A DNA stretch of 64,000 nucleotides from Gemmatimonadaceae bacterium (GTDB taxonomy: Bacteria; Gemmatimonadota; Gemmatimonadetes; Gemmatimonadales; Gemmatimonadaceae), in contig JBHYGA010000006.1 of assembly GCA_051859245.1 (NCBI GenBank), positions 192,001 to 256,000 of the forward strand, read 5' to 3'. The notes under the pieces are model-generated. The model made no database searches. It was given only the letters and a program-made list of their open reading frames with translations, and was not told the DNA's origin. A program made the position numbers and the translations under genes. Shown here one piece after another: positions 1 to 64,000 of the stretch; within the stretch, counting starts at the first letter, position 1; every line of letters starts with the position of its first letter.

Positions 1-1
1 C

Positions 2-448
2 GCGCGAACGGGTCGTCGTGCCAAATTGCGCACCGGTGGTGTGGTCCCCGATGCGTTTCCGACCGCGGATTCGATTGTGGCGTTCATTGACGCGTGCGTT
101 GAAGCGGGCGTGCCGTTCAAGGCCACGGCGGGTTTGCATCACGCCATGTGCGGGCACTACGCGCTTACCTACGCGCCCGATAGTGCAACGGCGCCAATGT
201 ATGGCTACCTGAATATTGCACTCGCTGTTGCGCTGCGATTGGCCAACGCATCGGGTGACGTGATGCTCAACGCGCTGCACGAATCGGATCGCTCCTCAAT
301 CACGTTCTCCGACGAAAGTGTGAAGTGGCGATCGCACACGCTTGATCGCACGCGCATCGCGCATATGCGGGAGCATGTGTTTACATCTTTCGGTTCGTGT
401 TCGTTTGCCGAGCCAGTGTCCGAAGGGCGCGCGATGGGTGCGTGGTAA
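2..448 (+). CDS. Conserved hypothetical protein upstream of fumarylacetoacetase (5'-truncated by window edge)
   Basis: Open frame from the left edge; motifs KLRTGG, FKATAGLHH, FxSFGSCSFxEP; stop TAA overlaps the ATG of the next gene (TAATG at 446-450). Confidence 0.75.
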   Translation, partial: ARTGRRAKLRTGGVVPDAFPTADSIVAFIDACVEAGVPFKATAGLHHAMCGHYALTYAPDSATAPMYGYLNIALAVALRLANASGDVMLNALHESDRSSITFSDESVKWRSHTLDRTRIAHMREHVFTSFGSCSFAEPVSEGRAMGAW

Positions 449-1776
449 TGGCGGATTCGTTGGAAAGTCTGGCGGCCACACTCGATCCGTCGCGCCGCAG
501 TTGGGTGGCGTCGGCGAACGAATCAGATACTGACTTTCCCATCCAGAATCTTCCGTTCTGCGTGTTTGAGCGCGAGGCGGAGTCTCCACGCGTTGGTGTG
601 GCGATTGGTGATCAGCTTGTCGATGTGTCCGCTGCATTCGACGCCGGCGTCTTCACGGGTGCGGCACTCGATGCGGCGCGCGCGTGTGGCGAACGCACTC
701 TGAACACGCTCATGTCGATGGGGCGAGCACCTGCGCGTGCGCTGCGTGTGCAACTGTCCGAGTGGCTCGCGACAACCGCCTCCACTGAACAGCGTGCGCA
801 GATCGAGCCACTGCTCGTTCCGATGCATGCTGTGCGTTTGCTGCTGCCGGCAACCGTTGGCGACTACACAGATTTTTACGCGTCGGTACATCACGCCACA
901 AATGTGGGACGCATGTTTCGCCCGGATCAGCCACTGCTGCCCAACTACAAATGGGTGCCGATTGGCTATCACGGACGCGCGTCCAGCGTGGTCGTGAGTG
1001 GTACGCCCGTCACACGTCCGGTTGGACAGCGCAAAGCACCAACAGACGATGCACCAACCGTAGGCCCATCACGCTCGCTCGATTACGAACTCGAACTCGG
1101 GGCGTGGGTAGGAGCAGGTAACGCACTCGGGAACACGATTGGCATTGATCGCGCCGAGGAGCATTTGTTCGGGGTCTGTTTGCTCAACGACTGGAGTGCG
1201 CGTGACCTGCAGTCGTGGGAGTACCAGCCACTCGGCCCGTTCCTGGCGAAGAACTTTGCGAGCACGGTGAGTCCGTTTGTTGTGACGCTCGACGCACTGG
1301 AGCCTTATCGGGCACCGCTGGCACCTCGGGATGCATCTGATCCGGAGCCGTTACCGTACTTGTCTGGCGCGGACGACCGCGCGCGCGGAGGTTTGAACAT
1401 CACGCTCGAGGTGTGGCTTCGCACGACGCGTATGCGTGATGCGGGACACAACGCGGTGCGCATTTCGCGCAGCAACTCGCTGGATCTGTATTGGAGCTTC
1501 GCACAAATGCTCACGCATCACGCGAGCAACGGGTGCAATATGCGAGCTGGTGATTTGATTGGCAGCGGTACGGTGTCGGGTCCGCTGCCGGGTTCGCAAG
1601 GCTGTTTGCTGGAGCTCACCAAGCGCGCGGCCGAGCCCATCGCGCTGCCCAATGGTGAGACGCGCGGGTTTCTTGAAGATGGCGATGAAGTGGTGCTGCG
1701 CGCGTTTGCGCAGCGCGACGGTGCGGTGCGAATTGGTTTTGGTGCGTGCGCCGGTGTGGTGGTTGGCTCGCAGTAG
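448..1776 (+). CDS. fahA: Fumarylacetoacetase
   Basis: DFPIQNLPF, GDYTDFYASxxHATNVG, PIGYHGRASS, LDYELE, NDWSARDxQxWEYQPLGPF motifs. Confidence 0.95.
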   Translation: MADSLESLAATLDPSRRSWVASANESDTDFPIQNLPFCVFEREAESPRVGVAIGDQLVDVSAAFDAGVFTGAALDAARACGERTLNTLMSMGRAPARALRVQLSEWLATTASTEQRAQIEPLLVPMHAVRLLLPATVGDYTDFYASVHHATNVGRMFRPDQPLLPNYKWVPIGYHGRASSVVVSGTPVTRPVGQRKAPTDDAPTVGPSRSLDYELELGAWVGAGNALGNTIGIDRAEEHLFGVCLLNDWSARDLQSWEYQPLGPFLAKNFASTVSPFVVTLDALEPYRAPLAPRDASDPEPLPYLSGADDRARGGLNITLEVWLRTTRMRDAGHNAVRISRSNSLDLYWSFAQMLTHHASNGCNMRAGDLIGSGTVSGPLPGSQGCLLELTKRAAEPIALPNGETRGFLEDGDEVVLRAFAQRDGAVRIGFGACAGVVVGSQ

Positions 1777-1816
1777 TGCAGCAGGTCCTGTCTACATTCC
1801 TGAAGTGGAGAGAACA

Positions 1817-2521
1817 ATGCAGATGATGAAGCGTTCAATGTTGGCGCTCGCCGCGGCGGCGTTGCTGCCGACCGTGGTGATGGCGCAGGCAGACAGTGAA
1901 GAGTCGCGGAAAGTGGCTGGCGGTGGCATTTCAATTCCGGGCTGGACTGGTGTGATCGATGCCAAGGAAAAGGCGGCCGGTCAGGTGCTCAACAACGCCA
2001 AGCTGTCGATGGACGGCAAAGTGATGAAGGTGGTGACGGGTCCCGCGGTCACGTACTGGAATCCGGCCAACAAGGCCACGGGTGATTACACGGTCAAGGC
2101 CACGTTCAATGAACCGCAGTTCATGAATGTGAACAACCACGCGCATCCGTACGGCATTGTGATTGCCGGCAACGATCTTGGCACGGACGCAGGCAGCTAC
2201 CTCTACTGCGCGGCGTACGGCGACGGACGTTTCATTGTGCGCGGCATGGGCCCGGCACCGTTCCAGATGAACGGTCGCGGTGAAGCCAACGCGGCGATCA
2301 ACAAGGCCGCCGGCAAGATGTCGCCGGTGTCGCAGGAAATCGCCGTGTCAGTCAAGGGCAACAGCGTCACGTGCGCGATCAACGGCACGGTTGTGGGCAC
2401 GTATGACAAGGCCGCGCTCGTTGGCGCGGGCAAGCTCAAGTCAACGGACGGTGTGTACGGAATTCGCTTTGGTCACAATACCGACGCAACGGTGAGCGGC
2501 TTCACGATGACCAAGCCGTAA
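1817..2521 (+). CDS. Secreted beta-rich protein (concanavalin/LamG-like fold suspected)
   Basis: GGAG RBS, signal peptide ending VMA-Q, beta-strand pattern ending GVYGIRFGHN. Confidence 0.6.
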   Translation: MQMMKRSMLALAAAALLPTVVMAQADSEESRKVAGGGISIPGWTGVIDAKEKAAGQVLNNAKLSMDGKVMKVVTGPAVTYWNPANKATGDYTVKATFNEPQFMNVNNHAHPYGIVIAGNDLGTDAGSYLYCAAYGDGRFIVRGMGPAPFQMNGRGEANAAINKAAGKMSPVSQEIAVSVKGNSVTCAINGTVVGTYDKAALVGAGKLKSTDGVYGIRFGHNTDATVSGFTMTKP

Positions 2522-2543
2522 CACGCGGCAATCTGTTGCGGGC

Positions 2544-3371
2544 TCAGTGCGACGGGTTCGGTGTGTGAAAGGAACCGGTGAGGCGCGCGATGATGGCGCG
2601 CACACCGGTTTTTTTCTTGCGCGCTGGTTTCGGCGTCACGCCGAGCAATGCCATCTGATGTGCGCGCACCGTCGCCTCGGCCGCCGCCAAACGCGCCAGC
2701 GCCTTCTTCTGTTTGCGCAACTTCCAGCGTTTCGCGATCCACAGCACTGATGTGCCGGTCACAATGGAAACGCCCGCACCAATGAGGCCCAAAGTGAGTC
2801 CGAGTTCCTGCAGCTGCCCCTGACGCACGTGCTCAGGTACCGCGGCCATGAACGCGTAGCCGAAGCTCGCCCACAGGGCGACGAATTGGCCATTCATGGC
2901 CCAACTGCGACGAGTCTTGCGATGCAGCGCCAACAACCCCAACGCTGCACCAGACGCAAGCACTGCAGACACTTCGGAGAGATCACCGGGATCAAACGCC
3001 GCAGCACCACCCATTGCGCCGAGCGCTGTTCCGGTTGCCACCGACGCCGCGGTGAGCCAACGACGCCACGAGGAGATCTCCGCCTCGCTCGTCACCACGG
3101 GCGCCGAGGATTGCGCGACCGCGCTCGCGAGCGCCGAAAGCTCTTCAGCTTGTTTGACGAGCAGCTGCTCGCTCGCATGCGGCACGCGCTCCAACGCAAC
3201 GCGATCGAGTACAATGCGCTCCTTGAGCGCCTGCTCGAGTGCGATCGGCGAGATCTGCAGTTCCTGCGCCCGCTCCCGAAGCGCCGAGAACGCGCGCCCC
3301 TGCGTGTCGATCTCCGCGGCGCGCGCCAGGATCTGCTCGATTTCCTGCGGCGAGAGGGGCTGGTCGGTCAT
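2544..3371 (-). CDS. Membrane protein, tandem paralog 4 of 4
   Basis: N-term PLSPQEIEQILARAAEID...LRERAQELQISPIALEQAL; about 4 hydrophobic helices; tail SFHTPNP. Confidence 0.8.
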   Translation of the reverse strand: MTDQPLSPQEIEQILARAAEIDTQGRAFSALRERAQELQISPIALEQALKERIVLDRVALERVPHASEQLLVKQAEELSALASAVAQSSAPVVTSEAEISSWRRWLTAASVATGTALGAMGGAAAFDPGDLSEVSAVLASGAALGLLALHRKTRRSWAMNGQFVALWASFGYAFMAAVPEHVRQGQLQELGLTLGLIGAGVSIVTGTSVLWIAKRWKLRKQKKALARLAAAEATVRAHQMALLGVTPKPARKKKTGVRAIIARLTGSFHTPNPSH

Positions 3372-3375
3372 AGGG

Positions 3376-4089
3376 TCAGATCGGAGTGCTGAAGTGCGGC
3401 GGCAGCGGGGTGGAGAACGTCCGCGCCCCTTCGGAATGATAACCAGACGGCGGGCCGAGGTTGCTCCGGTCGGGTTGGCGAGCGGCCGTGTGTGATCGCG
3501 CGCGCGCACTCGCCGTCTCGCGCCACTTCACCAGGAGCCGTCTCGCCTGATGCACCAAGCCGCTGATCGTCGCACTCACACCACCGCCGATGAGCGCCAT
3601 TTCAAAGGCCCAGCCCTGAAACTCGCCGTGTCCCACGGCCCAGCCGTAGGCGTAACTCGCCCAGAGTACGGCGATGCGCCCGAACAGCGCCCAGGGTCGC
3701 GCATCGCGGCGATAGGGCCAGGTGAGCGTGATGCTCAGGGCGATCAGCAGGAACACCGTGAACTCGGTGAGACTGTCGCCCCCTGGCGGTCTGTAATCCA
3801 GGCCAGCGGCCATGCCGCTGAGCGCCCCCACGCCAACCGTTGCGGCCGCGAGCCAGCCGCGGAATCGTGACCGCATCGACGTCGGTGTCTTGATCGACGC
3901 AGCGATCACAGCCACTTCCTTTTCGCGCGCGATCTCCGCCAGTGCCTGATCCATTGCCGCTGGCGAAATGTTCAGCTGTGCGGCGATGTCGCGCAGTTGA
4001 GTAAGCTGCGCATCATTGCGTGTATCAAGTTCGCGCGCCCGCGCGATCACGCGTTGCAGCTCGTTCTCGTTGAGTGGTGTGGGCGACAT
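3376..4089 (-). CDS. Membrane protein, tandem paralog 3 of 4
   Basis: N-term PLNENELQRVIARARELD...LRDIAAQLNISPAAMDQAL; about 4 TM helices; tail FSTPLPPHFSTPI. Confidence 0.8.
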   Translation of the reverse strand: MSPTPLNENELQRVIARARELDTRNDAQLTQLRDIAAQLNISPAAMDQALAEIAREKEVAVIAASIKTPTSMRSRFRGWLAAATVGVGALSGMAAGLDYRPPGGDSLTEFTVFLLIALSITLTWPYRRDARPWALFGRIAVLWASYAYGWAVGHGEFQGWAFEMALIGGGVSATISGLVHQARRLLVKWRETASARARSHTAARQPDRSNLGPPSGYHSEGARTFSTPLPPHFSTPI

Positions 4090-4118
4090 GGATCAGCGGG
4101 TGAGGGTGTTGACAACGG

Positions 4119-4763
4119 TCACGGTACTGGTGTCGCAAAACTCTGGCCGCTCGCACTTACGTTGCCCGAAGCATCGGAATGCTCTCGCAGCGGCAATCGC
4201 GCGATCACACCAGTCGCCATGGCAATTGTGAGGCCAACCGCCGCAAATCCGGCGATATCCTCGTGAAACGACTGCGTTGTGAACGAAAAACCCAAGCACC
4301 ACGTGAGCCAGAACGTGGCGAGTTGTCGCAGCATTGGCCCGATGTGTGTGCGCTCGCGATAGAGCAGCACAATCAACAGCGAAGCGAGCGTGAGTGCGCC
4401 AAGTGTGACACTTGCGAACTCGACACTGATCGGTTGCGTGATCGCACGGCTCGCATGATTTACGCCCGCGATTGCACCCGCGATCGTCCCCGCCGTCGCA
4501 ACGGCGGCAGTGGCCGTCGCAATCCACCGCCGTGCCAACCGCCGGGTACTGCCAGACACACTCTGCTGTGTTGGCACCGCTGCAGCTTTCACACGCTCGT
4601 ACTCTGCCAGCGCCTGCTCGACCGCGCGCGGCGAGATATCGAGCTCCGCCGCAATTTCACGCAGTCGTGCGCGCGACTGCGATTCACCACCTGCGTCAAT
4701 CTCTGCTGCGCGCGCCAGGACGCGTTGCAGCTCGTGCTCGTTGAACGGTGTGTCAGGCATCAT
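4119..4763 (-). CDS. Membrane protein, tandem paralog 2 of 4 (start 4760-4766 uncertain)
   Basis: N-term PFNEHELQRVLARAAEID...LREIAAELDISPRAVEQAL; about 4 TM helices; tail SFATPVP. Confidence 0.8.
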   Translation of the reverse strand: MMPDTPFNEHELQRVLARAAEIDAGGESQSRARLREIAAELDISPRAVEQALAEYERVKAAAVPTQQSVSGSTRRLARRWIATATAAVATAGTIAGAIAGVNHASRAITQPISVEFASVTLGALTLASLLIVLLYRERTHIGPMLRQLATFWLTWCLGFSFTTQSFHEDIAGFAAVGLTIAMATGVIARLPLREHSDASGNVSASGQSFATPVP

Positions 4764-4796
4764 CACCTCGTGGTCAGGAGCGTGAGCGCCGAACGA

Positions 4797-5468
4797 TCAG
4801 GGGTTCGGCGTGGCGTACGAGGAAGGCAGGGGGGTGATGTACGACGACCCTTTGCGCGTGATGTGGTAGCGCTGCAGGAGTGTTTGCAAGCCAACACCAA
4901 CCATGGCAGACACGCCGAATCCGCACGTGCCAACAAACAAAATGTCGTCCCAGAAGTGACCGTATGACGTCATGAAACCGTACATCCACGTACCCCAGAA
5001 CGAGGCGAGCTGCAGCATCATCTGCGCTGGCGAGCGACTTCGTCGATGCGACCACACAAGCAGCAACGAAATTCCGGCGAGCAAACTCAGCGTGGTGGCG
5101 ATCACCACATCATCGTAGCGGAAGTTCGCGCGCGACGACGCGCCCGTCACGGCGCCCAACGCTGCACCTGCAGCGACCACGCCAGCCGTGATCCAGGTTT
5201 TCCACCGCGCTGTGCGACGGGGTGGCGCATCTGCGATATGGTCGGCCGCCTGCACCGCGAACTGCGGATGCCCATCGCGCACGACCGGCACACCAACCCC
5301 TGCTACACGCTCCGCAATCGCTCGCTCAATCGCCACCGGCGAAAGATTTAGCTCCACTGCGATTTGTCGAAACCGCTCAATCGTTGGTGCAGATTCCTGC
5401 GCGTCAATTTCAATCGCGCGCGCAATCAGTCGTTCCAGTTCCTGCTCGCTCAGCGGTGCATCAGACAT
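4797..5468 (-). CDS. Membrane protein, tandem paralog 1 of 4
   Basis: N-term PLSEQELERLIARAIEID...FRQIAVELNLSPVAIERAI; about 4 TM helices; tail YITPLPSSYATPNP. Confidence 0.8.
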   Translation of the reverse strand: MSDAPLSEQELERLIARAIEIDAQESAPTIERFRQIAVELNLSPVAIERAIAERVAGVGVPVVRDGHPQFAVQAADHIADAPPRRTARWKTWITAGVVAAGAALGAVTGASSRANFRYDDVVIATTLSLLAGISLLLVWSHRRSRSPAQMMLQLASFWGTWMYGFMTSYGHFWDDILFVGTCGFGVSAMVGVGLQTLLQRYHITRKGSSYITPLPSSYATPNP

Positions 5469-5527
5469 GGGCTCTCCGGGGCTCTGTGGTCCACCCACAA
5501 ATAATACGGTTTCGTTTCATCGCTCGC

Positions 5528-6145
5528 TCATCGCTCGCTCATCGCGATCACGGTGTTCCACTCGGCTTCCGTGACCGGAACCACAGAGAGCCGCCCCACC
5601 CGAATCAGCGCCATCTCCGAGAGCGCCGGCTCAGCCTTGATTTCCGGCAGTGCGACGGCGCGCTTCAGTTTGCGCACCGCTTTCACATCAACCATGAACC
5701 ACGTTGGCATCTCGGGATCTGACTTGTCGTCGAAATACGCGTGCGTGGGATCCCACGCCGTGTGATCCGGATAGCCTTCGCGCACCACCTCGCAAATGCC
5801 CACAATCGCCGAGGGTTCAGCGTTCGAGTGGTAGTAAAAGACGAGGTCGCCACGCTTCATACCGTCACGCAGAAAATTGCGCGCGCCCGTGTTGCGCACA
5901 CTGTCCCAGCACGTCGTGCGTTTGGGCGCCGCTTCGAGATCGTCAAACGAAAACACATCAGGCTCGGATTTCACGAGCCAGTAGCGACGCTCGCCGTTCG
6001 CACGCGCATACACGTGCGCCCACTTACCCTGATCATACGGCATGGACTGCGGAGCCTTTTTCGCCGCAGACTTCTTCCCAGCCGACTTTTCTGATGCGCT
6101 GACTGCCGTTTTTGCCACTTTCTTCACCGCCTTCTTCACCGCCAT
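5528..6145 (-). CDS. EVE domain protein (THYN1-like) with Lys/Ala-rich N-terminal extension
   Basis: YWLVKSEP, WDSVRNxxARNFLR, FYYHSN, RLSVxPV motifs. Confidence 0.9.
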   Translation of the reverse strand: MAVKKAVKKVAKTAVSASEKSAGKKSAAKKAPQSMPYDQGKWAHVYARANGERRYWLVKSEPDVFSFDDLEAAPKRTTCWDSVRNTGARNFLRDGMKRGDLVFYYHSNAEPSAIVGICEVVREGYPDHTAWDPTHAYFDDKSDPEMPTWFMVDVKAVRKLKRAVALPEIKAEPALSEMALIRVGRLSVVPVTEAEWNTVIAMSER

Positions 6146-6385
6146 ATCCCAACGCTCCACACGTGTGCTAATTCCGAAGGGACCTGCGGCCGCATCGTCG
6201 GCCACCGGTCGAACGGCTGAACGTACCTACGGACAACGACCCCCGGAATCTTCAGGTGCCCGCACGCCGCGCTCACCGAATGCCGCTCCAAGCATGCTCC
6301 GCGCTAACCGCACGATGCAACGTCCGCACGCACCGGCCCGTAGCTGCACCGAACCTCACGCCCCGCACGCCCGCGCATTAACATC

Positions 6386-7261
6386 TTGGCCGTGGACATC
6401 ACGACAGAATCAGCCATTCCGGGGCGCGCGCTCGCGGCCATCGACTTTGGCATCAGCAACACCGACGCGGTCAGCCTCATCGACGGCACCGTGTATCGCT
6501 GGACGCGCCCCACCGACGGCGTGCCCAACGATGAGGTCGTGCATTCCGTGCTCGCCGAAGGCGGGTTGTCCCTCGCGGTATTGCCGCATCTCGCGGTGAC
6601 GGGCGGTCGCCACCGCATTTTGCCCGCGCGCATTGACAGCATTCCGCTGCGGGCTGTGAACGAAGTCACCGCCATTGGACGTGGCGGACAAACCCTCGGT
6701 GCTATCGACGAAAGCAATACGACCGCACCAATGCTTGTCGTGAGCGCCGGCTCCGGCACTGCCGTGGTCGCCGCGCGCGGACGCGAATACGCGCATGTGA
6801 CCGGAACCGGTGTGGGCGGTGGCACCCTGCAAGGGCTGGGACGACTACTGCTGGGGACGAATGACGCCAAGGCGATTGACGCACTCGCACAAACCGGCAA
6901 CGCCAACGGCGCCGATCTCAGCATTGGCGATGTCATCAGCGGCAAACTCGGTACACTCCCTCCCGATGCAACCGCGGTGAACTTTGGTCGACTCGCGCAC
7001 CTCGCGCCGGATGCGTCAACGCCCGATCTCGCGGCCGCGCTCATGACGCTCGTGGGACAAGTCATTGCCATCACCGCGATCAACGCTGCACGCGCCGAAC
7101 GACTCGATCGCATTGTGATGATCGGACACATGACCGACATGCCGAGCTTTCGGTCGGTGGTTGAGCGCGTGGGCGAGTACTACAGCACAGAAATCACGCT
7201 CCCGCTGCACGCCGGCTTCGGCACGGCGATCGGCGCGATGTTGCACGAGGCCAACGGCTAG
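6386..7261 (+). CDS. Type II (Fumble-family) pantothenate kinase-like protein
   Basis: ASKHA motifs DFGISNTD, VTGG, NEVTAIGRG, VSAGSGT, GTGVGGGT, TAVNFG. Confidence 0.75.
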   Translation: MAVDITTESAIPGRALAAIDFGISNTDAVSLIDGTVYRWTRPTDGVPNDEVVHSVLAEGGLSLAVLPHLAVTGGRHRILPARIDSIPLRAVNEVTAIGRGGQTLGAIDESNTTAPMLVVSAGSGTAVVAARGREYAHVTGTGVGGGTLQGLGRLLLGTNDAKAIDALAQTGNANGADLSIGDVISGKLGTLPPDATAVNFGRLAHLAPDASTPDLAAALMTLVGQVIAITAINAARAERLDRIVMIGHMTDMPSFRSVVERVGEYYSTEITLPLHAGFGTAIGAMLHEANG

Positions 7262-7332
7262 ACCAGAATTGAAGGGTCTCCAGCGGTGTCGCTTGAGCGC
7301 ATGCTGTTTGTCCCCTTCAAGAGCCCACGTCT

Positions 7333-9132
7333 ATGCGGCGTTCTGCACTCCCTCGCACGTTTCTGATGCTTCCGTTGCTGGCCGCGCCAGCCGTGTTGCA
7401 CGCGCAGTCGGTCAATCGCTACGGTAACCCGGAAAAACTCGCGCCCGCGCCCACAGCGGCCGACATCACCGAGCGCGATCTCAAGATTCGTCTCTATCAG
7501 TTCGCTGACGATTCCATGCAGGGTCGACAGGTTGGTCGACTCGGCAATCAGAAAGGCACTGACTTCATTGCCGCTGAGGTCAAGCGACTCGGTTTGCTTC
7601 CCATGGGCGATGGCGGCACGTACTTCCAGGTGCTGCCGTATCATCTGCGCAAGTTCACGCCGAGCTCGCGTCTGGCCGTGAACGGTAATCCACTCACGTG
7701 GAATGAAGACTTTGTGGCCGTGCCGGGCGCACGTGCACCGCGTGCGATCAGCAATGTTGACGTGATCTTTGGTGGCACGCTCGGCGACACCACCACGCAG
7801 ATTTCGGCGGCGCAAGCGGCGGGCAAGTTCGTTGTTGTGTTGCCTGCAGCGGGCAGCCGTGGTGCCGGTGGTCCGCAGGGACCGCAGGCGTTTGGTGGAC
7901 CACGTGGTGCTGCGCCCGCCGCATCACGTTTTGCCGATGCCGCGGCGGTAGCCACGGTTGATCTCGACGCACTGAGCATGGCACAGCGCGCGGCGATCAA
8001 CACACCAACGGTTGCATCGCAGCCTGTCGCCCCCCGCGTCGCACCACCGGCCGCCGGAGCACAGGTGGATTCCCTCGCGCTGCTCAAAGCACAGCTCGCA
8101 GCGTTGCAGCCACAGGCCACGCTGCGCATCACACGCGCGGCTGCCGCCAAGCTGTTCGCGCGCACATCGCTTGATGGGTTGAGCGCTGGTGCATCGGGCG
8201 GTGTCGTGAACGCGTCGCTGCATTTTGTCGAAGAGCCCACCAACTTCGGTCGTAATGTGGTCGCGGTCATTCCCGGCAGCGATCCCGTGCTCAAGAATCA
8301 GTATGTCGCGATTGGCGCGCACAACGATCACGTGGGTTTCGCCGCGCCGGTGGACAAGGATTCCATCAAGGCGTTCAACGATATGCGCATCAAGTGGCAG
8401 CTAGCGAACGACATGAAGAACGCGCCAATCGATGTGATCGCGTCGTTCAAGGTGAACATGGACAGCATTCGTCGCATTCACCCCACGCCGCGCATGGACT
8501 CGATCAACAATGGTGCGGACGACGACGGTTCAGGCTCCATGGCCGTGCTCGAAGTTGCGGAAGCGATGATGGCCATGCCGGTCAAGCCAAAGCGTTCCAC
8601 GATTTTCGTGTGGCACACGGGTGAAGAAGGCGGACTCGTTGGCTCAGCGTTTTACGCGCGTTTTCCCACGGTGCCGATTGATTCCATCGTGGCCGCGATC
8701 AATGTGGACATGATCGGACGTGGTCGCGCTGAAGATCTGCCCGGCGGCGGCGATGACTATGTGGGCGTGATCGGCTCCTTCTTTGACTCGAAGGATCTCG
8801 GCGACATGGTGCAGGCCGTGAACAAGAAACAGAGCAAGCCGCTCAACTTTGACTACAAGTTCGACGAGCCGATCGATTGGGCCAACTACAACAATATTTA
8901 CGGCCGCAGCGATCACATCAACTACGCGCGTCAGGGCATTCCGATTGCGTTTTTCTTTACCGGACTGCACGGCGACTATCACCAGCGCAGTGATGAAGCC
9001 GAGTTCATTGATTATCCGCACTACGCGAAGATCACGAACTATCTCAAGAATCTGACGGTGGAAGTGGGCAACGGTCCGCGCCCGAAGTTGAACGGCACGA
9101 AGCCGCTCAAGCCGAAGGTGATTGGCGAGTAA
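7333..9132 (+). CDS. Secreted M28 family metallopeptidase with PA-like insertion
   Basis: Signal peptide; GAHNDH, NGADDDGSG, GEEGGLVGS, NVDMIGR, RSDH, DYH. Confidence 0.9.
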   Translation: MRRSALPRTFLMLPLLAAPAVLHAQSVNRYGNPEKLAPAPTAADITERDLKIRLYQFADDSMQGRQVGRLGNQKGTDFIAAEVKRLGLLPMGDGGTYFQVLPYHLRKFTPSSRLAVNGNPLTWNEDFVAVPGARAPRAISNVDVIFGGTLGDTTTQISAAQAAGKFVVVLPAAGSRGAGGPQGPQAFGGPRGAAPAASRFADAAAVATVDLDALSMAQRAAINTPTVASQPVAPRVAPPAAGAQVDSLALLKAQLAALQPQATLRITRAAAAKLFARTSLDGLSAGASGGVVNASLHFVEEPTNFGRNVVAVIPGSDPVLKNQYVAIGAHNDHVGFAAPVDKDSIKAFNDMRIKWQLANDMKNAPIDVIASFKVNMDSIRRIHPTPRMDSINNGADDDGSGSMAVLEVAEAMMAMPVKPKRSTIFVWHTGEEGGLVGSAFYARFPTVPIDSIVAAINVDMIGRGRAEDLPGGGDDYVGVIGSFFDSKDLGDMVQAVNKKQSKPLNFDYKFDEPIDWANYNNIYGRSDHINYARQGIPIAFFFTGLHGDYHQRSDEAEFIDYPHYAKITNYLKNLTVEVGNGPRPKLNGTKPLKPKVIGE

Positions 9133-9556
9133 GGTCTATCTGCACAGGAAACCCCTCACGCTCGGCGGCTTCGGCCAATCGACTGTCGAGCGTGAGGAAA
9201 GGGAGCGAGGGCGCGGAAAAACCACTCGCAACAATTGCGGCCGCCAACTGCAAAGCGTCGGCCGCGCGCAGGCGATGTGTGCGAAGCAATCGTGCGGCTT
9301 GTATGCGCACGTCATCGATGGCTGGCACTTCGCTCCACCGTGCGGCCAACTCATCAAGTCGTGCTAGTGAAGCGCGTGTCTGTGTAGCAGGCAACGCGCC
9401 CTCGCGTTCAAGGCGCGCGATTGCAGACACACATTCAACGCGTGTCCCCCACCATGTCACGATGGCGGAGTCTGCTTCGACCTGTCGTGTGATCACGTCC
9501 GACGTGGCCTCGCGCACCAAGAGAGGCAAGATCGCGCTCGTGTCCCAATAGCGCAC
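9107..9556 (-). CDS. vapC: VapC family PIN-domain toxin
   Basis: YWDTSA, ECxSA, LRAADALQLAAA, TLDxRL. Confidence 0.9.
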   Translation of the reverse strand: MRYWDTSAILPLLVREATSDVITRQVEADSAIVTWWGTRVECVSAIARLEREGALPATQTRASLARLDELAARWSEVPAIDDVRIQAARLLRTHRLRAADALQLAAAIVASGFSAPSLPFLTLDSRLAEAAEREGFPVQIDLTRQSPSA

Positions 9557-9850
9557 CTAGCGCGATTCCTCGCGTTCGTCGAGCAACGCCTGGACTGCCG
9601 AGGCGCCTGACGTGGGTTCTCCAATCGGCAGCTCCAGCCATGCGAGATCCGGCTGCTTCGCGGGGAGAATAAGTCGGCCTTGCTGCGCCAGCTCGATGGC
9701 ACTGGCCGACACTCCGGTGGGCGTCACCACCGGCGCCAACTGCGCCACGGGCACCCCTCGATCGGTAATCACGATCGACGCTCCGCCGCGGACTTCCTGC
9801 AGGAGGGCACTCAGACTGTTCTTTGCGGCCGAAACGGAGATGGAACGCAT
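9557..9850 (-). CDS. Phd/YefM family antitoxin
   Basis: ISVSAAKNSLSALL...VITDRGVPVA; abuts vapC with no gap. Confidence 0.88.
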   Translation of the reverse strand: MRSISVSAAKNSLSALLQEVRGGASIVITDRGVPVAQLAPVVTPTGVSASAIELAQQGRLILPAKQPDLAWLELPIGEPTSGASAVQALLDEREESR

Positions 9851-9851
9851 C

Positions 9852-9866
9852 TGGCTATAATAGCCA
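9852..9866. promoter_or_regulatory. Palindromic operator candidate for TA autoregulation
   Basis: TGGCTAT-A-ATAGCCA, perfect 7-bp arms, 1 bp upstream of the antitoxin start codon. Confidence 0.6.
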
Positions 9867-9941
9867 TTTCAATTTTCTCTGACAATGCACATTCGCGTCC
9901 GGCCCGCCAGAAAGATCCGCAACTACAAGTATTAAAACGGG

Positions 9942-11207
9942 TTACGGATTCCCCTGCGCCGTACTCGGCGTCACCCGCCAGATCTCGCCACCATCGGTGG
10001 CCACGTACAGGTTGCCATCTGGCCCCTGCGTGAGCGCGCGATACCGCGTGGCCGGCAGCCCCGAGTTCATCGTGGACGTGGTACTACCCGTCGCATCGAG
10101 CGTGAGCAGTTCTAGCCGCTGACCGGCCATGATGCCTACCGCCAGACGGCCATTCCACGTGCCCCACTGCACGCCATTGAGAAACGCGATGGGCGACATG
10201 CCCTGTGATGCGCCGTTGTTTGTCCACGACGCGCGCATGGCGTTCGGGAAACGCGCCAGATCCGTCATGGGCATGGTGGTCGCGGTGCCCGCGTAGCCGC
10301 AGTACCCGTCAGGACAGTTCAGCCCCGTGCGATTCTGCGGATCCCAACCGCCGTTGCCGCCGGCCACAAGCGGCGTGACTTCGTCGCTGTGATTCGGGCC
10401 GTGCTCGCCAACAAATACCTGGCCCGTGCCCGGACGAAATGCGATGCCCTGCACATTGCGATGTCCGTATGTGAAAATGCGCGTGTCAAATCCGGCCGGT
10501 GGATTGTTGCCCGATGCCGCCGTACCGTCGCGTGTGACGCGCAAGACTTTTCCGCCGAGCAGCGTTGGGCTCTGCGGCAATACGGGGTTGTGATTGTCGC
10601 CGGTGGTGATGTACAAGTTGCCGTCAGGACCAAATCGAATGCGCCCGCCGCTGTGCGCACCGGCTGAGCCATGCGCATTGCCCACGTGCTTGAACGCAAT
10701 GTCCGTCACGATGTCGGTGCGTGCACTCGCCGAAGTAAACCCTTCGTTGAGCTGCAACCGCACCACACGATTGGTGCGCGGATTCGCGTTGATGTTCGAC
10801 GCCATGTACACGTAGATCGTGCGATTCGTGGCGAACTGTGGATCAAGCGCGACGCCATGCATGCCGCTTTGCCCCTGACACACGAGATCCGGCGCGACAA
10901 GCGCCGACCCTGTGGTGCCAAAGAGACGCGTGATCGAACCGTCCACGCGACGCACCGACAGACCGCGACATTTCTCGGTGAAAAACATCACGCCGTCAGC
11001 GTTGAACGCGATGTCCCACGGACCCGCGAGCCCGGTCATGAGCACGGTACGCGTGAGCGTTGGCGTGCTGGTTTCCGGCGGGTTGGGCTCGGTAATCGGT
11101 GGTTCTATCTCGGCCGGATCGCTACCGCCGCAGGCGAGGGCGGCGAGTGACAACACCAGCACGGGGACGCGCGAGGCTCGAAACACAGAGCGGGATAAAG
11201 AGGGCAT
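9942..11207 (-). CDS. PQQ-dependent sugar dehydrogenase (soluble glucose/sorbosone dehydrogenase family) lipoprotein
   Basis: Lipobox LAC; HSGGRIRFGPDGxLY, GKVLR, YGHRNVQG, EHGP...DE. Confidence 0.88.
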   Translation of the reverse strand: MPSLSRSVFRASRVPVLVLSLAALACGGSDPAEIEPPITEPNPPETSTPTLTRTVLMTGLAGPWDIAFNADGVMFFTEKCRGLSVRRVDGSITRLFGTTGSALVAPDLVCQGQSGMHGVALDPQFATNRTIYVYMASNINANPRTNRVVRLQLNEGFTSASARTDIVTDIAFKHVGNAHGSAGAHSGGRIRFGPDGNLYITTGDNHNPVLPQSPTLLGGKVLRVTRDGTAASGNNPPAGFDTRIFTYGHRNVQGIAFRPGTGQVFVGEHGPNHSDEVTPLVAGGNGGWDPQNRTGLNCPDGYCGYAGTATTMPMTDLARFPNAMRASWTNNGASQGMSPIAFLNGVQWGTWNGRLAVGIMAGQRLELLTLDATGSTTSTMNSGLPATRYRALTQGPDGNLYVATDGGEIWRVTPSTAQGNP

Positions 11208-11276
11208 GCTGAATCATACCGGCCACGTCCAGACAAGTGCCCTCTCGTGACCACCGTCACCCGCACAGTGTGCCGA

Positions 11277-11996
11277 TCAGGGCCCGGGCTGTTGCACTCG
11301 CGCGGCGCCGGGCTGAATGGCGCGGAACACCAGCTCCGTGAGGAAGTCGGTGGTGGAGCCGTCGCGATTGTGCTGCGATACGTCGGTCAGTGCCGGCAGG
11401 TGTTCGGCGAAGTATTTCTGCATGTGCGAGCTTTCCATCACCGTGGACACCAGCGCCGCCGGATACCGGTAGTCCGGATTGATCTCGGCAATGATGTCCG
11501 CCACGCTCCGGCACAGCCGCTTGTAACTGCGAAACAGTCCTTCGCGGTTCTCATCGTCAACGGCACGATTCAGATACGCTTTGGACGATTCGGCCACGAC
11601 CACCCGATACAACGCGCCTTCATCGATATGTGGCGTGGCGTCGTCGGCGACGATCGGTTGCGTGAGCTCACGCAACGCCAGCCGTAAACGCTGCTCGGCG
11701 GACACGACATTGCTCGTGGCCAGCAGCAGCCGATACTCCATCCAGTTCCAGTACCACGACGTGAGGTACAACAACAGCCGCTGCTTGCTTGGAAAGTACC
11801 GGTAGACCGTGGCCTCGGTGCTCCCGATACGCTGCGCCAACTTGCGGAACGTGAACGACTCGAACCCGATCTCGTCGATGAGCAGAATACTGTGCTCAAG
11901 AATTCGCCGGCCCATTTCCGACGAGTTCGGGTCCTTGCCAAACAATTTTTCGTCTACGTGCAGCGTGACTCGCACGCCACTGACAGACACGTTCAT
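11277..11996 (-). CDS. TetR/AcrR family regulator
   Basis: HTH GFESFTFRKLAQRIGSTEATVYRYFPSK. Confidence 0.9.
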   Translation of the reverse strand: MNVSVSGVRVTLHVDEKLFGKDPNSSEMGRRILEHSILLIDEIGFESFTFRKLAQRIGSTEATVYRYFPSKQRLLLYLTSWYWNWMEYRLLLATSNVVSAEQRLRLALRELTQPIVADDATPHIDEGALYRVVVAESSKAYLNRAVDDENREGLFRSYKRLCRSVADIIAEINPDYRYPAALVSTVMESSHMQKYFAEHLPALTDVSQHNRDGSTTDFLTELVFRAIQPGAARVQQPGP

Positions 11997-12019
11997 GGTG
12001 TTACTCGTGCGGGCAGAAA

Positions 12020-12667
12020 TCAGGCCGCAGTGGCCGGCGCAAGTGCGTCATGGAATTCTACCGTACCTGTCTCCACATCGTACATCCCCCCAACGAGCGC
12101 AATCTCGCCGCGATCGAGCATGCCGGCGAGCACCTCGCTGCGCTCGACGATCTGACGCTGCACCATCTCGACGTTGAGCATGGCCACGCGCTCCACGAAC
12201 TCGCCGTTGCTCGATGAGCGGTTTACTGTCGTCTCACTCTCCGCATCAACGGCCGGCTGAATTTTTGAGAGCAGTGCGGTGAGGTTGCCCATTTGGGCGC
12301 CGTCGCACGCACCCTTGATCGCGCCGCACTTGGAGTGGCCGAGCACAACAATCGCCTTGGATCCGGCGAGCTTGCAGGCGAATTCCATGCTGCCAAGAAT
12401 GTCTTCGTTGAGCACATTGCCCGCGATGCGGCAGCTGAAAATGTCGCCAAGGCCCTGGTCAAAAATCAGCTCGGCCGACGTGCGTGAATCAATGCAGCTG
12501 AGCACAATGGCCATGGGGTGCTGGCCTTCGCTCGTGGCGTTGACTTGCTCGAGCAAGTCGCGGTTCGACTTGAGATTGTTGACAAACCGCTCGTTGCCGC
12601 GGCGCAGCACGTCAAGCACCATCTCGGGGGTGAGTGCATCACGCACTTCACGGGTCAGTGTCTTCAT
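12020..12667 (-). CDS. Beta-class carbonic anhydrase
   Basis: GNERF, CIDSR, GHSKCGA zinc ligands. Confidence 0.93.
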   Translation of the reverse strand: MKTLTREVRDALTPEMVLDVLRRGNERFVNNLKSNRDLLEQVNATSEGQHPMAIVLSCIDSRTSAELIFDQGLGDIFSCRIAGNVLNEDILGSMEFACKLAGSKAIVVLGHSKCGAIKGACDGAQMGNLTALLSKIQPAVDAESETTVNRSSSNGEFVERVAMLNVEMVQRQIVERSEVLAGMLDRGEIALVGGMYDVETGTVEFHDALAPATAA

Positions 12668-14283
12668 AGTTTGGAAGAGGTCAGAGGAGTGGAGCGGGAC
12701 GCAGAATCTGACGAAGCATTTGGTACGGCGGACGACACAATCGCCTGAAACGGCGCGTCGAGTGAGATGCCCTGCAGGTCAACAACGATGCGACGCGCAG
12801 GCGCGGTATTACGGAAATCGCGAAGGATTTCGAGCACATCGAAATCCACGACCTTCGAGCGCGATCCGTCGATCACGACATGTGAGTCCTCAGGGATTTC
12901 CTGCAGCTGCTGCAGAATGCTTCCCTTGTTCAGGAACGACACTTCTTCAGCGAGCTGGATACGGAACTCAAGCGCTTCCGGGTGACGCATGGTCACCGAG
13001 AACGGATTCTTCAGATTGTGGTGCAGCACCACAGCGATACCAACCGCGAGTCCGATACCAATGCCGGTGAGCAGATCGAACGCGAGAATGCCCGCAACCG
13101 TCGCCACAAACGGCGTGAACTGCTCCCACCCGTGTCGATACATCTGCACAAACAGCGCGGGCTTGGAAAGCTTGTAACCAACAACGAGCAGGATCGCCGC
13201 CAATGTGGCCAGCGGAATCAGATTGAGCACACCGGGGATTGCGATCACGCACAGCAGAATCAGCACGCCGTGCAGAATCGCCGACATTTTGGTGCGTCCA
13301 CCGAATGAGATGTTCGCGGAGCTGCGCACAATGACCTGCGTAATGGGCAAACCGCCGATCAATCCGGATACGATGTTGCCAATACCTTGCGCCTTAAGTT
13401 CACGATTGGTTGGCGTGATGCGCTTCTGCGGATCGAGACGATCGGTGGCTTCCACGCAGAGCAGCGTTTCGATGCTGGCAATGAGTGCGAGCACCAAGGC
13501 CACGATGTACACATCGGTGCGTGCAAGCGCGCTGAAATCGGGCGTGGAGAACTGTGCCAGAAACTCGGACACGCTGCCCGCCACAGGAATGGCGACCAGC
13601 TGCTCCGGTGCGAGCGTGAACGGAATGGCGCCCGAAGCCATCAGCCCGCTCATCAGGATGCCCACCGCAACCGCGGCCAACGGTCCCGGAATGGTGCGAA
13701 AGAACTTCGCCCGCGGTGCGAGCACGTTCTCCCAGCTCACGAGCAGTACTAGCGCGATGGCCGACACCAGCAACGCACCCGGCGTAATCGCGTCCAGCAT
13801 ATGCGCGACAGGATTCAGCGCGGCGTCGCCGCCCGTGGTGACCAGCTCTTCCTGCTTGCCACCCACGTAGCCGAGCGCGTGGGGCACCTGCTTGATGATG
13901 ATGAGGAGCCCGATGCCGGAGAGCATGCCCTTGATCACCGACGACGGGAAGTAGTACGCGATGGCCCCGAGTCCGGCGAAGCCCATCAGGATTTGCAGCA
14001 CGCCGGCGAGTACAACGGCCACCAGGAAGGCCTCGAACGAGCCGCCGAGGGTGGCAATGGCGCCCAGCACGATGACCGCCAGTCCCGCGGCCGGTCCGCT
14101 CACGCCGAGGGCTGAGCCGCTCACGCCGCCCACCACGATGCCGCCCACGATGCCGGCAATGATGCCTGAAAACAGGGGCGCTCCGGAGGCGAGCGCGATG
14201 CCAAGACACAGGGGGACGGCCACGAAAAACACGACAATGCTGGCCGGCAGGTCGTGCTTGATGTTCTTCAGCAGCTCGGACAT
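12664..14283 (-). CDS. SulP/SLC26 family anion (probably bicarbonate) transporter
   Basis: DLPASIVVFFVAVPLCLGIALASGAP, VSGPAAGL, NRELKAQGIGN, C-terminal STAS-like region; 4-bp overlap with carbonic anhydrase. Confidence 0.93.
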   Translation of the reverse strand: MSELLKNIKHDLPASIVVFFVAVPLCLGIALASGAPLFSGIIAGIVGGIVVGGVSGSALGVSGPAAGLAVIVLGAIATLGGSFEAFLVAVVLAGVLQILMGFAGLGAIAYYFPSSVIKGMLSGIGLLIIIKQVPHALGYVGGKQEELVTTGGDAALNPVAHMLDAITPGALLVSAIALVLLVSWENVLAPRAKFFRTIPGPLAAVAVGILMSGLMASGAIPFTLAPEQLVAIPVAGSVSEFLAQFSTPDFSALARTDVYIVALVLALIASIETLLCVEATDRLDPQKRITPTNRELKAQGIGNIVSGLIGGLPITQVIVRSSANISFGGRTKMSAILHGVLILLCVIAIPGVLNLIPLATLAAILLVVGYKLSKPALFVQMYRHGWEQFTPFVATVAGILAFDLLTGIGIGLAVGIAVVLHHNLKNPFSVTMRHPEALEFRIQLAEEVSFLNKGSILQQLQEIPEDSHVVIDGSRSKVVDFDVLEILRDFRNTAPARRIVVDLQGISLDAPFQAIVSSAVPNASSDSASRSTPLTSSKL

Positions 14284-14316
14284 GGGGTCAAGTGAGCGCG
14301 GAGGTGGGGACGCCAA

Positions 14317-14371
14317 TCGATAGTGTTTTACTATGAATAAATAATAGTATTACTATCGAAAGGGGCGTCAA
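14317..14371 (-). promoter_or_regulatory. Sigma70-like promoter overlapped by tandem palindromic operators
   Basis: Minus-strand TTGACG (14371-14366), 16-bp spacer, TACTAT (14349-14344); palindromes ATAGT-N5-ACTAT (14320-14334) and ATAGT-N3-ACTAT (14344-14356) in an AT-rich patch. Confidence 0.65.
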
Positions 14372-14432
14372 GTACTGCCGCGCTCTCTCGTATCCGGTGG
14401 CCCTGCTACCTCGTTGGCGAGTGCCGCATTGT

Positions 14433-15959
14433 CTAGCGGCAGCGCCTCACGTCAACCACGGCGCGTTCGCCGCGTTTCACGGACACGGCCACCGTCTGCG
14501 TTCTTCCGTTCAGGGAGCAGGTGAACGTCCACGATTCCGGGATCCACGCTTTGGCCTTCTGGCTTGGCCTGGGCGAGGGATTCACGTGCCAGTCGATCTG
14601 TGTTTTGCCCGCGGGCATGGTGATTGACGACGTGAGCGCCATCGGGAACGTGAACGCCGGATCGGTGGTGCGATCCTCTTTCAGCAGCGGCGACGTTTCC
14701 AGCGTGATCGACTTGGAAATGGTGAGCGTTGCTCCAGCTGGCGCGCGCACATCGAGCACCGAGTGTCGCGCCGGATCAGCCGCTGCACCGAGTAACCGAA
14801 TGAACGCATTGCGTGCACTGCTGGCCGGATAGGCACCGGTGCCGAAGTACTGATCAATGACAAACGAATACGGCGGATGAAACCGTTCGCGTTGACGCGG
14901 TGTGTGTTCAAACGTGAAGGCAAACGTGCCGGCTGAGTAGTACGCCGTTTGCTCCATCGTGCCGGCGGCAGTGTAATAGATCTCCGGCCATGGTCCGGCT
15001 TCCCACGACATGTCGCGGCCGAGTGCTTGCGCGAGTTCGTCGTACGCGTCCACGTCGGCCGGAATGGGTTCTTCGGTTGAACTCGGCACGCGCAACACTT
15101 TGGCATCGGGGGTGTGATTGCTGAGCGCGACGACTACTTGATGTGACGCCATCAAGTCGCGCATCGCACGAGTTTCTGGTTCCGAAAACGGTGCTTCACC
15201 GCGTGCACTGCCGCCGCTGGTTCCGATGGTGGCTCCACTGCCGCCCCAGAACGCGCCGTAGTTGCGATTGATGTCAACGCCTGCGTTCGTTTGCTGCGGC
15301 GACGCGCACTCAGACCACGTGGGCGTTTGTCCCATCGTGATGCGACAGTTCTTGCGCTTCTGCTCGTTGAGCAGTGAACGCGACATGTCGTAGCCGTCTG
15401 GATTGACCACGGGCACAAGAATTACGCGCACGCTGTCGAGCAATCGTGTGATGACAGGATCCACACCATCGTTCTTGAGCAGATCCCACGCGAACTCCAT
15501 GGTGAGGTCAACGGTGGGCCATTCGCGTGCGTGGTGCAGTCCCGTCATGAGAAACACGGGTTTGCCGGAACTCGCTTGCACATCGTGCGTGATTTCGAGC
15601 GCGTAGATGCGCTGACCGAGCAGTGATCGGTGCGAGAGTTCAAAACGCTTCACCGTTTTTGGATACTGCGCGGCGATGCGCTCGAGTTCGGTGGTGGTCT
15701 CGCTGAGTGTGCGGTACGTGACGCGGCCGGTTGGCAGTGGTGACGGGTAGGGAATGGGTGGTGGTGCGGGCTGGGCGGCGGGGCGTTGTGCGGCGCCGGG
15801 GGGTGATGTGGGTGGCGCTGCGGAGGGTGTCGGTGTTGCGGCTGGTGTCGCGGCTGGTGCAGGCGTGGGTGCAGGCGTTGCCGGCGTGCGTGTGGATGAG
15901 CACGCGGTGATCGCGGCAAGGAGTGTGCAGCTGAGCAGGGTGAATCGCGGTGCGTTCAC
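14433..15959 (-). CDS. M14 zinc carboxypeptidase lipoprotein (start uncertain, 15959 or 16013)
   Basis: Lipobox ITAC, Pro/Ala/Thr linker, HHAREW, VNPDG, RKN, GVDINRN, PFSEPE. Confidence 0.88.
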   Translation of the reverse strand: MNAPRFTLLSCTLLAAITACSSTRTPATPAPTPAPAATPAATPTPSAAPPTSPPGAAQRPAAQPAPPPIPYPSPLPTGRVTYRTLSETTTELERIAAQYPKTVKRFELSHRSLLGQRIYALEITHDVQASSGKPVFLMTGLHHAREWPTVDLTMEFAWDLLKNDGVDPVITRLLDSVRVILVPVVNPDGYDMSRSLLNEQKRKNCRITMGQTPTWSECASPQQTNAGVDINRNYGAFWGGSGATIGTSGGSARGEAPFSEPETRAMRDLMASHQVVVALSNHTPDAKVLRVPSSTEEPIPADVDAYDELAQALGRDMSWEAGPWPEIYYTAAGTMEQTAYYSAGTFAFTFEHTPRQRERFHPPYSFVIDQYFGTGAYPASSARNAFIRLLGAAADPARHSVLDVRAPAGATLTISKSITLETSPLLKEDRTTDPAFTFPMALTSSITMPAGKTQIDWHVNPSPRPSQKAKAWIPESWTFTCSLNGRTQTVAVSVKRGERAVVDVRRCR

Positions 15960-16143
15960 GGCGGTGTGCGGGAGGGATGATGGGGCGAGTTGCGAAGCGG
16001 TGGTGTGCAACATGGCGCCACGTGCGTTGACTGGTAATCCTTGCGCGGCGCGTGCTGAATCGCGGCGGTTGCAGTGCGCCCGCATGGCGTTGGTGCGGAC
16101 GAGCCTGACATCGTCTGTTCAATCGCCGCTCGGCGGCGGCTCG

Positions 16144-16172
16144 CGTTATGCTGCAATATTCGCAGCATAACG
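16144..16172. repeat. Perfect 11-bp inverted repeat at the head of the cassette array
   Basis: CGTTATGCTGC-AATATTC-GCAGCATAACG. Confidence 0.8.
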
Positions 16173-16275
16173 AGTCGCGCCGAGTGCGCGTTTGACGGGG
16201 TAAGCCGTTGCAGCGAATGTGCTTCAGCTGCTCGGCGGCGTTACGGACGTAATCGCTTAGGCCGCGAAATCGTGC

Positions 16276-16327
16276 GACATAACTGGCTGTTTGCAGTGAT
16301 CGCCTGCAGTCCAATTCTCGTTAGGTC
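16276..16327 (+). mobile_element. First integron-type core recombination site (attI-like or short attC)
   Basis: GTTAGGTC at 16320-16327 is the exact reverse complement of GACCTAAC at 16869-16876; GACATAAC at 16276-16283. Confidence 0.55.
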
Positions 16328-16354
16328 AGCGACAGACATCATCGGAGGGCGTAC

Positions 16355-16942
16355 ATGGTGCGGTTTCTTCGCATTCTCCGCGGCGGACTCGCCACCGCGA
16401 TCGTATGGGCGGGAACGTGGACGCTTGGCACAATTGCGCTCCGATTCGCCATGACGATACCAGGCAATGGAGCTCGCTCGACTGCCATGCCGCCACTTTT
16501 GTACGTGGCGATGATTGGGGCGATGAGCGGCCTTTTGTTCGCGATATTCCTCGTTTCCGAGCGGCGCCAGCGGTTGACCGACTTCTCGGTGCGGCGCGTC
16601 GGACTCTTGGGCGCTACGGCCGCGCTCATCCTGCCGCTCGGCTGGACGATCGGCTCGCTTGCGCTACATCCTAACTTCTTCTCGGAGGTCAGTCCGATTC
16701 CCCTGCTCGTCGCGTACGCCACGGCGGGCGCTCTGACCGCCGCAGGTTCATTCGTGCTGGCGCTCAAGCCGACTGGCACTCCGCCAAGCGACAGCGGCGG
16801 CCTTCTGGGTGCGCCGTTACCGGAGATCCATACGGACCGGCGCGCGGGTGCGAAGAGCGAGGCGACACGACCTAACCAAGCGTTGCTGCAGTCAGCCGCA
16901 AAGCTGTCGGTGGCGTTCGCTGCGCGAGCGCGTTTCGTTTGA
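16355..16942 (+). CDS. Cassette 1: hypothetical 4-TM membrane protein
   Basis: GGAGG RBS; four hydrophobic segments; C-terminus runs into attC. Confidence 0.7.
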   Translation: MVRFLRILRGGLATAIVWAGTWTLGTIALRFAMTIPGNGARSTAMPPLLYVAMIGAMSGLLFAIFLVSERRQRLTDFSVRRVGLLGATAALILPLGWTIGSLALHPNFFSEVSPIPLLVAYATAGALTAAGSFVLALKPTGTPPSDSGGLLGAPLPEIHTDRRAGAKSEATRPNQALLQSAAKLSVAFAARARFV

Positions 16943-16973
16943 GCGGCTGCAGCAGAACGCCAACTCGTTAGCT
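16870..16973 (+). mobile_element. attC site 1 (104 bp)
   Basis: ACCTAAC...GCGTTGCTGCAG...CTGCAGCAGAACGC...GTTAGCT imperfect palindrome. Confidence 0.8.
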
Positions 16974-17284
16974 GGCAGGACACACGCCCGTGCATCGGCA
17001 CCGTTGCACGAAGCATCGAACGAAAGCTCTGCCGTCGGACCCAACAACAATGCGACAGGTTAGCGCAGCGAACCCGTCGCGCTCGTGATCAGCCCCGTCG
17101 TCCGCAGCAACGCGCTAGGCCTTGGCGCAGCCACGCTCCTGCAGGTGTTACAAACCTGAAAAAGACATCGTCCACCGTATCGCAGGTCGAAGGAAAGAGA
17201 TATTGCGTCCCATGGGCGCGAGATCTCATTGGGCTGTGGAGCGCAGACAGAACCTTCTAACGACGATCGCGTCGGGAGGTATTG

Positions 17285-17821
17285 GTGAGTGAATTTAGTG
17301 AGAGTTATCATCTGCGCAGCAACTCGTCCGACGACGCCGTCGAACTGCTGCGCCGTATCGGGCGAAAAGGATACGTGTTCCCTCCAGCAAACGGCTGGGT
17401 ATCGTTTGTCGCAAACGAATGCGAGCTTGAAGCGGACGTGTCCATCGTGGCAACCGCGAAACGGCCTCTGCTGCACTATATGTTCGCCGAAGACTTTGGC
17501 TGGTTCTACGAGATCTTTGAAGATGCCAGCCGCACGGCGATGTACTCATGTTCATGGCATGAAGGCCTCGACCCGGAAGACGAATACTTCTCCCGCGGAA
17601 AGCTGCTGCAGATTGTTCCTGACGCAGAGTCGCAGCTGCTTGACGCGTTTGAAAGCCATCTTCGCCCCACAAGTCTTGATGACGTTCTGGAGAGCGAGCC
17701 AAGCAAGCTGTTCGCACGGGCAGTCAAATTGGTACACTTCGACTGGTTTGCGTACGAGTATGTGGAGATCACGATGCGTGACGCGCCGGATGAGTATCCT
17801 GACGTGATTGCGGTTCAATAG
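17285..17821 (+). CDS. Cassette 2: acidic hypothetical protein
   Basis: GGGAGG RBS before TTG/GTG; about 178-aa ORF between attC1 and attC2. Confidence 0.7.
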   Translation: MSEFSESYHLRSNSSDDAVELLRRIGRKGYVFPPANGWVSFVANECELEADVSIVATAKRPLLHYMFAEDFGWFYEIFEDASRTAMYSCSWHEGLDPEDEYFSRGKLLQIVPDAESQLLDAFESHLRPTSLDDVLESEPSKLFARAVKLVHFDWFAYEYVEITMRDAPDEYPDVIAVQ

Positions 17822-17891
17822 GCAACGGAGCATTCGATCGAAACTCCGTCCTGACATTTTGTATGGCGACGTCGTGGCGCTCGCTCCTGCC

Positions 17892-18014
17892 AGCTAACCT
17901 TGCATTGCTGCAGCCAAACGCTGCGACCATCGGTGTGGCGACCGCGGAGCGTTTCGGTGCGAATGCCCCGTTTGCTTTCGTGTGGGCGTTTGCTGCGGAA
18001 CGCGAGCGTTATGC
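17892..18014 (+). mobile_element. attC site 2 (123 bp)
   Basis: AGCTAAC...GCATTGCTGCAGCC...GCTGCGGAACGCGAGC-GTTATGC. Confidence 0.8.
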
Positions 18015-18060
18015 GAACCCCGGACGTCGACGCGCGTCACGTGACACTTTACATCTCGAA

Positions 18061-18342
18061 GTGATCAAGTCCTTCGCTGATCCTCAGACCGAAGAGCTGT
18101 TCCGGACCGGGAAAGCGAAGCGGGTCCCCACGGACGTGGCGCGCCGCGCGCTGCGCAAGCTTGAAGCGATACACGTGGCCATCCAGCTAGCCGACCTGCG
18201 CGTGCCGCCCGGCAACCGTCTGCACCCTCGGAACGGAGATCGCGCTGGGCAGCACGCCATCTCGGTCAACGATCAATGGCGCATTTGCTTCCGCTTCGAA
18301 GACGGCGATGCGTTCGACGTCGAGTTCTGCGACTACCACTAG
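18061..18342 (+). CDS. higB: Cassette 3: HigB (RelE/ParE superfamily) toxin
   Basis: VIKSFAD...DLRVPPGNRLH...GQHAISVNDQWRICFRF...DYH; toxin-first order. Confidence 0.92.
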   Translation: MIKSFADPQTEELFRTGKAKRVPTDVARRALRKLEAIHVAIQLADLRVPPGNRLHPRNGDRAGQHAISVNDQWRICFRFEDGDAFDVEFCDYH

Positions 18343-18357
18343 TCCGAGTATCCGCCT

Positions 18358-18672
18358 ATGAGTATGCCCAACACCCGACCGCTTGAGCGGCGCCCGATCC
18401 ATCCTGGTGAGATCCTGCGCGAGGAGTTCCTGCCGGAGTATGGCCTGTCGGTCACGGCGCTGGCCGAGGCGGCGGGCGTCTCACGACAGTCGATCAATGA
18501 ACTGCTGCGGGAGCGGCGCGCCGTCAGCCCGGAGATGGCGCTGCGGCTGGGCAGGTTGTTCGGGATGTCGCCCGAGTTCTGGCTTAATCTTCAGCGAAAC
18601 GTGGATCTGTGGGACGCAGCGAAGGAGTTGAAGCGGGAGATGTCCCACATTCGTCCGCTGCAGGTCGCATAA
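18358..18672 (+). CDS. higA: Cassette 3: HigA antitoxin (XRE HTH)
   Basis: HPGEILREEFL...VSPEMALRLGRLFGMSPEFWLNLQ; stop TAA lies inside the GCATAAC inverse core site. Confidence 0.93.
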   Translation: MSMPNTRPLERRPIHPGEILREEFLPEYGLSVTALAEAAGVSRQSINELLRERRAVSPEMALRLGRLFGMSPEFWLNLQRNVDLWDAAKELKREMSHIRPLQVA

Positions 18673-18762
18673 CGAGGGTTGGTGCTGATGGCCACGCTGC
18701 GGAAGCGGCGGCTGCGCCGCCGCGTTCTGTTTGAGTATCCGCAGCACGACCAAACGTTAGCT
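18667..18762 (+). mobile_element. attC site 3 (96 bp)
   Basis: GCATAAC...TTGGTGCTG...CAGCACGACCAAAC-GTTAGCT; central GCGGCGGCTGCGCCGCCGC hairpin. Confidence 0.8.
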
Positions 18763-18767
18763 GCCCC

Positions 18768-19664
18768 ATGTTCACTTCAGCGATTCGCGCGATGCAGTTC
18801 GAAGATTGGGTCGAAATTGAAGCCGAGTTCAACAGACTCTCTCTTCACAGCGACGACATCCCGGGTGGGGGGCTTGCGATTGGTGGCGATGAGGCGCTTC
18901 AGCAGTTTCTGGCGCACCTTCGCGGGCTTTCGCCAGGCGCAACATGGCGTGATGTACTGCCAGATCTGCCGGAGCACTGGTATATCGACGATCCCGAATC
19001 ATGGACGTTCCCTTATCATCCGATCGGCCCTTTCGACTATCCGCGGTTGCCTGCGGGTCCAGTCATCATGACTTCATGCGGGGTCGAGCACGATGAATCC
19101 ATTGTGCGCCGAGTAATCGACGACGCGCGCGTTGCTGGCTTCGCCATCTACGGCGCTGGCATCGCCGGCGAGATGAGCGGAGAAACTCGAGAGCGACTCA
19201 TTCGAATCGTGATGGAGCACGGCACCACCGAAGAACCGCTGTCTGCGTTTACCCAGTGGATCGCTGCACGCGACGATCTTCGTTTCGACGGCGTCTCACG
19301 GGGAATAGAGCGGCCGGTGATCTATCAGACCGATGCCGAGTACGCGCCGCTTTCGGAAGCGACGCAGTGGAGACATGTTCGGTTCGACCTGAGTACGAAT
19401 CCGCCAGTGGATTTCACGTGGGAACGGGAATGGCGCATTCGCACAGACGAGCTCATGTTCTCACCTCACAATGTTCGCGTTGTCGTACCTGATCGAACAG
19501 TCCTAGAGTGGCTCCGAGAACGGCACGCGCGAGACCAGGATTACCTTACGCAAGCGTACGGCACGATCATGGGCCAGGAACTCGCTGAAGCATACCGCGA
19601 GGACTTCCCGTGGGAGGTTGTCAACCTTCGTCTTGATCAACTCCTCATCGACGATGCTGGCTGA
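18768..19664 (+). CDS. Cassette 4: hypothetical, possibly chimeric, protein with C-terminal DFTWEREWRI motif
   Basis: ATG 5 bp after the core site; 298-aa ORF ending inside a degenerate inverse core site. Confidence 0.65.
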   Translation: MFTSAIRAMQFEDWVEIEAEFNRLSLHSDDIPGGGLAIGGDEALQQFLAHLRGLSPGATWRDVLPDLPEHWYIDDPESWTFPYHPIGPFDYPRLPAGPVIMTSCGVEHDESIVRRVIDDARVAGFAIYGAGIAGEMSGETRERLIRIVMEHGTTEEPLSAFTQWIAARDDLRFDGVSRGIERPVIYQTDAEYAPLSEATQWRHVRFDLSTNPPVDFTWEREWRIRTDELMFSPHNVRVVVPDRTVLEWLRERHARDQDYLTQAYGTIMGQELAEAYREDFPWEVVNLRLDQLLIDDAG

Positions 19665-19694
19665 CGATGCTTGCTGCAGACGCTGGTGTTAGGC
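19659..19694 (+). mobile_element. Collapsed attC remnant (36 bp)
   Basis: GGCTGAC-gatgcTTGCTGCAGac-gctggt-GTTAGGC: left-arm motif and core site retained, centre missing. Confidence 0.55.
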
Positions 19695-19784
19695 AGACCA
19701 CAACCATCGCTTTCAAGTTAGCTCCACATGCACGTGATGGTGAGTCCGTGGCGTACCATGCGCTGACCGAGCACGTCATTGTTC

Positions 19785-21323
19785 CTACGCGGACGTGCTC
19801 GCGAGCGCGTCCGTCAAGGCGTGCTCGAACAGGCGCGCACTCTCGTATCGCTCCGACGGTCGCTTGGCGAGACAGCGTTGGAGCACTGCGTCGAACGCCG
19901 CGGGCAGCTCCGGTCGCACCGCGCGCACTGACGGTGGCGCTTCGCTGAGATGGGCCAGCATCATCTGCAGCGGTGCACGCCCCTCGAACGGTGACCGTCC
20001 GGTGACCAGGAAGTAGCCGAGCGCGCCCAGGCTGTAGATATCGCTCGCTGGTCCCGGCGTTTGGTCCCCCGCGCACTGTTCGGGGGACATATAGGCGGGC
20101 GTGCCGAGTGCAATGCCGGCTTGGGTGATGCCGCCCGTGCCGTCGCCTACGACATCACCGTCCGCATTGTGCGCGGTTACGAGCCCAAAGTCGAGCAGCT
20201 TGGCCACGTCGGGTATGCCGCCTCGCTCGCCGAGCATGACGTTGCCGGGCTTGATGTCGCGGTGCGTGAGGCCTGCGCGGTGTGCTTCGTGCAGTGCGCC
20301 CGCGATCTGCCGAAGCACATGTATTGCTCGCGGTGCGTCCATGGGCCCGTCGCGCGACACGAGCTGCTCGAGCGTTATCCCGGGTAGATACTCCATGACG
20401 TAGTAGAACGTACCGTCATCAGTTATGCCGTAGTCGTAGATCGCAATGGTGTTCGGATGCGTGAGCGTGGCGGTGGTTTGCACTTCGCGCTCGAAGCGGC
20501 GTAGCACGTCAGAATTCCCGGCGTGCTCAGGCCTGATCAGCTTGATGGCACACGGTCGGCGCAGCAGTCGATGCTCGGCGCGGTACACTTCGCCCATTCC
20601 GCCCGAGCCGAGTGGCTCCACCAACACATACTGACCGAGCCGAAGCGCATCGCGCGCCACGGTGGTCGCCGCTTCAATGCGATATGCGCCGAACACCGCG
20701 TACGCGGTGAATCCAAGGAGAAGGCTCCACTGTGCTCCGAAGAACGTGGCAGCAACGGACATGGGAATCGAATACTGACTCAGAATCCAGGCATCAACGA
20801 GTGCGATTTCGCCAAGCATGAATGCAATCATCCACGCGGTGCGCTGCCATCGATTCGGAATCAGCAGACCGTACGCGACGATCATGAGTGACATCCACGC
20901 GGCCTGGCTTAATCCGAGATCCAGCGGCGCCTCGTCGAGGAGCGGGACGATGGAAGGAAAGGCGCCCCCTATGTACAACGCCACCCATGTGCTGAAGCCG
21001 GCAATGAGCACGACTTCCATCCGCCGGAGCCGACGCATGGAACGCGGGCGACCTTTGCGCAGCCACCACGCGACGAAGGCGCAGAGCAGCATCGGCACGC
21101 CGACAATGACTCTGCCTGTTTGCACGGGGGCACGATCGCCGATCGCGCCCAACAACTTCACGCTCAGAAGTACGAAAAACGTCAGCATGGTCGCGACGAT
21201 GACGATCGCGATCACGCGCAGTCGCCCCTGCAGCGTCGCAGCAAGGTCGTCGCTCGCGCCGGAGCCTTCGCCGGACGCGAAGCGAAAACGGGATGGCAAG
21301 GCTTCAGTGGCGTTGCGCGTCAT
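19785..21323 (-). CDS. Hanks-type Ser/Thr kinase with N-terminal multi-TM region
   Basis: LGSGGMGEVY, AIK, HRDIKPGN, DFG, GTPAYMSPEQ, DIYSLG; about six hydrophobic helices N-terminal. Confidence 0.93.
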   Translation of the reverse strand: MTRNATEALPSRFRFASGEGSGASDDLAATLQGRLRVIAIVIVATMLTFFVLLSVKLLGAIGDRAPVQTGRVIVGVPMLLCAFVAWWLRKGRPRSMRRLRRMEVVLIAGFSTWVALYIGGAFPSIVPLLDEAPLDLGLSQAAWMSLMIVAYGLLIPNRWQRTAWMIAFMLGEIALVDAWILSQYSIPMSVAATFFGAQWSLLLGFTAYAVFGAYRIEAATTVARDALRLGQYVLVEPLGSGGMGEVYRAEHRLLRRPCAIKLIRPEHAGNSDVLRRFEREVQTTATLTHPNTIAIYDYGITDDGTFYYVMEYLPGITLEQLVSRDGPMDAPRAIHVLRQIAGALHEAHRAGLTHRDIKPGNVMLGERGGIPDVAKLLDFGLVTAHNADGDVVGDGTGGITQAGIALGTPAYMSPEQCAGDQTPGPASDIYSLGALGYFLVTGRSPFEGRAPLQMMLAHLSEAPPSVRAVRPELPAAFDAVLQRCLAKRPSERYESARLFEHALTDALASTSA

Positions 21324-21517
21324 GACAGCAGAAGATCGTCGGGCGATTTCGTGAGCGCAAACTGCGGAGTCAACGTGTGCCGCGTCGGTGGAGTCACCAT
21401 GGCGCCGCGTCCTGTCATGCGCGATCCGCGACCGTGAAGCGCGAGCACATGCCTGACGTCCGCGCAGGCAGTCGCGATCGCATTGCGCGACCCGCCATTC
21501 TCACCCATGTTAACCTC

Positions 21518-22129
21518 GTGCTTCGTCAGTTTCTTTTGCTGGCCGCGTTGACTGCGGCCCTCCTCCCCTGCGTCCTTGCCGCCCAGTCGCGCGAGAAGAC
21601 GACGGGCTGGGCGATCGCGGCGAGCATTGGTGCGGGTGTGGCGGACGTCCCAACATCGCCAACGCCAGTCTACTTCGACGCTTCACAGGTAACGGCCCGG
21701 CTCGCCGTACAGCGTTCACTCGGCGCGGGTTTTGCCGGCGGCATCTCGCTGTTGGGGACAATCGGCACCACGGGTAGCGATTGCGCACTCGGTCCCTGCG
21801 CACCACAGTTTCGACAGAGCGCGGCGAGCGCCACGATCACCTATATCCACCGCGCCTCGATTGAGCGGTGGATACCGATTGTCTCCTTGGCGGCCGGCTA
21901 CGCGCGCCTGCCGGAGCAATGGGCGGCGGCTCCCGAAACGCGTACGCCAGCGGCTGGCACGTTGCTGCTCAGTGGCGCCCTTGATGTTCCGCTCGTGATA
22001 CGATCACGCTCGGCAGTGTTGGTGGGTTGGGAGAGCAGCGTGCTACCGAACGCGCCAGGCGACCGAATCGCCGTCAACACAATCGTCTTCACGGTGCGTC
22101 ATGCGCTGCGCCCACGCTCGGCGCGATGA
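21518..22129 (+). CDS. Secreted/outer-membrane beta-strand protein (start uncertain)
   Basis: Signal peptide ending LAA-Q; alternating amphipathic strands; followed by attC remnant. Confidence 0.55.
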   Translation: MLRQFLLLAALTAALLPCVLAAQSREKTTGWAIAASIGAGVADVPTSPTPVYFDASQVTARLAVQRSLGAGFAGGISLLGTIGTTGSDCALGPCAPQFRQSAASATITYIHRASIERWIPIVSLAAGYARLPEQWAAAPETRTPAAGTLLLSGALDVPLVIRSRSAVLVGWESSVLPNAPGDRIAVNTIVFTVRHALRPRSAR

Positions 22130-22131
22130 CG

Positions 22132-22253
22132 ATTGCACGAGCGTTGCTGCAGCCAAAGACGTTTCAGTCCGCTGTGTAACTGTGCGGTGCTTGCGCACCG
22201 CTCCGTTCAGCGCTGATTTATTGGAGCCTTCACCGAAGAACCGAACGTGAGAT
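22132..22253 (+). mobile_element. Degenerate attC-like site
   Basis: Left arm GAGCGTTGCTGCAGCC, central GCGGTGCTTGCGCACCGC hairpin, mutated core GTGAGAT. Confidence 0.5.
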
Positions 22254-22272
22254 GTTCAAAGACGGAGTATCG

Positions 22273-22806
22273 ATGCGCACGTTCTGGTATGTGATGACGA
22301 TGACCCTCAGCTGCAGCGCAGCGCTGCTCGCGCAAGCGCCGAGCGAAGATGGCAGGGTTGCACTCGACAGTGTCGTGCTGCAGCGCACCAGATGTTTGGG
22401 CGCCTGCCCAGCCTACAGCATGAGCGTTCGCGGGGATGGATTCGTACGGTTTGTGTCGCACAACCGCGAAGATCGCGGACGGGTGGAATCACACACGCGC
22501 AGTCCCGAGATCATGCGTCGTATCGAGGGTGAGCTCGAACGTGCTCAATTCCAGACGCTGCCGGAGATCACGATGGGGCGCGCGCCGTACTGTCGAATTG
22601 TTGCCACCGATGCACCCACGATTACGGTCAGCGTATTCCGCTCGACGGATGTCCGCTCGCTTAGCTACTATACCGGGTGCATGGGCGAATCAGCGCAAGA
22701 CACGAGTGCGCGATCGATGATTCGCCGCCTGCGCGCGCTTGGAGATAGCATCGACGTCATCGCTGCCGGGGACGGTTGGAGCCTGACTAAGAGGCCCATT
22801 CCGTGA
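22273..22806 (+). CDS. Secreted DUF6438-like protein
   Basis: Signal peptide; LQRTRCLGACPAYSMSVRGDG and TDAP motifs. Confidence 0.7.
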   Translation: MRTFWYVMTMTLSCSAALLAQAPSEDGRVALDSVVLQRTRCLGACPAYSMSVRGDGFVRFVSHNREDRGRVESHTRSPEIMRRIEGELERAQFQTLPEITMGRAPYCRIVATDAPTITVSVFRSTDVRSLSYYTGCMGESAQDTSARSMIRRLRALGDSIDVIAAGDGWSLTKRPIP

Positions 22807-23246
22807 AGATACTATTTTCGGTGGTGCTGACGAGTGCGCTGCTGTCCGCGTGCTATCTGCAACGGTCGGCACCGGCCGTAAGTTGCTTGCAAGAGCAGCT
22901 GCCAAGTTCGAGGTCTTACGACCCGATCCGCAACGCTCGCCTCATTGTAACCGATCAGAATTTTCGCAGAAACTTGTCGCTGCCGACTGTGGATACATCA
23001 CACGTCCAATTCGAAACAGATCCGCGTGTCTGCGCCAAGATCAGCCGGGCGCTGGGGCGTACCCGTGCAAGTTTCGACAGCGCCAGTGCTACGCAGCCAA
23101 CCTATGTCGATGTCATCGTTGTTCGATTGGGCACCGCCGGCTACTACGTGCAATCGATGTGGCACAGTACGAGCGCCGGAGAATTCCCGTGTCACCAATT
23201 CGTGTTCGATGCCAACATCAAGCGCAAGGAAACGCTCTGTGGCTAG
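22803..23246 (+). CDS. Hypothetical lipoprotein
   Basis: Lipobox LLSAC; GTGA overlap with upstream gene. Confidence 0.65.
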   Translation: MKILFSVVLTSALLSACYLQRSAPAVSCLQEQLPSSRSYDPIRNARLIVTDQNFRRNLSLPTVDTSHVQFETDPRVCAKISRALGRTRASFDSASATQPTYVDVIVVRLGTAGYYVQSMWHSTSAGEFPCHQFVFDANIKRKETLCG

Positions 23247-23263
23247 TCGCCTTGCACGAAGCG

Positions 23264-23382
23264 AACAAACGAGCGCTGCTGCAGTCAAAAGTAGTGAAGT
23301 GTGCTGTGTGATTGCACACGACTTGGTGGCCCGGTTCACAGCGATATCATAAGAGCCTCTGCTGTAGAGCCGAACGTTAGAC
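23264..23382 (+). mobile_element. Degenerate attC-like site
   Basis: AACAAAC-GAGCGCTGCTGCAGTC...GCTGTAGAGCCGAAC-GTTAGAC. Confidence 0.55.
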
Positions 23383-23403
23383 CCACAATCGACCTTACGC
23401 GCG

Positions 23404-24465
23404 ATGCACAGTCAACGTCGACAGTTGTCTGCCGCTCCTCTCGTTTCGCTGGTGTTTGCGATTGCCTGCAGCGGTCCTGACGCGACTGTGTCGGAGTTCA
23501 CACTCGGGCCAGCGCTGTGCGGCGTAGAGGTTGGATCTGAGCCATCGGTTGCGGTGTTGCCCAAAGGCAGGATTGCGCTGACCGTGCCAGGTGAAAAGAG
23601 AGTGCTGGTCCTCGACAGCCTCTGCAATACCGTGGCCGAGCTGGGCCGCGCCGGTGCTGGCCCGGGCGAGTATCAAGTCGCAGCCCGCGCGTTTGTCGAT
23701 ACTGCAGGTGGTCTCCACGTGCTCGACCCGGTGTTGCAGCGGGTTACCCACTACAACGCAGCGGGCGAGCACCTCGGAGCCACGGCGGTGACCGCCGGTC
23801 ACGATGTGGAATCGCTGATGATGGCCGCCAACGGTTCGGTCTTCTCCATCGCACCGCTCACCGGTGTTGACGACTCTGTTTCGCTCGTTGTTCACCGCGC
23901 CCTCGACGTGTCCGGCGCCATCGAGATTGCTCGCTTGCATCGCCCGGTACCGGTATTGGTTCCGCTCGGAGAGATCGCCATCAACACCCCACCCGAGTAC
24001 GCGCCGTTCGACGCGTGGGGGACGCTACCGAGTGGTGACGCATGGGTTGCCCGAGGTGCGGATAATCGGCTCGAGCTGATTCGAGGCGACAGCGGAGTAT
24101 CCGGACCTCCCGTCGCTTTCGCTCGAATCGAGACGGTCCCCGCTGATCGTGACCGTTGGCGCGGCCTGCCGGCTCCAGCGCGCTTCCGCGTCAGTGCGCG
24201 CCCTCTCTCGCAGATCAAGGCGCCCTTCCAAGGGGTCGTGCGCGCTGACGACGGCGAGTACTGGATGTGGCTGAACCAGCCAGCGGGGCACAGTGCCGAG
24301 CTCTACGCGTGTCGCACGCTTGAGAGTAATGAGTTGTTGAGAGTGATAGTCCCGAACGCGCATAAGGTGCTCGCAGTCGGACCCGATCGCGTGTACATGT
24401 ACGGCGAGGACGCGGAGGGAATTCCGATGCTCTCCGCGCACAGTCGTCCGCGCTGCGCACGGTAG
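23404..24465 (+). CDS. Beta-propeller (NHL/6-bladed) lipoprotein
   Basis: Lipobox AIAC; GRAGAGPGEY motif. Confidence 0.7.
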   Translation: MHSQRRQLSAAPLVSLVFAIACSGPDATVSEFTLGPALCGVEVGSEPSVAVLPKGRIALTVPGEKRVLVLDSLCNTVAELGRAGAGPGEYQVAARAFVDTAGGLHVLDPVLQRVTHYNAAGEHLGATAVTAGHDVESLMMAANGSVFSIAPLTGVDDSVSLVVHRALDVSGAIEIARLHRPVPVLVPLGEIAINTPPEYAPFDAWGTLPSGDAWVARGADNRLELIRGDSGVSGPPVAFARIETVPADRDRWRGLPAPARFRVSARPLSQIKAPFQGVVRADDGEYWMWLNQPAGHSAELYACRTLESNELLRVIVPNAHKVLAVGPDRVYMYGEDAEGIPMLSAHSRPRCAR

Positions 24466-24506
24466 GCATACAAAGTCTGCCTGGCCAAGCGTCTGACTAC
24501 GCTTGC

Positions 24507-24625
24507 TATCAACGAGCGCTGGTGCGGTCGCGGTTCTGGTGCCGCCGATCCACTTTACGAAAGGAATGCAGCCGCCTCACCACCGCATTTTATGGCAGCG
24601 CTCGAAACGGAAGCACACGTTACAC
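24507..24625 (+). mobile_element. Degenerate attC-like site
   Basis: TATCAAC-GAGCGCTGGTGCGGTC...CGGAAGCACAC-GTTACAC. Confidence 0.45.
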
Positions 24626-24691
24626 ATCGACAAACTTCGTCGCGATTGATTACGTGCGCACGGCTCGGTCATCGAACTCACGAGGGAATCC

Positions 24692-25861
24692 ATGAACCGC
24701 TTTTTGCGTTCGAGCTTCACCCGCGCGCTCATAATGTTCAGTTCTGCGAGCGCCTCCTTGTGCGCAGCAGGAGCGACGGCCGCCGCACAGGCAGCGATCC
24801 CCACCGTCGACGTTCGGGAAGAGATTCGCATCCAATCGAGTGATGCCGTCCCAGACATGCTCCTCACCGCGATCGAGCGTCTGGCGGTGCTTCCGGACGG
24901 CCGAATGGCTACCTCGCACCCGCAGGAAGCCATTGTCCGAGTCTTCGATCCAAGCGGCCGCCTGATCAAAACAGTTGGACGCCGAGGTGATGGACCTGGT
25001 GAGTTCCGCACGATCCGCCAGGTGGGGTACGTCGGCGACAAGCTCTGGGTGGAGGATCTCTGGCGCGGTTTTCTCGTTTTTGACGCGCCCTCTTATGAGC
25101 CCATCGGTCGCGTTGTTCGGCCCCCTACCGCCGGGTTCACGCTCGGTCTCACCTCCGACAGTTCGAGCTTCCACTACACGAGTCGGCAGGATCCCACACG
25201 CGTGAGTTTTTACGACCGGCTCGGCGAGCGTGAGTTGCCAGTTGACATCAGGATGCGAACGGCCGGCCACCGTTTTGAAGTGCCGTGGTCGGAGGTCACG
25301 CCGGGGGGAACGCTTACCGGACGCAGCGTGTCGCGGACGTTGAGTTCACCACTGGGCACCGCAACACAACTCAACCTTGTTCCGGGCGGACGTGAAGTGA
25401 TCGTGCTCGAGGCGTCCGAGCTCTGGAACGGTCCTCCGGGGCAGTTCACGATTCGCCGGATCGACGTCGCCACCCGACGCATCTCGGCACCGGTGACCGT
25501 CGTACTGCCAGCGCGCCGCGTCACACGGACCGAAGCCGACTCGCTGATTCGTCAAGCAACGCCGGTCGTGAGGCAACCTCAGGATGCGAAAGGCGCCGCA
25601 GCGTATCGCGCGAAGGCGCGGGTGCCGGCGGTCTATCCGGCCTTCATGAGCGCCCGTCCCTCGGCTGACGGCGTCCTCTGGCTGACGGAATACGCGCGGC
25701 CAGATACCCGCCTGGTGGTCGACCTTTCGGGGAGAGTATTGATGCGTGTTCGTCTTCCCGCGGACCTCCGCGTACTTGCAGTAAGTCGCACACACGTCTG
25801 GGGGCTCTCCTTGGATGCGGACGATCTGCCGATCATCTCCCGCTATCGGGTGCAGAAGTGA
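24692..25861 (+). CDS. Secreted 6-bladed beta-propeller protein
   Basis: Signal peptide; VRVFDPSGRLIKTVGRRGDGPGEF; C-terminal DADDLPIISRYRV. Confidence 0.75.
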   Translation: MNRFLRSSFTRALIMFSSASASLCAAGATAAAQAAIPTVDVREEIRIQSSDAVPDMLLTAIERLAVLPDGRMATSHPQEAIVRVFDPSGRLIKTVGRRGDGPGEFRTIRQVGYVGDKLWVEDLWRGFLVFDAPSYEPIGRVVRPPTAGFTLGLTSDSSSFHYTSRQDPTRVSFYDRLGERELPVDIRMRTAGHRFEVPWSEVTPGGTLTGRSVSRTLSSPLGTATQLNLVPGGREVIVLEASELWNGPPGQFTIRRIDVATRRISAPVTVVLPARRVTRTEADSLIRQATPVVRQPQDAKGAAAYRAKARVPAVYPAFMSARPSADGVLWLTEYARPDTRLVVDLSGRVLMRVRLPADLRVLAVSRTHVWGLSLDADDLPIISRYRVQK

Positions 25862-25928
25862 GTGGCGCCGCTCATTTGGCACGAGTCTCGCTTCGACGCT
25901 GCGTTACAAACGTGCAGCCGACGGCGCG

Positions 25929-26169
25929 AAGCGTTGCTGCTCCCAGCGCTTTGCGGAATGCGCGCTGCGCGCACAATTTCACCGCGTCGGCGTCGCAAGC
26001 GATCCATTCATCCTGCAGTAGCAAACGACAACGCGCGTGAGGCGCGCAAAGCCATCGCCTGGCAAACCTTATGTCGCGGCCGTCAGGGCGAGACGGAAGG
26101 CTCCTTGTTCGCTGTGATCACTGATCGGAATTTGTTGTCAAGCCCGGCTGCGGAACGCGAGCGCTAGGT
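25929..26169 (+). mobile_element. attC half-site remnants
   Basis: Left-arm-like AAGCGTTGCTGCTCCC (25929-25944); GCTGCGGAACGCGAGCG (26147-26163) identical over 17 bp to the right arm of attC2 (17992-18008), followed by mutated core GCTAGGT. Confidence 0.5.
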
Positions 26170-26195
26170 TGCAACTCGCCGCACCTTGGAGGGGA

Positions 26196-27446
26196 ATGGC
26201 CATCACATTTGCAACAAGCCACGGCACCGTGCGCCGCCCCATTTTGCTTGCGCTCGCCCTGTGCGCCACGGAAGCGGCAGCGCAGGGTGTCGACTCAGCC
26301 GCTCTCCAGCGATTGGACGCTGCGGCGCGCGCGGCGCACTCCGATGCGCTCGTGGTGCTGCAGCACGGGCAGGTCGTGCGGTCCTGGGACGCGTCCGCCG
26401 CGCCCACGCCGATTCCGGCCATGTCGGTGACGAAGTCCATCGCCAATCTGGCGATCGGGCGGCTGCTCACCACGGGGCGGCTGCGTTCACTCGATACGCC
26501 GCTCGCCACCTTTTTTCCCGAGTGGCAGGGAGGACCGAAAGCCGCCATCACGCTTCGACACGTGATGGAACACACCTCCGGTTTGCGCCACAACCAGGCG
26601 TGGGAGCGCAGCCCGGATCGGCTGCGTCTCGCGCTTGAGGCCCCGCTCGAGGACGTGCCGGGCACGCGATACGTCTACAACAACACCGCGGTCGAGTTGG
26701 TGAGCGGTGTGGTCGCGCGCGTCACAGGACAGCCGCTCGATGCCTTCGTCGCCGCCGAACTCTTTCAGCCGCTCGGGATCCACGCCTTTGGCTGGAGCCG
26801 CGACAGCGCGGGCCTCGCCGGGGCCTATGCGGGCTTGGACATCCGGCCAGCGGATCTGGCGACGATTGGCCAGTTCGTGCTGCAGCGCGGGGCGTGGCAG
26901 GGCGTGCGTCTCATCCGCGCGGACTGGTTCGACCACCCGGCCGCACCGCCGCGTGAGGAACCCCGCGCCGCGCTGCTGTGGCACGGGATCCCGTCATGGC
27001 TCGCGTTCGTGATCGACGACGCGCACCTCGCCATGCTTTCACGTGCCGGAGTGGACAGCGGCTTTCTACGTGAGGCCCAGCGCGCCCGGGGCCGCTTCAC
27101 GTCGATACCCGCGCTCACGGGCGCGCTGGCGACGGTGTTTGGACCCAAATTCTATGAGGTCTTGCCCGCCCAGTTGAACGAGAGTCGCCAGACGCTGTAT
27201 CGCGTCGAAGCGGGCCCGATGATTGGCCTCGCGGCGTTCGGCTACCTCGGCCAACAGCTCATCATTCTGCCCGAGTCCGGTATCGTCGCGGTCCGTATGA
27301 TTCGCAGCCGCGCCGACTTTAATGCGGCCACCGACAGCTTCGATGAGTTCCCGACGCTCGTCCGCGCCCTGGTTCCCTCGCGCCCGCCTCTCCCGTCGTT
27401 GACCGTTCACGGGCGCCGTGGCGCAGGTTTGCGTCGAGGATCCTGA
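26196..27446 (+). CDS. Secreted serine hydrolase, beta-lactamase/transpeptidase-like fold
   Basis: SxxK (SVTK), YxN (YNN), HTSG, LFQPLGI, GYLGQ. Confidence 0.88.
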   Translation: MAITFATSHGTVRRPILLALALCATEAAAQGVDSAALQRLDAAARAAHSDALVVLQHGQVVRSWDASAAPTPIPAMSVTKSIANLAIGRLLTTGRLRSLDTPLATFFPEWQGGPKAAITLRHVMEHTSGLRHNQAWERSPDRLRLALEAPLEDVPGTRYVYNNTAVELVSGVVARVTGQPLDAFVAAELFQPLGIHAFGWSRDSAGLAGAYAGLDIRPADLATIGQFVLQRGAWQGVRLIRADWFDHPAAPPREEPRAALLWHGIPSWLAFVIDDAHLAMLSRAGVDSGFLREAQRARGRFTSIPALTGALATVFGPKFYEVLPAQLNESRQTLYRVEAGPMIGLAAFGYLGQQLIILPESGIVAVRMIRSRADFNAATDSFDEFPTLVRALVPSRPPLPSLTVHGRRGAGLRRGS

Positions 27447-27538
27447 CGCAAAGCTGCAGTGTACCCGATGGAAGCGGCCTCAGCTGGCCGTCGGCCGACA
27501 GCGTGTTGGCGCGCGGTCACTTCCACTTTTTCCGTATC

Positions 27539-28042
27539 ATGTCGATCACCGTTTTCCCGATTCGCGCGGGTGTCACGTCCGCCGCTGACCCGGCGTCCAC
27601 CGTGCTCCGCGTGCGTCTGTCGTCTCTCGTCCGGCGTGCCGTGTCTGCCGCTGCCACCGTTACCCTCGTACTCGCGGTTGCTGCCAAATCGGCGCAGGCG
27701 CAGGATCTGTCAACCCATGTACTTGATCTCGCCCAGGGCGTGGGGAGCGTCGGCGTTCCGGTCAAGCTGGAACAGCGTGTGGGTGAGGAGTGGCGGGAGG
27801 TGTCACGCGCCGTGACCGACTCCAGTGGTCGGGTGCGCGCCTTCACAGGAACGCGACGCGAAGCCGGCGTTTTTCGCCTCACGTTCGATATGCGCGCTGT
27901 TGCGGTCGCGCCAGCGTCGGGTGCGAAGCCGCGTCCGTTCTTTCCTGAGATCGTTGTCGTATTCGAGGTGCCCGATACCGCGCACTATCATGTACCGGTC
28001 GTCGTGAGTCCGTTTGGCTACAGCACATACCGCGGCAACTGA
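27539..28042 (+). CDS. uraH: 5-hydroxyisourate hydrolase (transthyretin-like), exported form (start uncertain)
   Basis: LSTHVLD, TDxxGR, FFPEI, HYHVP...PFGYSTYRGN; signal peptide ending AQA. Confidence 0.85.
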   Translation: MSITVFPIRAGVTSAADPASTVLRVRLSSLVRRAVSAAATVTLVLAVAAKSAQAQDLSTHVLDLAQGVGSVGVPVKLEQRVGEEWREVSRAVTDSSGRVRAFTGTRREAGVFRLTFDMRAVAVAPASGAKPRPFFPEIVVVFEVPDTAHYHVPVVVSPFGYSTYRGN

Positions 28043-28221
28043 CGCGCGGACATGCGGTCGACTGCTGCGAAGCGAGCGCTGATCAATGGAGACCGCATAC
28101 GGACACGAGGTCGTGCGCACCTCATCGTGTGCACGACTTGGAGTCCCGTATGAAGAAACGCTGAAATAGAGCAGCGTACCGCCGACACCGGGGTGTGAAA
28201 CGGTCTACGGCGATGTTCAAC

Positions 28222-30873
28222 TCACCGCGGCGAACGCTGGCGCAGGTCGTTGAACCAGTTGAGCACCACCACGTTGGGCGTCGCCTCGAGGCGATCGATC
28301 GGGGTGACCAGCAGGAAGCGGGATCCGTCCGGCGTCACGTCGTAGCCTGCGGTGCGCCCCTGCGACGTGCGCCCGGCATCGGCGGCACGAAAGAGCAAAA
28401 CCGGTTCGCCCGCCTCACCGCTGGCTGGATCAAACGGCATCGCGTACACGGCGGATCCTTTGCGGTACACAAGCTCCCGTCCGCCCTTTGTGAAGCGCGG
28501 CTGGTCACCACCGTTGGCGGACACCTGGCGCCGCCCACCGCTGCCATTGAGCGCGCGCACGAACACATCGGAAGTGCCGGCCGGATTCATTTCGCCCCAC
28601 GCCAGCCAGCGGCCGTCGGGCGAGATATCGGCCGTGCGCTGCTCGGCGGCTCCCGCTTCGACGAGCCGTTCGGTGCCGAACACAAGGTCGCCGAGCATGA
28701 GCTGGCTGTTGCTGCCGATCCGCGTGAAGGCGACGGTGCGTCCATCCGGCGAGATCGCGAGCGGGACTTTGTCGTCGGGCGACGTGAGCGCAACTGAGGC
28801 CGCGGTCCCGTCGATCGGCTGTCGGTACAGGTCGTACTGCGGCACTTCGCGCGCGATGAGCAGCGACCGGCTGTCCGCCATCCACACTGGCGAGAACGAC
28901 ACGCCCTCCTCGCGGGTGAGCTGCGAAACCACTCGGCGGGTGTTGTCGTGCAACCAAACCTGGCGCTGCGGATCGAGACGCGTGATCGCCAGCCATCGTC
29001 CATCGGGTGAAAGGCGAGGCTCCGCCCATGCGCCCACGTCAGCAATGGCGGGTTTGGTGCTTCCGGCGCGGTCGGCCCACACCACGCGGCTCTCCGCGCG
29101 CCACTCCGAGGCGCGCACGTACACGAGCGTGCCGGTGCGTGAGACAGCGTAGCCCGCCGTGCCATTCGTGACGTTCATCGCGACGTCCTCCAGCGCCACC
29201 ACCTCCGGTCCGGTAACGCGTCGTGAGCCCACGTCGAACGGCACGGCGAACACCGTGTTGTCGCGCGCGTAGAGCAAGTGGCCGCTCGCAGCGTAGCGCG
29301 GAAAGATCGCCCCCTCCACAAGAACGGTGCGCTCGCCGCTCTCTATGTCGACGACCTCGATGCGTGAGCGTGCGAGTGGGGTGGCGTAACTGTTGAAGAG
29401 CACCGCGCGTCCGCCGGGCAGCGCCTGCGGATACCAGTGCCCGAACTCTCCGCGCGTCGTATCCAGCGTCGTCAGTCGGCGCACCGACCGACCTGCGCTA
29501 TCCAGGAGCTGCAGCCCCACCCGACTGCGAACAACAATCGTGCCGCCGTTGGGCAGCGCAGCAAAGCCCAGGGGGCTGGCAGTGTCGCTCACAACCGTGG
29601 GCGGACCGCCTGCTACCGGAACGCGCAGGAACTTCCCCCGCGCGCTGAAATAGAGCGAGCTTCCGTCGACGGAAAAGTCGATGTCACGCGCCCCTTCTGT
29701 GCCCGGCACCGCAAGGGTGGCCGCGCTGCCAAGCTCGCGAAGGATCACCCGATCGATGCCGTCGTCGTCACGCACGACCTGCGCAATGCGGCGCCCGTCA
29801 CCGGTGATCGCAACGTTCGGCCAGTCGGGCTGCGAGAGGATTGGACGATAGGCGAACTCGACGCGCTCGGTGATGCCCGTCTCGCGCGACGTGGCGGCAC
29901 GGATCGCCAGCGCTGTCGAAACAGCGGCCACGAGCAGACTCGCGATGGCGATGGCGCGCCAGGCGCCGGTCGCTGCCGTTCCACGCGCGCTCCGCCCGCC
30001 AGCGGCGGTGCGCGCACGTGAGGGTGCGACATCGTGTGCGGCCAGTGCCGTCGCGAACGCCGCGACGCTCGCGAATCGGTCGGCCGGCAGCTTCTCCAGT
30101 GCGCGCGCCACGGCATCGGCAACCGCCGGCGGCACCGTCTGACGCACCGACGAGACATCTGGCGCCGGCTCGGTGATGATCTTCATGATGATCTGCTGCG
30201 CGCTCGCCCCCGTGAACGGCGGCGCGCCGGTCAGCATCTCGTACAGCACGATTGCCAACGCGAACTGATCGCTGCGCGCGCTGATCTCCTTCTCCGCTGT
30301 GGCCTGCTCCGGGCTCATGTACTGCGGCGTACCGAGCGAAAGCCCTGTCTCGGTCATTCGCCCGGCGGCGGCGGCACTCACGGCGAGCGCGATGCCGAAG
30401 TCGGCCACCAGCGCGCGCCCGTCCTGCAGCAGGATGTTCTCCGGCTTGATGTCGCGGTGGATCACGCCCTGACTGTGCGCGAAGTGCAGCGCGTCGGCGA
30501 CCTCGATCGTGATGCGCACGGCCTCATCCACCCCGAGTTGCCGTTCGCGATCAAGGCGGCTGCGCAACGTCTCGCCGCTGATGAACGGCATCACGTAGTA
30601 CAGGAATCCGTCCGCGTCGCCGCTGTCGAACAGCGGCAGGATGTGCGGATGCTGCAGCGACGCGGTCGTGGTGATCTCCCGCAAAAAGCGCTCGGCGCCG
30701 AGTGCTGCGGCAAGCTCCGGCCGCAAGACTTTGACGGCCACCCGGCGCTTGTGCTTCAGGTCCTCGGCAAGAAAGACCGTGGCCATGCCACCCTCGCCGA
30801 TTTCCCGCTCAATGCGGTAGCGGTCAGCGAGGGCGGTGGCGAGCCGGTCCGTGCGGGCGATGGGTGCGTGCAC
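28222..30873 (-). CDS. Ser/Thr kinase with TM helix and C-terminal TolB/PD40 beta-propeller
   Basis: IGEGGMATV, HRDIKPEN, DFG, GTPQYMSPEQ; repeated SPDGR motifs. Confidence 0.93.
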   Translation of the reverse strand: MHAPIARTDRLATALADRYRIEREIGEGGMATVFLAEDLKHKRRVAVKVLRPELAAALGAERFLREITTTASLQHPHILPLFDSGDADGFLYYVMPFISGETLRSRLDRERQLGVDEAVRITIEVADALHFAHSQGVIHRDIKPENILLQDGRALVADFGIALAVSAAAAGRMTETGLSLGTPQYMSPEQATAEKEISARSDQFALAIVLYEMLTGAPPFTGASAQQIIMKIITEPAPDVSSVRQTVPPAVADAVARALEKLPADRFASVAAFATALAAHDVAPSRARTAAGGRSARGTAATGAWRAIAIASLLVAAVSTALAIRAATSRETGITERVEFAYRPILSQPDWPNVAITGDGRRIAQVVRDDDGIDRVILRELGSAATLAVPGTEGARDIDFSVDGSSLYFSARGKFLRVPVAGGPPTVVSDTASPLGFAALPNGGTIVVRSRVGLQLLDSAGRSVRRLTTLDTTRGEFGHWYPQALPGGRAVLFNSYATPLARSRIEVVDIESGERTVLVEGAIFPRYAASGHLLYARDNTVFAVPFDVGSRRVTGPEVVALEDVAMNVTNGTAGYAVSRTGTLVYVRASEWRAESRVVWADRAGSTKPAIADVGAWAEPRLSPDGRWLAITRLDPQRQVWLHDNTRRVVSQLTREEGVSFSPVWMADSRSLLIAREVPQYDLYRQPIDGTAASVALTSPDDKVPLAISPDGRTVAFTRIGSNSQLMLGDLVFGTERLVEAGAAEQRTADISPDGRWLAWGEMNPAGTSDVFVRALNGSGGRRQVSANGGDQPRFTKGGRELVYRKGSAVYAMPFDPASGEAGEPVLLFRAADAGRTSQGRTAGYDVTPDGSRFLLVTPIDRLEATPNVVVLNWFNDLRQRSPR

Positions 30874-31017
30874 TCGAAGCGGGCGAGGGTAGCGAGAGAC
30901 GACTCGCCCGAAAATGCGCGGAGTCGTCGCAAACCGCCACGGATTGCGAAATGCGGTGTCGGGATGTTGCATATCGCGAAGGCAGGAGCGAGGACGTCCC
31001 CCTTTCCGGAGTCGATC

Positions 31018-31758
31018 ATGTCTACCACAAGACGGCAATTCCTCGATTCACTGGCGAGCGGTGCCGCTTCGATTGGCGTCACCACGTTAGGCGCCACCAC
31101 GCTCAGCGTAACCGCGCTGGGCGCCACCGCCGCCTTTCCGACTACCCTCCGCGCAATGCCGGCCGAGTTCACGGACCCCAGTGTGTCCGGGGCCGAGCAG
31201 CCGTCGTGGGAGACGCGCTGGACGGAGCGCTTGACTGGCCGGGTGCGCGCTGTGTTTGACGTCCCCGAAATCGAAAGCGGTTATGGCGTTTGGCGCGCGA
31301 GCGTGTGGGCTCGCCAGTACCAGGATGTGTTCGGAGTGCCCGCCAATGATCTCTCGACGGCGCTCGTCATCCGCCATAACGCGATCATCCTCGCGATGCA
31401 GCAGTCGTTCTGGGACACCTATGGCATTGGCAAGCGGCATAGCGTGACGCATCCAGCGACCCTGGAGCCGACGGACCGCAACCCGGCGCTGATGGGGTCA
31501 GGCGACGGGATCGAAGGGCTCCAGGTGGACTTTGCACTCGGCCCGTTCATGCAGCGCGGTGGCGTCGTGCTCGCCTGCAATGCCGCGCTGCAGGACCTCG
31601 TCCCTATGGTGCAGCAAGTGGACGGTGTGTCCGCAGACGAAGCCGGAGCGCGCGTGCGGCGGGGGCTCGTGCCGGGTGTAATTCTGCAGCCCTCGGGGGT
31701 CTTCGCGGTGATGCACGCGCAGCAGCAGGCAAAGGCGCTGTATATCCGCGCGAGCTGA
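31018..31758 (+). CDS. Tat-exported DsrE-like protein
   Basis: TRRQFL twin-arginine signal; AVFD, RHNA, RGGVVLACN, PSGV. Confidence 0.7.
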   Translation: MSTTRRQFLDSLASGAASIGVTTLGATTLSVTALGATAAFPTTLRAMPAEFTDPSVSGAEQPSWETRWTERLTGRVRAVFDVPEIESGYGVWRASVWARQYQDVFGVPANDLSTALVIRHNAIILAMQQSFWDTYGIGKRHSVTHPATLEPTDRNPALMGSGDGIEGLQVDFALGPFMQRGGVVLACNAALQDLVPMVQQVDGVSADEAGARVRRGLVPGVILQPSGVFAVMHAQQQAKALYIRAS

Positions 31759-31818
31759 GCGGGTCTTTCTTGACAAGCCGCCCAGCGTCCCCGCTCGGCT
31801 GATTCGCGGAGGATACGA

Positions 31819-33879
31819 ATGAACGCAGCAGTTTTCCTCGTCATTACGCTTCTGGTTTCCTCCGCCTCGGCTGCCACGGCACAGCGCGCCGCTGGCTCCT
31901 CCGTTCCTCGCTATCCGCCAACGCGGACCGTGGACGTGGTTGACGACTACTATGGCATGGCCGTCCGAGACCAGTATCGCTGGCTCGAGAACCTGCGCGA
32001 AGGAGAGGTGCGCGAGTGGGCGGCTGCGCAGACGGCGTTCGCGATCCCGTACCTGCGCAACAACGACGTGCGCCCGTGGCTCTTGCAACGCGTGAACGAG
32101 CTGAGCGCCCTGTTTCGCGAACCGTCCACGCGCCGCGCCGAGCGCGAACCGCCGTTGGTCGATGAAGAATCACTCGCGGCGGGCGAGTCACTCGATGGGA
32201 TCTGGCCTTCGACTGATCGGCGATACGCGGCCTATCAGGTCTCCAGAGACGGGAGTGATTGGTCGGAGGGACGCGTGCGACGCGTGAGCGATGGCACCGA
32301 CCTTTCCGAGCGACTCGAGGGACTGTACGGCGACGCGATGTCATGGACGCACGATGGGCGCGGATTCTTCTATGTGCGAGCAACGAAGCCGACGGACGGA
32401 CGTGCGCAGCGTGCGGGTCGCGGTGTGTACTATCACGCGATCGGAACGCCGCAGTCGCGCGATGTTGTCATCCTGCGCCTGGATGCGAACGTGACCGATG
32501 TAAACGTCGACCACGAACTCTCAGCCGACGGACGGTTCCTGTTTCTCTCGGAAGGGACCGGCCCATATGTAGATGATCTTGGCCACATCAACTCGCGCTT
32601 GCACGTGCTCGACCTTCGCGATCCTGCGAAGCCAGCGATCGGCAACGTGCTCGTCTCACTCTCTGCTACGCGCGACGCGGCGTACCGCGTCGTGGCAACG
32701 CATGGCGACAGCATCTACCTCTTCACCGACCGTGCCGCGCCGCGGCGCCGAGTTGTTGTGTTTGCCATCGGCACACCGAATGCCGAGCTGTGGCGCGAGT
32801 TGGTTCCACCAAGTGACGATGTCATCGACCGCGTGGAGGAGATTGACGGCCGCCTCGTTGTGCGATTCGTGCGGAACGTGCAGCACGGCGTACGGGTGTA
32901 CGAGCGCGACGGGCGTCTCGTGCGCGAACTGCCGATTCGTCCGATGACGACCATCATGAACATTCAGGCTGACACCACGGGCGCACTCGTGGTGCGCGCC
33001 GTTGAAGGATTCGCCCCCACGCGCCGTCGCTACGAGCTGCCGAGCGGCCGCGATTCGGCGGAGGTCGACGTGAAGACCCCGTCACCCGCCGATGCGTATG
33101 AGGTCAGGCAAGTCTGGTTCACATCGAACGACGGCGTGCGCGTGCCCATGTTCCTTGCGCACCGACGCGGACTCTCACTGGACGGATCACACCCCACTGT
33201 GCTCACTGGGTATGGCGCCTCGAGCTCGATTGAGATGCCGAACTTCGGGATCGGCGCGATTGCACTGCTCGAACTCGGCTTCGTACTGGCGGCGCCATCG
33301 CTGCGTGGCGGCGGTGAGTTCGGCCGGTCGTGGTATGAGGCGGCAATACTTGGACGCAAGCAGACAACGTTCGACGACTTCATCGCCGCGGCAGAGTTCC
33401 TGATCAACGAGCGGTACACGACAGCGGATCGACTCGCAATCCTCGGTGGCTCCAATGGTGGGTTGCTCGTGACATCCGTCATGAACCAACGGCCGGAGCT
33501 GTTCCGCGTCGCCATTGCGAACGTGCCGCCCACAGACCTGCTGCGGTTTGATCCGGGCACCCACCGCGCGCAATACGGATCGCCGAACAACCCGGCACAC
33601 TTGCCGTTCCTGCGCGCGAGTTCGGCGTTGCACAATTTGCGGCCGGGCACGTGTTATCCGGCAACATTGATCACGACGGCGTTCAATGACCAGGTGGTTC
33701 CCGCCTGGAACGCGTTCAAGCTTTCGGCGGCGCTGCAGGCCGCTCAGTCGTGCGACCGGCCGGTGCTGCTGCGCGCTGACACGACGGGCGGGCACGGAGG
33801 ACTCGGACTGGATGACCTCGGTGACGCGTTCGGATTCATCACATCGCAACTTGGCGTGAAGCGGCCGGGAGCGCGTTGA
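31819..33879 (+). CDS. Prolyl oligopeptidase family (S9A) serine peptidase, secreted
   Basis: DQYRWLE, DGVRVPMF, GYG, RGGGEFG, GGSNGG, GGHG. Confidence 0.9.
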   Translation: MNAAVFLVITLLVSSASAATAQRAAGSSVPRYPPTRTVDVVDDYYGMAVRDQYRWLENLREGEVREWAAAQTAFAIPYLRNNDVRPWLLQRVNELSALFREPSTRRAEREPPLVDEESLAAGESLDGIWPSTDRRYAAYQVSRDGSDWSEGRVRRVSDGTDLSERLEGLYGDAMSWTHDGRGFFYVRATKPTDGRAQRAGRGVYYHAIGTPQSRDVVILRLDANVTDVNVDHELSADGRFLFLSEGTGPYVDDLGHINSRLHVLDLRDPAKPAIGNVLVSLSATRDAAYRVVATHGDSIYLFTDRAAPRRRVVVFAIGTPNAELWRELVPPSDDVIDRVEEIDGRLVVRFVRNVQHGVRVYERDGRLVRELPIRPMTTIMNIQADTTGALVVRAVEGFAPTRRRYELPSGRDSAEVDVKTPSPADAYEVRQVWFTSNDGVRVPMFLAHRRGLSLDGSHPTVLTGYGASSSIEMPNFGIGAIALLELGFVLAAPSLRGGGEFGRSWYEAAILGRKQTTFDDFIAAAEFLINERYTTADRLAILGGSNGGLLVTSVMNQRPELFRVAIANVPPTDLLRFDPGTHRAQYGSPNNPAHLPFLRASSALHNLRPGTCYPATLITTAFNDQVVPAWNAFKLSAALQAAQSCDRPVLLRADTTGGHGGLGLDDLGDAFGFITSQLGVKRPGAR

Positions 33880-33967
33880 AGCTGCAGATGCGCGGCCGCA
33901 TCTTACGGAGTGTGGTCAGCACCGCTACACCGTAGTTCTTGCAACTTCAGCCTCTTGGTACACGGTT

Positions 33968-34351
33968 ATGAAACGCACGCTCATCAGTTCCGGCTCGCCG
34001 TTCGAAGAGCAGATTGCCTACTCAAGAGCCGTTGTCCAGGGTGACTGGATTTTTGTTTCTGGTACGACGGGTTTTGACTACGCAACAATGACCATTTCCC
34101 CGCTCGTTGAGGTGCAGGCGAAGCAGTGCCTCGAAAACATTTCGCAGGCGCTACACCATGCGGGTGCTTCGCTCGCGGACGTCGTGCGCGTTCACTACAT
34201 CCTGCCGAACGGCTCCGATTTTGAGCGGTGCTGGCCTGTGCTCCGCGAGTATTTCGGGAACGTGCGCCCCGCCGCCACGATGATTTCTGCGCAACTGCTC
34301 GATCCGCGCATGCTGATCGAGATCGAAGTGACCGCACTTCGTCAGGCGTAA
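33968..34351 (+). CDS. RidA/YjgF family protein
   Basis: ISSGSPFE, YSRAV, VSGTTG, RPAATM, IEIEVTA. Confidence 0.92.
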   Translation: MKRTLISSGSPFEEQIAYSRAVVQGDWIFVSGTTGFDYATMTISPLVEVQAKQCLENISQALHHAGASLADVVRVHYILPNGSDFERCWPVLREYFGNVRPAATMISAQLLDPRMLIEIEVTALRQA

Positions 34352-34358
34352 CAACGAA

Positions 34359-35312
34359 CTACTGCGGCAGCGGAATAACTCGCGTCTCGTACACCGGCGT
34401 ACCGCCCGTGAGATGCGCATTCACAAAGAGCGCGGTTGTTCTAAGCATCGACTGGCCATTCAGCGAGAGCGTGGCGAAGGCGATTCCTGAGTAGTCGTGC
34501 TCACCGCCAGTGACGGTGTAAAACGTGTACGGCACGCCCACGCTCCTGGCGCGCTCCGCGAGCTCGATCGCTTCGGAATACGCGACCACGTCATCGGACG
34601 TGCCGTGCAGTACGAACAGTGGCGCCTCACCGGTCTCGATATCGGTATCTCGGGCCAAGGCACCCCAGTTGTTCACCACCACGCGCGGCGTTGGTCGTTG
34701 GATGCCGTACGCGTTGAGCGAGTACGCGACATGCATGACCGTGTAGCTCCCCGCTGAGCCGCCCCACAGCCCAATCCGATTCGCGTCAATGCAATATCTG
34801 CTCGCGTTGTTCTGCATCCAGCGCATCGCGCGCACGGCGTCCTCCGCTGCCGCCGCGAACGCGTTCATCTTTTCGTCGGTCTCCGTGGGAATCAATGCGC
34901 GGTAGTCCGCAGCGAATCGCGCAAACTCCGGCGAGATCACCGCTTCGTCGCGCACCAGGCGGTAGTCAATCGAAACCATGTTGATACCGAACGACGCGAG
35001 TTCTTCGGCGAACGACGCAATGCGCGCGCCTCGCTTGCTGCCACTCTGAAATGCACCACCGTGCACATACATCATGGTGGGACGCGGGACGGTGCAGGGC
35101 TGGTCCGGCTGGTAGACATCCAGCAACAGCGGAATCGACCCGCTCTTCGTTGGGCCGGTTCCGTACTGGACGTTTGGATCCATGACGTAGCCGGTCGGAG
35201 TTGGCACAACGTCAACATCGTCATCAGGCGCGATCGGATCGTCAGCGCCTCGGCAAGACGCGGCCAGAAGCGTGAGGTGGAGTAGCAGCAGGCTAGCGAT
35301 TTTGGACTTCAT
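34359..35312 (-). CDS. Alpha/beta hydrolase (esterase/lipase) lipoprotein
   Basis: Lipobox AASC; HGGAF, DYRL, GGSAG, HGTSD, GGEH. Confidence 0.88.
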   Translation of the reverse strand: MKSKIASLLLLHLTLLAASCRGADDPIAPDDDVDVVPTPTGYVMDPNVQYGTGPTKSGSIPLLLDVYQPDQPCTVPRPTMMYVHGGAFQSGSKRGARIASFAEELASFGINMVSIDYRLVRDEAVISPEFARFAADYRALIPTETDEKMNAFAAAAEDAVRAMRWMQNNASRYCIDANRIGLWGGSAGSYTVMHVAYSLNAYGIQRPTPRVVVNNWGALARDTDIETGEAPLFVLHGTSDDVVAYSEAIELAERARSVGVPYTFYTVTGGEHDYSGIAFATLSLNGQSMLRTTALFVNAHLTGGTPVYETRVIPLPQ

Positions 35313-35387
35313 GTCTGCCTCAGAGCAGCTTGCGTAGTCAGCACACGTCGAGATTCCTATCACGACGCGTCACCCGCGCCGTGGGTA

Positions 35388-36290
35388 TCAACCCAGCAAC
35401 CGACGCACCTGTTCGCGATAGCTGCGACTTGAGGTGAGCTTCGCGCCGTCAGTCAGCGTGAGCTCGTACTCGCCGTGGCCGCAGGGCTCCAGCCGGCGGA
35501 TCCGGTCAATCCTCACGATGTGCGACCGATGCACCCGCACAAACTCTTCCGGGTCGAGACGCGATTCGAGCTGCTGCAGCGATTCGCGCACCAGGTGGCG
35601 TTTTCCTTTCGCGATGACCGCCACGTAGTTGCCGTCGGCCTCGATGCGGTCCACGTCGGCGACGGCCACAAAATACATCCCTTGGGCGTCGCGGATTACG
35701 AATCGTTTTGTGAACGCACCCTCTCGTGGCGGACGGGAGACGGAGCTCGCAGCATCGCTGGCTACAGCTGCCGCGTTACCGCTGAGTGCCTGCAGCGCCA
35801 GTCGGAGCGCCGCATCGGCGGCCGCGATGGCGCCGGTCTCGGGAGCTCGCGATGGTGTGCCAAGGGTCTCGAGCAACCGACGCATGGCCCGGTCGAACCG
35901 GTCAATGTCAACCGGCTTCACGAGGTAATCGACGGCATCGAGATCGAACGCGCGGATCGCGTGCTCCTCGCTCGCCGTGACAAACACAATGTGCGGAGGC
36001 CGCTCCAGCAACCACGGCGCTTCCTGCGCGAGGGCCTCGACCGTGGCGATGCCATCGAGACCAGGCATGCGGATGTCGAGCAGCAAAACGTCGGCGGGTC
36101 CATTGCGAAGGGCGGCGAGAACGGCCGTACCACTCCCGCATTCCGCCGTCAGTTCGAACTGGGGGTGTCGCGCGAGTAGCGCGCGCAGCCGAGCGCGTGC
36201 GAGTGGCTCGTCGTCGGCCACCAACACTTTCCATGTACGTGCGCTGTTGGCGTCGGCCACCATACTCGGAGTTCGCGGGGCGTCGCTCAT
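35388..36290 (-). CDS. LytTR family response regulator
   Basis: DDEPLAR, LDIRMP, DYLVKP, FVRVHRS. Confidence 0.93.
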   Translation of the reverse strand: MSDAPRTPSMVADANSARTWKVLVADDEPLARARLRALLARHPQFELTAECGSGTAVLAALRNGPADVLLLDIRMPGLDGIATVEALAQEAPWLLERPPHIVFVTASEEHAIRAFDLDAVDYLVKPVDIDRFDRAMRRLLETLGTPSRAPETGAIAAADAALRLALQALSGNAAAVASDAASSVSRPPREGAFTKRFVIRDAQGMYFVAVADVDRIEADGNYVAVIAKGKRHLVRESLQQLESRLDPEEFVRVHRSHIVRIDRIRRLEPCGHGEYELTLTDGAKLTSSRSYREQVRRLLG

Positions 36291-37384
36291 TGATGCGTCT
36301 TCACGTTCGTGTACGAACTCTCTTCGACTGGCAGCGTGACCAATGCACGCGTGCCGCCACCCTGCGGTCGCTCGAGGATCAGTGAGGCACGTGTGCCGTA
36401 GAGCAGCGCGAGACGATCGCGTGTGTTCTGCAGACCAATGCCACGCACCGCGTTCACATGCCCGCGACCATTCGTTGACACGGCCGGCACATCAACACCC
36501 AGGCCATCGTCTTCCACGAACAGCATGAGCAGGTCGCTCACCCGATCCGCGCCGATGCGAACGCGTCCGCCCGACTCGCGCGCGGCGAGCCCGTGTTCGT
36601 ACGCGTTCTCGACCAGCGGTTGCAGCACAAAGAACGGCACGCGTGCGCTGCGCGCCGCATCGTCCACGTCCCATTCCACCACAATGCGATCACCAAAACG
36701 CAGTTGCATGAGTTCGACATAGCGCGCCAGCAAATCGAGCTCGCGTTCGAGCGCGTGCTCCTCCGTTTCCTCGTGCAGGGTCACGCGCAGCAGGTCGGCA
36801 AAGCGCGTGAGCATGCGGTCGGCGGCCATCGGATCCGCGTGCACGAGCGTTGTGACCGCGTTGAGCACATTAAACACAAAATGCGGTTGCAACTGCGTTC
36901 GCAGCGCCGCGAGCCGCGCCTCGGCGAGCCCGCGCGCAAGTCCGGCCTCGCGCACCTCGCGGGCGCGTTCCGAGCGATAGTAGTGAACGGCGTGTAGTAG
37001 TGCGACCATCACTACGAAGACGGTGAAGTAGGTGAGCGTCCGCGCGGTCGCGCTGGCTGCGACGTCGGGAACACCGGCGATGGCCACGACGACGGGCGTC
37101 ATCAACACGTGCCGGAGCCAGGCGGCTGCCAGCGTGCCGAGCAGCAGGATGCCCGCGTTCCGCCACGGCCGCGGGCGTCCGATCGGAAAGCGGCGAACGA
37201 GCGCGGCGAGCGGTGGCAAAAGCGGCAAACACGTCCACCACATCGCCAGCGACCAGACAATCTGTTCGACCCAGCGCGGGTCTTCACCACGGTCGAGGTT
37301 CGCAATGCTTCCGCGCAGCGCGTAGAGCAGGGCGAAGAACGTCGTCAGCACGACGGCGCCCACGGGCACGATGCGCCGTTCCAT
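36287..37384 (-). CDS. LytS/YehU-type sensor histidine kinase
   Basis: QLQPHFVFNVLN, LQPLVENA, GIGLQNTRDRL; N-terminal TM helices. Confidence 0.92.
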   Translation of the reverse strand: MERRIVPVGAVVLTTFFALLYALRGSIANLDRGEDPRWVEQIVWSLAMWWTCLPLLPPLAALVRRFPIGRPRPWRNAGILLLGTLAAAWLRHVLMTPVVVAIAGVPDVAASATARTLTYFTVFVVMVALLHAVHYYRSERAREVREAGLARGLAEARLAALRTQLQPHFVFNVLNAVTTLVHADPMAADRMLTRFADLLRVTLHEETEEHALERELDLLARYVELMQLRFGDRIVVEWDVDDAARSARVPFFVLQPLVENAYEHGLAARESGGRVRIGADRVSDLLMLFVEDDGLGVDVPAVSTNGRGHVNAVRGIGLQNTRDRLALLYGTRASLILERPQGGGTRALVTLPVEESSYTNVKTHQ

Positions 37385-37499
37385 GGCGGACTCCGGAGAG
37401 CCGATGTCCCCCTGTTCCCGCGCGCGTGTCGTCACGTTGCAGTATCGGGGCGGTGAGTTGGCGCGGTCAAGAGCGTTCGCACCACTGGGTGCGCTCAAC

Positions 37500-37994
37500 T
37501 CAGCGTGCCACGACGGGCCGCGTGCGTCGCGTGGCCGTCATCGGAAGCAGCGCGCCACCGTGATACTGGACAATGCCTTGCATTGAGCGCCCGTTGTCGG
37601 TTAATCGCCCGTTGAACGGTACGTCGCCTTCGCGAGACGCAACCACCATCTGCACGGAGTCGCCGCGCACGGTGAGCAGGCGGATCGCCAGCGTGTTCGT
37701 TGAGTCCGGCGTGAGCGATCCGGCCCACCCGTGTTCCACGGGACCGAGCGCAAAGAAGCCGCTCGACGTGCGTTCACCCACACGCATGGTGAAGTCCCAA
37801 ATGCCCTGCAAGTCGGGAACGCCGCCGAGTGTGGTCGCGCGTGCGGCGGGCTGCTCGGCGGGCGTCGCGGCGGGTGAACGGACCGGCTGTGCTCCAGCCG
37901 TTCCGGATGCCAGCAGGATGGCGGCCAGCGCCGCAACGGAAGGCGCCGAGCGTTTTGCTGCGTAAAGGTGGTGGTCGTTGAAAACGAGTGACAT
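37500..37994 (-). CDS. Small secreted hypothetical protein
   Basis: Signal-like segment ending AGA-Q; DLQGIWDF; co-oriented upstream of the kinase. Confidence 0.6.
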   Translation of the reverse strand: MSLVFNDHHLYAAKRSAPSVAALAAILLASGTAGAQPVRSPAATPAEQPAARATTLGGVPDLQGIWDFTMRVGERTSSGFFALGPVEHGWAGSLTPDSTNTLAIRLLTVRGDSVQMVVASREGDVPFNGRLTDNGRSMQGIVQYHGGALLPMTATRRTRPVVAR

Positions 37995-38606
37995 GCTGAC
38001 GCTCCGGTGCGAGGTTGAGGTATTTGCACAGAGTAGGCGCAACCGGCACGAGGTGTCGAAACGAAGACGTGAAGTGGACGTCGCGCGGGCTCAGTCGGTC
38101 CTTAGAGCATGTTGACGGCGCGCTCGTCGCCCAGACACTGTCGGGCTGAGCTCACATGACGATCTCTGCAGCTATCGCTCCGGCGTCTGCGCGTCCTAGC
38201 AATAGCCACGGCAACGTCGCCGTGGGTGACACGCCCAGATTGCGCATGACGTTGCCGGAGTTCGGGCCGTACATGGAAAAACCTCGCGAGGTGTGAGATG
38301 GCGTGTTTGAGAATCACGAGCGGACGGGCGAGACAGTCTCCCCGCGTCTGTAAGCACACCAGCAAACTCGTACGCCACCGTCACCGGGCGATCGCCTCAC
38401 AATCACCTGACGGTCACCAGACGTTACGAAGGCTGTGCTTCGCAGGCATTTAGAGGACGAATCCTCCGAGCGGTGCGAGTTGCGGACGATCGCTTCGCTA
38501 GCCCATGATTCCTTTGTTCGCCGCCGAGCATCAAGGTGAGTCCTCACGCCAAAAGCATATGAGAGCGCGAAGGCCTCGTTCAAGCAAACCGAACTGGATA
38601 CTATCC

Positions 38607-39179
38607 ATGAAGCAGACAGCGCCTGCGCGCACCTTGCTCTTCTTCTCACAAATCGTCGGCGCAACGCTGCTGCTCGCGGCGGCTTCGCTTAGCGCCCAAT
38701 CGCCCACTCCCGGCACCTATCGACTGCATCTCTGCGCAGCGCGTTGTGCAGCGGCCGATTCAGCGCAGGCACTTGCCGCTGCGACCATCGTGATTGCGGA
38801 TGATTCAATGGCGAACAGCACTGCATGGAAGGATGCAATGACTGCGATCCGCGGGCGCCGACTGATGCGTCAATCCAGTCCAACGGACAACGTGTGCTTC
38901 AATATTGAGCAGCGAAGTAGCAACGTGGGAGCAGAGGAACTTTTCTTTGGTATCTACAGGAATGGCAGCACGCGCTGGAAGCGCACGAGTGCTGACACAC
39001 TGACACTGCGCGTTTTCCAGTCGCCCGACGCGAGCTATGACCTGCGATGGGTAGGAACAGGAGACAGCATCAGCGGCGAAGGCTGGTCAACGGGGTGGCA
39101 GGCAAACAACGCGCCGCACCGCAACGCGTTCTTTGTGGCCGTGCGTACCGGTTCGCCCGCGTCAATCGCGTGCCGATGA
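38607..39179 (+). CDS. Secreted hypothetical protein
   Basis: Signal peptide ending LSA-Q; four Cys. Confidence 0.6.
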   Translation: MKQTAPARTLLFFSQIVGATLLLAAASLSAQSPTPGTYRLHLCAARCAAADSAQALAAATIVIADDSMANSTAWKDAMTAIRGRRLMRQSSPTDNVCFNIEQRSSNVGAEELFFGIYRNGSTRWKRTSADTLTLRVFQSPDASYDLRWVGTGDSISGEGWSTGWQANNAPHRNAFFVAVRTGSPASIACR

Positions 39180-39390
39180 TTGCGGAGACCACGTCGTGCG
39201 TGTCGAAATCGCGACTGAGCCCTGCCTCGCAGTTGAGGCGCTTGGTGGTCGGTATTCGAGGACGAAGGCACGCCGTGTCAGGGTTTTGATGGCAGCGGGC
39301 GCGAGCCAGCGCAGCTAGCCTTGCACGGACGCACTCTCGTCGGGTAAACACGATGCCCGATCAACCTACCGAACGCAGTGTCAGCGGGAG

Positions 39391-41313
39391 ATGTTCGTGA
39401 TCGACCAGCTCATCCAGACGCCCCGCGACCTGCTTTATCGAGGCCTCTTCGAGCATTCGCTTGTGGAGGTACACATGTGGCGCGTCGTTCGCGATGCGTC
39501 CGGTGAAATCGTCACGTGGAAGCTTGTGGACGCCAACCCGAACGCACTCAAGGTCTGGGGGAAAACCCTCGACGAGGTGGTTGGCCTCACCACGGATGAA
39601 ATTTTCCCTGGTGTCGGTGCGTCCCGCACCTTCATGCCGATCGTGCGTGACATCATGACGACGGGCGCGCCGCACGAATGGGAGATCGATTTTCCAGTGA
39701 CCAATCAGATACTGCGCATGGTGAGCTTTCCCGTGGGCGAGTATTTCGTGAGCACCGGCTTCGATGTCACAGACCAACGTCGACAGGAGCAAGCACTCCG
39801 CGAGGCGCTTGACAGTTTGGAGCAGGCGTCTCGCGCTGGTGGTGTCGGTCTCTGGGACTGGGATCTGCGCACCAACCAAGTACACTATTCCGACGAGTGG
39901 AAACGGCAGCTTGGCCACGAACCGCACGAGATTGCCGACAACTATGATGAGTGGCAATCGCGGGTGCACGCCGATGACCTGGTCGACGCACTCAAAAACA
40001 CTCAGGAGCAGATCCAGTCTCCAGGCTCGCAGCAGTCAATGAGCTTCCGCATGCGGCACAAGGACGGATCGTATCGGTGGATCCTTGCGCATTCTACAGT
40101 CTTCACGAATGCGGAAGGCGAACCTGTCCGCATGCTTGGCTCTCACATCGATGTGACCGAACGGCGGCGGCTGGAAGAACAGTTACTGAAGTCGCAAAAG
40201 CTGGAGTCGGTGGGAACACTGGCCGCAGGTATCGCGCACGACTTCAACAATCTGCTTACCGCGATCATGGGCAACCTCTCGCTGCTCAAGTTCGGTGCGC
40301 CGTCAACCGCCGAGGGTCGCTCGCTCCTCACAGAAGTTGAGGAGGCTGCTGGACGGGCAAGGTCTCTCACATCGCAGCTGCTCACCTTTGCGAAAGGCGG
40401 CGCTCCGGTTCCACAGGTGGCCTCGATACAAAACGTGATTGTTGACTCCGCATCGTTTGTGAGCCGAGGCTCGCGCTCACGGTGCGAGTTTGTCATTGAT
40501 GCGCAGCTCAAGAACGTCAACGCCGACGTGGATCAAATCAGCCAGGTGGTTGAGAATCTCGTGATCAACGCGGCACAGGCCATGCCACATGGCGGCATCA
40601 TTACCATCCGCGCATCCAATGTCGTCGTGCATCGGCAAAACGAGTGGGACCTTGCACCTGGTGAGTACGTGAAAGTGTCAGTGACAGACTGTGGCAGCGG
40701 CATCCCGCAGACCCAGCTGGCACGGATCTTTGATCCCTTCTTCACGACAAAAGCCACTGGCTCGGGATTGGGGCTGTCCACTTCATATTCCATTGTCGCT
40801 CGGCACGGCGGCCGATTGACCGTTGAGTCACACGTTGGAACAGGGTCCACGTTCACCTTCTTCCTTCCCGCATCGAACGCCGATGCGCCTCAGCGGGAAG
40901 AACGCGCCGTTGTACGAGGTGCAGGCCGATTGCTGGTCATGGACGACGACGCGCAGTTACGTCGCTTGATGAAGCGGCTGCTCGAGGGGCTGGGTTACGA
41001 GTGCGATGTTGCGGAGGACGGCGACGAGACGCTGGCCCACTTTCGCAAAGCGGTGAGCGACCGTCGCCCCTACGCGGCCGTGATTCTGGACCTGACGATA
41101 CCCGGAAAGGACGGGGGGCGCGAGACACTGGCGCGTCTCAGGAATCTGGATCCCACGGTGGTCGCCGTTGTCGCCAGCGGCTACGATGATGACAACCTGC
41201 TTTCGGGATACAACAATCAGGGCTTTAACGGTCGTCTGAGAAAACCGATGGACATCGCGACACTCAGTGCCGAAATCGCCCGGGTCATCCGACAATCAGG
41301 GCGATCGGCGTGA
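39391..41313 (+). CDS. Hybrid PAS sensor histidine kinase/response regulator
   Basis: PAS/PAC (GLWDWD, VHADD, RHKDGSYRW), AHDFNN, NLVINA, DPFFTTK, GLGL, REC (MDDD, LDLT, KP). Confidence 0.93.
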   Translation: MFVIDQLIQTPRDLLYRGLFEHSLVEVHMWRVVRDASGEIVTWKLVDANPNALKVWGKTLDEVVGLTTDEIFPGVGASRTFMPIVRDIMTTGAPHEWEIDFPVTNQILRMVSFPVGEYFVSTGFDVTDQRRQEQALREALDSLEQASRAGGVGLWDWDLRTNQVHYSDEWKRQLGHEPHEIADNYDEWQSRVHADDLVDALKNTQEQIQSPGSQQSMSFRMRHKDGSYRWILAHSTVFTNAEGEPVRMLGSHIDVTERRRLEEQLLKSQKLESVGTLAAGIAHDFNNLLTAIMGNLSLLKFGAPSTAEGRSLLTEVEEAAGRARSLTSQLLTFAKGGAPVPQVASIQNVIVDSASFVSRGSRSRCEFVIDAQLKNVNADVDQISQVVENLVINAAQAMPHGGIITIRASNVVVHRQNEWDLAPGEYVKVSVTDCGSGIPQTQLARIFDPFFTTKATGSGLGLSTSYSIVARHGGRLTVESHVGTGSTFTFFLPASNADAPQREERAVVRGAGRLLVMDDDAQLRRLMKRLLEGLGYECDVAEDGDETLAHFRKAVSDRRPYAAVILDLTIPGKDGGRETLARLRNLDPTVVAVVASGYDDDNLLSGYNNQGFNGRLRKPMDIATLSAEIARVIRQSGRSA

Positions 41314-41396
41314 CGGTCAGTGATAAAGCACCTGGTTCGAGGGTATGGGACATACGGCGGGCGTGTTGCTCGTTGTAGAATTTTCTGGGAGCACCC

Positions 41397-42275
41397 ATGC
41401 AGATCGACGTGCACATCGTCAACGCGTTCATTGACGGACCAACCGGTGGGAATCCGGCCGGTGTGGTTACGGATGCCAATGCACTGACGGCTTCACAAAA
41501 ACTCAAAGTTGCGCAACAGGTTGGCGTATCCGAAACGGCGTTCGTGTCGAAGTCGGATTCTGCCACCATCAAACTCGATTTCTTCACGCCGACACGACAA
41601 ATCGCGCATTGTGGCCACGCAACGATCGCGACATTCGCGCTCTTGCGCCAAATGGGTTTGGTAGGTGAAGGTCGACTTTCCAAAGAAACCATCGACGGCA
41701 ACCGCGACATTCTGATCGACGGCGAGATGGTCTTCATGGAGCAAGGCGCTCCGGCGTACACACGTGTTGCTGCGGCGTCGGATCTGGGAGGGCGGATTCT
41801 GCAGTCCCTTGGTCTCACGCAATCGCCGTTGCTCGAAGGAAGCGATCCATATGTGGTGAACACCGGGAACTCGTTCCTTGTGATTCCGCTACCGGATGAG
41901 CGCACCGTCTCGGAGCTTCGACCAGACCTCGCACTGGTGGAGTCCGTCAGCGAGGAGCTGGATCTGATCGGGTATTACGCGTTCTCTTTGGAGACGCGCG
42001 TACCAGGCCGTCACGCGGGTACGCGCATGTTTGCGCCACGCTACGGCATTCCGGAAGAAGCGGGAACCGGAATGGCCGCTGGTCCGCTGGCGTGCTTCCT
42101 GCACGATCATCTCGGCGTCGAAAGTCGAGAGTTGTTCATTGAGCAGGGCTGGTTGATGCAGCCGCCATCACCGAGTGTGATTCGCGTGGTGCTCGAAGGC
42201 GGGAACGGAGGAATAGCGCGTCTGATGGCAGGCGGTTCGGCACGTGCTCTGTCATCCATTCGCGTAGATGTGTGA
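41397..42275 (+). CDS. PhzF family isomerase
   Basis: VNAF, GGNPAGVV, SETAFV, CGHAT, RMFAP, EExxTG. Confidence 0.92.
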   Translation: MQIDVHIVNAFIDGPTGGNPAGVVTDANALTASQKLKVAQQVGVSETAFVSKSDSATIKLDFFTPTRQIAHCGHATIATFALLRQMGLVGEGRLSKETIDGNRDILIDGEMVFMEQGAPAYTRVAAASDLGGRILQSLGLTQSPLLEGSDPYVVNTGNSFLVIPLPDERTVSELRPDLALVESVSEELDLIGYYAFSLETRVPGRHAGTRMFAPRYGIPEEAGTGMAAGPLACFLHDHLGVESRELFIEQGWLMQPPSPSVIRVVLEGGNGGIARLMAGGSARALSSIRVDV

Positions 42276-42293
42276 TCCGAAACAACTTCACTA

Positions 42294-42710
42294 ATGACCG
42301 ACATCCCTGATCTTGCGCTCATGCAGCAAGCGCTTGTTGGTGCGCCCGCTCCGGACATCGTGGCGCTTGAAGCGCGCATTCGCGCCGCACAGCTGGAGGC
42401 CGATGTGGCGGCGCTCGACGTGCTTATCTCTGAAGATCTCCTGTTCACCGGGCCCAACGGACAGCTTGGTACCAAGGCGGAAGACCTTGCTCTCCACGGC
42501 TCCGGGGCGGTGCGCTTTCGGGAGCACGAGCCCGAGGAGCTGCGAGTGCGCCGAGTCGGTCCTTCGGTCGTGGTGAGCGCGCTTCGTGCTCGACTGGCCG
42601 TTGATGTTGACGGCACGCGCGTTGAGGGGACGTTTCGCTACACGCGCGTGTGGGCGCAGGAGGACGACGGCGTGTGGCGTGTGGTGGGCGGACATGTGAG
42701 CCCCGCATGA
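42294..42710 (+). CDS. NTF2-like (DUF4440) protein
   Basis: DVAALDxL, RYTRVW...WRVVGGHVS. Confidence 0.8.
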   Translation: MTDIPDLALMQQALVGAPAPDIVALEARIRAAQLEADVAALDVLISEDLLFTGPNGQLGTKAEDLALHGSGAVRFREHEPEELRVRRVGPSVVVSALRARLAVDVDGTRVEGTFRYTRVWAQEDDGVWRVVGGHVSPA

Positions 42711-43942
42711 CACCGCACCTCTTGCTGCTGTCACTCTCCCTGCTGCGTGCGGCGACGGTCGACACGCTCCACGCGGTCGACGTGTACGGTCTTCGCGCAA
42801 CGTCGGAGGCCGATGTTCGCACCGCAATCGGTCTGCGTGCCGGTGATCCGCTGCCACAATCGCTTGACGCTGTTCGTGCGCGGCTACAACGCCTTCCCGG
42901 TGTGGAGGACGTGGATCTCTCGCCCGTGTGCTGCAGTGAGAACGGTCGCACGATTCTCTATGTTGGCATCCGCGAACGTGGCACGCCACCGATCACCTAT
43001 CGACCAGCTCCTGTTGGTGCGGCGCGGCTTCCGTCGGACATCGTGGGCGCCGGCCGCCGATTTGAATCGGCATTGTTGCGCGCCGTACAACGCGGTGTGA
43101 CCGGTGAGGACCACGCACCAGGTTATGCGCTCGCTGAAGACTCGGCGCTGCGATCAGTGCAGCAGGAGTTCATTGCACTCGCCACTGAGCACACGGACAC
43201 GTTGGTTTCCGTGCTCCGGAACGCAGGTGATGCGCGTCACCGTGCGCTGGCTGCACAATTGCTGGCGTACGGTACAAGTCGGCAAGTAATCGCGCGTGAA
43301 TTGTTGCACGCGGTCAGTGACCCAAGTGATGATGTTCGCAACAACGCCGTACGCGCGTTGGCCGTGCTCGCCGATTGGGTGAATCAACACCCCGATAGTG
43401 GCGTTGCGATTCCGTCCGCGCCGTTTGCGGAGTTGTTGCACTCGGTGTCATGGACGGACCGCAATAAGGGCATCATGGTGCTTGTGCCGCTCACGGCTCC
43501 TCGCGACTCGACGCTGCTCGCCGATCTTCGCAGGCGCGCGCTCTTGCCGCTTGTTGAAATGGCGCGTTGGACAAATCCTGGACACGCGCTCGGTCCGTTC
43601 ATTGTTGTGGCGCGGATTGCAGGACTCACCGATGGCGATGCGTTTCAGGCCTTTCAGTCCGGCGCGCGTGAAGCGGTGATTGCGCGGGTGCTCAACAAGT
43701 CTGGCTCACCGCCAACGCATCACGTCTTCACGTCGCGACACACTGATCGCATCGAGCAGCGCCTCGTCGTGCGAGGCCACGATAATCGCACCGTCGTAGG
43801 AGCGCAGCGCGGCTTCCAACCCGTCCAACTGCTCAAGGTCGAGATGATTGGAGGGTTCGTCCAACAGCAGGCACCGTGGCACGTGTGGGCCTGCCATCAC
43901 ACACGCGAGCGCTGCGCGAATCCGTTCGCCGCCGCTCAATGA
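42707..43942 (+). CDS. Secreted POTRA-like plus HEAT-repeat protein
   Basis: YGLR..SEADVR..GLRAGD POTRA-like start; DPSDDVRNNAVRAL HEAT repeat; last ~79 codons overlap the convergent ABC-F gene. Confidence 0.65.
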   Translation: MTPHLLLLSLSLLRAATVDTLHAVDVYGLRATSEADVRTAIGLRAGDPLPQSLDAVRARLQRLPGVEDVDLSPVCCSENGRTILYVGIRERGTPPITYRPAPVGAARLPSDIVGAGRRFESALLRAVQRGVTGEDHAPGYALAEDSALRSVQQEFIALATEHTDTLVSVLRNAGDARHRALAAQLLAYGTSRQVIARELLHAVSDPSDDVRNNAVRALAVLADWVNQHPDSGVAIPSAPFAELLHSVSWTDRNKGIMVLVPLTAPRDSTLLADLRRRALLPLVEMARWTNPGHALGPFIVVARIAGLTDGDAFQAFQSGAREAVIARVLNKSGSPPTHHVFTSRHTDRIEQRLVVRGHDNRTVVGAQRGFQPVQLLKVEMIGGFVQQQAPWHVWACHHTRERCANPFAAAQ

Positions 43943-45325
43943 CGCGACCGGCTGCAGCGCCGCGTCAGCCCGGAAATGAAATCGCGCGAGTGCGGCCCGT
44001 ATCTCCGTGACGTCGGAGGTGGGATGATGCGCTGCGAATGCGTCGAGCACCGTCGTGCCAACATCGAGCAGGGTGGCGTGCTGGTCGAGGAACGCGATCC
44101 GATGCGTTGGCACTCCTCGGTGAATGCTACCAGCAAGTGGGGCGATGTGACCAGCGATCACGCGGAGCAGGGTGCTCTTGCCGGCCCCGTTCGGTCCAAC
44201 CAGCGCCACGCGCTCAGGCCCTCGAATGGAGAGCGTGACGTCAGACAAGAGTGGTATTCCGGGTGCCGGCCCGGCAACGACACCGTCAAGTGAGACCACC
44301 GTGGTGCCCGCCGGCAGACCACTCGGAGGCAGCGTCACGGCGATCCCCTCGTGTGTACTGGCCAACATCGCCGCGTCGCGTCGCCTGGTCTCCGCCGCGG
44401 AAACCAGTCGTGCGGCGGTATCAGTGAGGCGTGCGGTGGTGCCCTCGCTGCGCTCACGCTTGGCGTTGAGCACGAGTTTCGGTTGGCTTCCCGTTTCACG
44501 CGTCCGCCGACCTGCGGCCTCACGCCGCGCCTGACGCTCGCGCACTTCCTGTGCGTGTTGTCGCGCGCGCGCCGCCTCGGCTTCTGCATTCGCGGCGTCG
44601 CGGAACGCTGCCGCGCGTTCAATCTCCCGCTGTTCGCGATAGAAATCCCAACCGCCACCATAGCTGCGAAGTGTCCCGCGTTCGATCGCGACAATGCGCT
44701 CCACGCGCTGCAACAGTGCTCGGTCGTGCGAGACGACAATCAGTCCGCGCGGCCAGTTTTCCACGAGGGATTCAACAGCCAGTCGGCTCTCGCGATCGAG
44801 GTCGTTAGTGGGCTCATCAAGCAGCAGCAGATCCGGTGCGGCAATCAGCTGCGCGGCGATGGCGAGACGCGTGGCTTCGCCGCCGCTCACCTCGTGGATT
44901 AGCCGCTCGAGCGGCAGATGTCCGAGGCGGAGGCGCGCAAGCGCGGCGTTGGCACGCTCTCGCGTGTCCCAGGCATCCCCAATCGTGAGCAGATCGTCGG
45001 CTGAGGCGAGTCCTTCGTCGGCACGGCTGAGCGCGTCAACGATGGGCGCCACGCCGAGACCGTGCGCCACCGTCTCGCCAAGAGCGCTGATTGCACGCTG
45101 GGGCGCGTAGCCTACGCGTGCCGGTCGCATGACATGCCCCGTCGCAGGCACGAGCTCGCCGGCGACCACTCTGAGCAACGTGCTTTTGCCAGAGCCGTTT
45201 GCGCCGATCAAGCCGACCCGTTCGTTCGCCATCGCGAACCGCGGGATTTCCAGCAACGGTCGACCATCGGGCAGCCGCAGAGAGACCCCGTCCAGTATGA
45301 GCGATGAATTGGCGTGTCTAGACAT
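43706..45325 (-). CDS. ABC-F family ATPase
   Basis: Two NBDs (GANGSGKS/SGGE/LLLDEPTN; GPNGAGKS/LSGGE/LLLDEPSN), helical linker, no TM. Confidence 0.92.
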   Translation of the reverse strand: MSRHANSSLILDGVSLRLPDGRPLLEIPRFAMANERVGLIGANGSGKSTLLRVVAGELVPATGHVMRPARVGYAPQRAISALGETVAHGLGVAPIVDALSRADEGLASADDLLTIGDAWDTRERANAALARLRLGHLPLERLIHEVSGGEATRLAIAAQLIAAPDLLLLDEPTNDLDRESRLAVESLVENWPRGLIVVSHDRALLQRVERIVAIERGTLRSYGGGWDFYREQREIERAAAFRDAANAEAEAARARQHAQEVRERQARREAAGRRTRETGSQPKLVLNAKRERSEGTTARLTDTAARLVSAAETRRRDAAMLASTHEGIAVTLPPSGLPAGTTVVSLDGVVAGPAPGIPLLSDVTLSIRGPERVALVGPNGAGKSTLLRVIAGHIAPLAGSIHRGVPTHRIAFLDQHATLLDVGTTVLDAFAAHHPTSDVTEIRAALARFHFRADAALQPVASLSGGERIRAALACVMAGPHVPRCLLLDEPSNHLDLEQLDGLEAALRSYDGAIIVASHDEALLDAISVSRREDVMRWR

Positions 45326-45391
45326 GCGACCAGGGAACTCGTTTCTCAGGGGCCGGTGATAAGAGCTGCGCACACGTGACTAAACTTCAGT

Positions 45392-46819
45392 ATGTCCACA
45401 AATGCTCTCTCGGCCGATGTCGGCCGCGCGCACGTGGTACTTGATGCTACCACGCGTGACGCGAAGCCACACGTGGTGATCCTGGGCGGTGGCTTCGCCG
45501 GTTTGTCGGCGGCTCGCGAGCTTGAGGATGCCCCGGTTCGCGTGACGCTCATTGATCGCGCCAATCACCACGTGTTCCAGCCGCTGTTGTATCAGGTTGC
45601 CACCGCCGGACTTTCGCCCAGCGACATCTCCGTGCCGATTCGCTGGCGACTGCGCAAGCAGCGTAACGTGACCGTGTTGCTTGCGAGCGCGACACGCATT
45701 GATCCGCAGGCGAAGTTTGTCGAGCTCGACAGCGGTGAGCGACGGCTCAGCTACGACTATCTGGTGGTCGCAACGGGTGCACGGCATGCGTACTTCGGTC
45801 GCGACGAATGGGAAGCGCACGCGCCAGGACTCAAGTCGATTGAAGACGCACTCGAAATGCGGCAGCGTTTTCTCATGGCGTTCGAGCTGGCTGAAAAATC
45901 AGAGAGCGAGGCCGAGCGCGATGCACTGTTGACGTTCGTGATTGTGGGCGGTGGTCCGACGGGTGTGGAGTTGGCTGGTGCACTCGCCGAAATCGTCAAG
46001 GGTGCACTCCGACGGGACTTTCGGCGCATTGATACGCGTCGTGCACGTGTGTTGCTTGTGGAAGCGGGTCGGCGCATCCTGCCCACGTTTCCTGAGAAGT
46101 TGTCGTCTGTTGCGCAGCGTGATCTTGAAAAGCTTGGTGTTGAGGTGCGTTTGGGTGTACCTGTGACGCACATCGAAGATTCGGTTGTTACCGTTGGTGC
46201 GGAACAGATTCGCACCGGCGCGATTTTCTGGGCCGCAGGCAATGCTGCGTCTCCACTTGGCGCCATGCTCGGTGCCACTACTGACCGATCCGGGCGCGTG
46301 CAGGTAGCACCTGATCTGTCCGTGCCATCGCATCCGAACGTGTTTGTGGTCGGTGACCTGTGCACGATTGCGCGACGCGACGGGACGCCTGTGCCTGCCG
46401 TTGCGCCGACAGCAAATCAAACGGGCGCGCACGCCGGTCGCATGATTGTGCGCAGTGTGGCGGGCGAATCACGCGAGCCGTTTGTGTATTTTCACAAAGG
46501 GGATCTGGCAACGATCGGACGGCATAAAGCCGTCTCAGCGTTCGGACGTGTAACGGTCACCGGATACATCAGCTGGTTGCTCTGGGTGTTCGTGCATCTG
46601 ATGTACCTTGTTGGATTCCGCAATCGTGTCACGGTGTTTGTGCAGTGGGCGTACGCCTATCTCACCTATCAGCGAGGTGTGCGGCTGCTGTCCACCACAT
46701 GGATACGCGGTGCGCGTCTCGAGCCTGCGGTCACTGCGCCCGCACCGCCTCTGACGGATCAATCCGTGACGCGCGCACCGCCGGAAGCCAGCACGCTGCC
46801 ACACCAATCGCGGCCATGA
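45392..46819 (+). CDS. ndh: Type II NADH:quinone oxidoreductase (NDH-2)
   Basis: GGGFAG, FQPLLYQVAT, GGGPTGVELAG, WAAG, GD. Confidence 0.9.
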   Translation: MSTNALSADVGRAHVVLDATTRDAKPHVVILGGGFAGLSAARELEDAPVRVTLIDRANHHVFQPLLYQVATAGLSPSDISVPIRWRLRKQRNVTVLLASATRIDPQAKFVELDSGERRLSYDYLVVATGARHAYFGRDEWEAHAPGLKSIEDALEMRQRFLMAFELAEKSESEAERDALLTFVIVGGGPTGVELAGALAEIVKGALRRDFRRIDTRRARVLLVEAGRRILPTFPEKLSSVAQRDLEKLGVEVRLGVPVTHIEDSVVTVGAEQIRTGAIFWAAGNAASPLGAMLGATTDRSGRVQVAPDLSVPSHPNVFVVGDLCTIARRDGTPVPAVAPTANQTGAHAGRMIVRSVAGESREPFVYFHKGDLATIGRHKAVSAFGRVTVTGYISWLLWVFVHLMYLVGFRNRVTVFVQWAYAYLTYQRGVRLLSTTWIRGARLEPAVTAPAPPLTDQSVTRAPPEASTLPHQSRP

Positions 46820-49169
46820 TCACTGCGACCGACAACATCGTGGCGGGGTCGTTCGGCTCCACGTTGAAAAGCAGTCCCTGAATCAATCGTGAGAGCGCGA
46901 GCGAGCCCACAACGCCGAGTGTGAGCCCGAGGCCAACGAGCAGCCCGCCTTCTTTCAGAATCATACGTTGCACGTGACCCGGCGACGCACCAAGGCTCAT
47001 GCGAATGCCGATTTCATTTGTGCGGGCGCTCACCGAGAACGCGAGCACCGCCGCAATGCCGATGGCCGCGATGACGAGTGCAAGCAAACCGAACGAGCCC
47101 ACGAGCATCGCGTTGAGTCGACGTGGCCCCACGCTCTCGTCACGAATGGCGTCGATCGTGAGCACGTTTTCCACCGGTTGTGTGGGCGCGACCGAACGCG
47201 CAATCTCGCGCGCTGCAAGCGCGAGGCTCGAGGCGTCGACGGTTGAACGCAGCACCATACCGCCTGACGGGAAATCACCCTGCGCAAACGGGATGAAGGT
47301 GACGGGCACCGGATTCTTGTCGAGTCCGCCGTCCTTGGTGTCGCGCACAACGCCCACCACTTCGCGCCAGTCGCCCGAGATGCCGGTGAAGCTCAGCACT
47401 TCACCCGTCCACGCCACGCGTCGCCCAATCGGATCGATGCCGGGAAACAGCAGCCGCGCGAGCGTCTCGTTGATGATCACCACTTTCGCGCCGCCTGCGC
47501 GATCACCGGCGGTGAAATCGCGCCCTTTGAGCAGCGTTATGCCCGACGCGCGGAAGTAGCCCGGGTCGGCGGTGCGATACTCGCTCTGCGGCACCGCTTC
47601 ACCCTGCGCGGTCACGCGACCTTCCGCTTTCATCTCGAGTTGAAACTGCGCGGAACGCAGCGGCATCGTGGAGCCCACGCCTACCAACTCAACACCAGGC
47701 AACCGCGAAAGCTCGCGCTGCATGCGCTCGTACATTCCCACCGCGCCCTGAAGGCTTGCCTGTTCGGTAAAGTCGATCGGTACTTCCATGGTGAGCACAT
47801 TCCCTGGCTCAAGACCCGGGTCCACCGCCGCTAGGCGCTGCATGGAACGCACCAGCAATCCCGCGCCAGTCAGCAGCACCAACGACACCGCGACCTGCGT
47901 GACGACCAACGCCTGCTGCAGTCGCTTGCGCCGCGAACCTCCAGTGGATTTGGTGCCTCCGGCTCTGAGCCCCGCACCCAGCGCGCCTTCGTCACCAATG
48001 CTCGGCGCGAATGCCAGCATGAGCGCGACCAGCATCGAGAGTGCAAACGTGAAGAGCAGCACCGTGCCGTCTACTACAATCTCATCCGCGCGCGGACTGA
48101 AGCGCGCCGCGAATGTGGACAGCATGCCGACGCCCGCAAACGCGACGACCAGGCCAAGCGCCGCACCCATCAGCGCCAAGACCGCGTTCTCGGCGAGCAG
48201 AAGCCGACGGAGCCGACTGGTGCCCGCACCGAGTGCGGCGCGCACTGTCATTTCATGCTCACGACGCACGCCGCGCATGAGCGTAAGGTTGGCGACGTTG
48301 GCACACGCAATCACGAGTACAAACGCGGCCGCGCCCATCAGCAGATAGAGCGTCAGTCGCGCGTCTTGTCCCAGCACTTCCTGCAGTGGCGTCATGGTCA
48401 CTTTGTAACCGGAGCCGGCGTCGTACGATTCCGGACTGGCCGCGTGCATGCGTTGCGTGATTGTCGCGACTTCGGCCTGCGCCTGTTCCACCGTCGCGCC
48501 AGGCGCGAGCCGCGCGATCATTTCCGTCATGCGATGCGTGCGTCCCTGCACCATCATCGCGCTCACGTGGTGTTCGCTGATGGACATGTTCATCAACGCT
48601 TCAATGCGTCCCGGAAAAAACGGCGCCGGCTGAAGCACGCCGATGACTTCCACCTGTCGGCCACCAATTCGCAGCGAGCGGCCGACGATCGAAGAATCGG
48701 CCGCGTACTGCGATCGCCAGTACCCGTCGGTGAGCATCACCACGGGTGCAGCGCCGGCCCCGTCGTCAGCGTCATTGAAGGACCGGCCAAGCACCGGGCG
48801 CAGTCCCATCACGGAGAGATAGTTGCCGGTGACGAGACCAACGTCGATCTGTCGGGCGTCCTGGTCCTCAACCAGGTTGAGGGTGAGCGGCGAGTATTCG
48901 GCGATCTGGCCGAGCGTTTTGGACTGTTCGCGAAAGTCGTTGATCTCGGGCACGGAGAACGCCGTGTTCTCCATCGCATTGGTCGCGTGCCGCAAGTACA
49001 TCAGGCGGTCGCCTTCCTGATGTGGCAGCGGGCGCAGCAAAACGCCGCGTACCACGCTGAAGATTGCCGTGTTGGCGCCAATCCCGAGTCCGAGCGTGAG
49101 GACTACCGCCGCGGTGAATCCCGGGGAGCGGGCGAGGCTGCGGAGGATGTAGCGGAGCATGATCTTCAT
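46731..49169 (-). CDS. Duplicated MacB/FtsX-like orphan ABC permease
   Basis: LGLGIGANTAIFSVV, IACANVANL, RTNEIGIRMSLGA, PAVRASRIDP; no adjacent ATPase. Confidence 0.9.
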   Translation of the reverse strand: MKIMLRYILRSLARSPGFTAAVVLTLGLGIGANTAIFSVVRGVLLRPLPHQEGDRLMYLRHATNAMENTAFSVPEINDFREQSKTLGQIAEYSPLTLNLVEDQDARQIDVGLVTGNYLSVMGLRPVLGRSFNDADDGAGAAPVVMLTDGYWRSQYAADSSIVGRSLRIGGRQVEVIGVLQPAPFFPGRIEALMNMSISEHHVSAMMVQGRTHRMTEMIARLAPGATVEQAQAEVATITQRMHAASPESYDAGSGYKVTMTPLQEVLGQDARLTLYLLMGAAAFVLVIACANVANLTLMRGVRREHEMTVRAALGAGTSRLRRLLLAENAVLALMGAALGLVVAFAGVGMLSTFAARFSPRADEIVVDGTVLLFTFALSMLVALMLAFAPSIGDEGALGAGLRAGGTKSTGGSRRKRLQQALVVTQVAVSLVLLTGAGLLVRSMQRLAAVDPGLEPGNVLTMEVPIDFTEQASLQGAVGMYERMQRELSRLPGVELVGVGSTMPLRSAQFQLEMKAEGRVTAQGEAVPQSEYRTADPGYFRASGITLLKGRDFTAGDRAGGAKVVIINETLARLLFPGIDPIGRRVAWTGEVLSFTGISGDWREVVGVVRDTKDGGLDKNPVPVTFIPFAQGDFPSGGMVLRSTVDASSLALAAREIARSVAPTQPVENVLTIDAIRDESVGPRRLNAMLVGSFGLLALVIAAIGIAAVLAFSVSARTNEIGIRMSLGASPGHVQRMILKEGGLLVGLGLTLGVVGSLALSRLIQGLLFNVEPNDPATMLSVAVIMAAIGVAACWLPAVRASRIDPSEAVRAQ

Positions 49170-49377
49170 GGTGGTGCCCGTTGCTCGAACGACTGGGGAG
49201 GATGCTGGTCGCTGGTATATGCGCGCCGCCGCAGAGTGCCGCCAGCTGACGGCGAGCCTTCCGTGTGCGGTCGCATCTCAAATCAGTCGATTGGGGCGTC
49301 CGGAGTTCGACAGCGGGGCACCCAACGGTAGTGTCCACAGTCTCGCGGACCGGCGGTTCGATGCTATCCTGCAGTGC

Positions 49378-50241
49378 ATGAGCAGCGAACTCGATAGCCG
49401 GCGTAGCGCACTCGGCGCAGAAGTCCAGCCGTGGGACGGTGTGGCAGCCGGCTGGAAGAAGTGGTGGCCTGTGATCGAAAAAGGCGCGCAGTCCGTGAGC
49501 CAGCGCATGCTCGAGCTCGCGGTTGTGTCACCGGGTCAGCGCGTACTCGACATCGCCACCGGCATTGGCGAGCCCGCACTGTTGGCGGCGAACCGCGTCG
49601 GTCCCACGGGGCGTGTGATTGCAACGGACATCTCAGTCGCGATGCTCCAAATCGCGCGTGAACGGGCCGGCGCGTTGGGGCTGACGAACGTTTCGTTTGT
49701 GCAGGCCGATGCAGTGCAGCTTGATTTCGCGGATCGCAGTTTTCACAAGGTGCTGTGTCGCTGGGGCGTGACATCGCTTCCCAATCCATGGCACACGTTG
49801 GGAGAGATACGACGCGTGCTGAGGCCCGGCGGATCGTTCGCCACGGCGATTTGGGAATCGGGGCCGCGAGCGCGCCCGTTGGCGAGCATCGCGAACGTTG
49901 TTGCCGATGAGATGTTTGCTGAGAGAGCGTCGAGATCGACAACAGCTATTGCGTATGGCGCCGCGCGCAAGGAGCTCGTGCGAAACATGCTCGACGCGGG
50001 TTTCCCCGATGTGCGCGCAGAAGAGTGGACGCTCACGCTTGAGTGGCCCTGCGCCGACGACTGCACGCAATATGTCGTCGATGTCTCACCGGAGATTGCG
50101 GCGCTTCTAGCCAGCAAGACAATCGAACAGCAGACCGAGTACCGGCGACGCGTCGCCGAGAAGTTGATGCCGTATATCAGCGCTGATGGGCGCGTTCTCA
50201 TTCCGAACAAAACGATCTGTGCGGTGGGACGGGAATGGTGA
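49378..50241 (+). CDS. Class I SAM-dependent methyltransferase
   Basis: VLDIATGIG, TDIS, RVLRPGG. Confidence 0.88.
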   Translation: MSSELDSRRSALGAEVQPWDGVAAGWKKWWPVIEKGAQSVSQRMLELAVVSPGQRVLDIATGIGEPALLAANRVGPTGRVIATDISVAMLQIARERAGALGLTNVSFVQADAVQLDFADRSFHKVLCRWGVTSLPNPWHTLGEIRRVLRPGGSFATAIWESGPRARPLASIANVVADEMFAERASRSTTAIAYGAARKELVRNMLDAGFPDVRAEEWTLTLEWPCADDCTQYVVDVSPEIAALLASKTIEQQTEYRRRVAEKLMPYISADGRVLIPNKTICAVGREW

Positions 50242-50768
50242 CGGCGAGCGACGCACCGTTTCGACTGCGATGGTTCAGCACGCTTGTTTCCGCGCGCACC
50301 GCTGGCACGTTGCTCGAAGTCGGTTGCGGCAACGGACAGCTGCTTGAAATGCTGGCGCTCCGTTGTACGAAATGCGTACTGCACGGCATCGATCGCTCGC
50401 CGCTGCAGGTGCACCGCGCCATCGCGCGACTGTCGTCGTTGCCGGAAGGAGTCCGACCGACCGTGCGTGAGTGTGCACTCGAGGATGCGCCGAAGGTGTT
50501 CGGCTCGAGAAGTGTGCAACTTCTGGTCGCCATGAACGTGAATCTGTTCTGGACGGACCCGGCCCTCGCCGGTTCGGCAACCCGCGAGCTTCTCTCATCG
50601 CGTGGCCGCGTGCTGCTCGGCTTCGAACCGCCAACAGCGCACGGACGGCAGGCGCTGCGAAAGCGAGTGTTAGATGCGTTGCCGAGCGCTGGCTTCAAAG
50701 TCGACAGCGAATGGGTTCCTGCTGATGCGGCGTCGGGTGCGTTTGCGCTGTCGCTGCGCCGTGCGTGA
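50235..50768 (+). CDS. Class I SAM-dependent methyltransferase
   Basis: LLEVGCGNG, GIDRS, NVNLFW. Confidence 0.8.
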   Translation: MVTASDAPFRLRWFSTLVSARTAGTLLEVGCGNGQLLEMLALRCTKCVLHGIDRSPLQVHRAIARLSSLPEGVRPTVRECALEDAPKVFGSRSVQLLVAMNVNLFWTDPALAGSATRELLSSRGRVLLGFEPPTAHGRQALRKRVLDALPSAGFKVDSEWVPADAASGAFALSLRRA

Positions 50769-51016
50769 TGCGCGTCTGCGCCGGGAAAAATGGCCGTTCT
50801 GACGCAACCGCTGTTGGCGAGTACGACTCATGGTGGCTCTGTCTCAGGTTCGCGTCATAAGACAATTCTGTTGCCGGCAGCGCGGCGGCGGAAGAGGAGC
50901 AGGCGAGTGGTGGTGTCCGATATGAACACGGAACTGCGTACGTCCATACGCAGTGTCTTGCAGGTCAAAGACATGCCTGCGCGAAAATCCAATCCCGTGA
51001 TCGAGGAATACCGCAC

Positions 51017-51574
51017 ATGAAGAACGTATTGAAGGCCGTGGCGTTGACCGCCGTCATGGCGAGTGTTGTTGCAGCACAAAAGCCATTGCGAGCGGCGCCT
51101 GGTACCGCTGTGAAGATCGCGGTGGTCGAGTTCACTCCGGTTGATGATGCCACAATCATGACCGACAACGCCAAGCGCTGGTTGCAGTCACAACTATCAG
51201 CCACGTTGCACGACACCCGAAAGTTTGATGTCTACGATACACGTCATACCCGGCGCGCAACGCAGAACAATCTTCCGGCGATCAACCATGACAGCTCCAC
51301 GGTGGCCGCGGTAAACGCAGGCAAAGAGCTCGGTGTCGCCTACGTGCTCACGGGCGTCGTGACCAGGTATACGCCCAAGGGAGACGGCGACTTCGGGTAC
51401 ACCACGATTCGCACGCGTCTGGTGGACGTTGCGACGGGCAAAGTCAAACACGTTGGTGAAACAACGCAGAAAGGCTGGGGCAAGATGAACACCACCGGTG
51501 AAGCCGAGATGCAGGCGAAGGTGATGAAGCCCGCGATTGACTCGATCACGGCCACGCTGTTCGCGGCCATGTGA
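51017..51574 (+). CDS. Secreted CsgG/HfaB-like (TolB-N fold) protein
   Basis: GAGG RBS; signal peptide; IAVVEF, GKELGVAYVLTGVV, RLVDVATG. Confidence 0.7.
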   Translation: MKNVLKAVALTAVMASVVAAQKPLRAAPGTAVKIAVVEFTPVDDATIMTDNAKRWLQSQLSATLHDTRKFDVYDTRHTRRATQNNLPAINHDSSTVAAVNAGKELGVAYVLTGVVTRYTPKGDGDFGYTTIRTRLVDVATGKVKHVGETTQKGWGKMNTTGEAEMQAKVMKPAIDSITATLFAAM

Positions 51575-51581
51575 AACAACG

Positions 51582-51611
51582 TCGGCCGCTGTCTGAATGG
51601 ACAGCGGCCGA
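51582..51611. terminator. Hairpin between convergent genes, probable terminator
   Basis: Perfect 12-bp stem TCGGCCGCTGTC/GACAGCGGCCGA, 6-nt loop; weak U-tracts. Confidence 0.65.
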
Positions 51612-51630
51612 TTGCCCCATACGCGAATGC

Positions 51631-52308
51631 TCAGGCGTGTCTGCGCGTGCGTCGCACGGCAATCAACGCCGCGGCGCCGACGACCAGTAGCGCGATCGAG
51701 GAAGGTTCTGGTACAGTGATCGCCGCGCTTTCGAAGGTGGCGACGAACTCGTTGTCGATGTCCGCGGTATTGCTCTCGGCCCATTGACACGTCGAGAGGA
51801 GCTCGGCCGTATCATCACCGCAGCTATATGCAAAAATCGAGGCGCCGCCGTCGTATGAGTTGAACCACTCACCATCGAGGCGGACACGTCGGTATGCGAG
51901 ATTGCCCGACGTGCTGAGCAGAAACGCAACGTACTGCGCGCCTGGCGTGACGGTCAGCTCGCCAGTGGTGAAGTCCACTCGCTCCTGCGGACAGCATTCG
52001 GGTGTATCCCTCGGCCCACTGCTATACAGCACTTCTCCAACCGGCATCGAGCCGTTCCACTGCATCAGATACGCTTCGTAGCTCGAGACCAGACCTAGGC
52101 CGCCGCCCGAAAGCCAGAACGAAAACTGCGTCAGTGTTGTTGCGCCAGCTGGTGCGGTGAACGTCTGACCGAAGCCACTGCTGACGCCGCTGGTGAGGTA
52201 TTCACCCGTTCGCGTGTCGATCGTTTGTGCACTTGCGACACCAGCACCGGCGAGTGTCGCAGCGCTGGCGACAAGCGCAACGGTCCATCGTCGAAAACTC
52301 ATGAACAT
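51631..52308 (-). CDS. PEP-CTERM sorting domain protein
   Basis: Signal peptide ending ASA-Q; C-terminal VPEPSSIALLVVGAAALIAVRRTRR. Confidence 0.9.
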   Translation of the reverse strand: MFMSFRRWTVALVASAATLAGAGVASAQTIDTRTGEYLTSGVSSGFGQTFTAPAGATTLTQFSFWLSGGGLGLVSSYEAYLMQWNGSMPVGEVLYSSGPRDTPECCPQERVDFTTGELTVTPGAQYVAFLLSTSGNLAYRRVRLDGEWFNSYDGGASIFAYSCGDDTAELLSTCQWAESNTADIDNEFVATFESAAITVPEPSSIALLVVGAAALIAVRRTRRHA

Positions 52309-52552
52309 ATTCACTCCTCGAAAGAATCGATAAAGATGAGCGCGCTGAGCGCCAGCGTCTCGCCACTCGTCATACGGAATTCTCGCGTCCAGCCGGACAT
52401 TGTGATCCGTGTGCTTCAGCACGCGCGATGCGTGAGGTGTCAGCGGTGTTCGTGGTCGATGTCTGAAGTTCAGCCTGCTTTCCGTACGCAGGTGCAGGAG
52501 CAGTGCTTGTTGCTCCTTCGATACATCCACCATACGCGTTTCAGGAGTTCTC

Positions 52553-52969
52553 GTGAACATCAAACAACTCGCGCGGCGAAGTGTGCTCGCGGCGTCCGGC
52601 CTCGCGCTCGTTGCGTGTCAGGACGCGCCGACGACACCATCGATCCGTGAGGTACCAGTGTTGGCCAAGTCAAAACCGCAGTCGGCACCGACCGTCGTGC
52701 CATTGAGTCCGTCTGCGCTGCGCGTCGATGCCCTGCGCGATGCATTGGACCGCGTGCAAACCGCGTTGGTGTCGGACGATCGCGCGAAGGCAATTGCGGT
52801 TGGTCTGCGGCAGGCGATCAGCGCCCTTGAACGCGGCGATTCGCAGAGCGTCGCGCGGGCGCTCAAGGGCGTCGAACAGACACTCGAATCGTACACCGCA
52901 GCCGACGCGGCAATGGCTCCTGATCTCGATGTGCTGCGCCTCGCCTTGCGCACCGCCGCCTCAAGCTGA
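52553..52969 (+). CDS. Small helical lipoprotein
   Basis: AGGAG RBS, GTG start, lipobox LVAC. Confidence 0.75.
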
Positions 52970-52994
52970 CCACACCACATCACACGCCAATTCC

Positions 52995-53669
52995 ATGACT
53001 ATGCGCGATACGCCATCACGCGCCGTTCGGCGGCGATTCTCTCTGCCGTTGCTGGCGCTCACCATCACCGCTGCCTTCGCCCTGCGTGCTGCACCAGTCT
53101 CCGCCGCGGCACTGCCTGAACGATCAACCGATTCCGATGTGCTGTACGCCTGCTTCATTCCTGGCAGCGGCACCATCTATCGCATCAAGACCACGGATCC
53201 CGCCGAAACCTGCAAGTCGGCCAATCACATCCCGCTGCAGTGGCTGGCGGATGGCCCGCAGGGGCCGCAGGGTCCGATCGGCCCACAGGGGCCGCAGGGA
53301 CCGGCAGGCCCCGCTGGCCCGATCGGGGACGCGGGTGCCATTGGCCCCGTCGGACCGGTGGGTGTCCAGGGAACGACGGGCCCGATCGGACCGGCCGGTG
53401 AGCGAGGACCGGGCGGATCGGCGGGCATCGAAGTGATTGAGGTGTCGATTGAGAACGCCGTTGGCGCCGAGGACCAGTCGCTGCTGGCCGAGTGCCCGGC
53501 CGGCAAAAAGATCATCGGCGGTGGATTCTCTCAGAATCCTTCGAACGGCAATGTCGGCGAGTCACGGCCCACCTCCGACAACACCGGCTGGTTCGTGTAC
53601 GTGAACGACCTCTGGCTCAGCTCACCAAATATCAAAGCGTTCGCAATCTGCGCGGTCTGGCTGCCGTGA
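52995..53669 (+). CDS. Secreted collagen-like protein, paralog 1
   Basis: Signal peptide, Cys-pair N domain, 20 Gly-X-Y triplets, CPAGKK..GGG C domain. Confidence 0.88.
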
Positions 53670-53716
53670 TGCACGTCAAGCGCTCTCCACATTCTCAACC
53701 TGCGGAATACATCACG

Positions 53717-54373
53717 ATGTCTCTCCACAAATCTCAGCGCGTGTGGCAACGGTGCGCGCTTGCCCTCTTGCTTGGTAGCGCACTGGCTGCGCCCGCTCTT
53801 CACGCCGATTCGCTTCGGTCAACGTCCGCGCACGACCCGGAAGCCATCTACGCCTGTTATGTGCCTGGCAGCGGTGCCATGTACCTCATCAAGACCACAG
53901 ATCCGACCGAAACGTGCAAGTCGGCGAGCCACATCCCGTTCCAGTGGCAGGCGACCGGACCGGCCGGTGAGCCGGGTCCGCAGGGACCCGCTGGCACAGT
54001 GGGTCCGCAAGGGCCGATGGGTCCAATCGGTCCGGCGGGGCCTGCCGGACCTCAGGGCCCGACCGGCCCGGCCGGGCTTCAAGGCCCGACCGGCCCGCAG
54101 GGAGCCGCTGGGCCAGGCGGATTCTCCGGCGTTGAAAAAATTGACGCGGATATCTGGAATGCGTGGGCCGACACCGACGGGACCGTCGTTGCGCAGTGCC
54201 CTGCCGGCAAGAAGGTGCTCGGAGGCGGATTCACGTTCCATCCTATCATTGGCCGGGTCGCCGAGTCGCGCCCCTCTGCTGACCGGACCGCGTGGGTTGT
54301 CCACTACACGCACCTTGGCGCCAGCCAAGGATGGCTCGGCGCTTGGGCTTTATGCGCCAATTGGGTGCCATAA
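53717..54373 (+). CDS. Secreted collagen-like protein, paralog 2
   Basis: Same architecture, 20 Gly-X-Y triplets. Confidence 0.88.
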
Positions 54374-54429
54374 CAAGAGCATCATAAATACACTCGCTTT
54401 ACACAATAGCTCACACATAGGAGTTCACA

Positions 54430-55089
54430 ATGTTGGCTTTAGAATCGAGACGCCGTCGCACTGATGTACGGCGATCCGTGCTCGCCGCAGTGACAGTCTG
54501 CGTCCTGGCGCTGCCGATCGCTCGCGCCGGAGCCATGCCGAGTACGCATCTGGATGACGAGATCATCCACGCCTGCTTCGTTCCGCAGAGCGGCACGCTG
54601 TACCGCATCAAGGCCACCGACCCCACGGAGACGTGCAAATCGGCCCAGCATGTGCCCATTCAGTGGAACATCACGGGAGACGTTGGGCCGGAAGGCGCGA
54701 CGGGAAGCGCCGGGCCGGCGGGTCCATCGGGGGCGAAGGGTCCGCAGGGCGCTGCAGGACCCGTCGGACCGCAGGGCGACGCCGGGGCGGTGGGACCGGC
54801 TGGCGCCAAAGGCGCGCTGGGACCCGCCGGACCAAACGGCGTTGTCGGCATTGAAGTGGTGAAGGTCACGGAGCAGCACGACTGGATCAGTTTTGATCAT
54901 CAAGTCTGGGCGTACTGCCCTGCCGGCAAAAAGGTGATCGCCGGTGGCCATTCCGTTGCCCCGAACGTTGGGCGCGTCACCGAATCGCGGCCGGAACCCG
55001 ACAACAAATCGTGGTATCTCTACGTGGACAGTCTCGCTGGCAACTCGCCGGATGTCACGGTATACGCCGTGTGTGCACCGTGGCCGTAA
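54430..55089 (+). CDS. Secreted collagen-like protein, paralog 3
   Basis: AGGAG RBS; same architecture, 20 Gly-X-Y triplets. Confidence 0.88.
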
Positions 55090-55090
55090 G

Positions 55091-56644
55091 CTACCAGTCC
55101 GTTGGCTTGTAGTCCTTCAGAAACTTGCCCCACACATGCGTGCCGGTGTTGATGCCATCAATGATCGGATCAACAATGCGCGCAGCACCATCGAGAATAT
55201 CCAGCGGCGGATGAAAGCGATGCTCGGCCACCTTGCGCGCGGCAATCTCCGCTGGATCCTCGTCGGTCACCCAACCCGTGTCCACCGCGTTCATGTGAAT
55301 GCCGTCGGTGTAATAATCCGCCGCCGCTGTGCGCGTCATCATGTTGAGCGCCGCTTTCGCCATGTTCGTATGCGGATGACGCGTCGTCTTGAACTTGCGG
55401 TAGAACTGTCCTTCCACCGCTGACACATTCACAATGTGTTTGTCGCGGTTTGGCGTGCGCAGCATGAGTGGCTTGAGACGCGCATTGATCAGGAACGGTG
55501 CGACCGCATTCACCAGCTGCACTTCGAGCAACTCCACGCTCGGTACCTCCGCCATCAGCATGCGCCACGAGTTGCGATCGCGCAGATCCACCTGCTGCAT
55601 GTCCTGATCCAGCTGTCCCTGCGGAAACAGATGCGCCTGCGGTGACGCTTCGTCTGGCAACAACGCGATCTGCGACAGCTCGGCGGCGTGCGTGAGGCCG
55701 GCAACACTGCCGAGTTGTTTTGTGGCAATCGAGGTGCTGCTGTCGGCACCCGTGCTCTCTGGCAGCATGTTGTACGAGCGAACGCCCTCGTACGCGCCGA
55801 GCACTTTCTGGATGTGCGCTGGCATGTTGCCAATCGACGCCGTTTCCAGATCCATCATGTGCTTGTAAAAGTCAGGCGGGCGCCGCACCGTCTGACACGC
55901 ATTGTTGATGATGAAGTCAAGACGGTCGTGCGTTTCGTTCAACTGATGACAAAACGCTTCAACACTCGGCGTGTGACGCAGATCGAGACCAAAAATTTCG
56001 AGCCGGTGTGACCATTCTTCAAAATCCGGCTCCATCGCGTAGCGCGCCGCGGAATCGCGCGGGAAACGCGTGGTCACAATAAGATGTGCACCGGCGCGCA
56101 ACAGCTTGATGCCCGCCTGGTAGCCGATTTTTACGCGACCACCGGTGAGCAGGGCGACGCGTCCAGACAAATCCGCCAGCTCGGTGCGCTTGGCGTAGTT
56201 GAACGCCGCGCAACTCGGGCAGAGCTGGTCGTAAAAGTGATGCAGTACATCGAACGACTGTTTGCACACATAACAGTGCTGCGCTTCAATCGCCTCGCGA
56301 AAATCAGGATCGTCCACCGTTTCCTGTTCATCGCCGCTCGGCAGGGCGTAGTTCGGCGTGGTGAACACGGTTTGCCGGCGCAGCGAGCGGATACCGGTGC
56401 TATTGAGTTGCGCCTCGGCGTCTTTCACGCGTTCCTGCCGCTCCGACTTTTTCTGGCGCTTGGTGGCTTTGACCAGCTGGCGCCGCAGAATGGCATCCGG
56501 GCGGGACACCTCACCGGCGGCGCGCAGCAGGCGATTGCGCTCCTCTTCGGAAATCTCAAGCAGACGCGCACGGTCCGTGGCCAGCGCTTCGAGCAGCGCC
56601 GTGGCTTCGCGGACCTGGGCCAGGAAATCGGGGGACTGGGGCAT
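55091..56644 (-). CDS. SDR family oxidoreductase with N-terminal CxxC...CxxC motif
   Basis: CYVC...CPSC, TGGRVKIG, INNA, NVSAVEG, HPHTNMAKAALN. Confidence 0.85.
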   Translation of the reverse strand: MPQSPDFLAQVREATALLEALATDRARLLEISEEERNRLLRAAGEVSRPDAILRRQLVKATKRQKKSERQERVKDAEAQLNSTGIRSLRRQTVFTTPNYALPSGDEQETVDDPDFREAIEAQHCYVCKQSFDVLHHFYDQLCPSCAAFNYAKRTELADLSGRVALLTGGRVKIGYQAGIKLLRAGAHLIVTTRFPRDSAARYAMEPDFEEWSHRLEIFGLDLRHTPSVEAFCHQLNETHDRLDFIINNACQTVRRPPDFYKHMMDLETASIGNMPAHIQKVLGAYEGVRSYNMLPESTGADSSTSIATKQLGSVAGLTHAAELSQIALLPDEASPQAHLFPQGQLDQDMQQVDLRDRNSWRMLMAEVPSVELLEVQLVNAVAPFLINARLKPLMLRTPNRDKHIVNVSAVEGQFYRKFKTTRHPHTNMAKAALNMMTRTAAADYYTDGIHMNAVDTGWVTDEDPAEIAARKVAEHRFHPPLDILDGAARIVDPIIDGINTGTHVWGKFLKDYKPTDW

Positions 56645-56850
56645 AGCCTTCAAAGATAGCCAATTCGGGGCTTCGCCGTCGCACTTCGCTTACCCGGAAA
56701 CGACCGTCCGCACCTGACATGTGTCCCATTACAGACCAGCCGCGACACTTGTCGGATACCGCCGTTGGGCATTCCCAACGATGCTGGAGTCGAGGGCGCG
56801 GGAATCACCCGTGCCTGCGTTGCATGCGACATTCGACGGGAGCCTGAACC

Positions 56851-57372
56851 ATGTGCACACATCCGGATGACACTTCGACCGCGAACAGCTCGTCGCCGGC
56901 GCTTGATCGCCGAACCTTCCTGCGGAACTCGGCGCTTTTCGCCGTTGGCGTGCTCGTCGCGCAGGGGCTCTCGCCCGACAGTGCGCTGGCTGACCACGCC
57001 CGCTTCATTAAGCCGCTGGAGTCGACCGCGCGCGAGCGTGCCTACGGGCTGCCCACGCACGACAGTGTCTCGGTCGACGAAGCCGAGCGCCTGATGCTCG
57101 TGCGGTCGAACCGCAAAGTGTACGCGTTTTCGCTGGAGTGCCCGCACCGGGGCCGTTTGCTGGAGTGGCAGCCCGATGGTCCGCAGTTCTATTGCCCCAA
57201 GCACAAGGCCCGGTTCTCCACCGAGGGGGCGAATATCGGGGGACGGAAAACAAGCGCGCTCGACCGCTACGCGCTGCGCCGCGACGGGATGCGGGTGGTG
57301 GTAGCGCTTGACCAGCTACTCTCCATGACCGACGCGCCAGCAGAATGGGCGGCGGCGGTGTTGAACGTATGA
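56851..57372 (+). CDS. Tat-exported small Rieske [2Fe-2S] protein
   Basis: DRRTFL signal; CPH and CPKH ligand boxes. Confidence 0.85.
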   Translation: MCTHPDDTSTANSSSPALDRRTFLRNSALFAVGVLVAQGLSPDSALADHARFIKPLESTARERAYGLPTHDSVSVDEAERLMLVRSNRKVYAFSLECPHRGRLLEWQPDGPQFYCPKHKARFSTEGANIGGRKTSALDRYALRRDGMRVVVALDQLLSMTDAPAEWAAAVLNV

Positions 57373-57422
57373 CTGCGCCGACGTGCGGCGCGACGTGTGT
57401 GATCACACGCCGCGCCGTTCTG

Positions 57423-57998
57423 TCATTGACGCCGCTGCTGAAAGCGCAGCCCCAATCCGAACGACACGATCTGATACCGCTCGCCGCGAAGGGACGGGAG
57501 TAGCATTCCGCGCACGTTCGCGGTCATCGCCACGCGCGTCTGTGCTGGTACGGCGAGATCAAGACGACCGGCAACACCGATGGTCGCCTGCTTCTCCTGC
57601 GCCAGCGTGGGACCAGCGAACACGCGCAGTAATCCGTTGGCGCTACGCCAGCCGGCAAGTGCCGTCAGGCTGGCGATCTCTCGGTGCGTTGGCACGCAGC
57701 CGCCGGACCCATCTGGTGTGCAGAGCAGATCGCGCGCGGCGCCCCCGTCAGCGGAGAGTGCCAAACCGAGCACGAGCCCAGACGCGCTGCGTTCCACATT
57801 CGATCGTGCGAGTAGAATGTTTCCGCCGTACCCATCTCCTTCGCCGGAATACGCACGCGACGACGCGCGTGTACCACCAAGCGTGACATCAGCGGAGTAT
57901 CGTGCCTGTGCGTGCGCAGCGCGTGCGCTCGCACCCGAAGTCAGGACAAACAGACACAAGACACACGCTGCGCCAACTGTGGCGCGCACCGTTAGCAC
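57423..57998 (-). CDS. Probable outer-membrane beta-barrel protein
   Basis: Signal peptide ending AHA-Q; amphipathic strands; C-terminal SFGLGLRF. Confidence 0.6.
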   Translation of the reverse strand: MLTVRATVGAACVLCLFVLTSGASARAAHAQARYSADVTLGGTRASSRAYSGEGDGYGGNILLARSNVERSASGLVLGLALSADGGAARDLLCTPDGSGGCVPTHREIASLTALAGWRSANGLLRVFAGPTLAQEKQATIGVAGRLDLAVPAQTRVAMTANVRGMLLPSLRGERYQIVSFGLGLRFQQRRQ

Positions 57999-58534
57999 GC
58001 GGGTATCGGAGAAAATCGTTCGAGATACACGGGCGTCCCTTCACGTTTCGGTACCAGCGCCATCGCCACCGGAGAACCAACCATAGCTTGTATGGCGGCG
58101 GGAACGCACTCGGGATTGCTGCCGTAACGTAGCACGAGTACGTAGAGCTGCCCGGAGTTCTCCATCACACCGGCAATGCCAACCTGCTCCCATGGCGCAG
58201 CTACTCGGCCGATCGCTTCAACAACGATCATTTCCGAGTCAAAGTCTACGGCTGGCTGCGGGCTCGGCGCTCGGAGCTGCTTCCACAAGACTTCCCACTC
58301 GCTTGATGTTCGCACGACAAAGCGAGATGGCGTCACGAGATCAGTGCGTCGCGGCAGTCGACTGACAATTTCATTGAACTCCGCATTGCGCGTGCTGTTG
58401 ACGATGAGCTGCACCGACCCGCTGGGGAGCTCTGTCGTCCAAGGATCAGACGGCAGTTCCCGACACGACAGCACAACGAGCGATATCGCCAGCATCGACA
58501 TCACGGCACCGCGGATACGTTCACGAGTGCGCAT
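57992..58534 (-). CDS. Lipoprotein with PrcB C-terminal-like domain
   Basis: Lipobox VLSC; VVRTSSEWxxLW...PAVDFDSEMIV. Confidence 0.7.
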   Translation of the reverse strand: MRTRERIRGAVMSMLAISLVVLSCRELPSDPWTTELPSGSVQLIVNSTRNAEFNEIVSRLPRRTDLVTPSRFVVRTSSEWEVLWKQLRAPSPQPAVDFDSEMIVVEAIGRVAAPWEQVGIAGVMENSGQLYVLVLRYGSNPECVPAAIQAMVGSPVAMALVPKREGTPVYLERFSPIPAC

Positions 58535-58541
58535 CGCTGTC

Positions 58542-59393
58542 TCAGGGAAAGAGATTCAACGGTGGAGCGCCGCATGCGGTCCCGCTGCACATCCGCCGCG
58601 CCTGGGCCATACGATCCGCCAAACGTGCCACGGAAAACCGCTGCTCGCCAGCCGACATCTCGATCGCTGCACGCGTATCGATCAATGCGCGCAACGCCGC
58701 GCCGTCCGATGTGTTGCGCACACTCGCCACCTTGCTGTCCATGCGCAGTGCCGCCAGATCGTGCAGCACCCAATAGTTGTACGCGTTCGCGCCCTCGGCA
58801 ATCGGAACGGATCCGTCGCCACTGGCCAGACGATTGGCAATGTCGCGCGCATTGGTGAGCGTGCTCAGCGCGGCGCTTGCATTGCCAGCTGCAACCTGCA
58901 TAGCCGCTTCACCCAGCAAGTACGACACTGACTCACGCTTGATCGTGCGCGGTACATCGAGGCCGTCATACGCACGTTTGTGCAGCGCCCGCGCGTCGCT
59001 CACACGATTCTGTCGAGCGAGCCATCGCACATAACCGTCAACGGCATTGAGATCCCCCGGCTCCGCCATCTGCACCGCTTCCTGATACGCGACATCCGCC
59101 GAGTCGGCCCGCTTGAGCAACACCGCAAACACTTCCGCCATGCCCAGACGCGCCGCACTCGCCAAGCCCGGATCGCGCGCCGTACGCCCCTGCGCAAGCG
59201 CCCGCGTGTACGCCGCTAATGCAGAGTCCGCCTGGCCAGCCACGGCCAACTCCTGCCCGCGCGCCCACGCCACCTCACCTGACTCGCGCGTCTGCGCCGG
59301 AACATCCTGCAGCGCGATACTCAGTCCAAATACCGCTGTTGCGAGCGCGCGCGCAGCGGCAGCGATTGATGCATGAGGACGATTCACGAGCAT
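58542..59393 (-). CDS. Secreted TPR-like helical repeat protein
   Basis: Signal-like N-terminus; GQADSALAAYTRAL and ADSADVAYQEA repeats. Confidence 0.65.
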   Translation of the reverse strand: MLVNRPHASIAAAARALATAVFGLSIALQDVPAQTRESGEVAWARGQELAVAGQADSALAAYTRALAQGRTARDPGLASAARLGMAEVFAVLLKRADSADVAYQEAVQMAEPGDLNAVDGYVRWLARQNRVSDARALHKRAYDGLDVPRTIKRESVSYLLGEAAMQVAAGNASAALSTLTNARDIANRLASGDGSVPIAEGANAYNYWVLHDLAALRMDSKVASVRNTSDGAALRALIDTRAAIEMSAGEQRFSVARLADRMAQARRMCSGTACGAPPLNLFP

Positions 59394-59470
59394 TGTTCTA
59401 CTCCGGTTTCAGGGTGGGCCACTCGCTTCCTACCCGTCGCTCGACTTGGCGTTCACAACCCCCAAATCTG

Positions 59471-59623
59471 TTGCAGTTTTCGTGTTCTTTGTGCCTTCGT
59501 GTCCTTCCCGCCGCTGTTCCCTCAGCACTAGGAGCATCTCGGCTTCAACGCCGGACGCTCTCCTAATGCAAGAGAACAGCGGGCAGGAAGGACACGAAGG
59601 CACGAAAGACACGAAAACTGCAA
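59471..59623. repeat. 153-bp palindromic intergenic element (REP/MITE-like)
   Basis: About 50-bp near-perfect inverted arms TTGCAGTTTTCGTG...CTGTTC / GAACAG...CACGAAAACTGCAA containing tandem CACGAA units. Confidence 0.8.
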
Positions 59624-59658
59624 AGCAAATAAAGGGGAGTCGCAGCCAAATGATGGCG

Positions 59659-59709
59659 AAAAAATCAACGCCCCGCCAACTCGCAAAAGCGAACTGGCGG
59701 GGCGTTGAT
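59659..59709 (-). terminator. Rho-independent terminator of the DUF305-LVIVD operon
   Basis: 15-bp stem ATCAACGCCCCGCCA/TGGCGGGGCGTTGAT followed by a U-tract on the minus strand. Confidence 0.8.
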
Positions 59710-59750
59710 GTGAACAACGTTACCGGCGCGAACGCCGGCGAACGATGTGA

Positions 59751-61754
59751 TTACATCACCGTCACCTGCAAATCCTGCAGCGCCTTCTTGAGCAAGTCGA
59801 CGCGCTTGGCATCACAGCCACGCTCTGCTTCGATTTCCGTGCTCAGCTTCTGCAGCGCCGAGTTGCGCGCGGCACCAGAGGCGCGCTCGGCGCCCGCGAT
59901 CGACGAACGAATCGCACTGATGCGCGTAGCGTTTACACAGCCTTTGCGCTCGATCTGATCAGTGTACGCCTTGGCGAGTGCGAAGCTCGGCGGCCACACA
60001 ATCTTCGGCTGACCCTGCGCGTTCAGGTATTCCCACTTCACCGTCTTCGCCGCGTCGATTTCATTCTGCGACACGTACTGGCTCGGCACGAGCTCAGCAA
60101 TGTCGAGACCACGTGCGATTTCGGAGCTGATCATCGCGCCGTTGTACCAGTACACGGACCACGAACCACCGCTCACCATACGCGTGGAGTCCACCGGACC
60201 ACGGTCGAACGAGGCGATTTCAAACGGCTTGGCGGGGTCCGTCCAGTCGAACACCGAAATGCCACCCTGATACCACGCCTGCACCATCACGTCACGACCC
60301 GGAATCGGAATCAGTGAACCATTATGTGCCACGCAGTTTTCGAGCGACGACTGCACGGCCGGCAACTTGTAGTAGCTCTTGAATACGAGCTTGCGATTTT
60401 CAATGGCGAAGATCGCGTTCGAACCCCACTCCGGCTTGTCACCTTCGCGGCACTTCGGCGAGCTGCCACCGCCCCACTCGTCGGAGAAGAGCATCTGCGT
60501 GCCGTCGTTGTTGAACGTGGCCGAGTGCCAGTACGCAAAGTTCGAGTCAGCCACGGCGTCGAGACGACGCGGGTTCACCGGATCACTGATGTCGATGAGC
60601 AAACCATGTCCTTCGCACGCGCCACCGGCGAGTCCAAGCGCCGGATACACCGTGATGTCGTGGCACTGTGAACGATCAGAGACCGACTGATTGCTCGTGC
60701 CCGCCGTTGGCGCTGCGGCAAACGTGCGATTCATGATGTTCTGCAGTGCGCCGCGCAGCGTTGCACTGTCAGCAGCCGTTGGCGCGCCGGTTCCGCCGCG
60801 CACCTTCACCAGGCTGTCGAGCAGTGGTGCGGCCTGACGCGGGTTCAGTGCGGCCTCTGCACCAGACTGCGGATTGCGATAAATGAAGGCACCGCTGCGA
60901 CGCGCGGCATCAAGCGCGGCCGAGGCGGCGGCTTTGTCAGCGTCAGACAGACCGTGACGCGGCGGCGCGGACAGGCCGGCAAAAATGTTGGCGCGACCAA
61001 CAACCGCCGACTTGGCCGGATCGGCGAGTGGCACCTTGATGATTTCAATGCGCAAACGCGACGAGTTCGGATCGCTGGCGTCAAGATCGCCCGCGCAACC
61101 GGCGAGTTCCGCGGCCGGACGAATGCCCGACGAACCCGACACGTAGATGTAGACGTTCTGCTTGTCCTTCGGATCTTCGAGCACCGTGTGCGTGTGCGAA
61201 CCGCGGCACGTCTGCACATTGGCCACCAACTTCGGCGCCTTGATATCGGTGATGTCAAACACGCGCACGCCACGCATGCGGTCCTTGCTCACCGCTTCAC
61301 GCACGCCACCCGGCATGCAATCGGTGCGACCGTTGGCCGCTTCAGCCGACATGAACATCAGGTTCTTGTACACGGACACGTCGTTCTGCGACGCCGGGCA
61401 CGAGAACGCCGTGACGAGCTTGGGCGCGTTCGGGTTGCTCACGTCCCAGATCACGGGGCCGTTGTAGTTACCCTGAATGGCGTAGTTGCCCGTAAATGCG
61501 AGATCGGAATTCGTGACGCCAAGAAATCCGGCCGGTGACTGCGCCTTGGCCGTCACCTTGAGGTTCGACACGGCTTCTTCCGCGTCAAACAGACCCGCCT
61601 TGAGTCCGACGCGCGGATCATTCTGCGGCGACGGGGCGGTGTTGGGCTTGCTGCTCGAGCAGGCCGCGAGTCCGGCAAGCGCCGCAACCGTCGCGGCACG
61701 CGCGGCGAATGCGACAGCGGATGCGACGGTGCCGCGATGAGAAAGAACGGTCAT
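59751..61754 (-). CDS. LVIVD-repeat beta-propeller lipoprotein
   Basis: Lipobox LAAC; NSDLAF, QNDVSV, CRGSHTHT, CHDITV, WHSATFNNDG, NCVAHNG. Confidence 0.82.
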   Translation of the reverse strand: MTVLSHRGTVASAVAFAARAATVAALAGLAACSSSKPNTAPSPQNDPRVGLKAGLFDAEEAVSNLKVTAKAQSPAGFLGVTNSDLAFTGNYAIQGNYNGPVIWDVSNPNAPKLVTAFSCPASQNDVSVYKNLMFMSAEAANGRTDCMPGGVREAVSKDRMRGVRVFDITDIKAPKLVANVQTCRGSHTHTVLEDPKDKQNVYIYVSGSSGIRPAAELAGCAGDLDASDPNSSRLRIEIIKVPLADPAKSAVVGRANIFAGLSAPPRHGLSDADKAAASAALDAARRSGAFIYRNPQSGAEAALNPRQAAPLLDSLVKVRGGTGAPTAADSATLRGALQNIMNRTFAAAPTAGTSNQSVSDRSQCHDITVYPALGLAGGACEGHGLLIDISDPVNPRRLDAVADSNFAYWHSATFNNDGTQMLFSDEWGGGSSPKCREGDKPEWGSNAIFAIENRKLVFKSYYKLPAVQSSLENCVAHNGSLIPIPGRDVMVQAWYQGGISVFDWTDPAKPFEIASFDRGPVDSTRMVSGGSWSVYWYNGAMISSEIARGLDIAELVPSQYVSQNEIDAAKTVKWEYLNAQGQPKIVWPPSFALAKAYTDQIERKGCVNATRISAIRSSIAGAERASGAARNSALQKLSTEIEAERGCDAKRVDLLKKALQDLQVTVM

Positions 61755-61835
61755 GCGTGATCCTCAGAGTGAACGAACGTGAACACAAAACACAACAACG
61801 ACAGTGTGCTGAGCACGCCAATGTCGCGCGCCCAA

Positions 61836-62540
61836 CTATTCAAACGGCGGTACAAACCCAAGTTCGAGCATCATGGTGAGCATGCGACGAATTTCTGTGG
61901 ACTGATCCACTTCCACATCGTTCGCAAACTTGAACACGGTTTCATCCTGGCCGGCGCCCGGTGACTTGAACAGCTCCTTCACCATGCTCACCGCGCCACG
62001 GTGATGCGCCATCATGAAGGTCAGAAAGAGCCGGTCAAACTCTTCGCCGCGAGCGGCATTGAGTTCCTTGAGCTGCGCATCGGTCAGCATGCCCGGCATC
62101 GTCATGCCACCCATCTTCGACATATCGTGACCCGGCATGTCGTGTCCCGCATGCGCATCACCACCACCACTCACATTGCCCAGTGAATCGATTTCCGGCG
62201 CGGACTGATTGCGATCCTTGAGCCAGGTCTGCATGAGTTCGATCTCGTCTTTCTGCGCATTGATGATGCGTTCAGTGAGTCGAATCACGGCTGGATCGGC
62301 GCCATGTGAGGGCGCCCATTTGGAAATCACAATCGCCTGCGCGTGATGATGAATCATGCCGCGCATGAAATCGATGTCGGCCTGCGTGTACGGATAGCGC
62401 ATGCTGTCCGCGCGCGCGCGGAGAATCGCGCCCTCCTGACCCATCACAAAGGCGGGCGTGGCAGAGCGCGAGGAGGCGCAGCCAGCGACAAGGAGCAGCG
62501 ACCCAAGCGTCGCGCCGAAAAGAGCGGTGTGGCGAAGCAT
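61836..62540 (-). CDS. DUF305 (ferritin-like, CopM-related) lipoprotein
   Basis: ADIDFMxGMIxHHAQA, His/Met-rich loop, FDRLFLxxMxxHHRGA. Confidence 0.88.
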   Translation of the reverse strand: MLRHTALFGATLGSLLLVAGCASSRSATPAFVMGQEGAILRARADSMRYPYTQADIDFMRGMIHHHAQAIVISKWAPSHGADPAVIRLTERIINAQKDEIELMQTWLKDRNQSAPEIDSLGNVSGGGDAHAGHDMPGHDMSKMGGMTMPGMLTDAQLKELNAARGEEFDRLFLTFMMAHHRGAVSMVKELFKSPGAGQDETVFKFANDVEVDQSTEIRRMLTMMLELGFVPPFE

Positions 62541-62722
62541 GTAGCGTTGGGGGACGGACGAGGCGGGCAACGTGGGCGCAGGTACTCGGCGCCATCCTGA
62601 GGGTGCGTCAGGGGTAATCCGAAATCTACCGTCTCGTGTCGGAATCCCAACCCGCGAGGGACGACAGGCTGCTGCTACCCGTTGGTACGCGCCACCCGGG
62701 CGGGGCGCTGATGCACGGCGGG

Positions 62723-63475
62723 CTAGGCCGCGAGCGCCGTCAGCACAAACGGCACGTTGTCCCGTCGAATCATGATCGTGTGCTCATGGTGGGCGCTGAG
62801 CGAGCGATTGCTGGTTCGGAGCGTCCAGCCATCCGACTCTTCCACCACACGGGCCGGTTTGGCCGATACCATGGGCTCGAGGGCGATCACGAGTCCCTCG
62901 TGCAGGCGATCCTGACAGGTCGGGTCGGCCCAGTTCGGCACCATCGGATCTTCGTGCAGCTTCCGGCCGATGCCGTGCCCGTAGAGCGTCCGAAAGACCG
63001 ATGCGCCCTCCGCCTTGGCCGCGGCTTCCACCACGCCGCCCACTTCACGGAGGGTACGCCCAACGAGCGCATGCTCCAGTCCGCGCTGAAACGCCACCCG
63101 GGCAGCCCGCATCACACGTGTGCCGGCCTCGCTCGCCGCGCCCACGGGCACGGTGAGGGCGCTGTCGGCCAGATAGCCCTCGAACTCAAGCGTCACGTCG
63201 AGCGTGACCAGATCACCTTCGGCGAGCGCCCGTGCGCCCGGAATGCCGTGCACGATCTCCTCGTTCACACTGATGCAGGTGAATCCGGGAAAGCCATAGG
63301 TGAGCTGCGGCGCAGACCGGGCACCGGCTGCACGGGCAAAGTCTTCACCAATAGCGTCCAGCTCGCCGGTCGTAATGCCCGGGCGAACCGCGGCGCGCAT
63401 GGTGTGAATCGTGCGCGCCACAAGCTGGCCCACACGCTGCATGCCTTCGAAGTCGGCGGTTGAAAGAATCGTCAC
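62723..63475 (-). CDS. map: Type I methionyl aminopeptidase
   Basis: CISVNEEIVHGIP, D...D, GHGIG..LHE, EPM, SAHHEHT. Confidence 0.93.
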   Translation of the reverse strand: MTILSTADFEGMQRVGQLVARTIHTMRAAVRPGITTGELDAIGEDFARAAGARSAPQLTYGFPGFTCISVNEEIVHGIPGARALAEGDLVTLDVTLEFEGYLADSALTVPVGAASEAGTRVMRAARVAFQRGLEHALVGRTLREVGGVVEAAAKAEGASVFRTLYGHGIGRKLHEDPMVPNWADPTCQDRLHEGLVIALEPMVSAKPARVVEESDGWTLRTSNRSLSAHHEHTIMIRRDNVPFVLTALAA

Positions 63476-63564
63476 TATTGAGCGTCCCGTCTGGTTGGGG
63501 TGGTCATGTTCACGTTACACTGTGAGCAGAGGCACTGCTACTCTCGTACTCATTTCGCTCGATC

Positions 63565-64000
63565 ATGTCCGATTTGCTCGCCGCGCGAAGCCAAATGGCG
63601 ATGTCGCTCGGTTTTCACATACTGTTCGCGGTGGTTGGCATCGGTATGCCGGCGCTCATGGTGATCGCTGAGTACCGCTACCAGAAACATGGCGATCCGC
63701 TGCTCAAGGAGCTCGCCAAACGGTGGGCCAAGGGCACCGCGATCCTGTTCGCGGTGGGAGCCGTCTCCGGTACCGTGCTGAGTTTTGAACTCGGTTTGCT
63801 CTGGCCCACGTTCATGGAGCACGCGGGCGGCATTATTGGCATGCCGTTTTCTCTCGAAGGGTTGGCGTTTTTTACCGAAGCCATTTTTCTCGGCATTTAT
63901 CTCTACGCCTGGGATCGCGTCTCGCCGCGCGCGCATCTCGCTGCCGGTGTGGTGGTGGCCGTGAGCGGTGCGCTCTCCGGTGCGTTCGTGGTGACGGCCA
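63565..64000 (+). CDS. cydA: Cytochrome bd ubiquinol oxidase subunit I (3'-truncated by window edge; not in the ORF track)
   Basis: Translates MSDLLAARSQMAMSLGFHILF...FAVGAVSGTVLSFELGLLWP...EGLAFFTEAIFLG. Confidence 0.92.
   Translation, partial: MSDLLAARSQMAMSLGFHILFAVVGIGMPALMVIAEYRYQKHGDPLLKELAKRWAKGTAILFAVGAVSGTVLSFELGLLWPTFMEHAGGIIGMPFSLEGLAFFTEAIFLGIYLYAWDRVSPRAHLAAGVVVAVSGALSGAFVVTA

Follow-up and report, generated by a model that had tools for sequence, protein, structure and literature searches.

Bacterial collagen-like proteins such as Scl1/Scl2 and Lcl are secreted, with an uninterrupted Gly-X-Y stalk of variable length beside a globular non-collagen domain. The BclA proteins of the Bacillus and Clostridioides exosporium, with several paralogues per genome, carry a stalk of highly variable length and, C-terminally, a beta-sandwich head presumed to be where trimerisation nucleates. 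Passages of one account, a review, describe the Scl1/Scl2-type proteins as homotrimers, and name the homotrimer-only nature of bacterial collagens as a limit on studying or producing heterotrimeric collagens (PMC8968730); in passages of another, BclA paralogues were modelled as homotrimers and no heterotrimer was predicted (PMC13188886). The literature we consulted, mainly listings together with passages of a few papers, held no description of a natural heterotrimeric prokaryotic collagen, nor of collagen-like proteins in Gemmatimonadota.

Complement C1q has three clustered paralogous genes, short stalks of equal length, beta-sandwich heads that differ by chain, and a helix interruption in only some of its chains. 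The locus described here, with three genes that we call A, B and C, resembles C1q in each of these respects, the chain-restricted interruption being found in some orthologues of A. It differs in that its head has ~80 residues, six strands, one Cys pair and no gC1q domain, and in that its genes form a bacterial operon with a lipoprotein, for which we infer A-B-C assembly. The three proteins share the secreted stalk and globular domain of Scl1/Scl2 and Lcl, but they have other N- and C-domains, three paralogues of equal length, an accompanying lipoprotein gene and, by eye, no LPXTG anchor. They share stalk and C-terminal sandwich with BclA, but the BclA C-terminal domain PF18573 gave no match at E up to 1 in A, B or C, although it was present in other matches of the same search. 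We regard a single A-B-C triple helix as the best single reading of the locus, at a probability of roughly 45%.

Gene layout and protein architecture

The window, that is, the whole 64,000-nucleotide stretch of DNA that was analysed, comes from a soil-type bacterium of the family Gemmatimonadaceae. On its forward strand lie A (52995..53669, 224 residues), B (53717..54373, 218 residues from the ATG at 53717) and C (54430..55089, 219 residues, with AGGAG 8 nt before its ATG), whose likely starts are 52995, 53717 and 54430. Gene B also has an alternative ATG at 53669, which shares bases with the stop codon of A in the string TGATG. A small lipoprotein gene (52553..52969, forward strand, 138 residues, lipobox L-V-A-C with Cys22) ends just before A and is likely the fourth member of the operon. 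The gaps lipoprotein-A, A-B and B-C measure 26, 47 and 56 nt and no terminator-like sites were found between the operon genes, a layout that speaks for the heterotrimer.

The lipoprotein and A/B/C make up a conserved Gemmatimonadaceae operon. A lipoprotein homologue lies immediately 5' of a pair of collagen-like genes in the related locus L001 (phmmer E 1.3e-13), and another (P0376, 56% identity) is found on a 634918-nt metagenome contig with an A/B/C triad. Among the aligned homologues the lipobox Cys is invariant and the C-terminal half is conserved; the only Pfam match of the lipoprotein is to FIMAH, at 18.7 bits and below the cut-off of 24.8. The divergently oriented gene for a PEP-CTERM protein (51631..52563, reverse strand; Pfam PEP-CTERM E 8.4e-05) is possibly an associated neighbour of the operon: a homologue adjoins the triad in a second locus, L002 (2158-2823, reverse strand; phmmer E 6.7e-54), and none was found in L001.

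The open reading frames and a regular-expression search bear out the preliminary description of three adjacent, co-oriented genes, each encoding a leader, a Cys-pair N-domain and one unbroken run of exactly 20 Gly-X-Y triplets. The leaders, judged by eye, have a basic n-region, a hydrophobic core and an AxA-like site, and the N-domains that follow span ~40 residues with two Cys each (~residues 46-86 in chain A). The collagen helix regions occupy residues 87-146 of A (53253..53432; Pfam Collagen E 1.4e-07), 81-140 of B (53957..54136; E 2.4e-08) and 83-142 of C (54676..54855; E 3.9e-09), all on the forward strand. Exactly 20 residues then separate the last triplet from the Cys of the CPAGKK motif (Cys167 in A, 161 in B, 163 in C), again as described, and the alignment shows each of the other elements that had been quoted (N-domain motif, first triplets, ESRP, W and AxCAxW). 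The heads, of ~80 residues, are six-stranded beta-sandwiches bracketed by two Cys, which in chain A are Cys167 and Cys219; the AlphaFold2 model of chain A has a mean pLDDT of 78.9 and reaches 95-97 in the head. Gaps in the alignment of A, B and C are confined to the leaders and to one position at the extreme C-terminus, so that, as had been claimed, the 167 aligned residues from the first N-domain Cys to the last Cys hold no indel at all.

The three helix regions score 31.6, 34.1 and 36.6 bits against Pfam PF01391 (gathering cut-off 27.2), which in chain A covers residues 87-144 and is the sole Pfam match. Throughout the clade, no triplet in a stretch of 19-20 lacks its Gly, and X is most often Pro, as is characteristic of a packed triple helix rather than of a loose linker. 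These features make it very unlikely that the proteins are secreted monomers working through their two Cys-domains, with the Gly-X-Y stretch as a flexible or polyproline-II spacer, even though the helix is short (the stalk would measure ~17 nm at the textbook rise of ~0.29 nm per residue), is probably not hydroxylated and carries few charges. Many small proteins have the head but no collagen repeat (among them those of L035, L042, L046 to L050 and L063 to L066), so the head is an autonomous domain that need not trimerise, as the spacer reading would have it.

Affiliation of the head domain

Pfam scans of 64 family members gave no family for the head. Fold searches, run with the full-length model and with the head alone against the PDB and a viral library, returned no match at E 0.001; the weak matches were 6cl5 (E 0.04, TMq 0.50), 1rgx (E 0.05) and 7anq (TMq 0.63). 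In a Protein Atlas search the head matched only unnamed clusters (0.91), apart from a PCSK9_C lead (0.78), and a sequence profile search against the PDB gave one match, the 7vul tail fibre, which at E 0.014 is not significant. Resistin heads, the C-terminal modules of PCSK9 and the fibre tips of phages or pyocins are likewise small six-stranded beta-sandwiches arranged three-fold on a trimeric stalk, and we take fibre-tip, resistin/PCSK9 and Cna-type sandwiches as fold leads only. For a gC1q or TNF jelly-roll there was no match: Pfam gave no C1q domain, and the top 50 fold matches include neither C1q nor TNF structures. The sole NCBIfam matches, to the models for Scl1/Scl2 (NF038330, NF038329) and Lcl (NF046116), scored 31-44 bits against cut-offs of 325-500, through the repeat only.

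We also considered a prophage tail fibre and rejected it because the PHROG matches are centred on the repeat (mainly residues ~65-195), with no distinct match to N-domain or head, and because the neighbours are not phage genes but encode methyltransferases, an SDR, a Rieske protein, the PEP-CTERM protein and ABC and two-component components. Collagen-like phage tail fibres accordingly differ from A/B/C in showing no homology beyond the repeat and in their neighbourhood.

Stalk length among paralogues and orthologues

The strong divergence that had been noted for the X/Y positions and the C-terminal domain is borne out. A, B and C share 45-50% pairwise identity, with 68-71% in the N-domains, 42-51% in the heads (45-51% as clade averages) and 22-38% at the X and Y positions of the helix. 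They are old paralogues. The helix DNA is 51-61% identical between paralogues, with a longest exact run of 7 nt, so gene conversion as the cause of equal length is rejected. Equal stalk length is inherited from the duplication, yet it was kept while X/Y residues and DNA diverged, and identical architecture over 167 residues at such low X/Y identity, with no sign of gene conversion, counts in favour of the heterotrimer.

Each of A, B and C forms a strongly supported clade (99-100 bootstrap), and the triad is present in 4/4 loci whose neighbours could be judged, namely the window, L002 and two metagenome contigs (634918 and 5986 nt), a retention of all three paralogues that also favours mixed assembly. 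In L002 the gene order A(partial)-B-C was seen directly; co-location on contigs of 634918, 5986 and 1793 nt is read from identical contig sizes rather than from sequence. Neighbourhoods were judged with most of the close homologues on short contigs (P0004-P0008, P0010, P0012-P0015, P0272, P0274-P0280 and P0283) set aside. In the sister clades D and E the genes are paired and encode 18 triplets, and L001 has two copies with 18/18 triplets. In more distant relatives, collected with a model of the C-terminal domain, 74 of 80 loci hold a single copy, and triplet numbers range from 0 to 119. The expectation of the preliminary description that such loci come in threes is therefore correct for the judgeable A/B/C loci and wrong for L001 and for most relatives, whose copy numbers are among those it had named as refuting; since most relatives are single-copy, the ancestral state was presumably homotrimeric. 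A search of representatives with chain C gave 46,092 matches at E <=0.001, the best 150 of which were dominated by long collagen-repeat proteins that align through the repeat, which made the search little informative; the short proteins among those 150 were P0123, P0005, P0200 and P0223, the first three spanning nearly the whole query.

Within the A/B/C clades the stalk is close to invariant. Counted from the first Gly of the helix to the Cys of CPxGK, 16 of the 18 proteins have a spacing of 80 residues and the other two one of 81, whole-triplet indels are absent from all 18, and the corresponding distance is 74 residues in 11 of 11 D/E proteins. By comparison, 12 single-copy Solirubrobacterales orthologues of 63-89% identity have 13 triplets (eight proteins), 14 (three) or 16 (one), and among pairs in the wider family with 40-60% identical C-domains triplet counts are equal in 8 of 922, these pairs being not independent of each other. 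Stalk length is far more frozen in A/B/C than in the wider family, and this contrast argues for the heterotrimer. Length is, however, constant among orthologues as well as among paralogues, in A/B/C and in D/E alike, and a fixed-length spacer would predict this equally.

This last point also fits a serious rival, three separate homotrimers AAA, BBB and CCC that stand on a shared mount (for example the lipoprotein) and present different heads at equal height, with the stalk as a molecular ruler. We find it plausible though somewhat doubtful. Heads that are 42-51% identical between the window's genes and 70-74% within each clade are what distinct ligands would lead one to expect, and 74 of 80 loci being single-copy, which weighs against the heterotrimer, suits homotrimers well. 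Variant-tip adhesin families usually vary in copy number and in length, unlike A/B/C with their three copies in 4/4 loci and no whole-triplet indel in 18/18 proteins. Homotrimers are also the form in which bacterial collagen-like proteins have been characterised, as the preliminary description had stated and as the passages cited above agree (PMC8968730), and AlphaFold3 modelling of the three C. difficile BclA paralogues gave no heterotrimers (PMC13188886).

Equal stalks within a locus recur elsewhere, which favours the heterotrimer. Besides L001, the Actinomycetota loci L010 and L006 have tandem paralogues with 10/10 triplets at 47% identity and 18/18 units at 48% identity, a different Gly being missing from each copy of L006, and a ruler would have to be invoked separately for L010 and for L006. 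On the other side, tandem pairs with unequal stalks exist (41 vs 14 triplets in L078, 35 vs 25 in L057) and tell against it. In the cross-phylum tree of heads (86 columns) 31 of 61 branches are open, so the duplications in L006 and L010 are not proven independent.

The earlier proposal that triplet number co-varies within loci and differs between them thus stands as a pattern (20/20/20 in the triad against 18/18 in L001, with L010 and L006 in line) and falls short as evidence of independent co-variation, since by the tree one indel event on the ABC stem could suffice for the change between 18 and 20. D, E and ABC form an open trichotomy in the tree, and a clade of D-core and E is not rejected (p-AU 0.23). 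P0283, with 19 units, groups with D at only 82/83 support, and this placement and the p-AU value prevent 18-triplet co-variation in D and E from being shown as independent. With a single event explaining 18 vs 20 and D-core+E not rejected, independent co-variation is not proven.

Possible chain composition of the trimer

The few departures from strict regularity bear on chain composition. Of the B proteins, 3 of 5 lack the last Gly, and 2 of 5 A proteins have gained one residue, so losses and insertion alike are confined to one chain. A single faulty chain would be better tolerated in a mixed helix than three would be in a homotrimer, where any Gly loss would sit in all three chains, and this pattern again favours the heterotrimer. 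The insertion has a second side: in P0002 and P0003 the A chain measures 81 residues from Gly to Cys, one more than the 80 of B and C on the same contigs, which counts against a common helix and poses no problem for homotrimers.

The final triplets are chain-specific (GSAG[IL]E in A, GFS-x-VE in B, GVVGIE in C). Charged residues are sparse in the helices of A, B and C, and no complementary Lys/Asp-Glu pattern is evident between chains, which speaks against the heterotrimer. Lys occupies Y of triplet 15 in 8/8 C-clade proteins and an acidic residue X of triplet 17 in 3/5 A proteins; we considered a charge pair here and draw nothing from it because the offset misfits the usual axial pair. The earlier argument that frozen length fits co-assembly is partly supported by the recurring triad and its equal stalks, and is weakened by the extra residue in P0002 and P0003 and by the lack of a charge-pair pattern.

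Structure prediction of the ABC complex, with chain C as the partner, scored 0.32 against 0.12 for the best control and lends the heterotrimer weak support. At least 98% of contacts are shared between the runs, and the partner pLDDT is at least 78. Of 157 solved complexes, 116 reach the mark used, as do 2 of 215 mismatched pairs; at 0.60 or below it is reached by only 18 of those 157 and by both of the mismatches that pass. The ABC run differed from the calibration of the tool in having three chains and alignments that we supplied. Resemblance to any triple helix of solved structure could explain a score of this size, which cannot separate ABC from AAA, BBB or CCC.

The same score also fits promiscuous mixed trimers, in which any combination of A, B and C would zip on identical scaffolds and yield combinatorial heads, as reported for some eukaryotic C1q/TNF-related proteins. 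Nothing obvious forbids such mixing, since the chains share their spacing and 68-71% of their N-domain residues. The strict retention of three paralogues and the chain-specific triplets by the head suggest defined roles instead, and we consider free mixing improbable.

For the single A-B-C helix that we prefer, we propose that the three chains would be made together from one transcript, exported, and zipped into one triple helix, with chain choice and register set by the divergent heads and the chain-specific last triplets. The lipoprotein may serve the trimer as a tether or chaperone at the cell envelope, and the product may, more speculatively, be a fibre on the surface or in the matrix that binds a ligand through its mixed head. 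For the sister D/E system, whose two genes have 18 triplets each, we would expect a 2:1 trimer; a mixed helix from two genes needs this ratio, as in collagen I, (alpha1)2 alpha2, from which D/E differs in having no homology outside the repeat, stalks ~50 times shorter and other chain-selecting domains. Tentatively, then, these may be the first natural heterotrimeric prokaryotic collagens, A-B-C in the triad and 2:1 in D/E, in which a previously undescribed Cys-closed beta-sandwich head of ~80 residues would select chains and register, a dedicated lipoprotein would mount the trimer at the envelope, and equal-length tandem paralogues would have arisen more than once (in Gemmatimonadaceae, and in L006 and L010 of Actinomycetota).

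If A-B-C self-sorting is true, the locus would provide a simple model of how collagen chains choose partners and register, as well as a compact domain for chain selection with which recombinant heterotrimeric collagens could be engineered, and obligate mixed triple helices would have evolved outside animals. Even if the chains form homotrimers, the family is new, with a head that lacks a Pfam model, a conserved lipoprotein partner and unusually frozen stalks. Together, the family, its lipoprotein and its frozen stalks suggest that a little-studied phylum has an envelope fibre that has yet to be described.

A conserved stalk-and-head module

One lipoprotein and three secreted proteins that are ancient paralogues, each a collagen stalk carrying a C-terminal head, form a new conserved module of Gemmatimonadaceae. 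A sister lineage of the module has two stalk-and-head proteins instead of three, and the length of the module's collagen stalk is frozen.

In the window, the three collagen-like genes are A (52995-53669), B (53717-54373) and C (54430-55089), adjacent and all on the + strand. Each chain comprises a leader, a two-Cys N-domain, a Gly-X-Y stalk and a Cys-closed C-domain, the head. The stalk is a single uninterrupted run of exactly 20 triplets (residues 87-146, 81-140 and 83-142 of A, B and C), followed by exactly 20 residues before the Cys of CPAGKK, and the chains align gap-free across the 167 residues bounded by the first N-domain Cys and the last Cys, with overall identities to A of 50% (B) and 45% (C). 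The preliminary description had reported this arrangement, these counts and the absence of indels, and was right on each, as it was on every sequence motif it quoted. An ATG that overlaps the stop codon of A (TGATG) is an alternative start for B, an AGGAG stands 8 nt upstream of the ATG of C, and the GC content of the region is similar to that of the remaining window. The leaders (52995-53120, 53717-53810 and 54430-54535) resemble signal peptides as judged by eye. Paired arginines precede the hydrophobic core in most family leaders (R-R-R-F in A), and by this pair the leaders may loosely be called Tat-like.

The lipoprotein gene (138 residues, lipobox Cys22) ends 26 nt upstream of A, and a scan for terminator-like sites, which gave 3 against 2.2 expected, placed none between the genes of the operon. 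A homologue lies immediately upstream of the collagen-like pair in L001, a locus from our genome scan (E 1.3e-13), and another, P0376 (56% identity, aligned), is on a 634918-nt contig that also carries collagen-like genes, so the unit comprises the lipoprotein gene and either two or three collagen-like genes. Neighbours in the window include methyltransferase, PEP-CTERM, SDR, Rieske, ABC, two-component and sub-cut-off CsgG-like genes. The last encodes a small secreted protein two genes upstream of the operon (51017-51574, +), whose match to CsgG, the curli secretion channel, is sub-threshold (E 0.0052, 16.5 bits versus a cut-off of 20.8). A protein with a PEP-CTERM sorting signal and a conserved N-terminal domain is encoded divergently upstream of the triad (51631-52563, -); its homologue in locus L002 (2158-2823, -; phmmer E 6.7e-54) is convergent and downstream of the triad, and none was found in L001. 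A 520-residue short-chain dehydrogenase homologue (55091-56653, -), with a long N-terminal extension carrying a CxxC...CxxC motif, ends 2 nt past the stop of C. Two upstream stretches (35391-41310 and 43709-49169) hold a LytTR response regulator with its histidine kinase, a hybrid PAS histidine kinase, an ABC ATPase and a MacB/FtsX-type permease, and downstream of the pair in L001 is an ORF of MacB/FtsX-like permease size, a candidate for such a protein.

The head domain

The head of these proteins is undescribed so far. Pfam recognises the collagen repeat alone, above cut-off in all three chains, and the NCBIfam matches (Scl2, Scl1 and Lcl) are limited to the repeat, at 31-44 bits against cut-offs of 325-500. 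PHROG matches to phage tail fibres are also centred on the repeat and the neighbours are ordinary chromosomal genes, so the proteins are not prophage tail fibres. In AlphaFold2 models built from family alignments, the N-domain is a small three-stranded element (pLDDT 81-93), the stalk is extended and the head is a confident six-stranded beta-sandwich (pLDDT 95-97 in the full-length model; mean pLDDT 89.4 and pTM 0.77 when folded alone). No Pfam family was found for the head among 64 family members scanned, its fold has no significant match in the PDB (best E 0.04) or a viral library (best E 0.004), and an Atlas search led to unnamed clusters. The modelled fold weakly matches fibre tips (R-pyocin 6cl5/6cxb), resistin and PCSK9 C-terminal modules and Cna-type sandwiches, which may be taken as leads only.

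The domain is widespread, occurring in Actinomycetota, Acidobacteriota, Chloroflexota and others, and is joined to 0-119 triplets in distant loci and to as many as 162 among retrieved proteins; many small proteins have the head without any collagen repeat. Such stalkless proteins, of about 120-230 residues with the head at the C-terminus, occur in Streptomyces, other Actinomycetota and Acidobacteriaceae (L035, L042, L046-L050, L053, L058, L061, L064-L066, L068, L072, L074, L077 and L079, around 5700-6300 in each). Larger proteins also carry it (L056, 683 aa; L070, 487 aa; L075, 388 aa), and in Anaeromyxobacter terrae (L063, 5896-6465, +) the N-domain (E 1.3e-05) and head (E 1.3e-16) occur without Gly-X-Y between them. 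The collagen-like gene of L012 has its head split across two overlapping frames (5536-6399 and 6206-6460, +), pointing to either a frameshift or an error in assembly.

Copy number and stalk length

Searches of proteins with A and C, and of genomes with the head motif (240 pattern matches, of which 142 were confirmed; 80 loci retained), separate a small close family from a large distant one; the named genome relatives in the close family are Gemmatimonadaceae MAGs throughout (L001-L003). Clades A (5 proteins), B (5) and C (8) each have 99-100 bootstrap support (starred) and are together monophyletic (95/91*), and the sister clades D (6 proteins and L001 gene 1) and E (5 proteins and L001 gene 2) have 18 triplets. 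The A/B/C triad is present in all four loci with judgeable neighbours: the window, L002 (where B and C follow an incomplete A at the edge of the contig) and, inferred from identical contig sizes in protein tables, the 634918-nt contig (P0002, P0009 and P0271) and a 5986-nt contig (P0003, P0281 and P0273). L001 pairs D with E, a third copy being absent within its 6-kb flank on either side; P0007 and P0279, on a 1793-nt contig, are probably another D/E pair, and in L003 a partial E-type gene at the contig end is all that was seen of the family. The head is single per 12-kb locus in 74 of the 80 loci by the head model. The expectation that homologous loci come in threes thus holds for the triads and fails for L001 and for most head-bearing loci.

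The spacing from first helix Gly to CPxGK Cys is 80 residues in 16 of the 18 A/B/C proteins, 81 in the other two and 74 in all 11 D/E proteins. P0002 and P0003, both A orthologues, have one added residue exactly after triplet 10, the helix midpoint, which on sequence could produce a kink or a register shift; it is seen in the A chain only, in two genomes, and the tree allows one or two origins. The last helix Gly is Asp or Ala in three of five B proteins, P0280 has one Gly substituted, and P0283, placed with D at 82/83 support, has 19 units. Among outgroup-type proteins outside the five clades, P0046 has 8 triplets fewer than its close relative P0016.

This constancy accompanies considerable divergence. 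Between the window paralogues, helix X/Y identity is 22-38% and helix DNA identity 51-61%, from which A, B and C are evidently old paralogues, and no exact DNA match exceeds 7 nt, which excludes gene conversion as the cause of their equal length. X/Y identity is 47-62% within clades versus 26-37% between them, and the triplets adjoining the head are chain-specific. Triplet counts are equal in 8 of 922 pairs at 40-60% head identity outside the close family and in 82 of 288 pairs inside it, where mismatches are nearly all 18 versus 20 (pairs are not independent in either set), and 12 single-copy Solirubrobacterales orthologues of 63-89% identity have 13, 14 and 16 triplets. The low sharing outside the close family and the varying Solirubrobacterales stalks argue that stalk length in the Gemmatimonadaceae close family is unusually constrained.

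Stalks are equal in four of six tandem sets: ABC, DE, L010 (10/10 triplets, 47% identity, helix without indel) and L006 (18/18 units, 48% identity, a different Gly missing per copy). The proposed equality of helix length within a locus stands for these four and breaks down in L078 (3934-5274 and 5368-6420; 41 versus 14 triplets) and L057 (4602-5516 and 5554-6378; 35 versus 25), which run counter to any general rule of equal length. Both of these pairs have large, well-conserved N-terminal domains despite their very unequal stalks.

One mixed helix or three homotrimers

We give a probability of roughly 0.45 to the reading that A, B and C co-assemble into a single mixed triple helix. Its main rival, three homotrimers of the same height bearing different heads, is a serious contender that we hold to be somewhat doubtful. 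A fixed-length spacer, or ruler, common to three homotrimers also predicts constant length among orthologues and paralogues, and stalk length is indeed as constant among the former as among the latter; the added residue of P0002 and P0003 has no counterpart in their B and C partners. Triplet number matches within loci and differs between them as anticipated, 20 in ABC versus 18 in DE. The tree rooted on an Actinobacteria-type outgroup leaves ABC, E and D (P0283 included) as an open three-way split, and a topology that joins D-core to E survives the AU test (p-AU 0.23), so a single indel can account for the difference, which need not be independent co-variation.

A complex prediction with mature A, B and C, an alignment of its own for each chain and C as partner gave weak support, scoring 0.32 against 0.12 for the best control, in a set-up that, with three chains and alignments of our own making, is unlike the calibration. 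Runs agreed in at least 98% of contacts, with partner pLDDT of at least 78. Of 157 solved complexes 116 reach the mark, as do 2 of 215 mismatched pairs; at 0.60 or below, only 18 of the 157 do so, along with both passing mismatches. The job is blind to ABC versus homotrimers, and triple helices resemble solved structures. The prediction shifts the odds only slightly.

Among the papers listed by full-text literature searches, none describes a natural heterotrimeric prokaryotic collagen or collagen-like proteins of Gemmatimonadota. In a 2026 paper (PMC13188886), the three BclA paralogues of C. difficile are modelled as homotrimers and heterotrimers are not predicted, and the accessible part of a 2025 collagen-folding paper (PMC11923368) does not mention bacterial heterotrimers. 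In a mixed triple helix of A, B and C, chain choice would come from the divergent heads and the neighbouring chain-specific triplets, the lipoprotein would possibly mount the trimer at the envelope, and the route of export, Sec or Tat, would bear on where the trimer folds.
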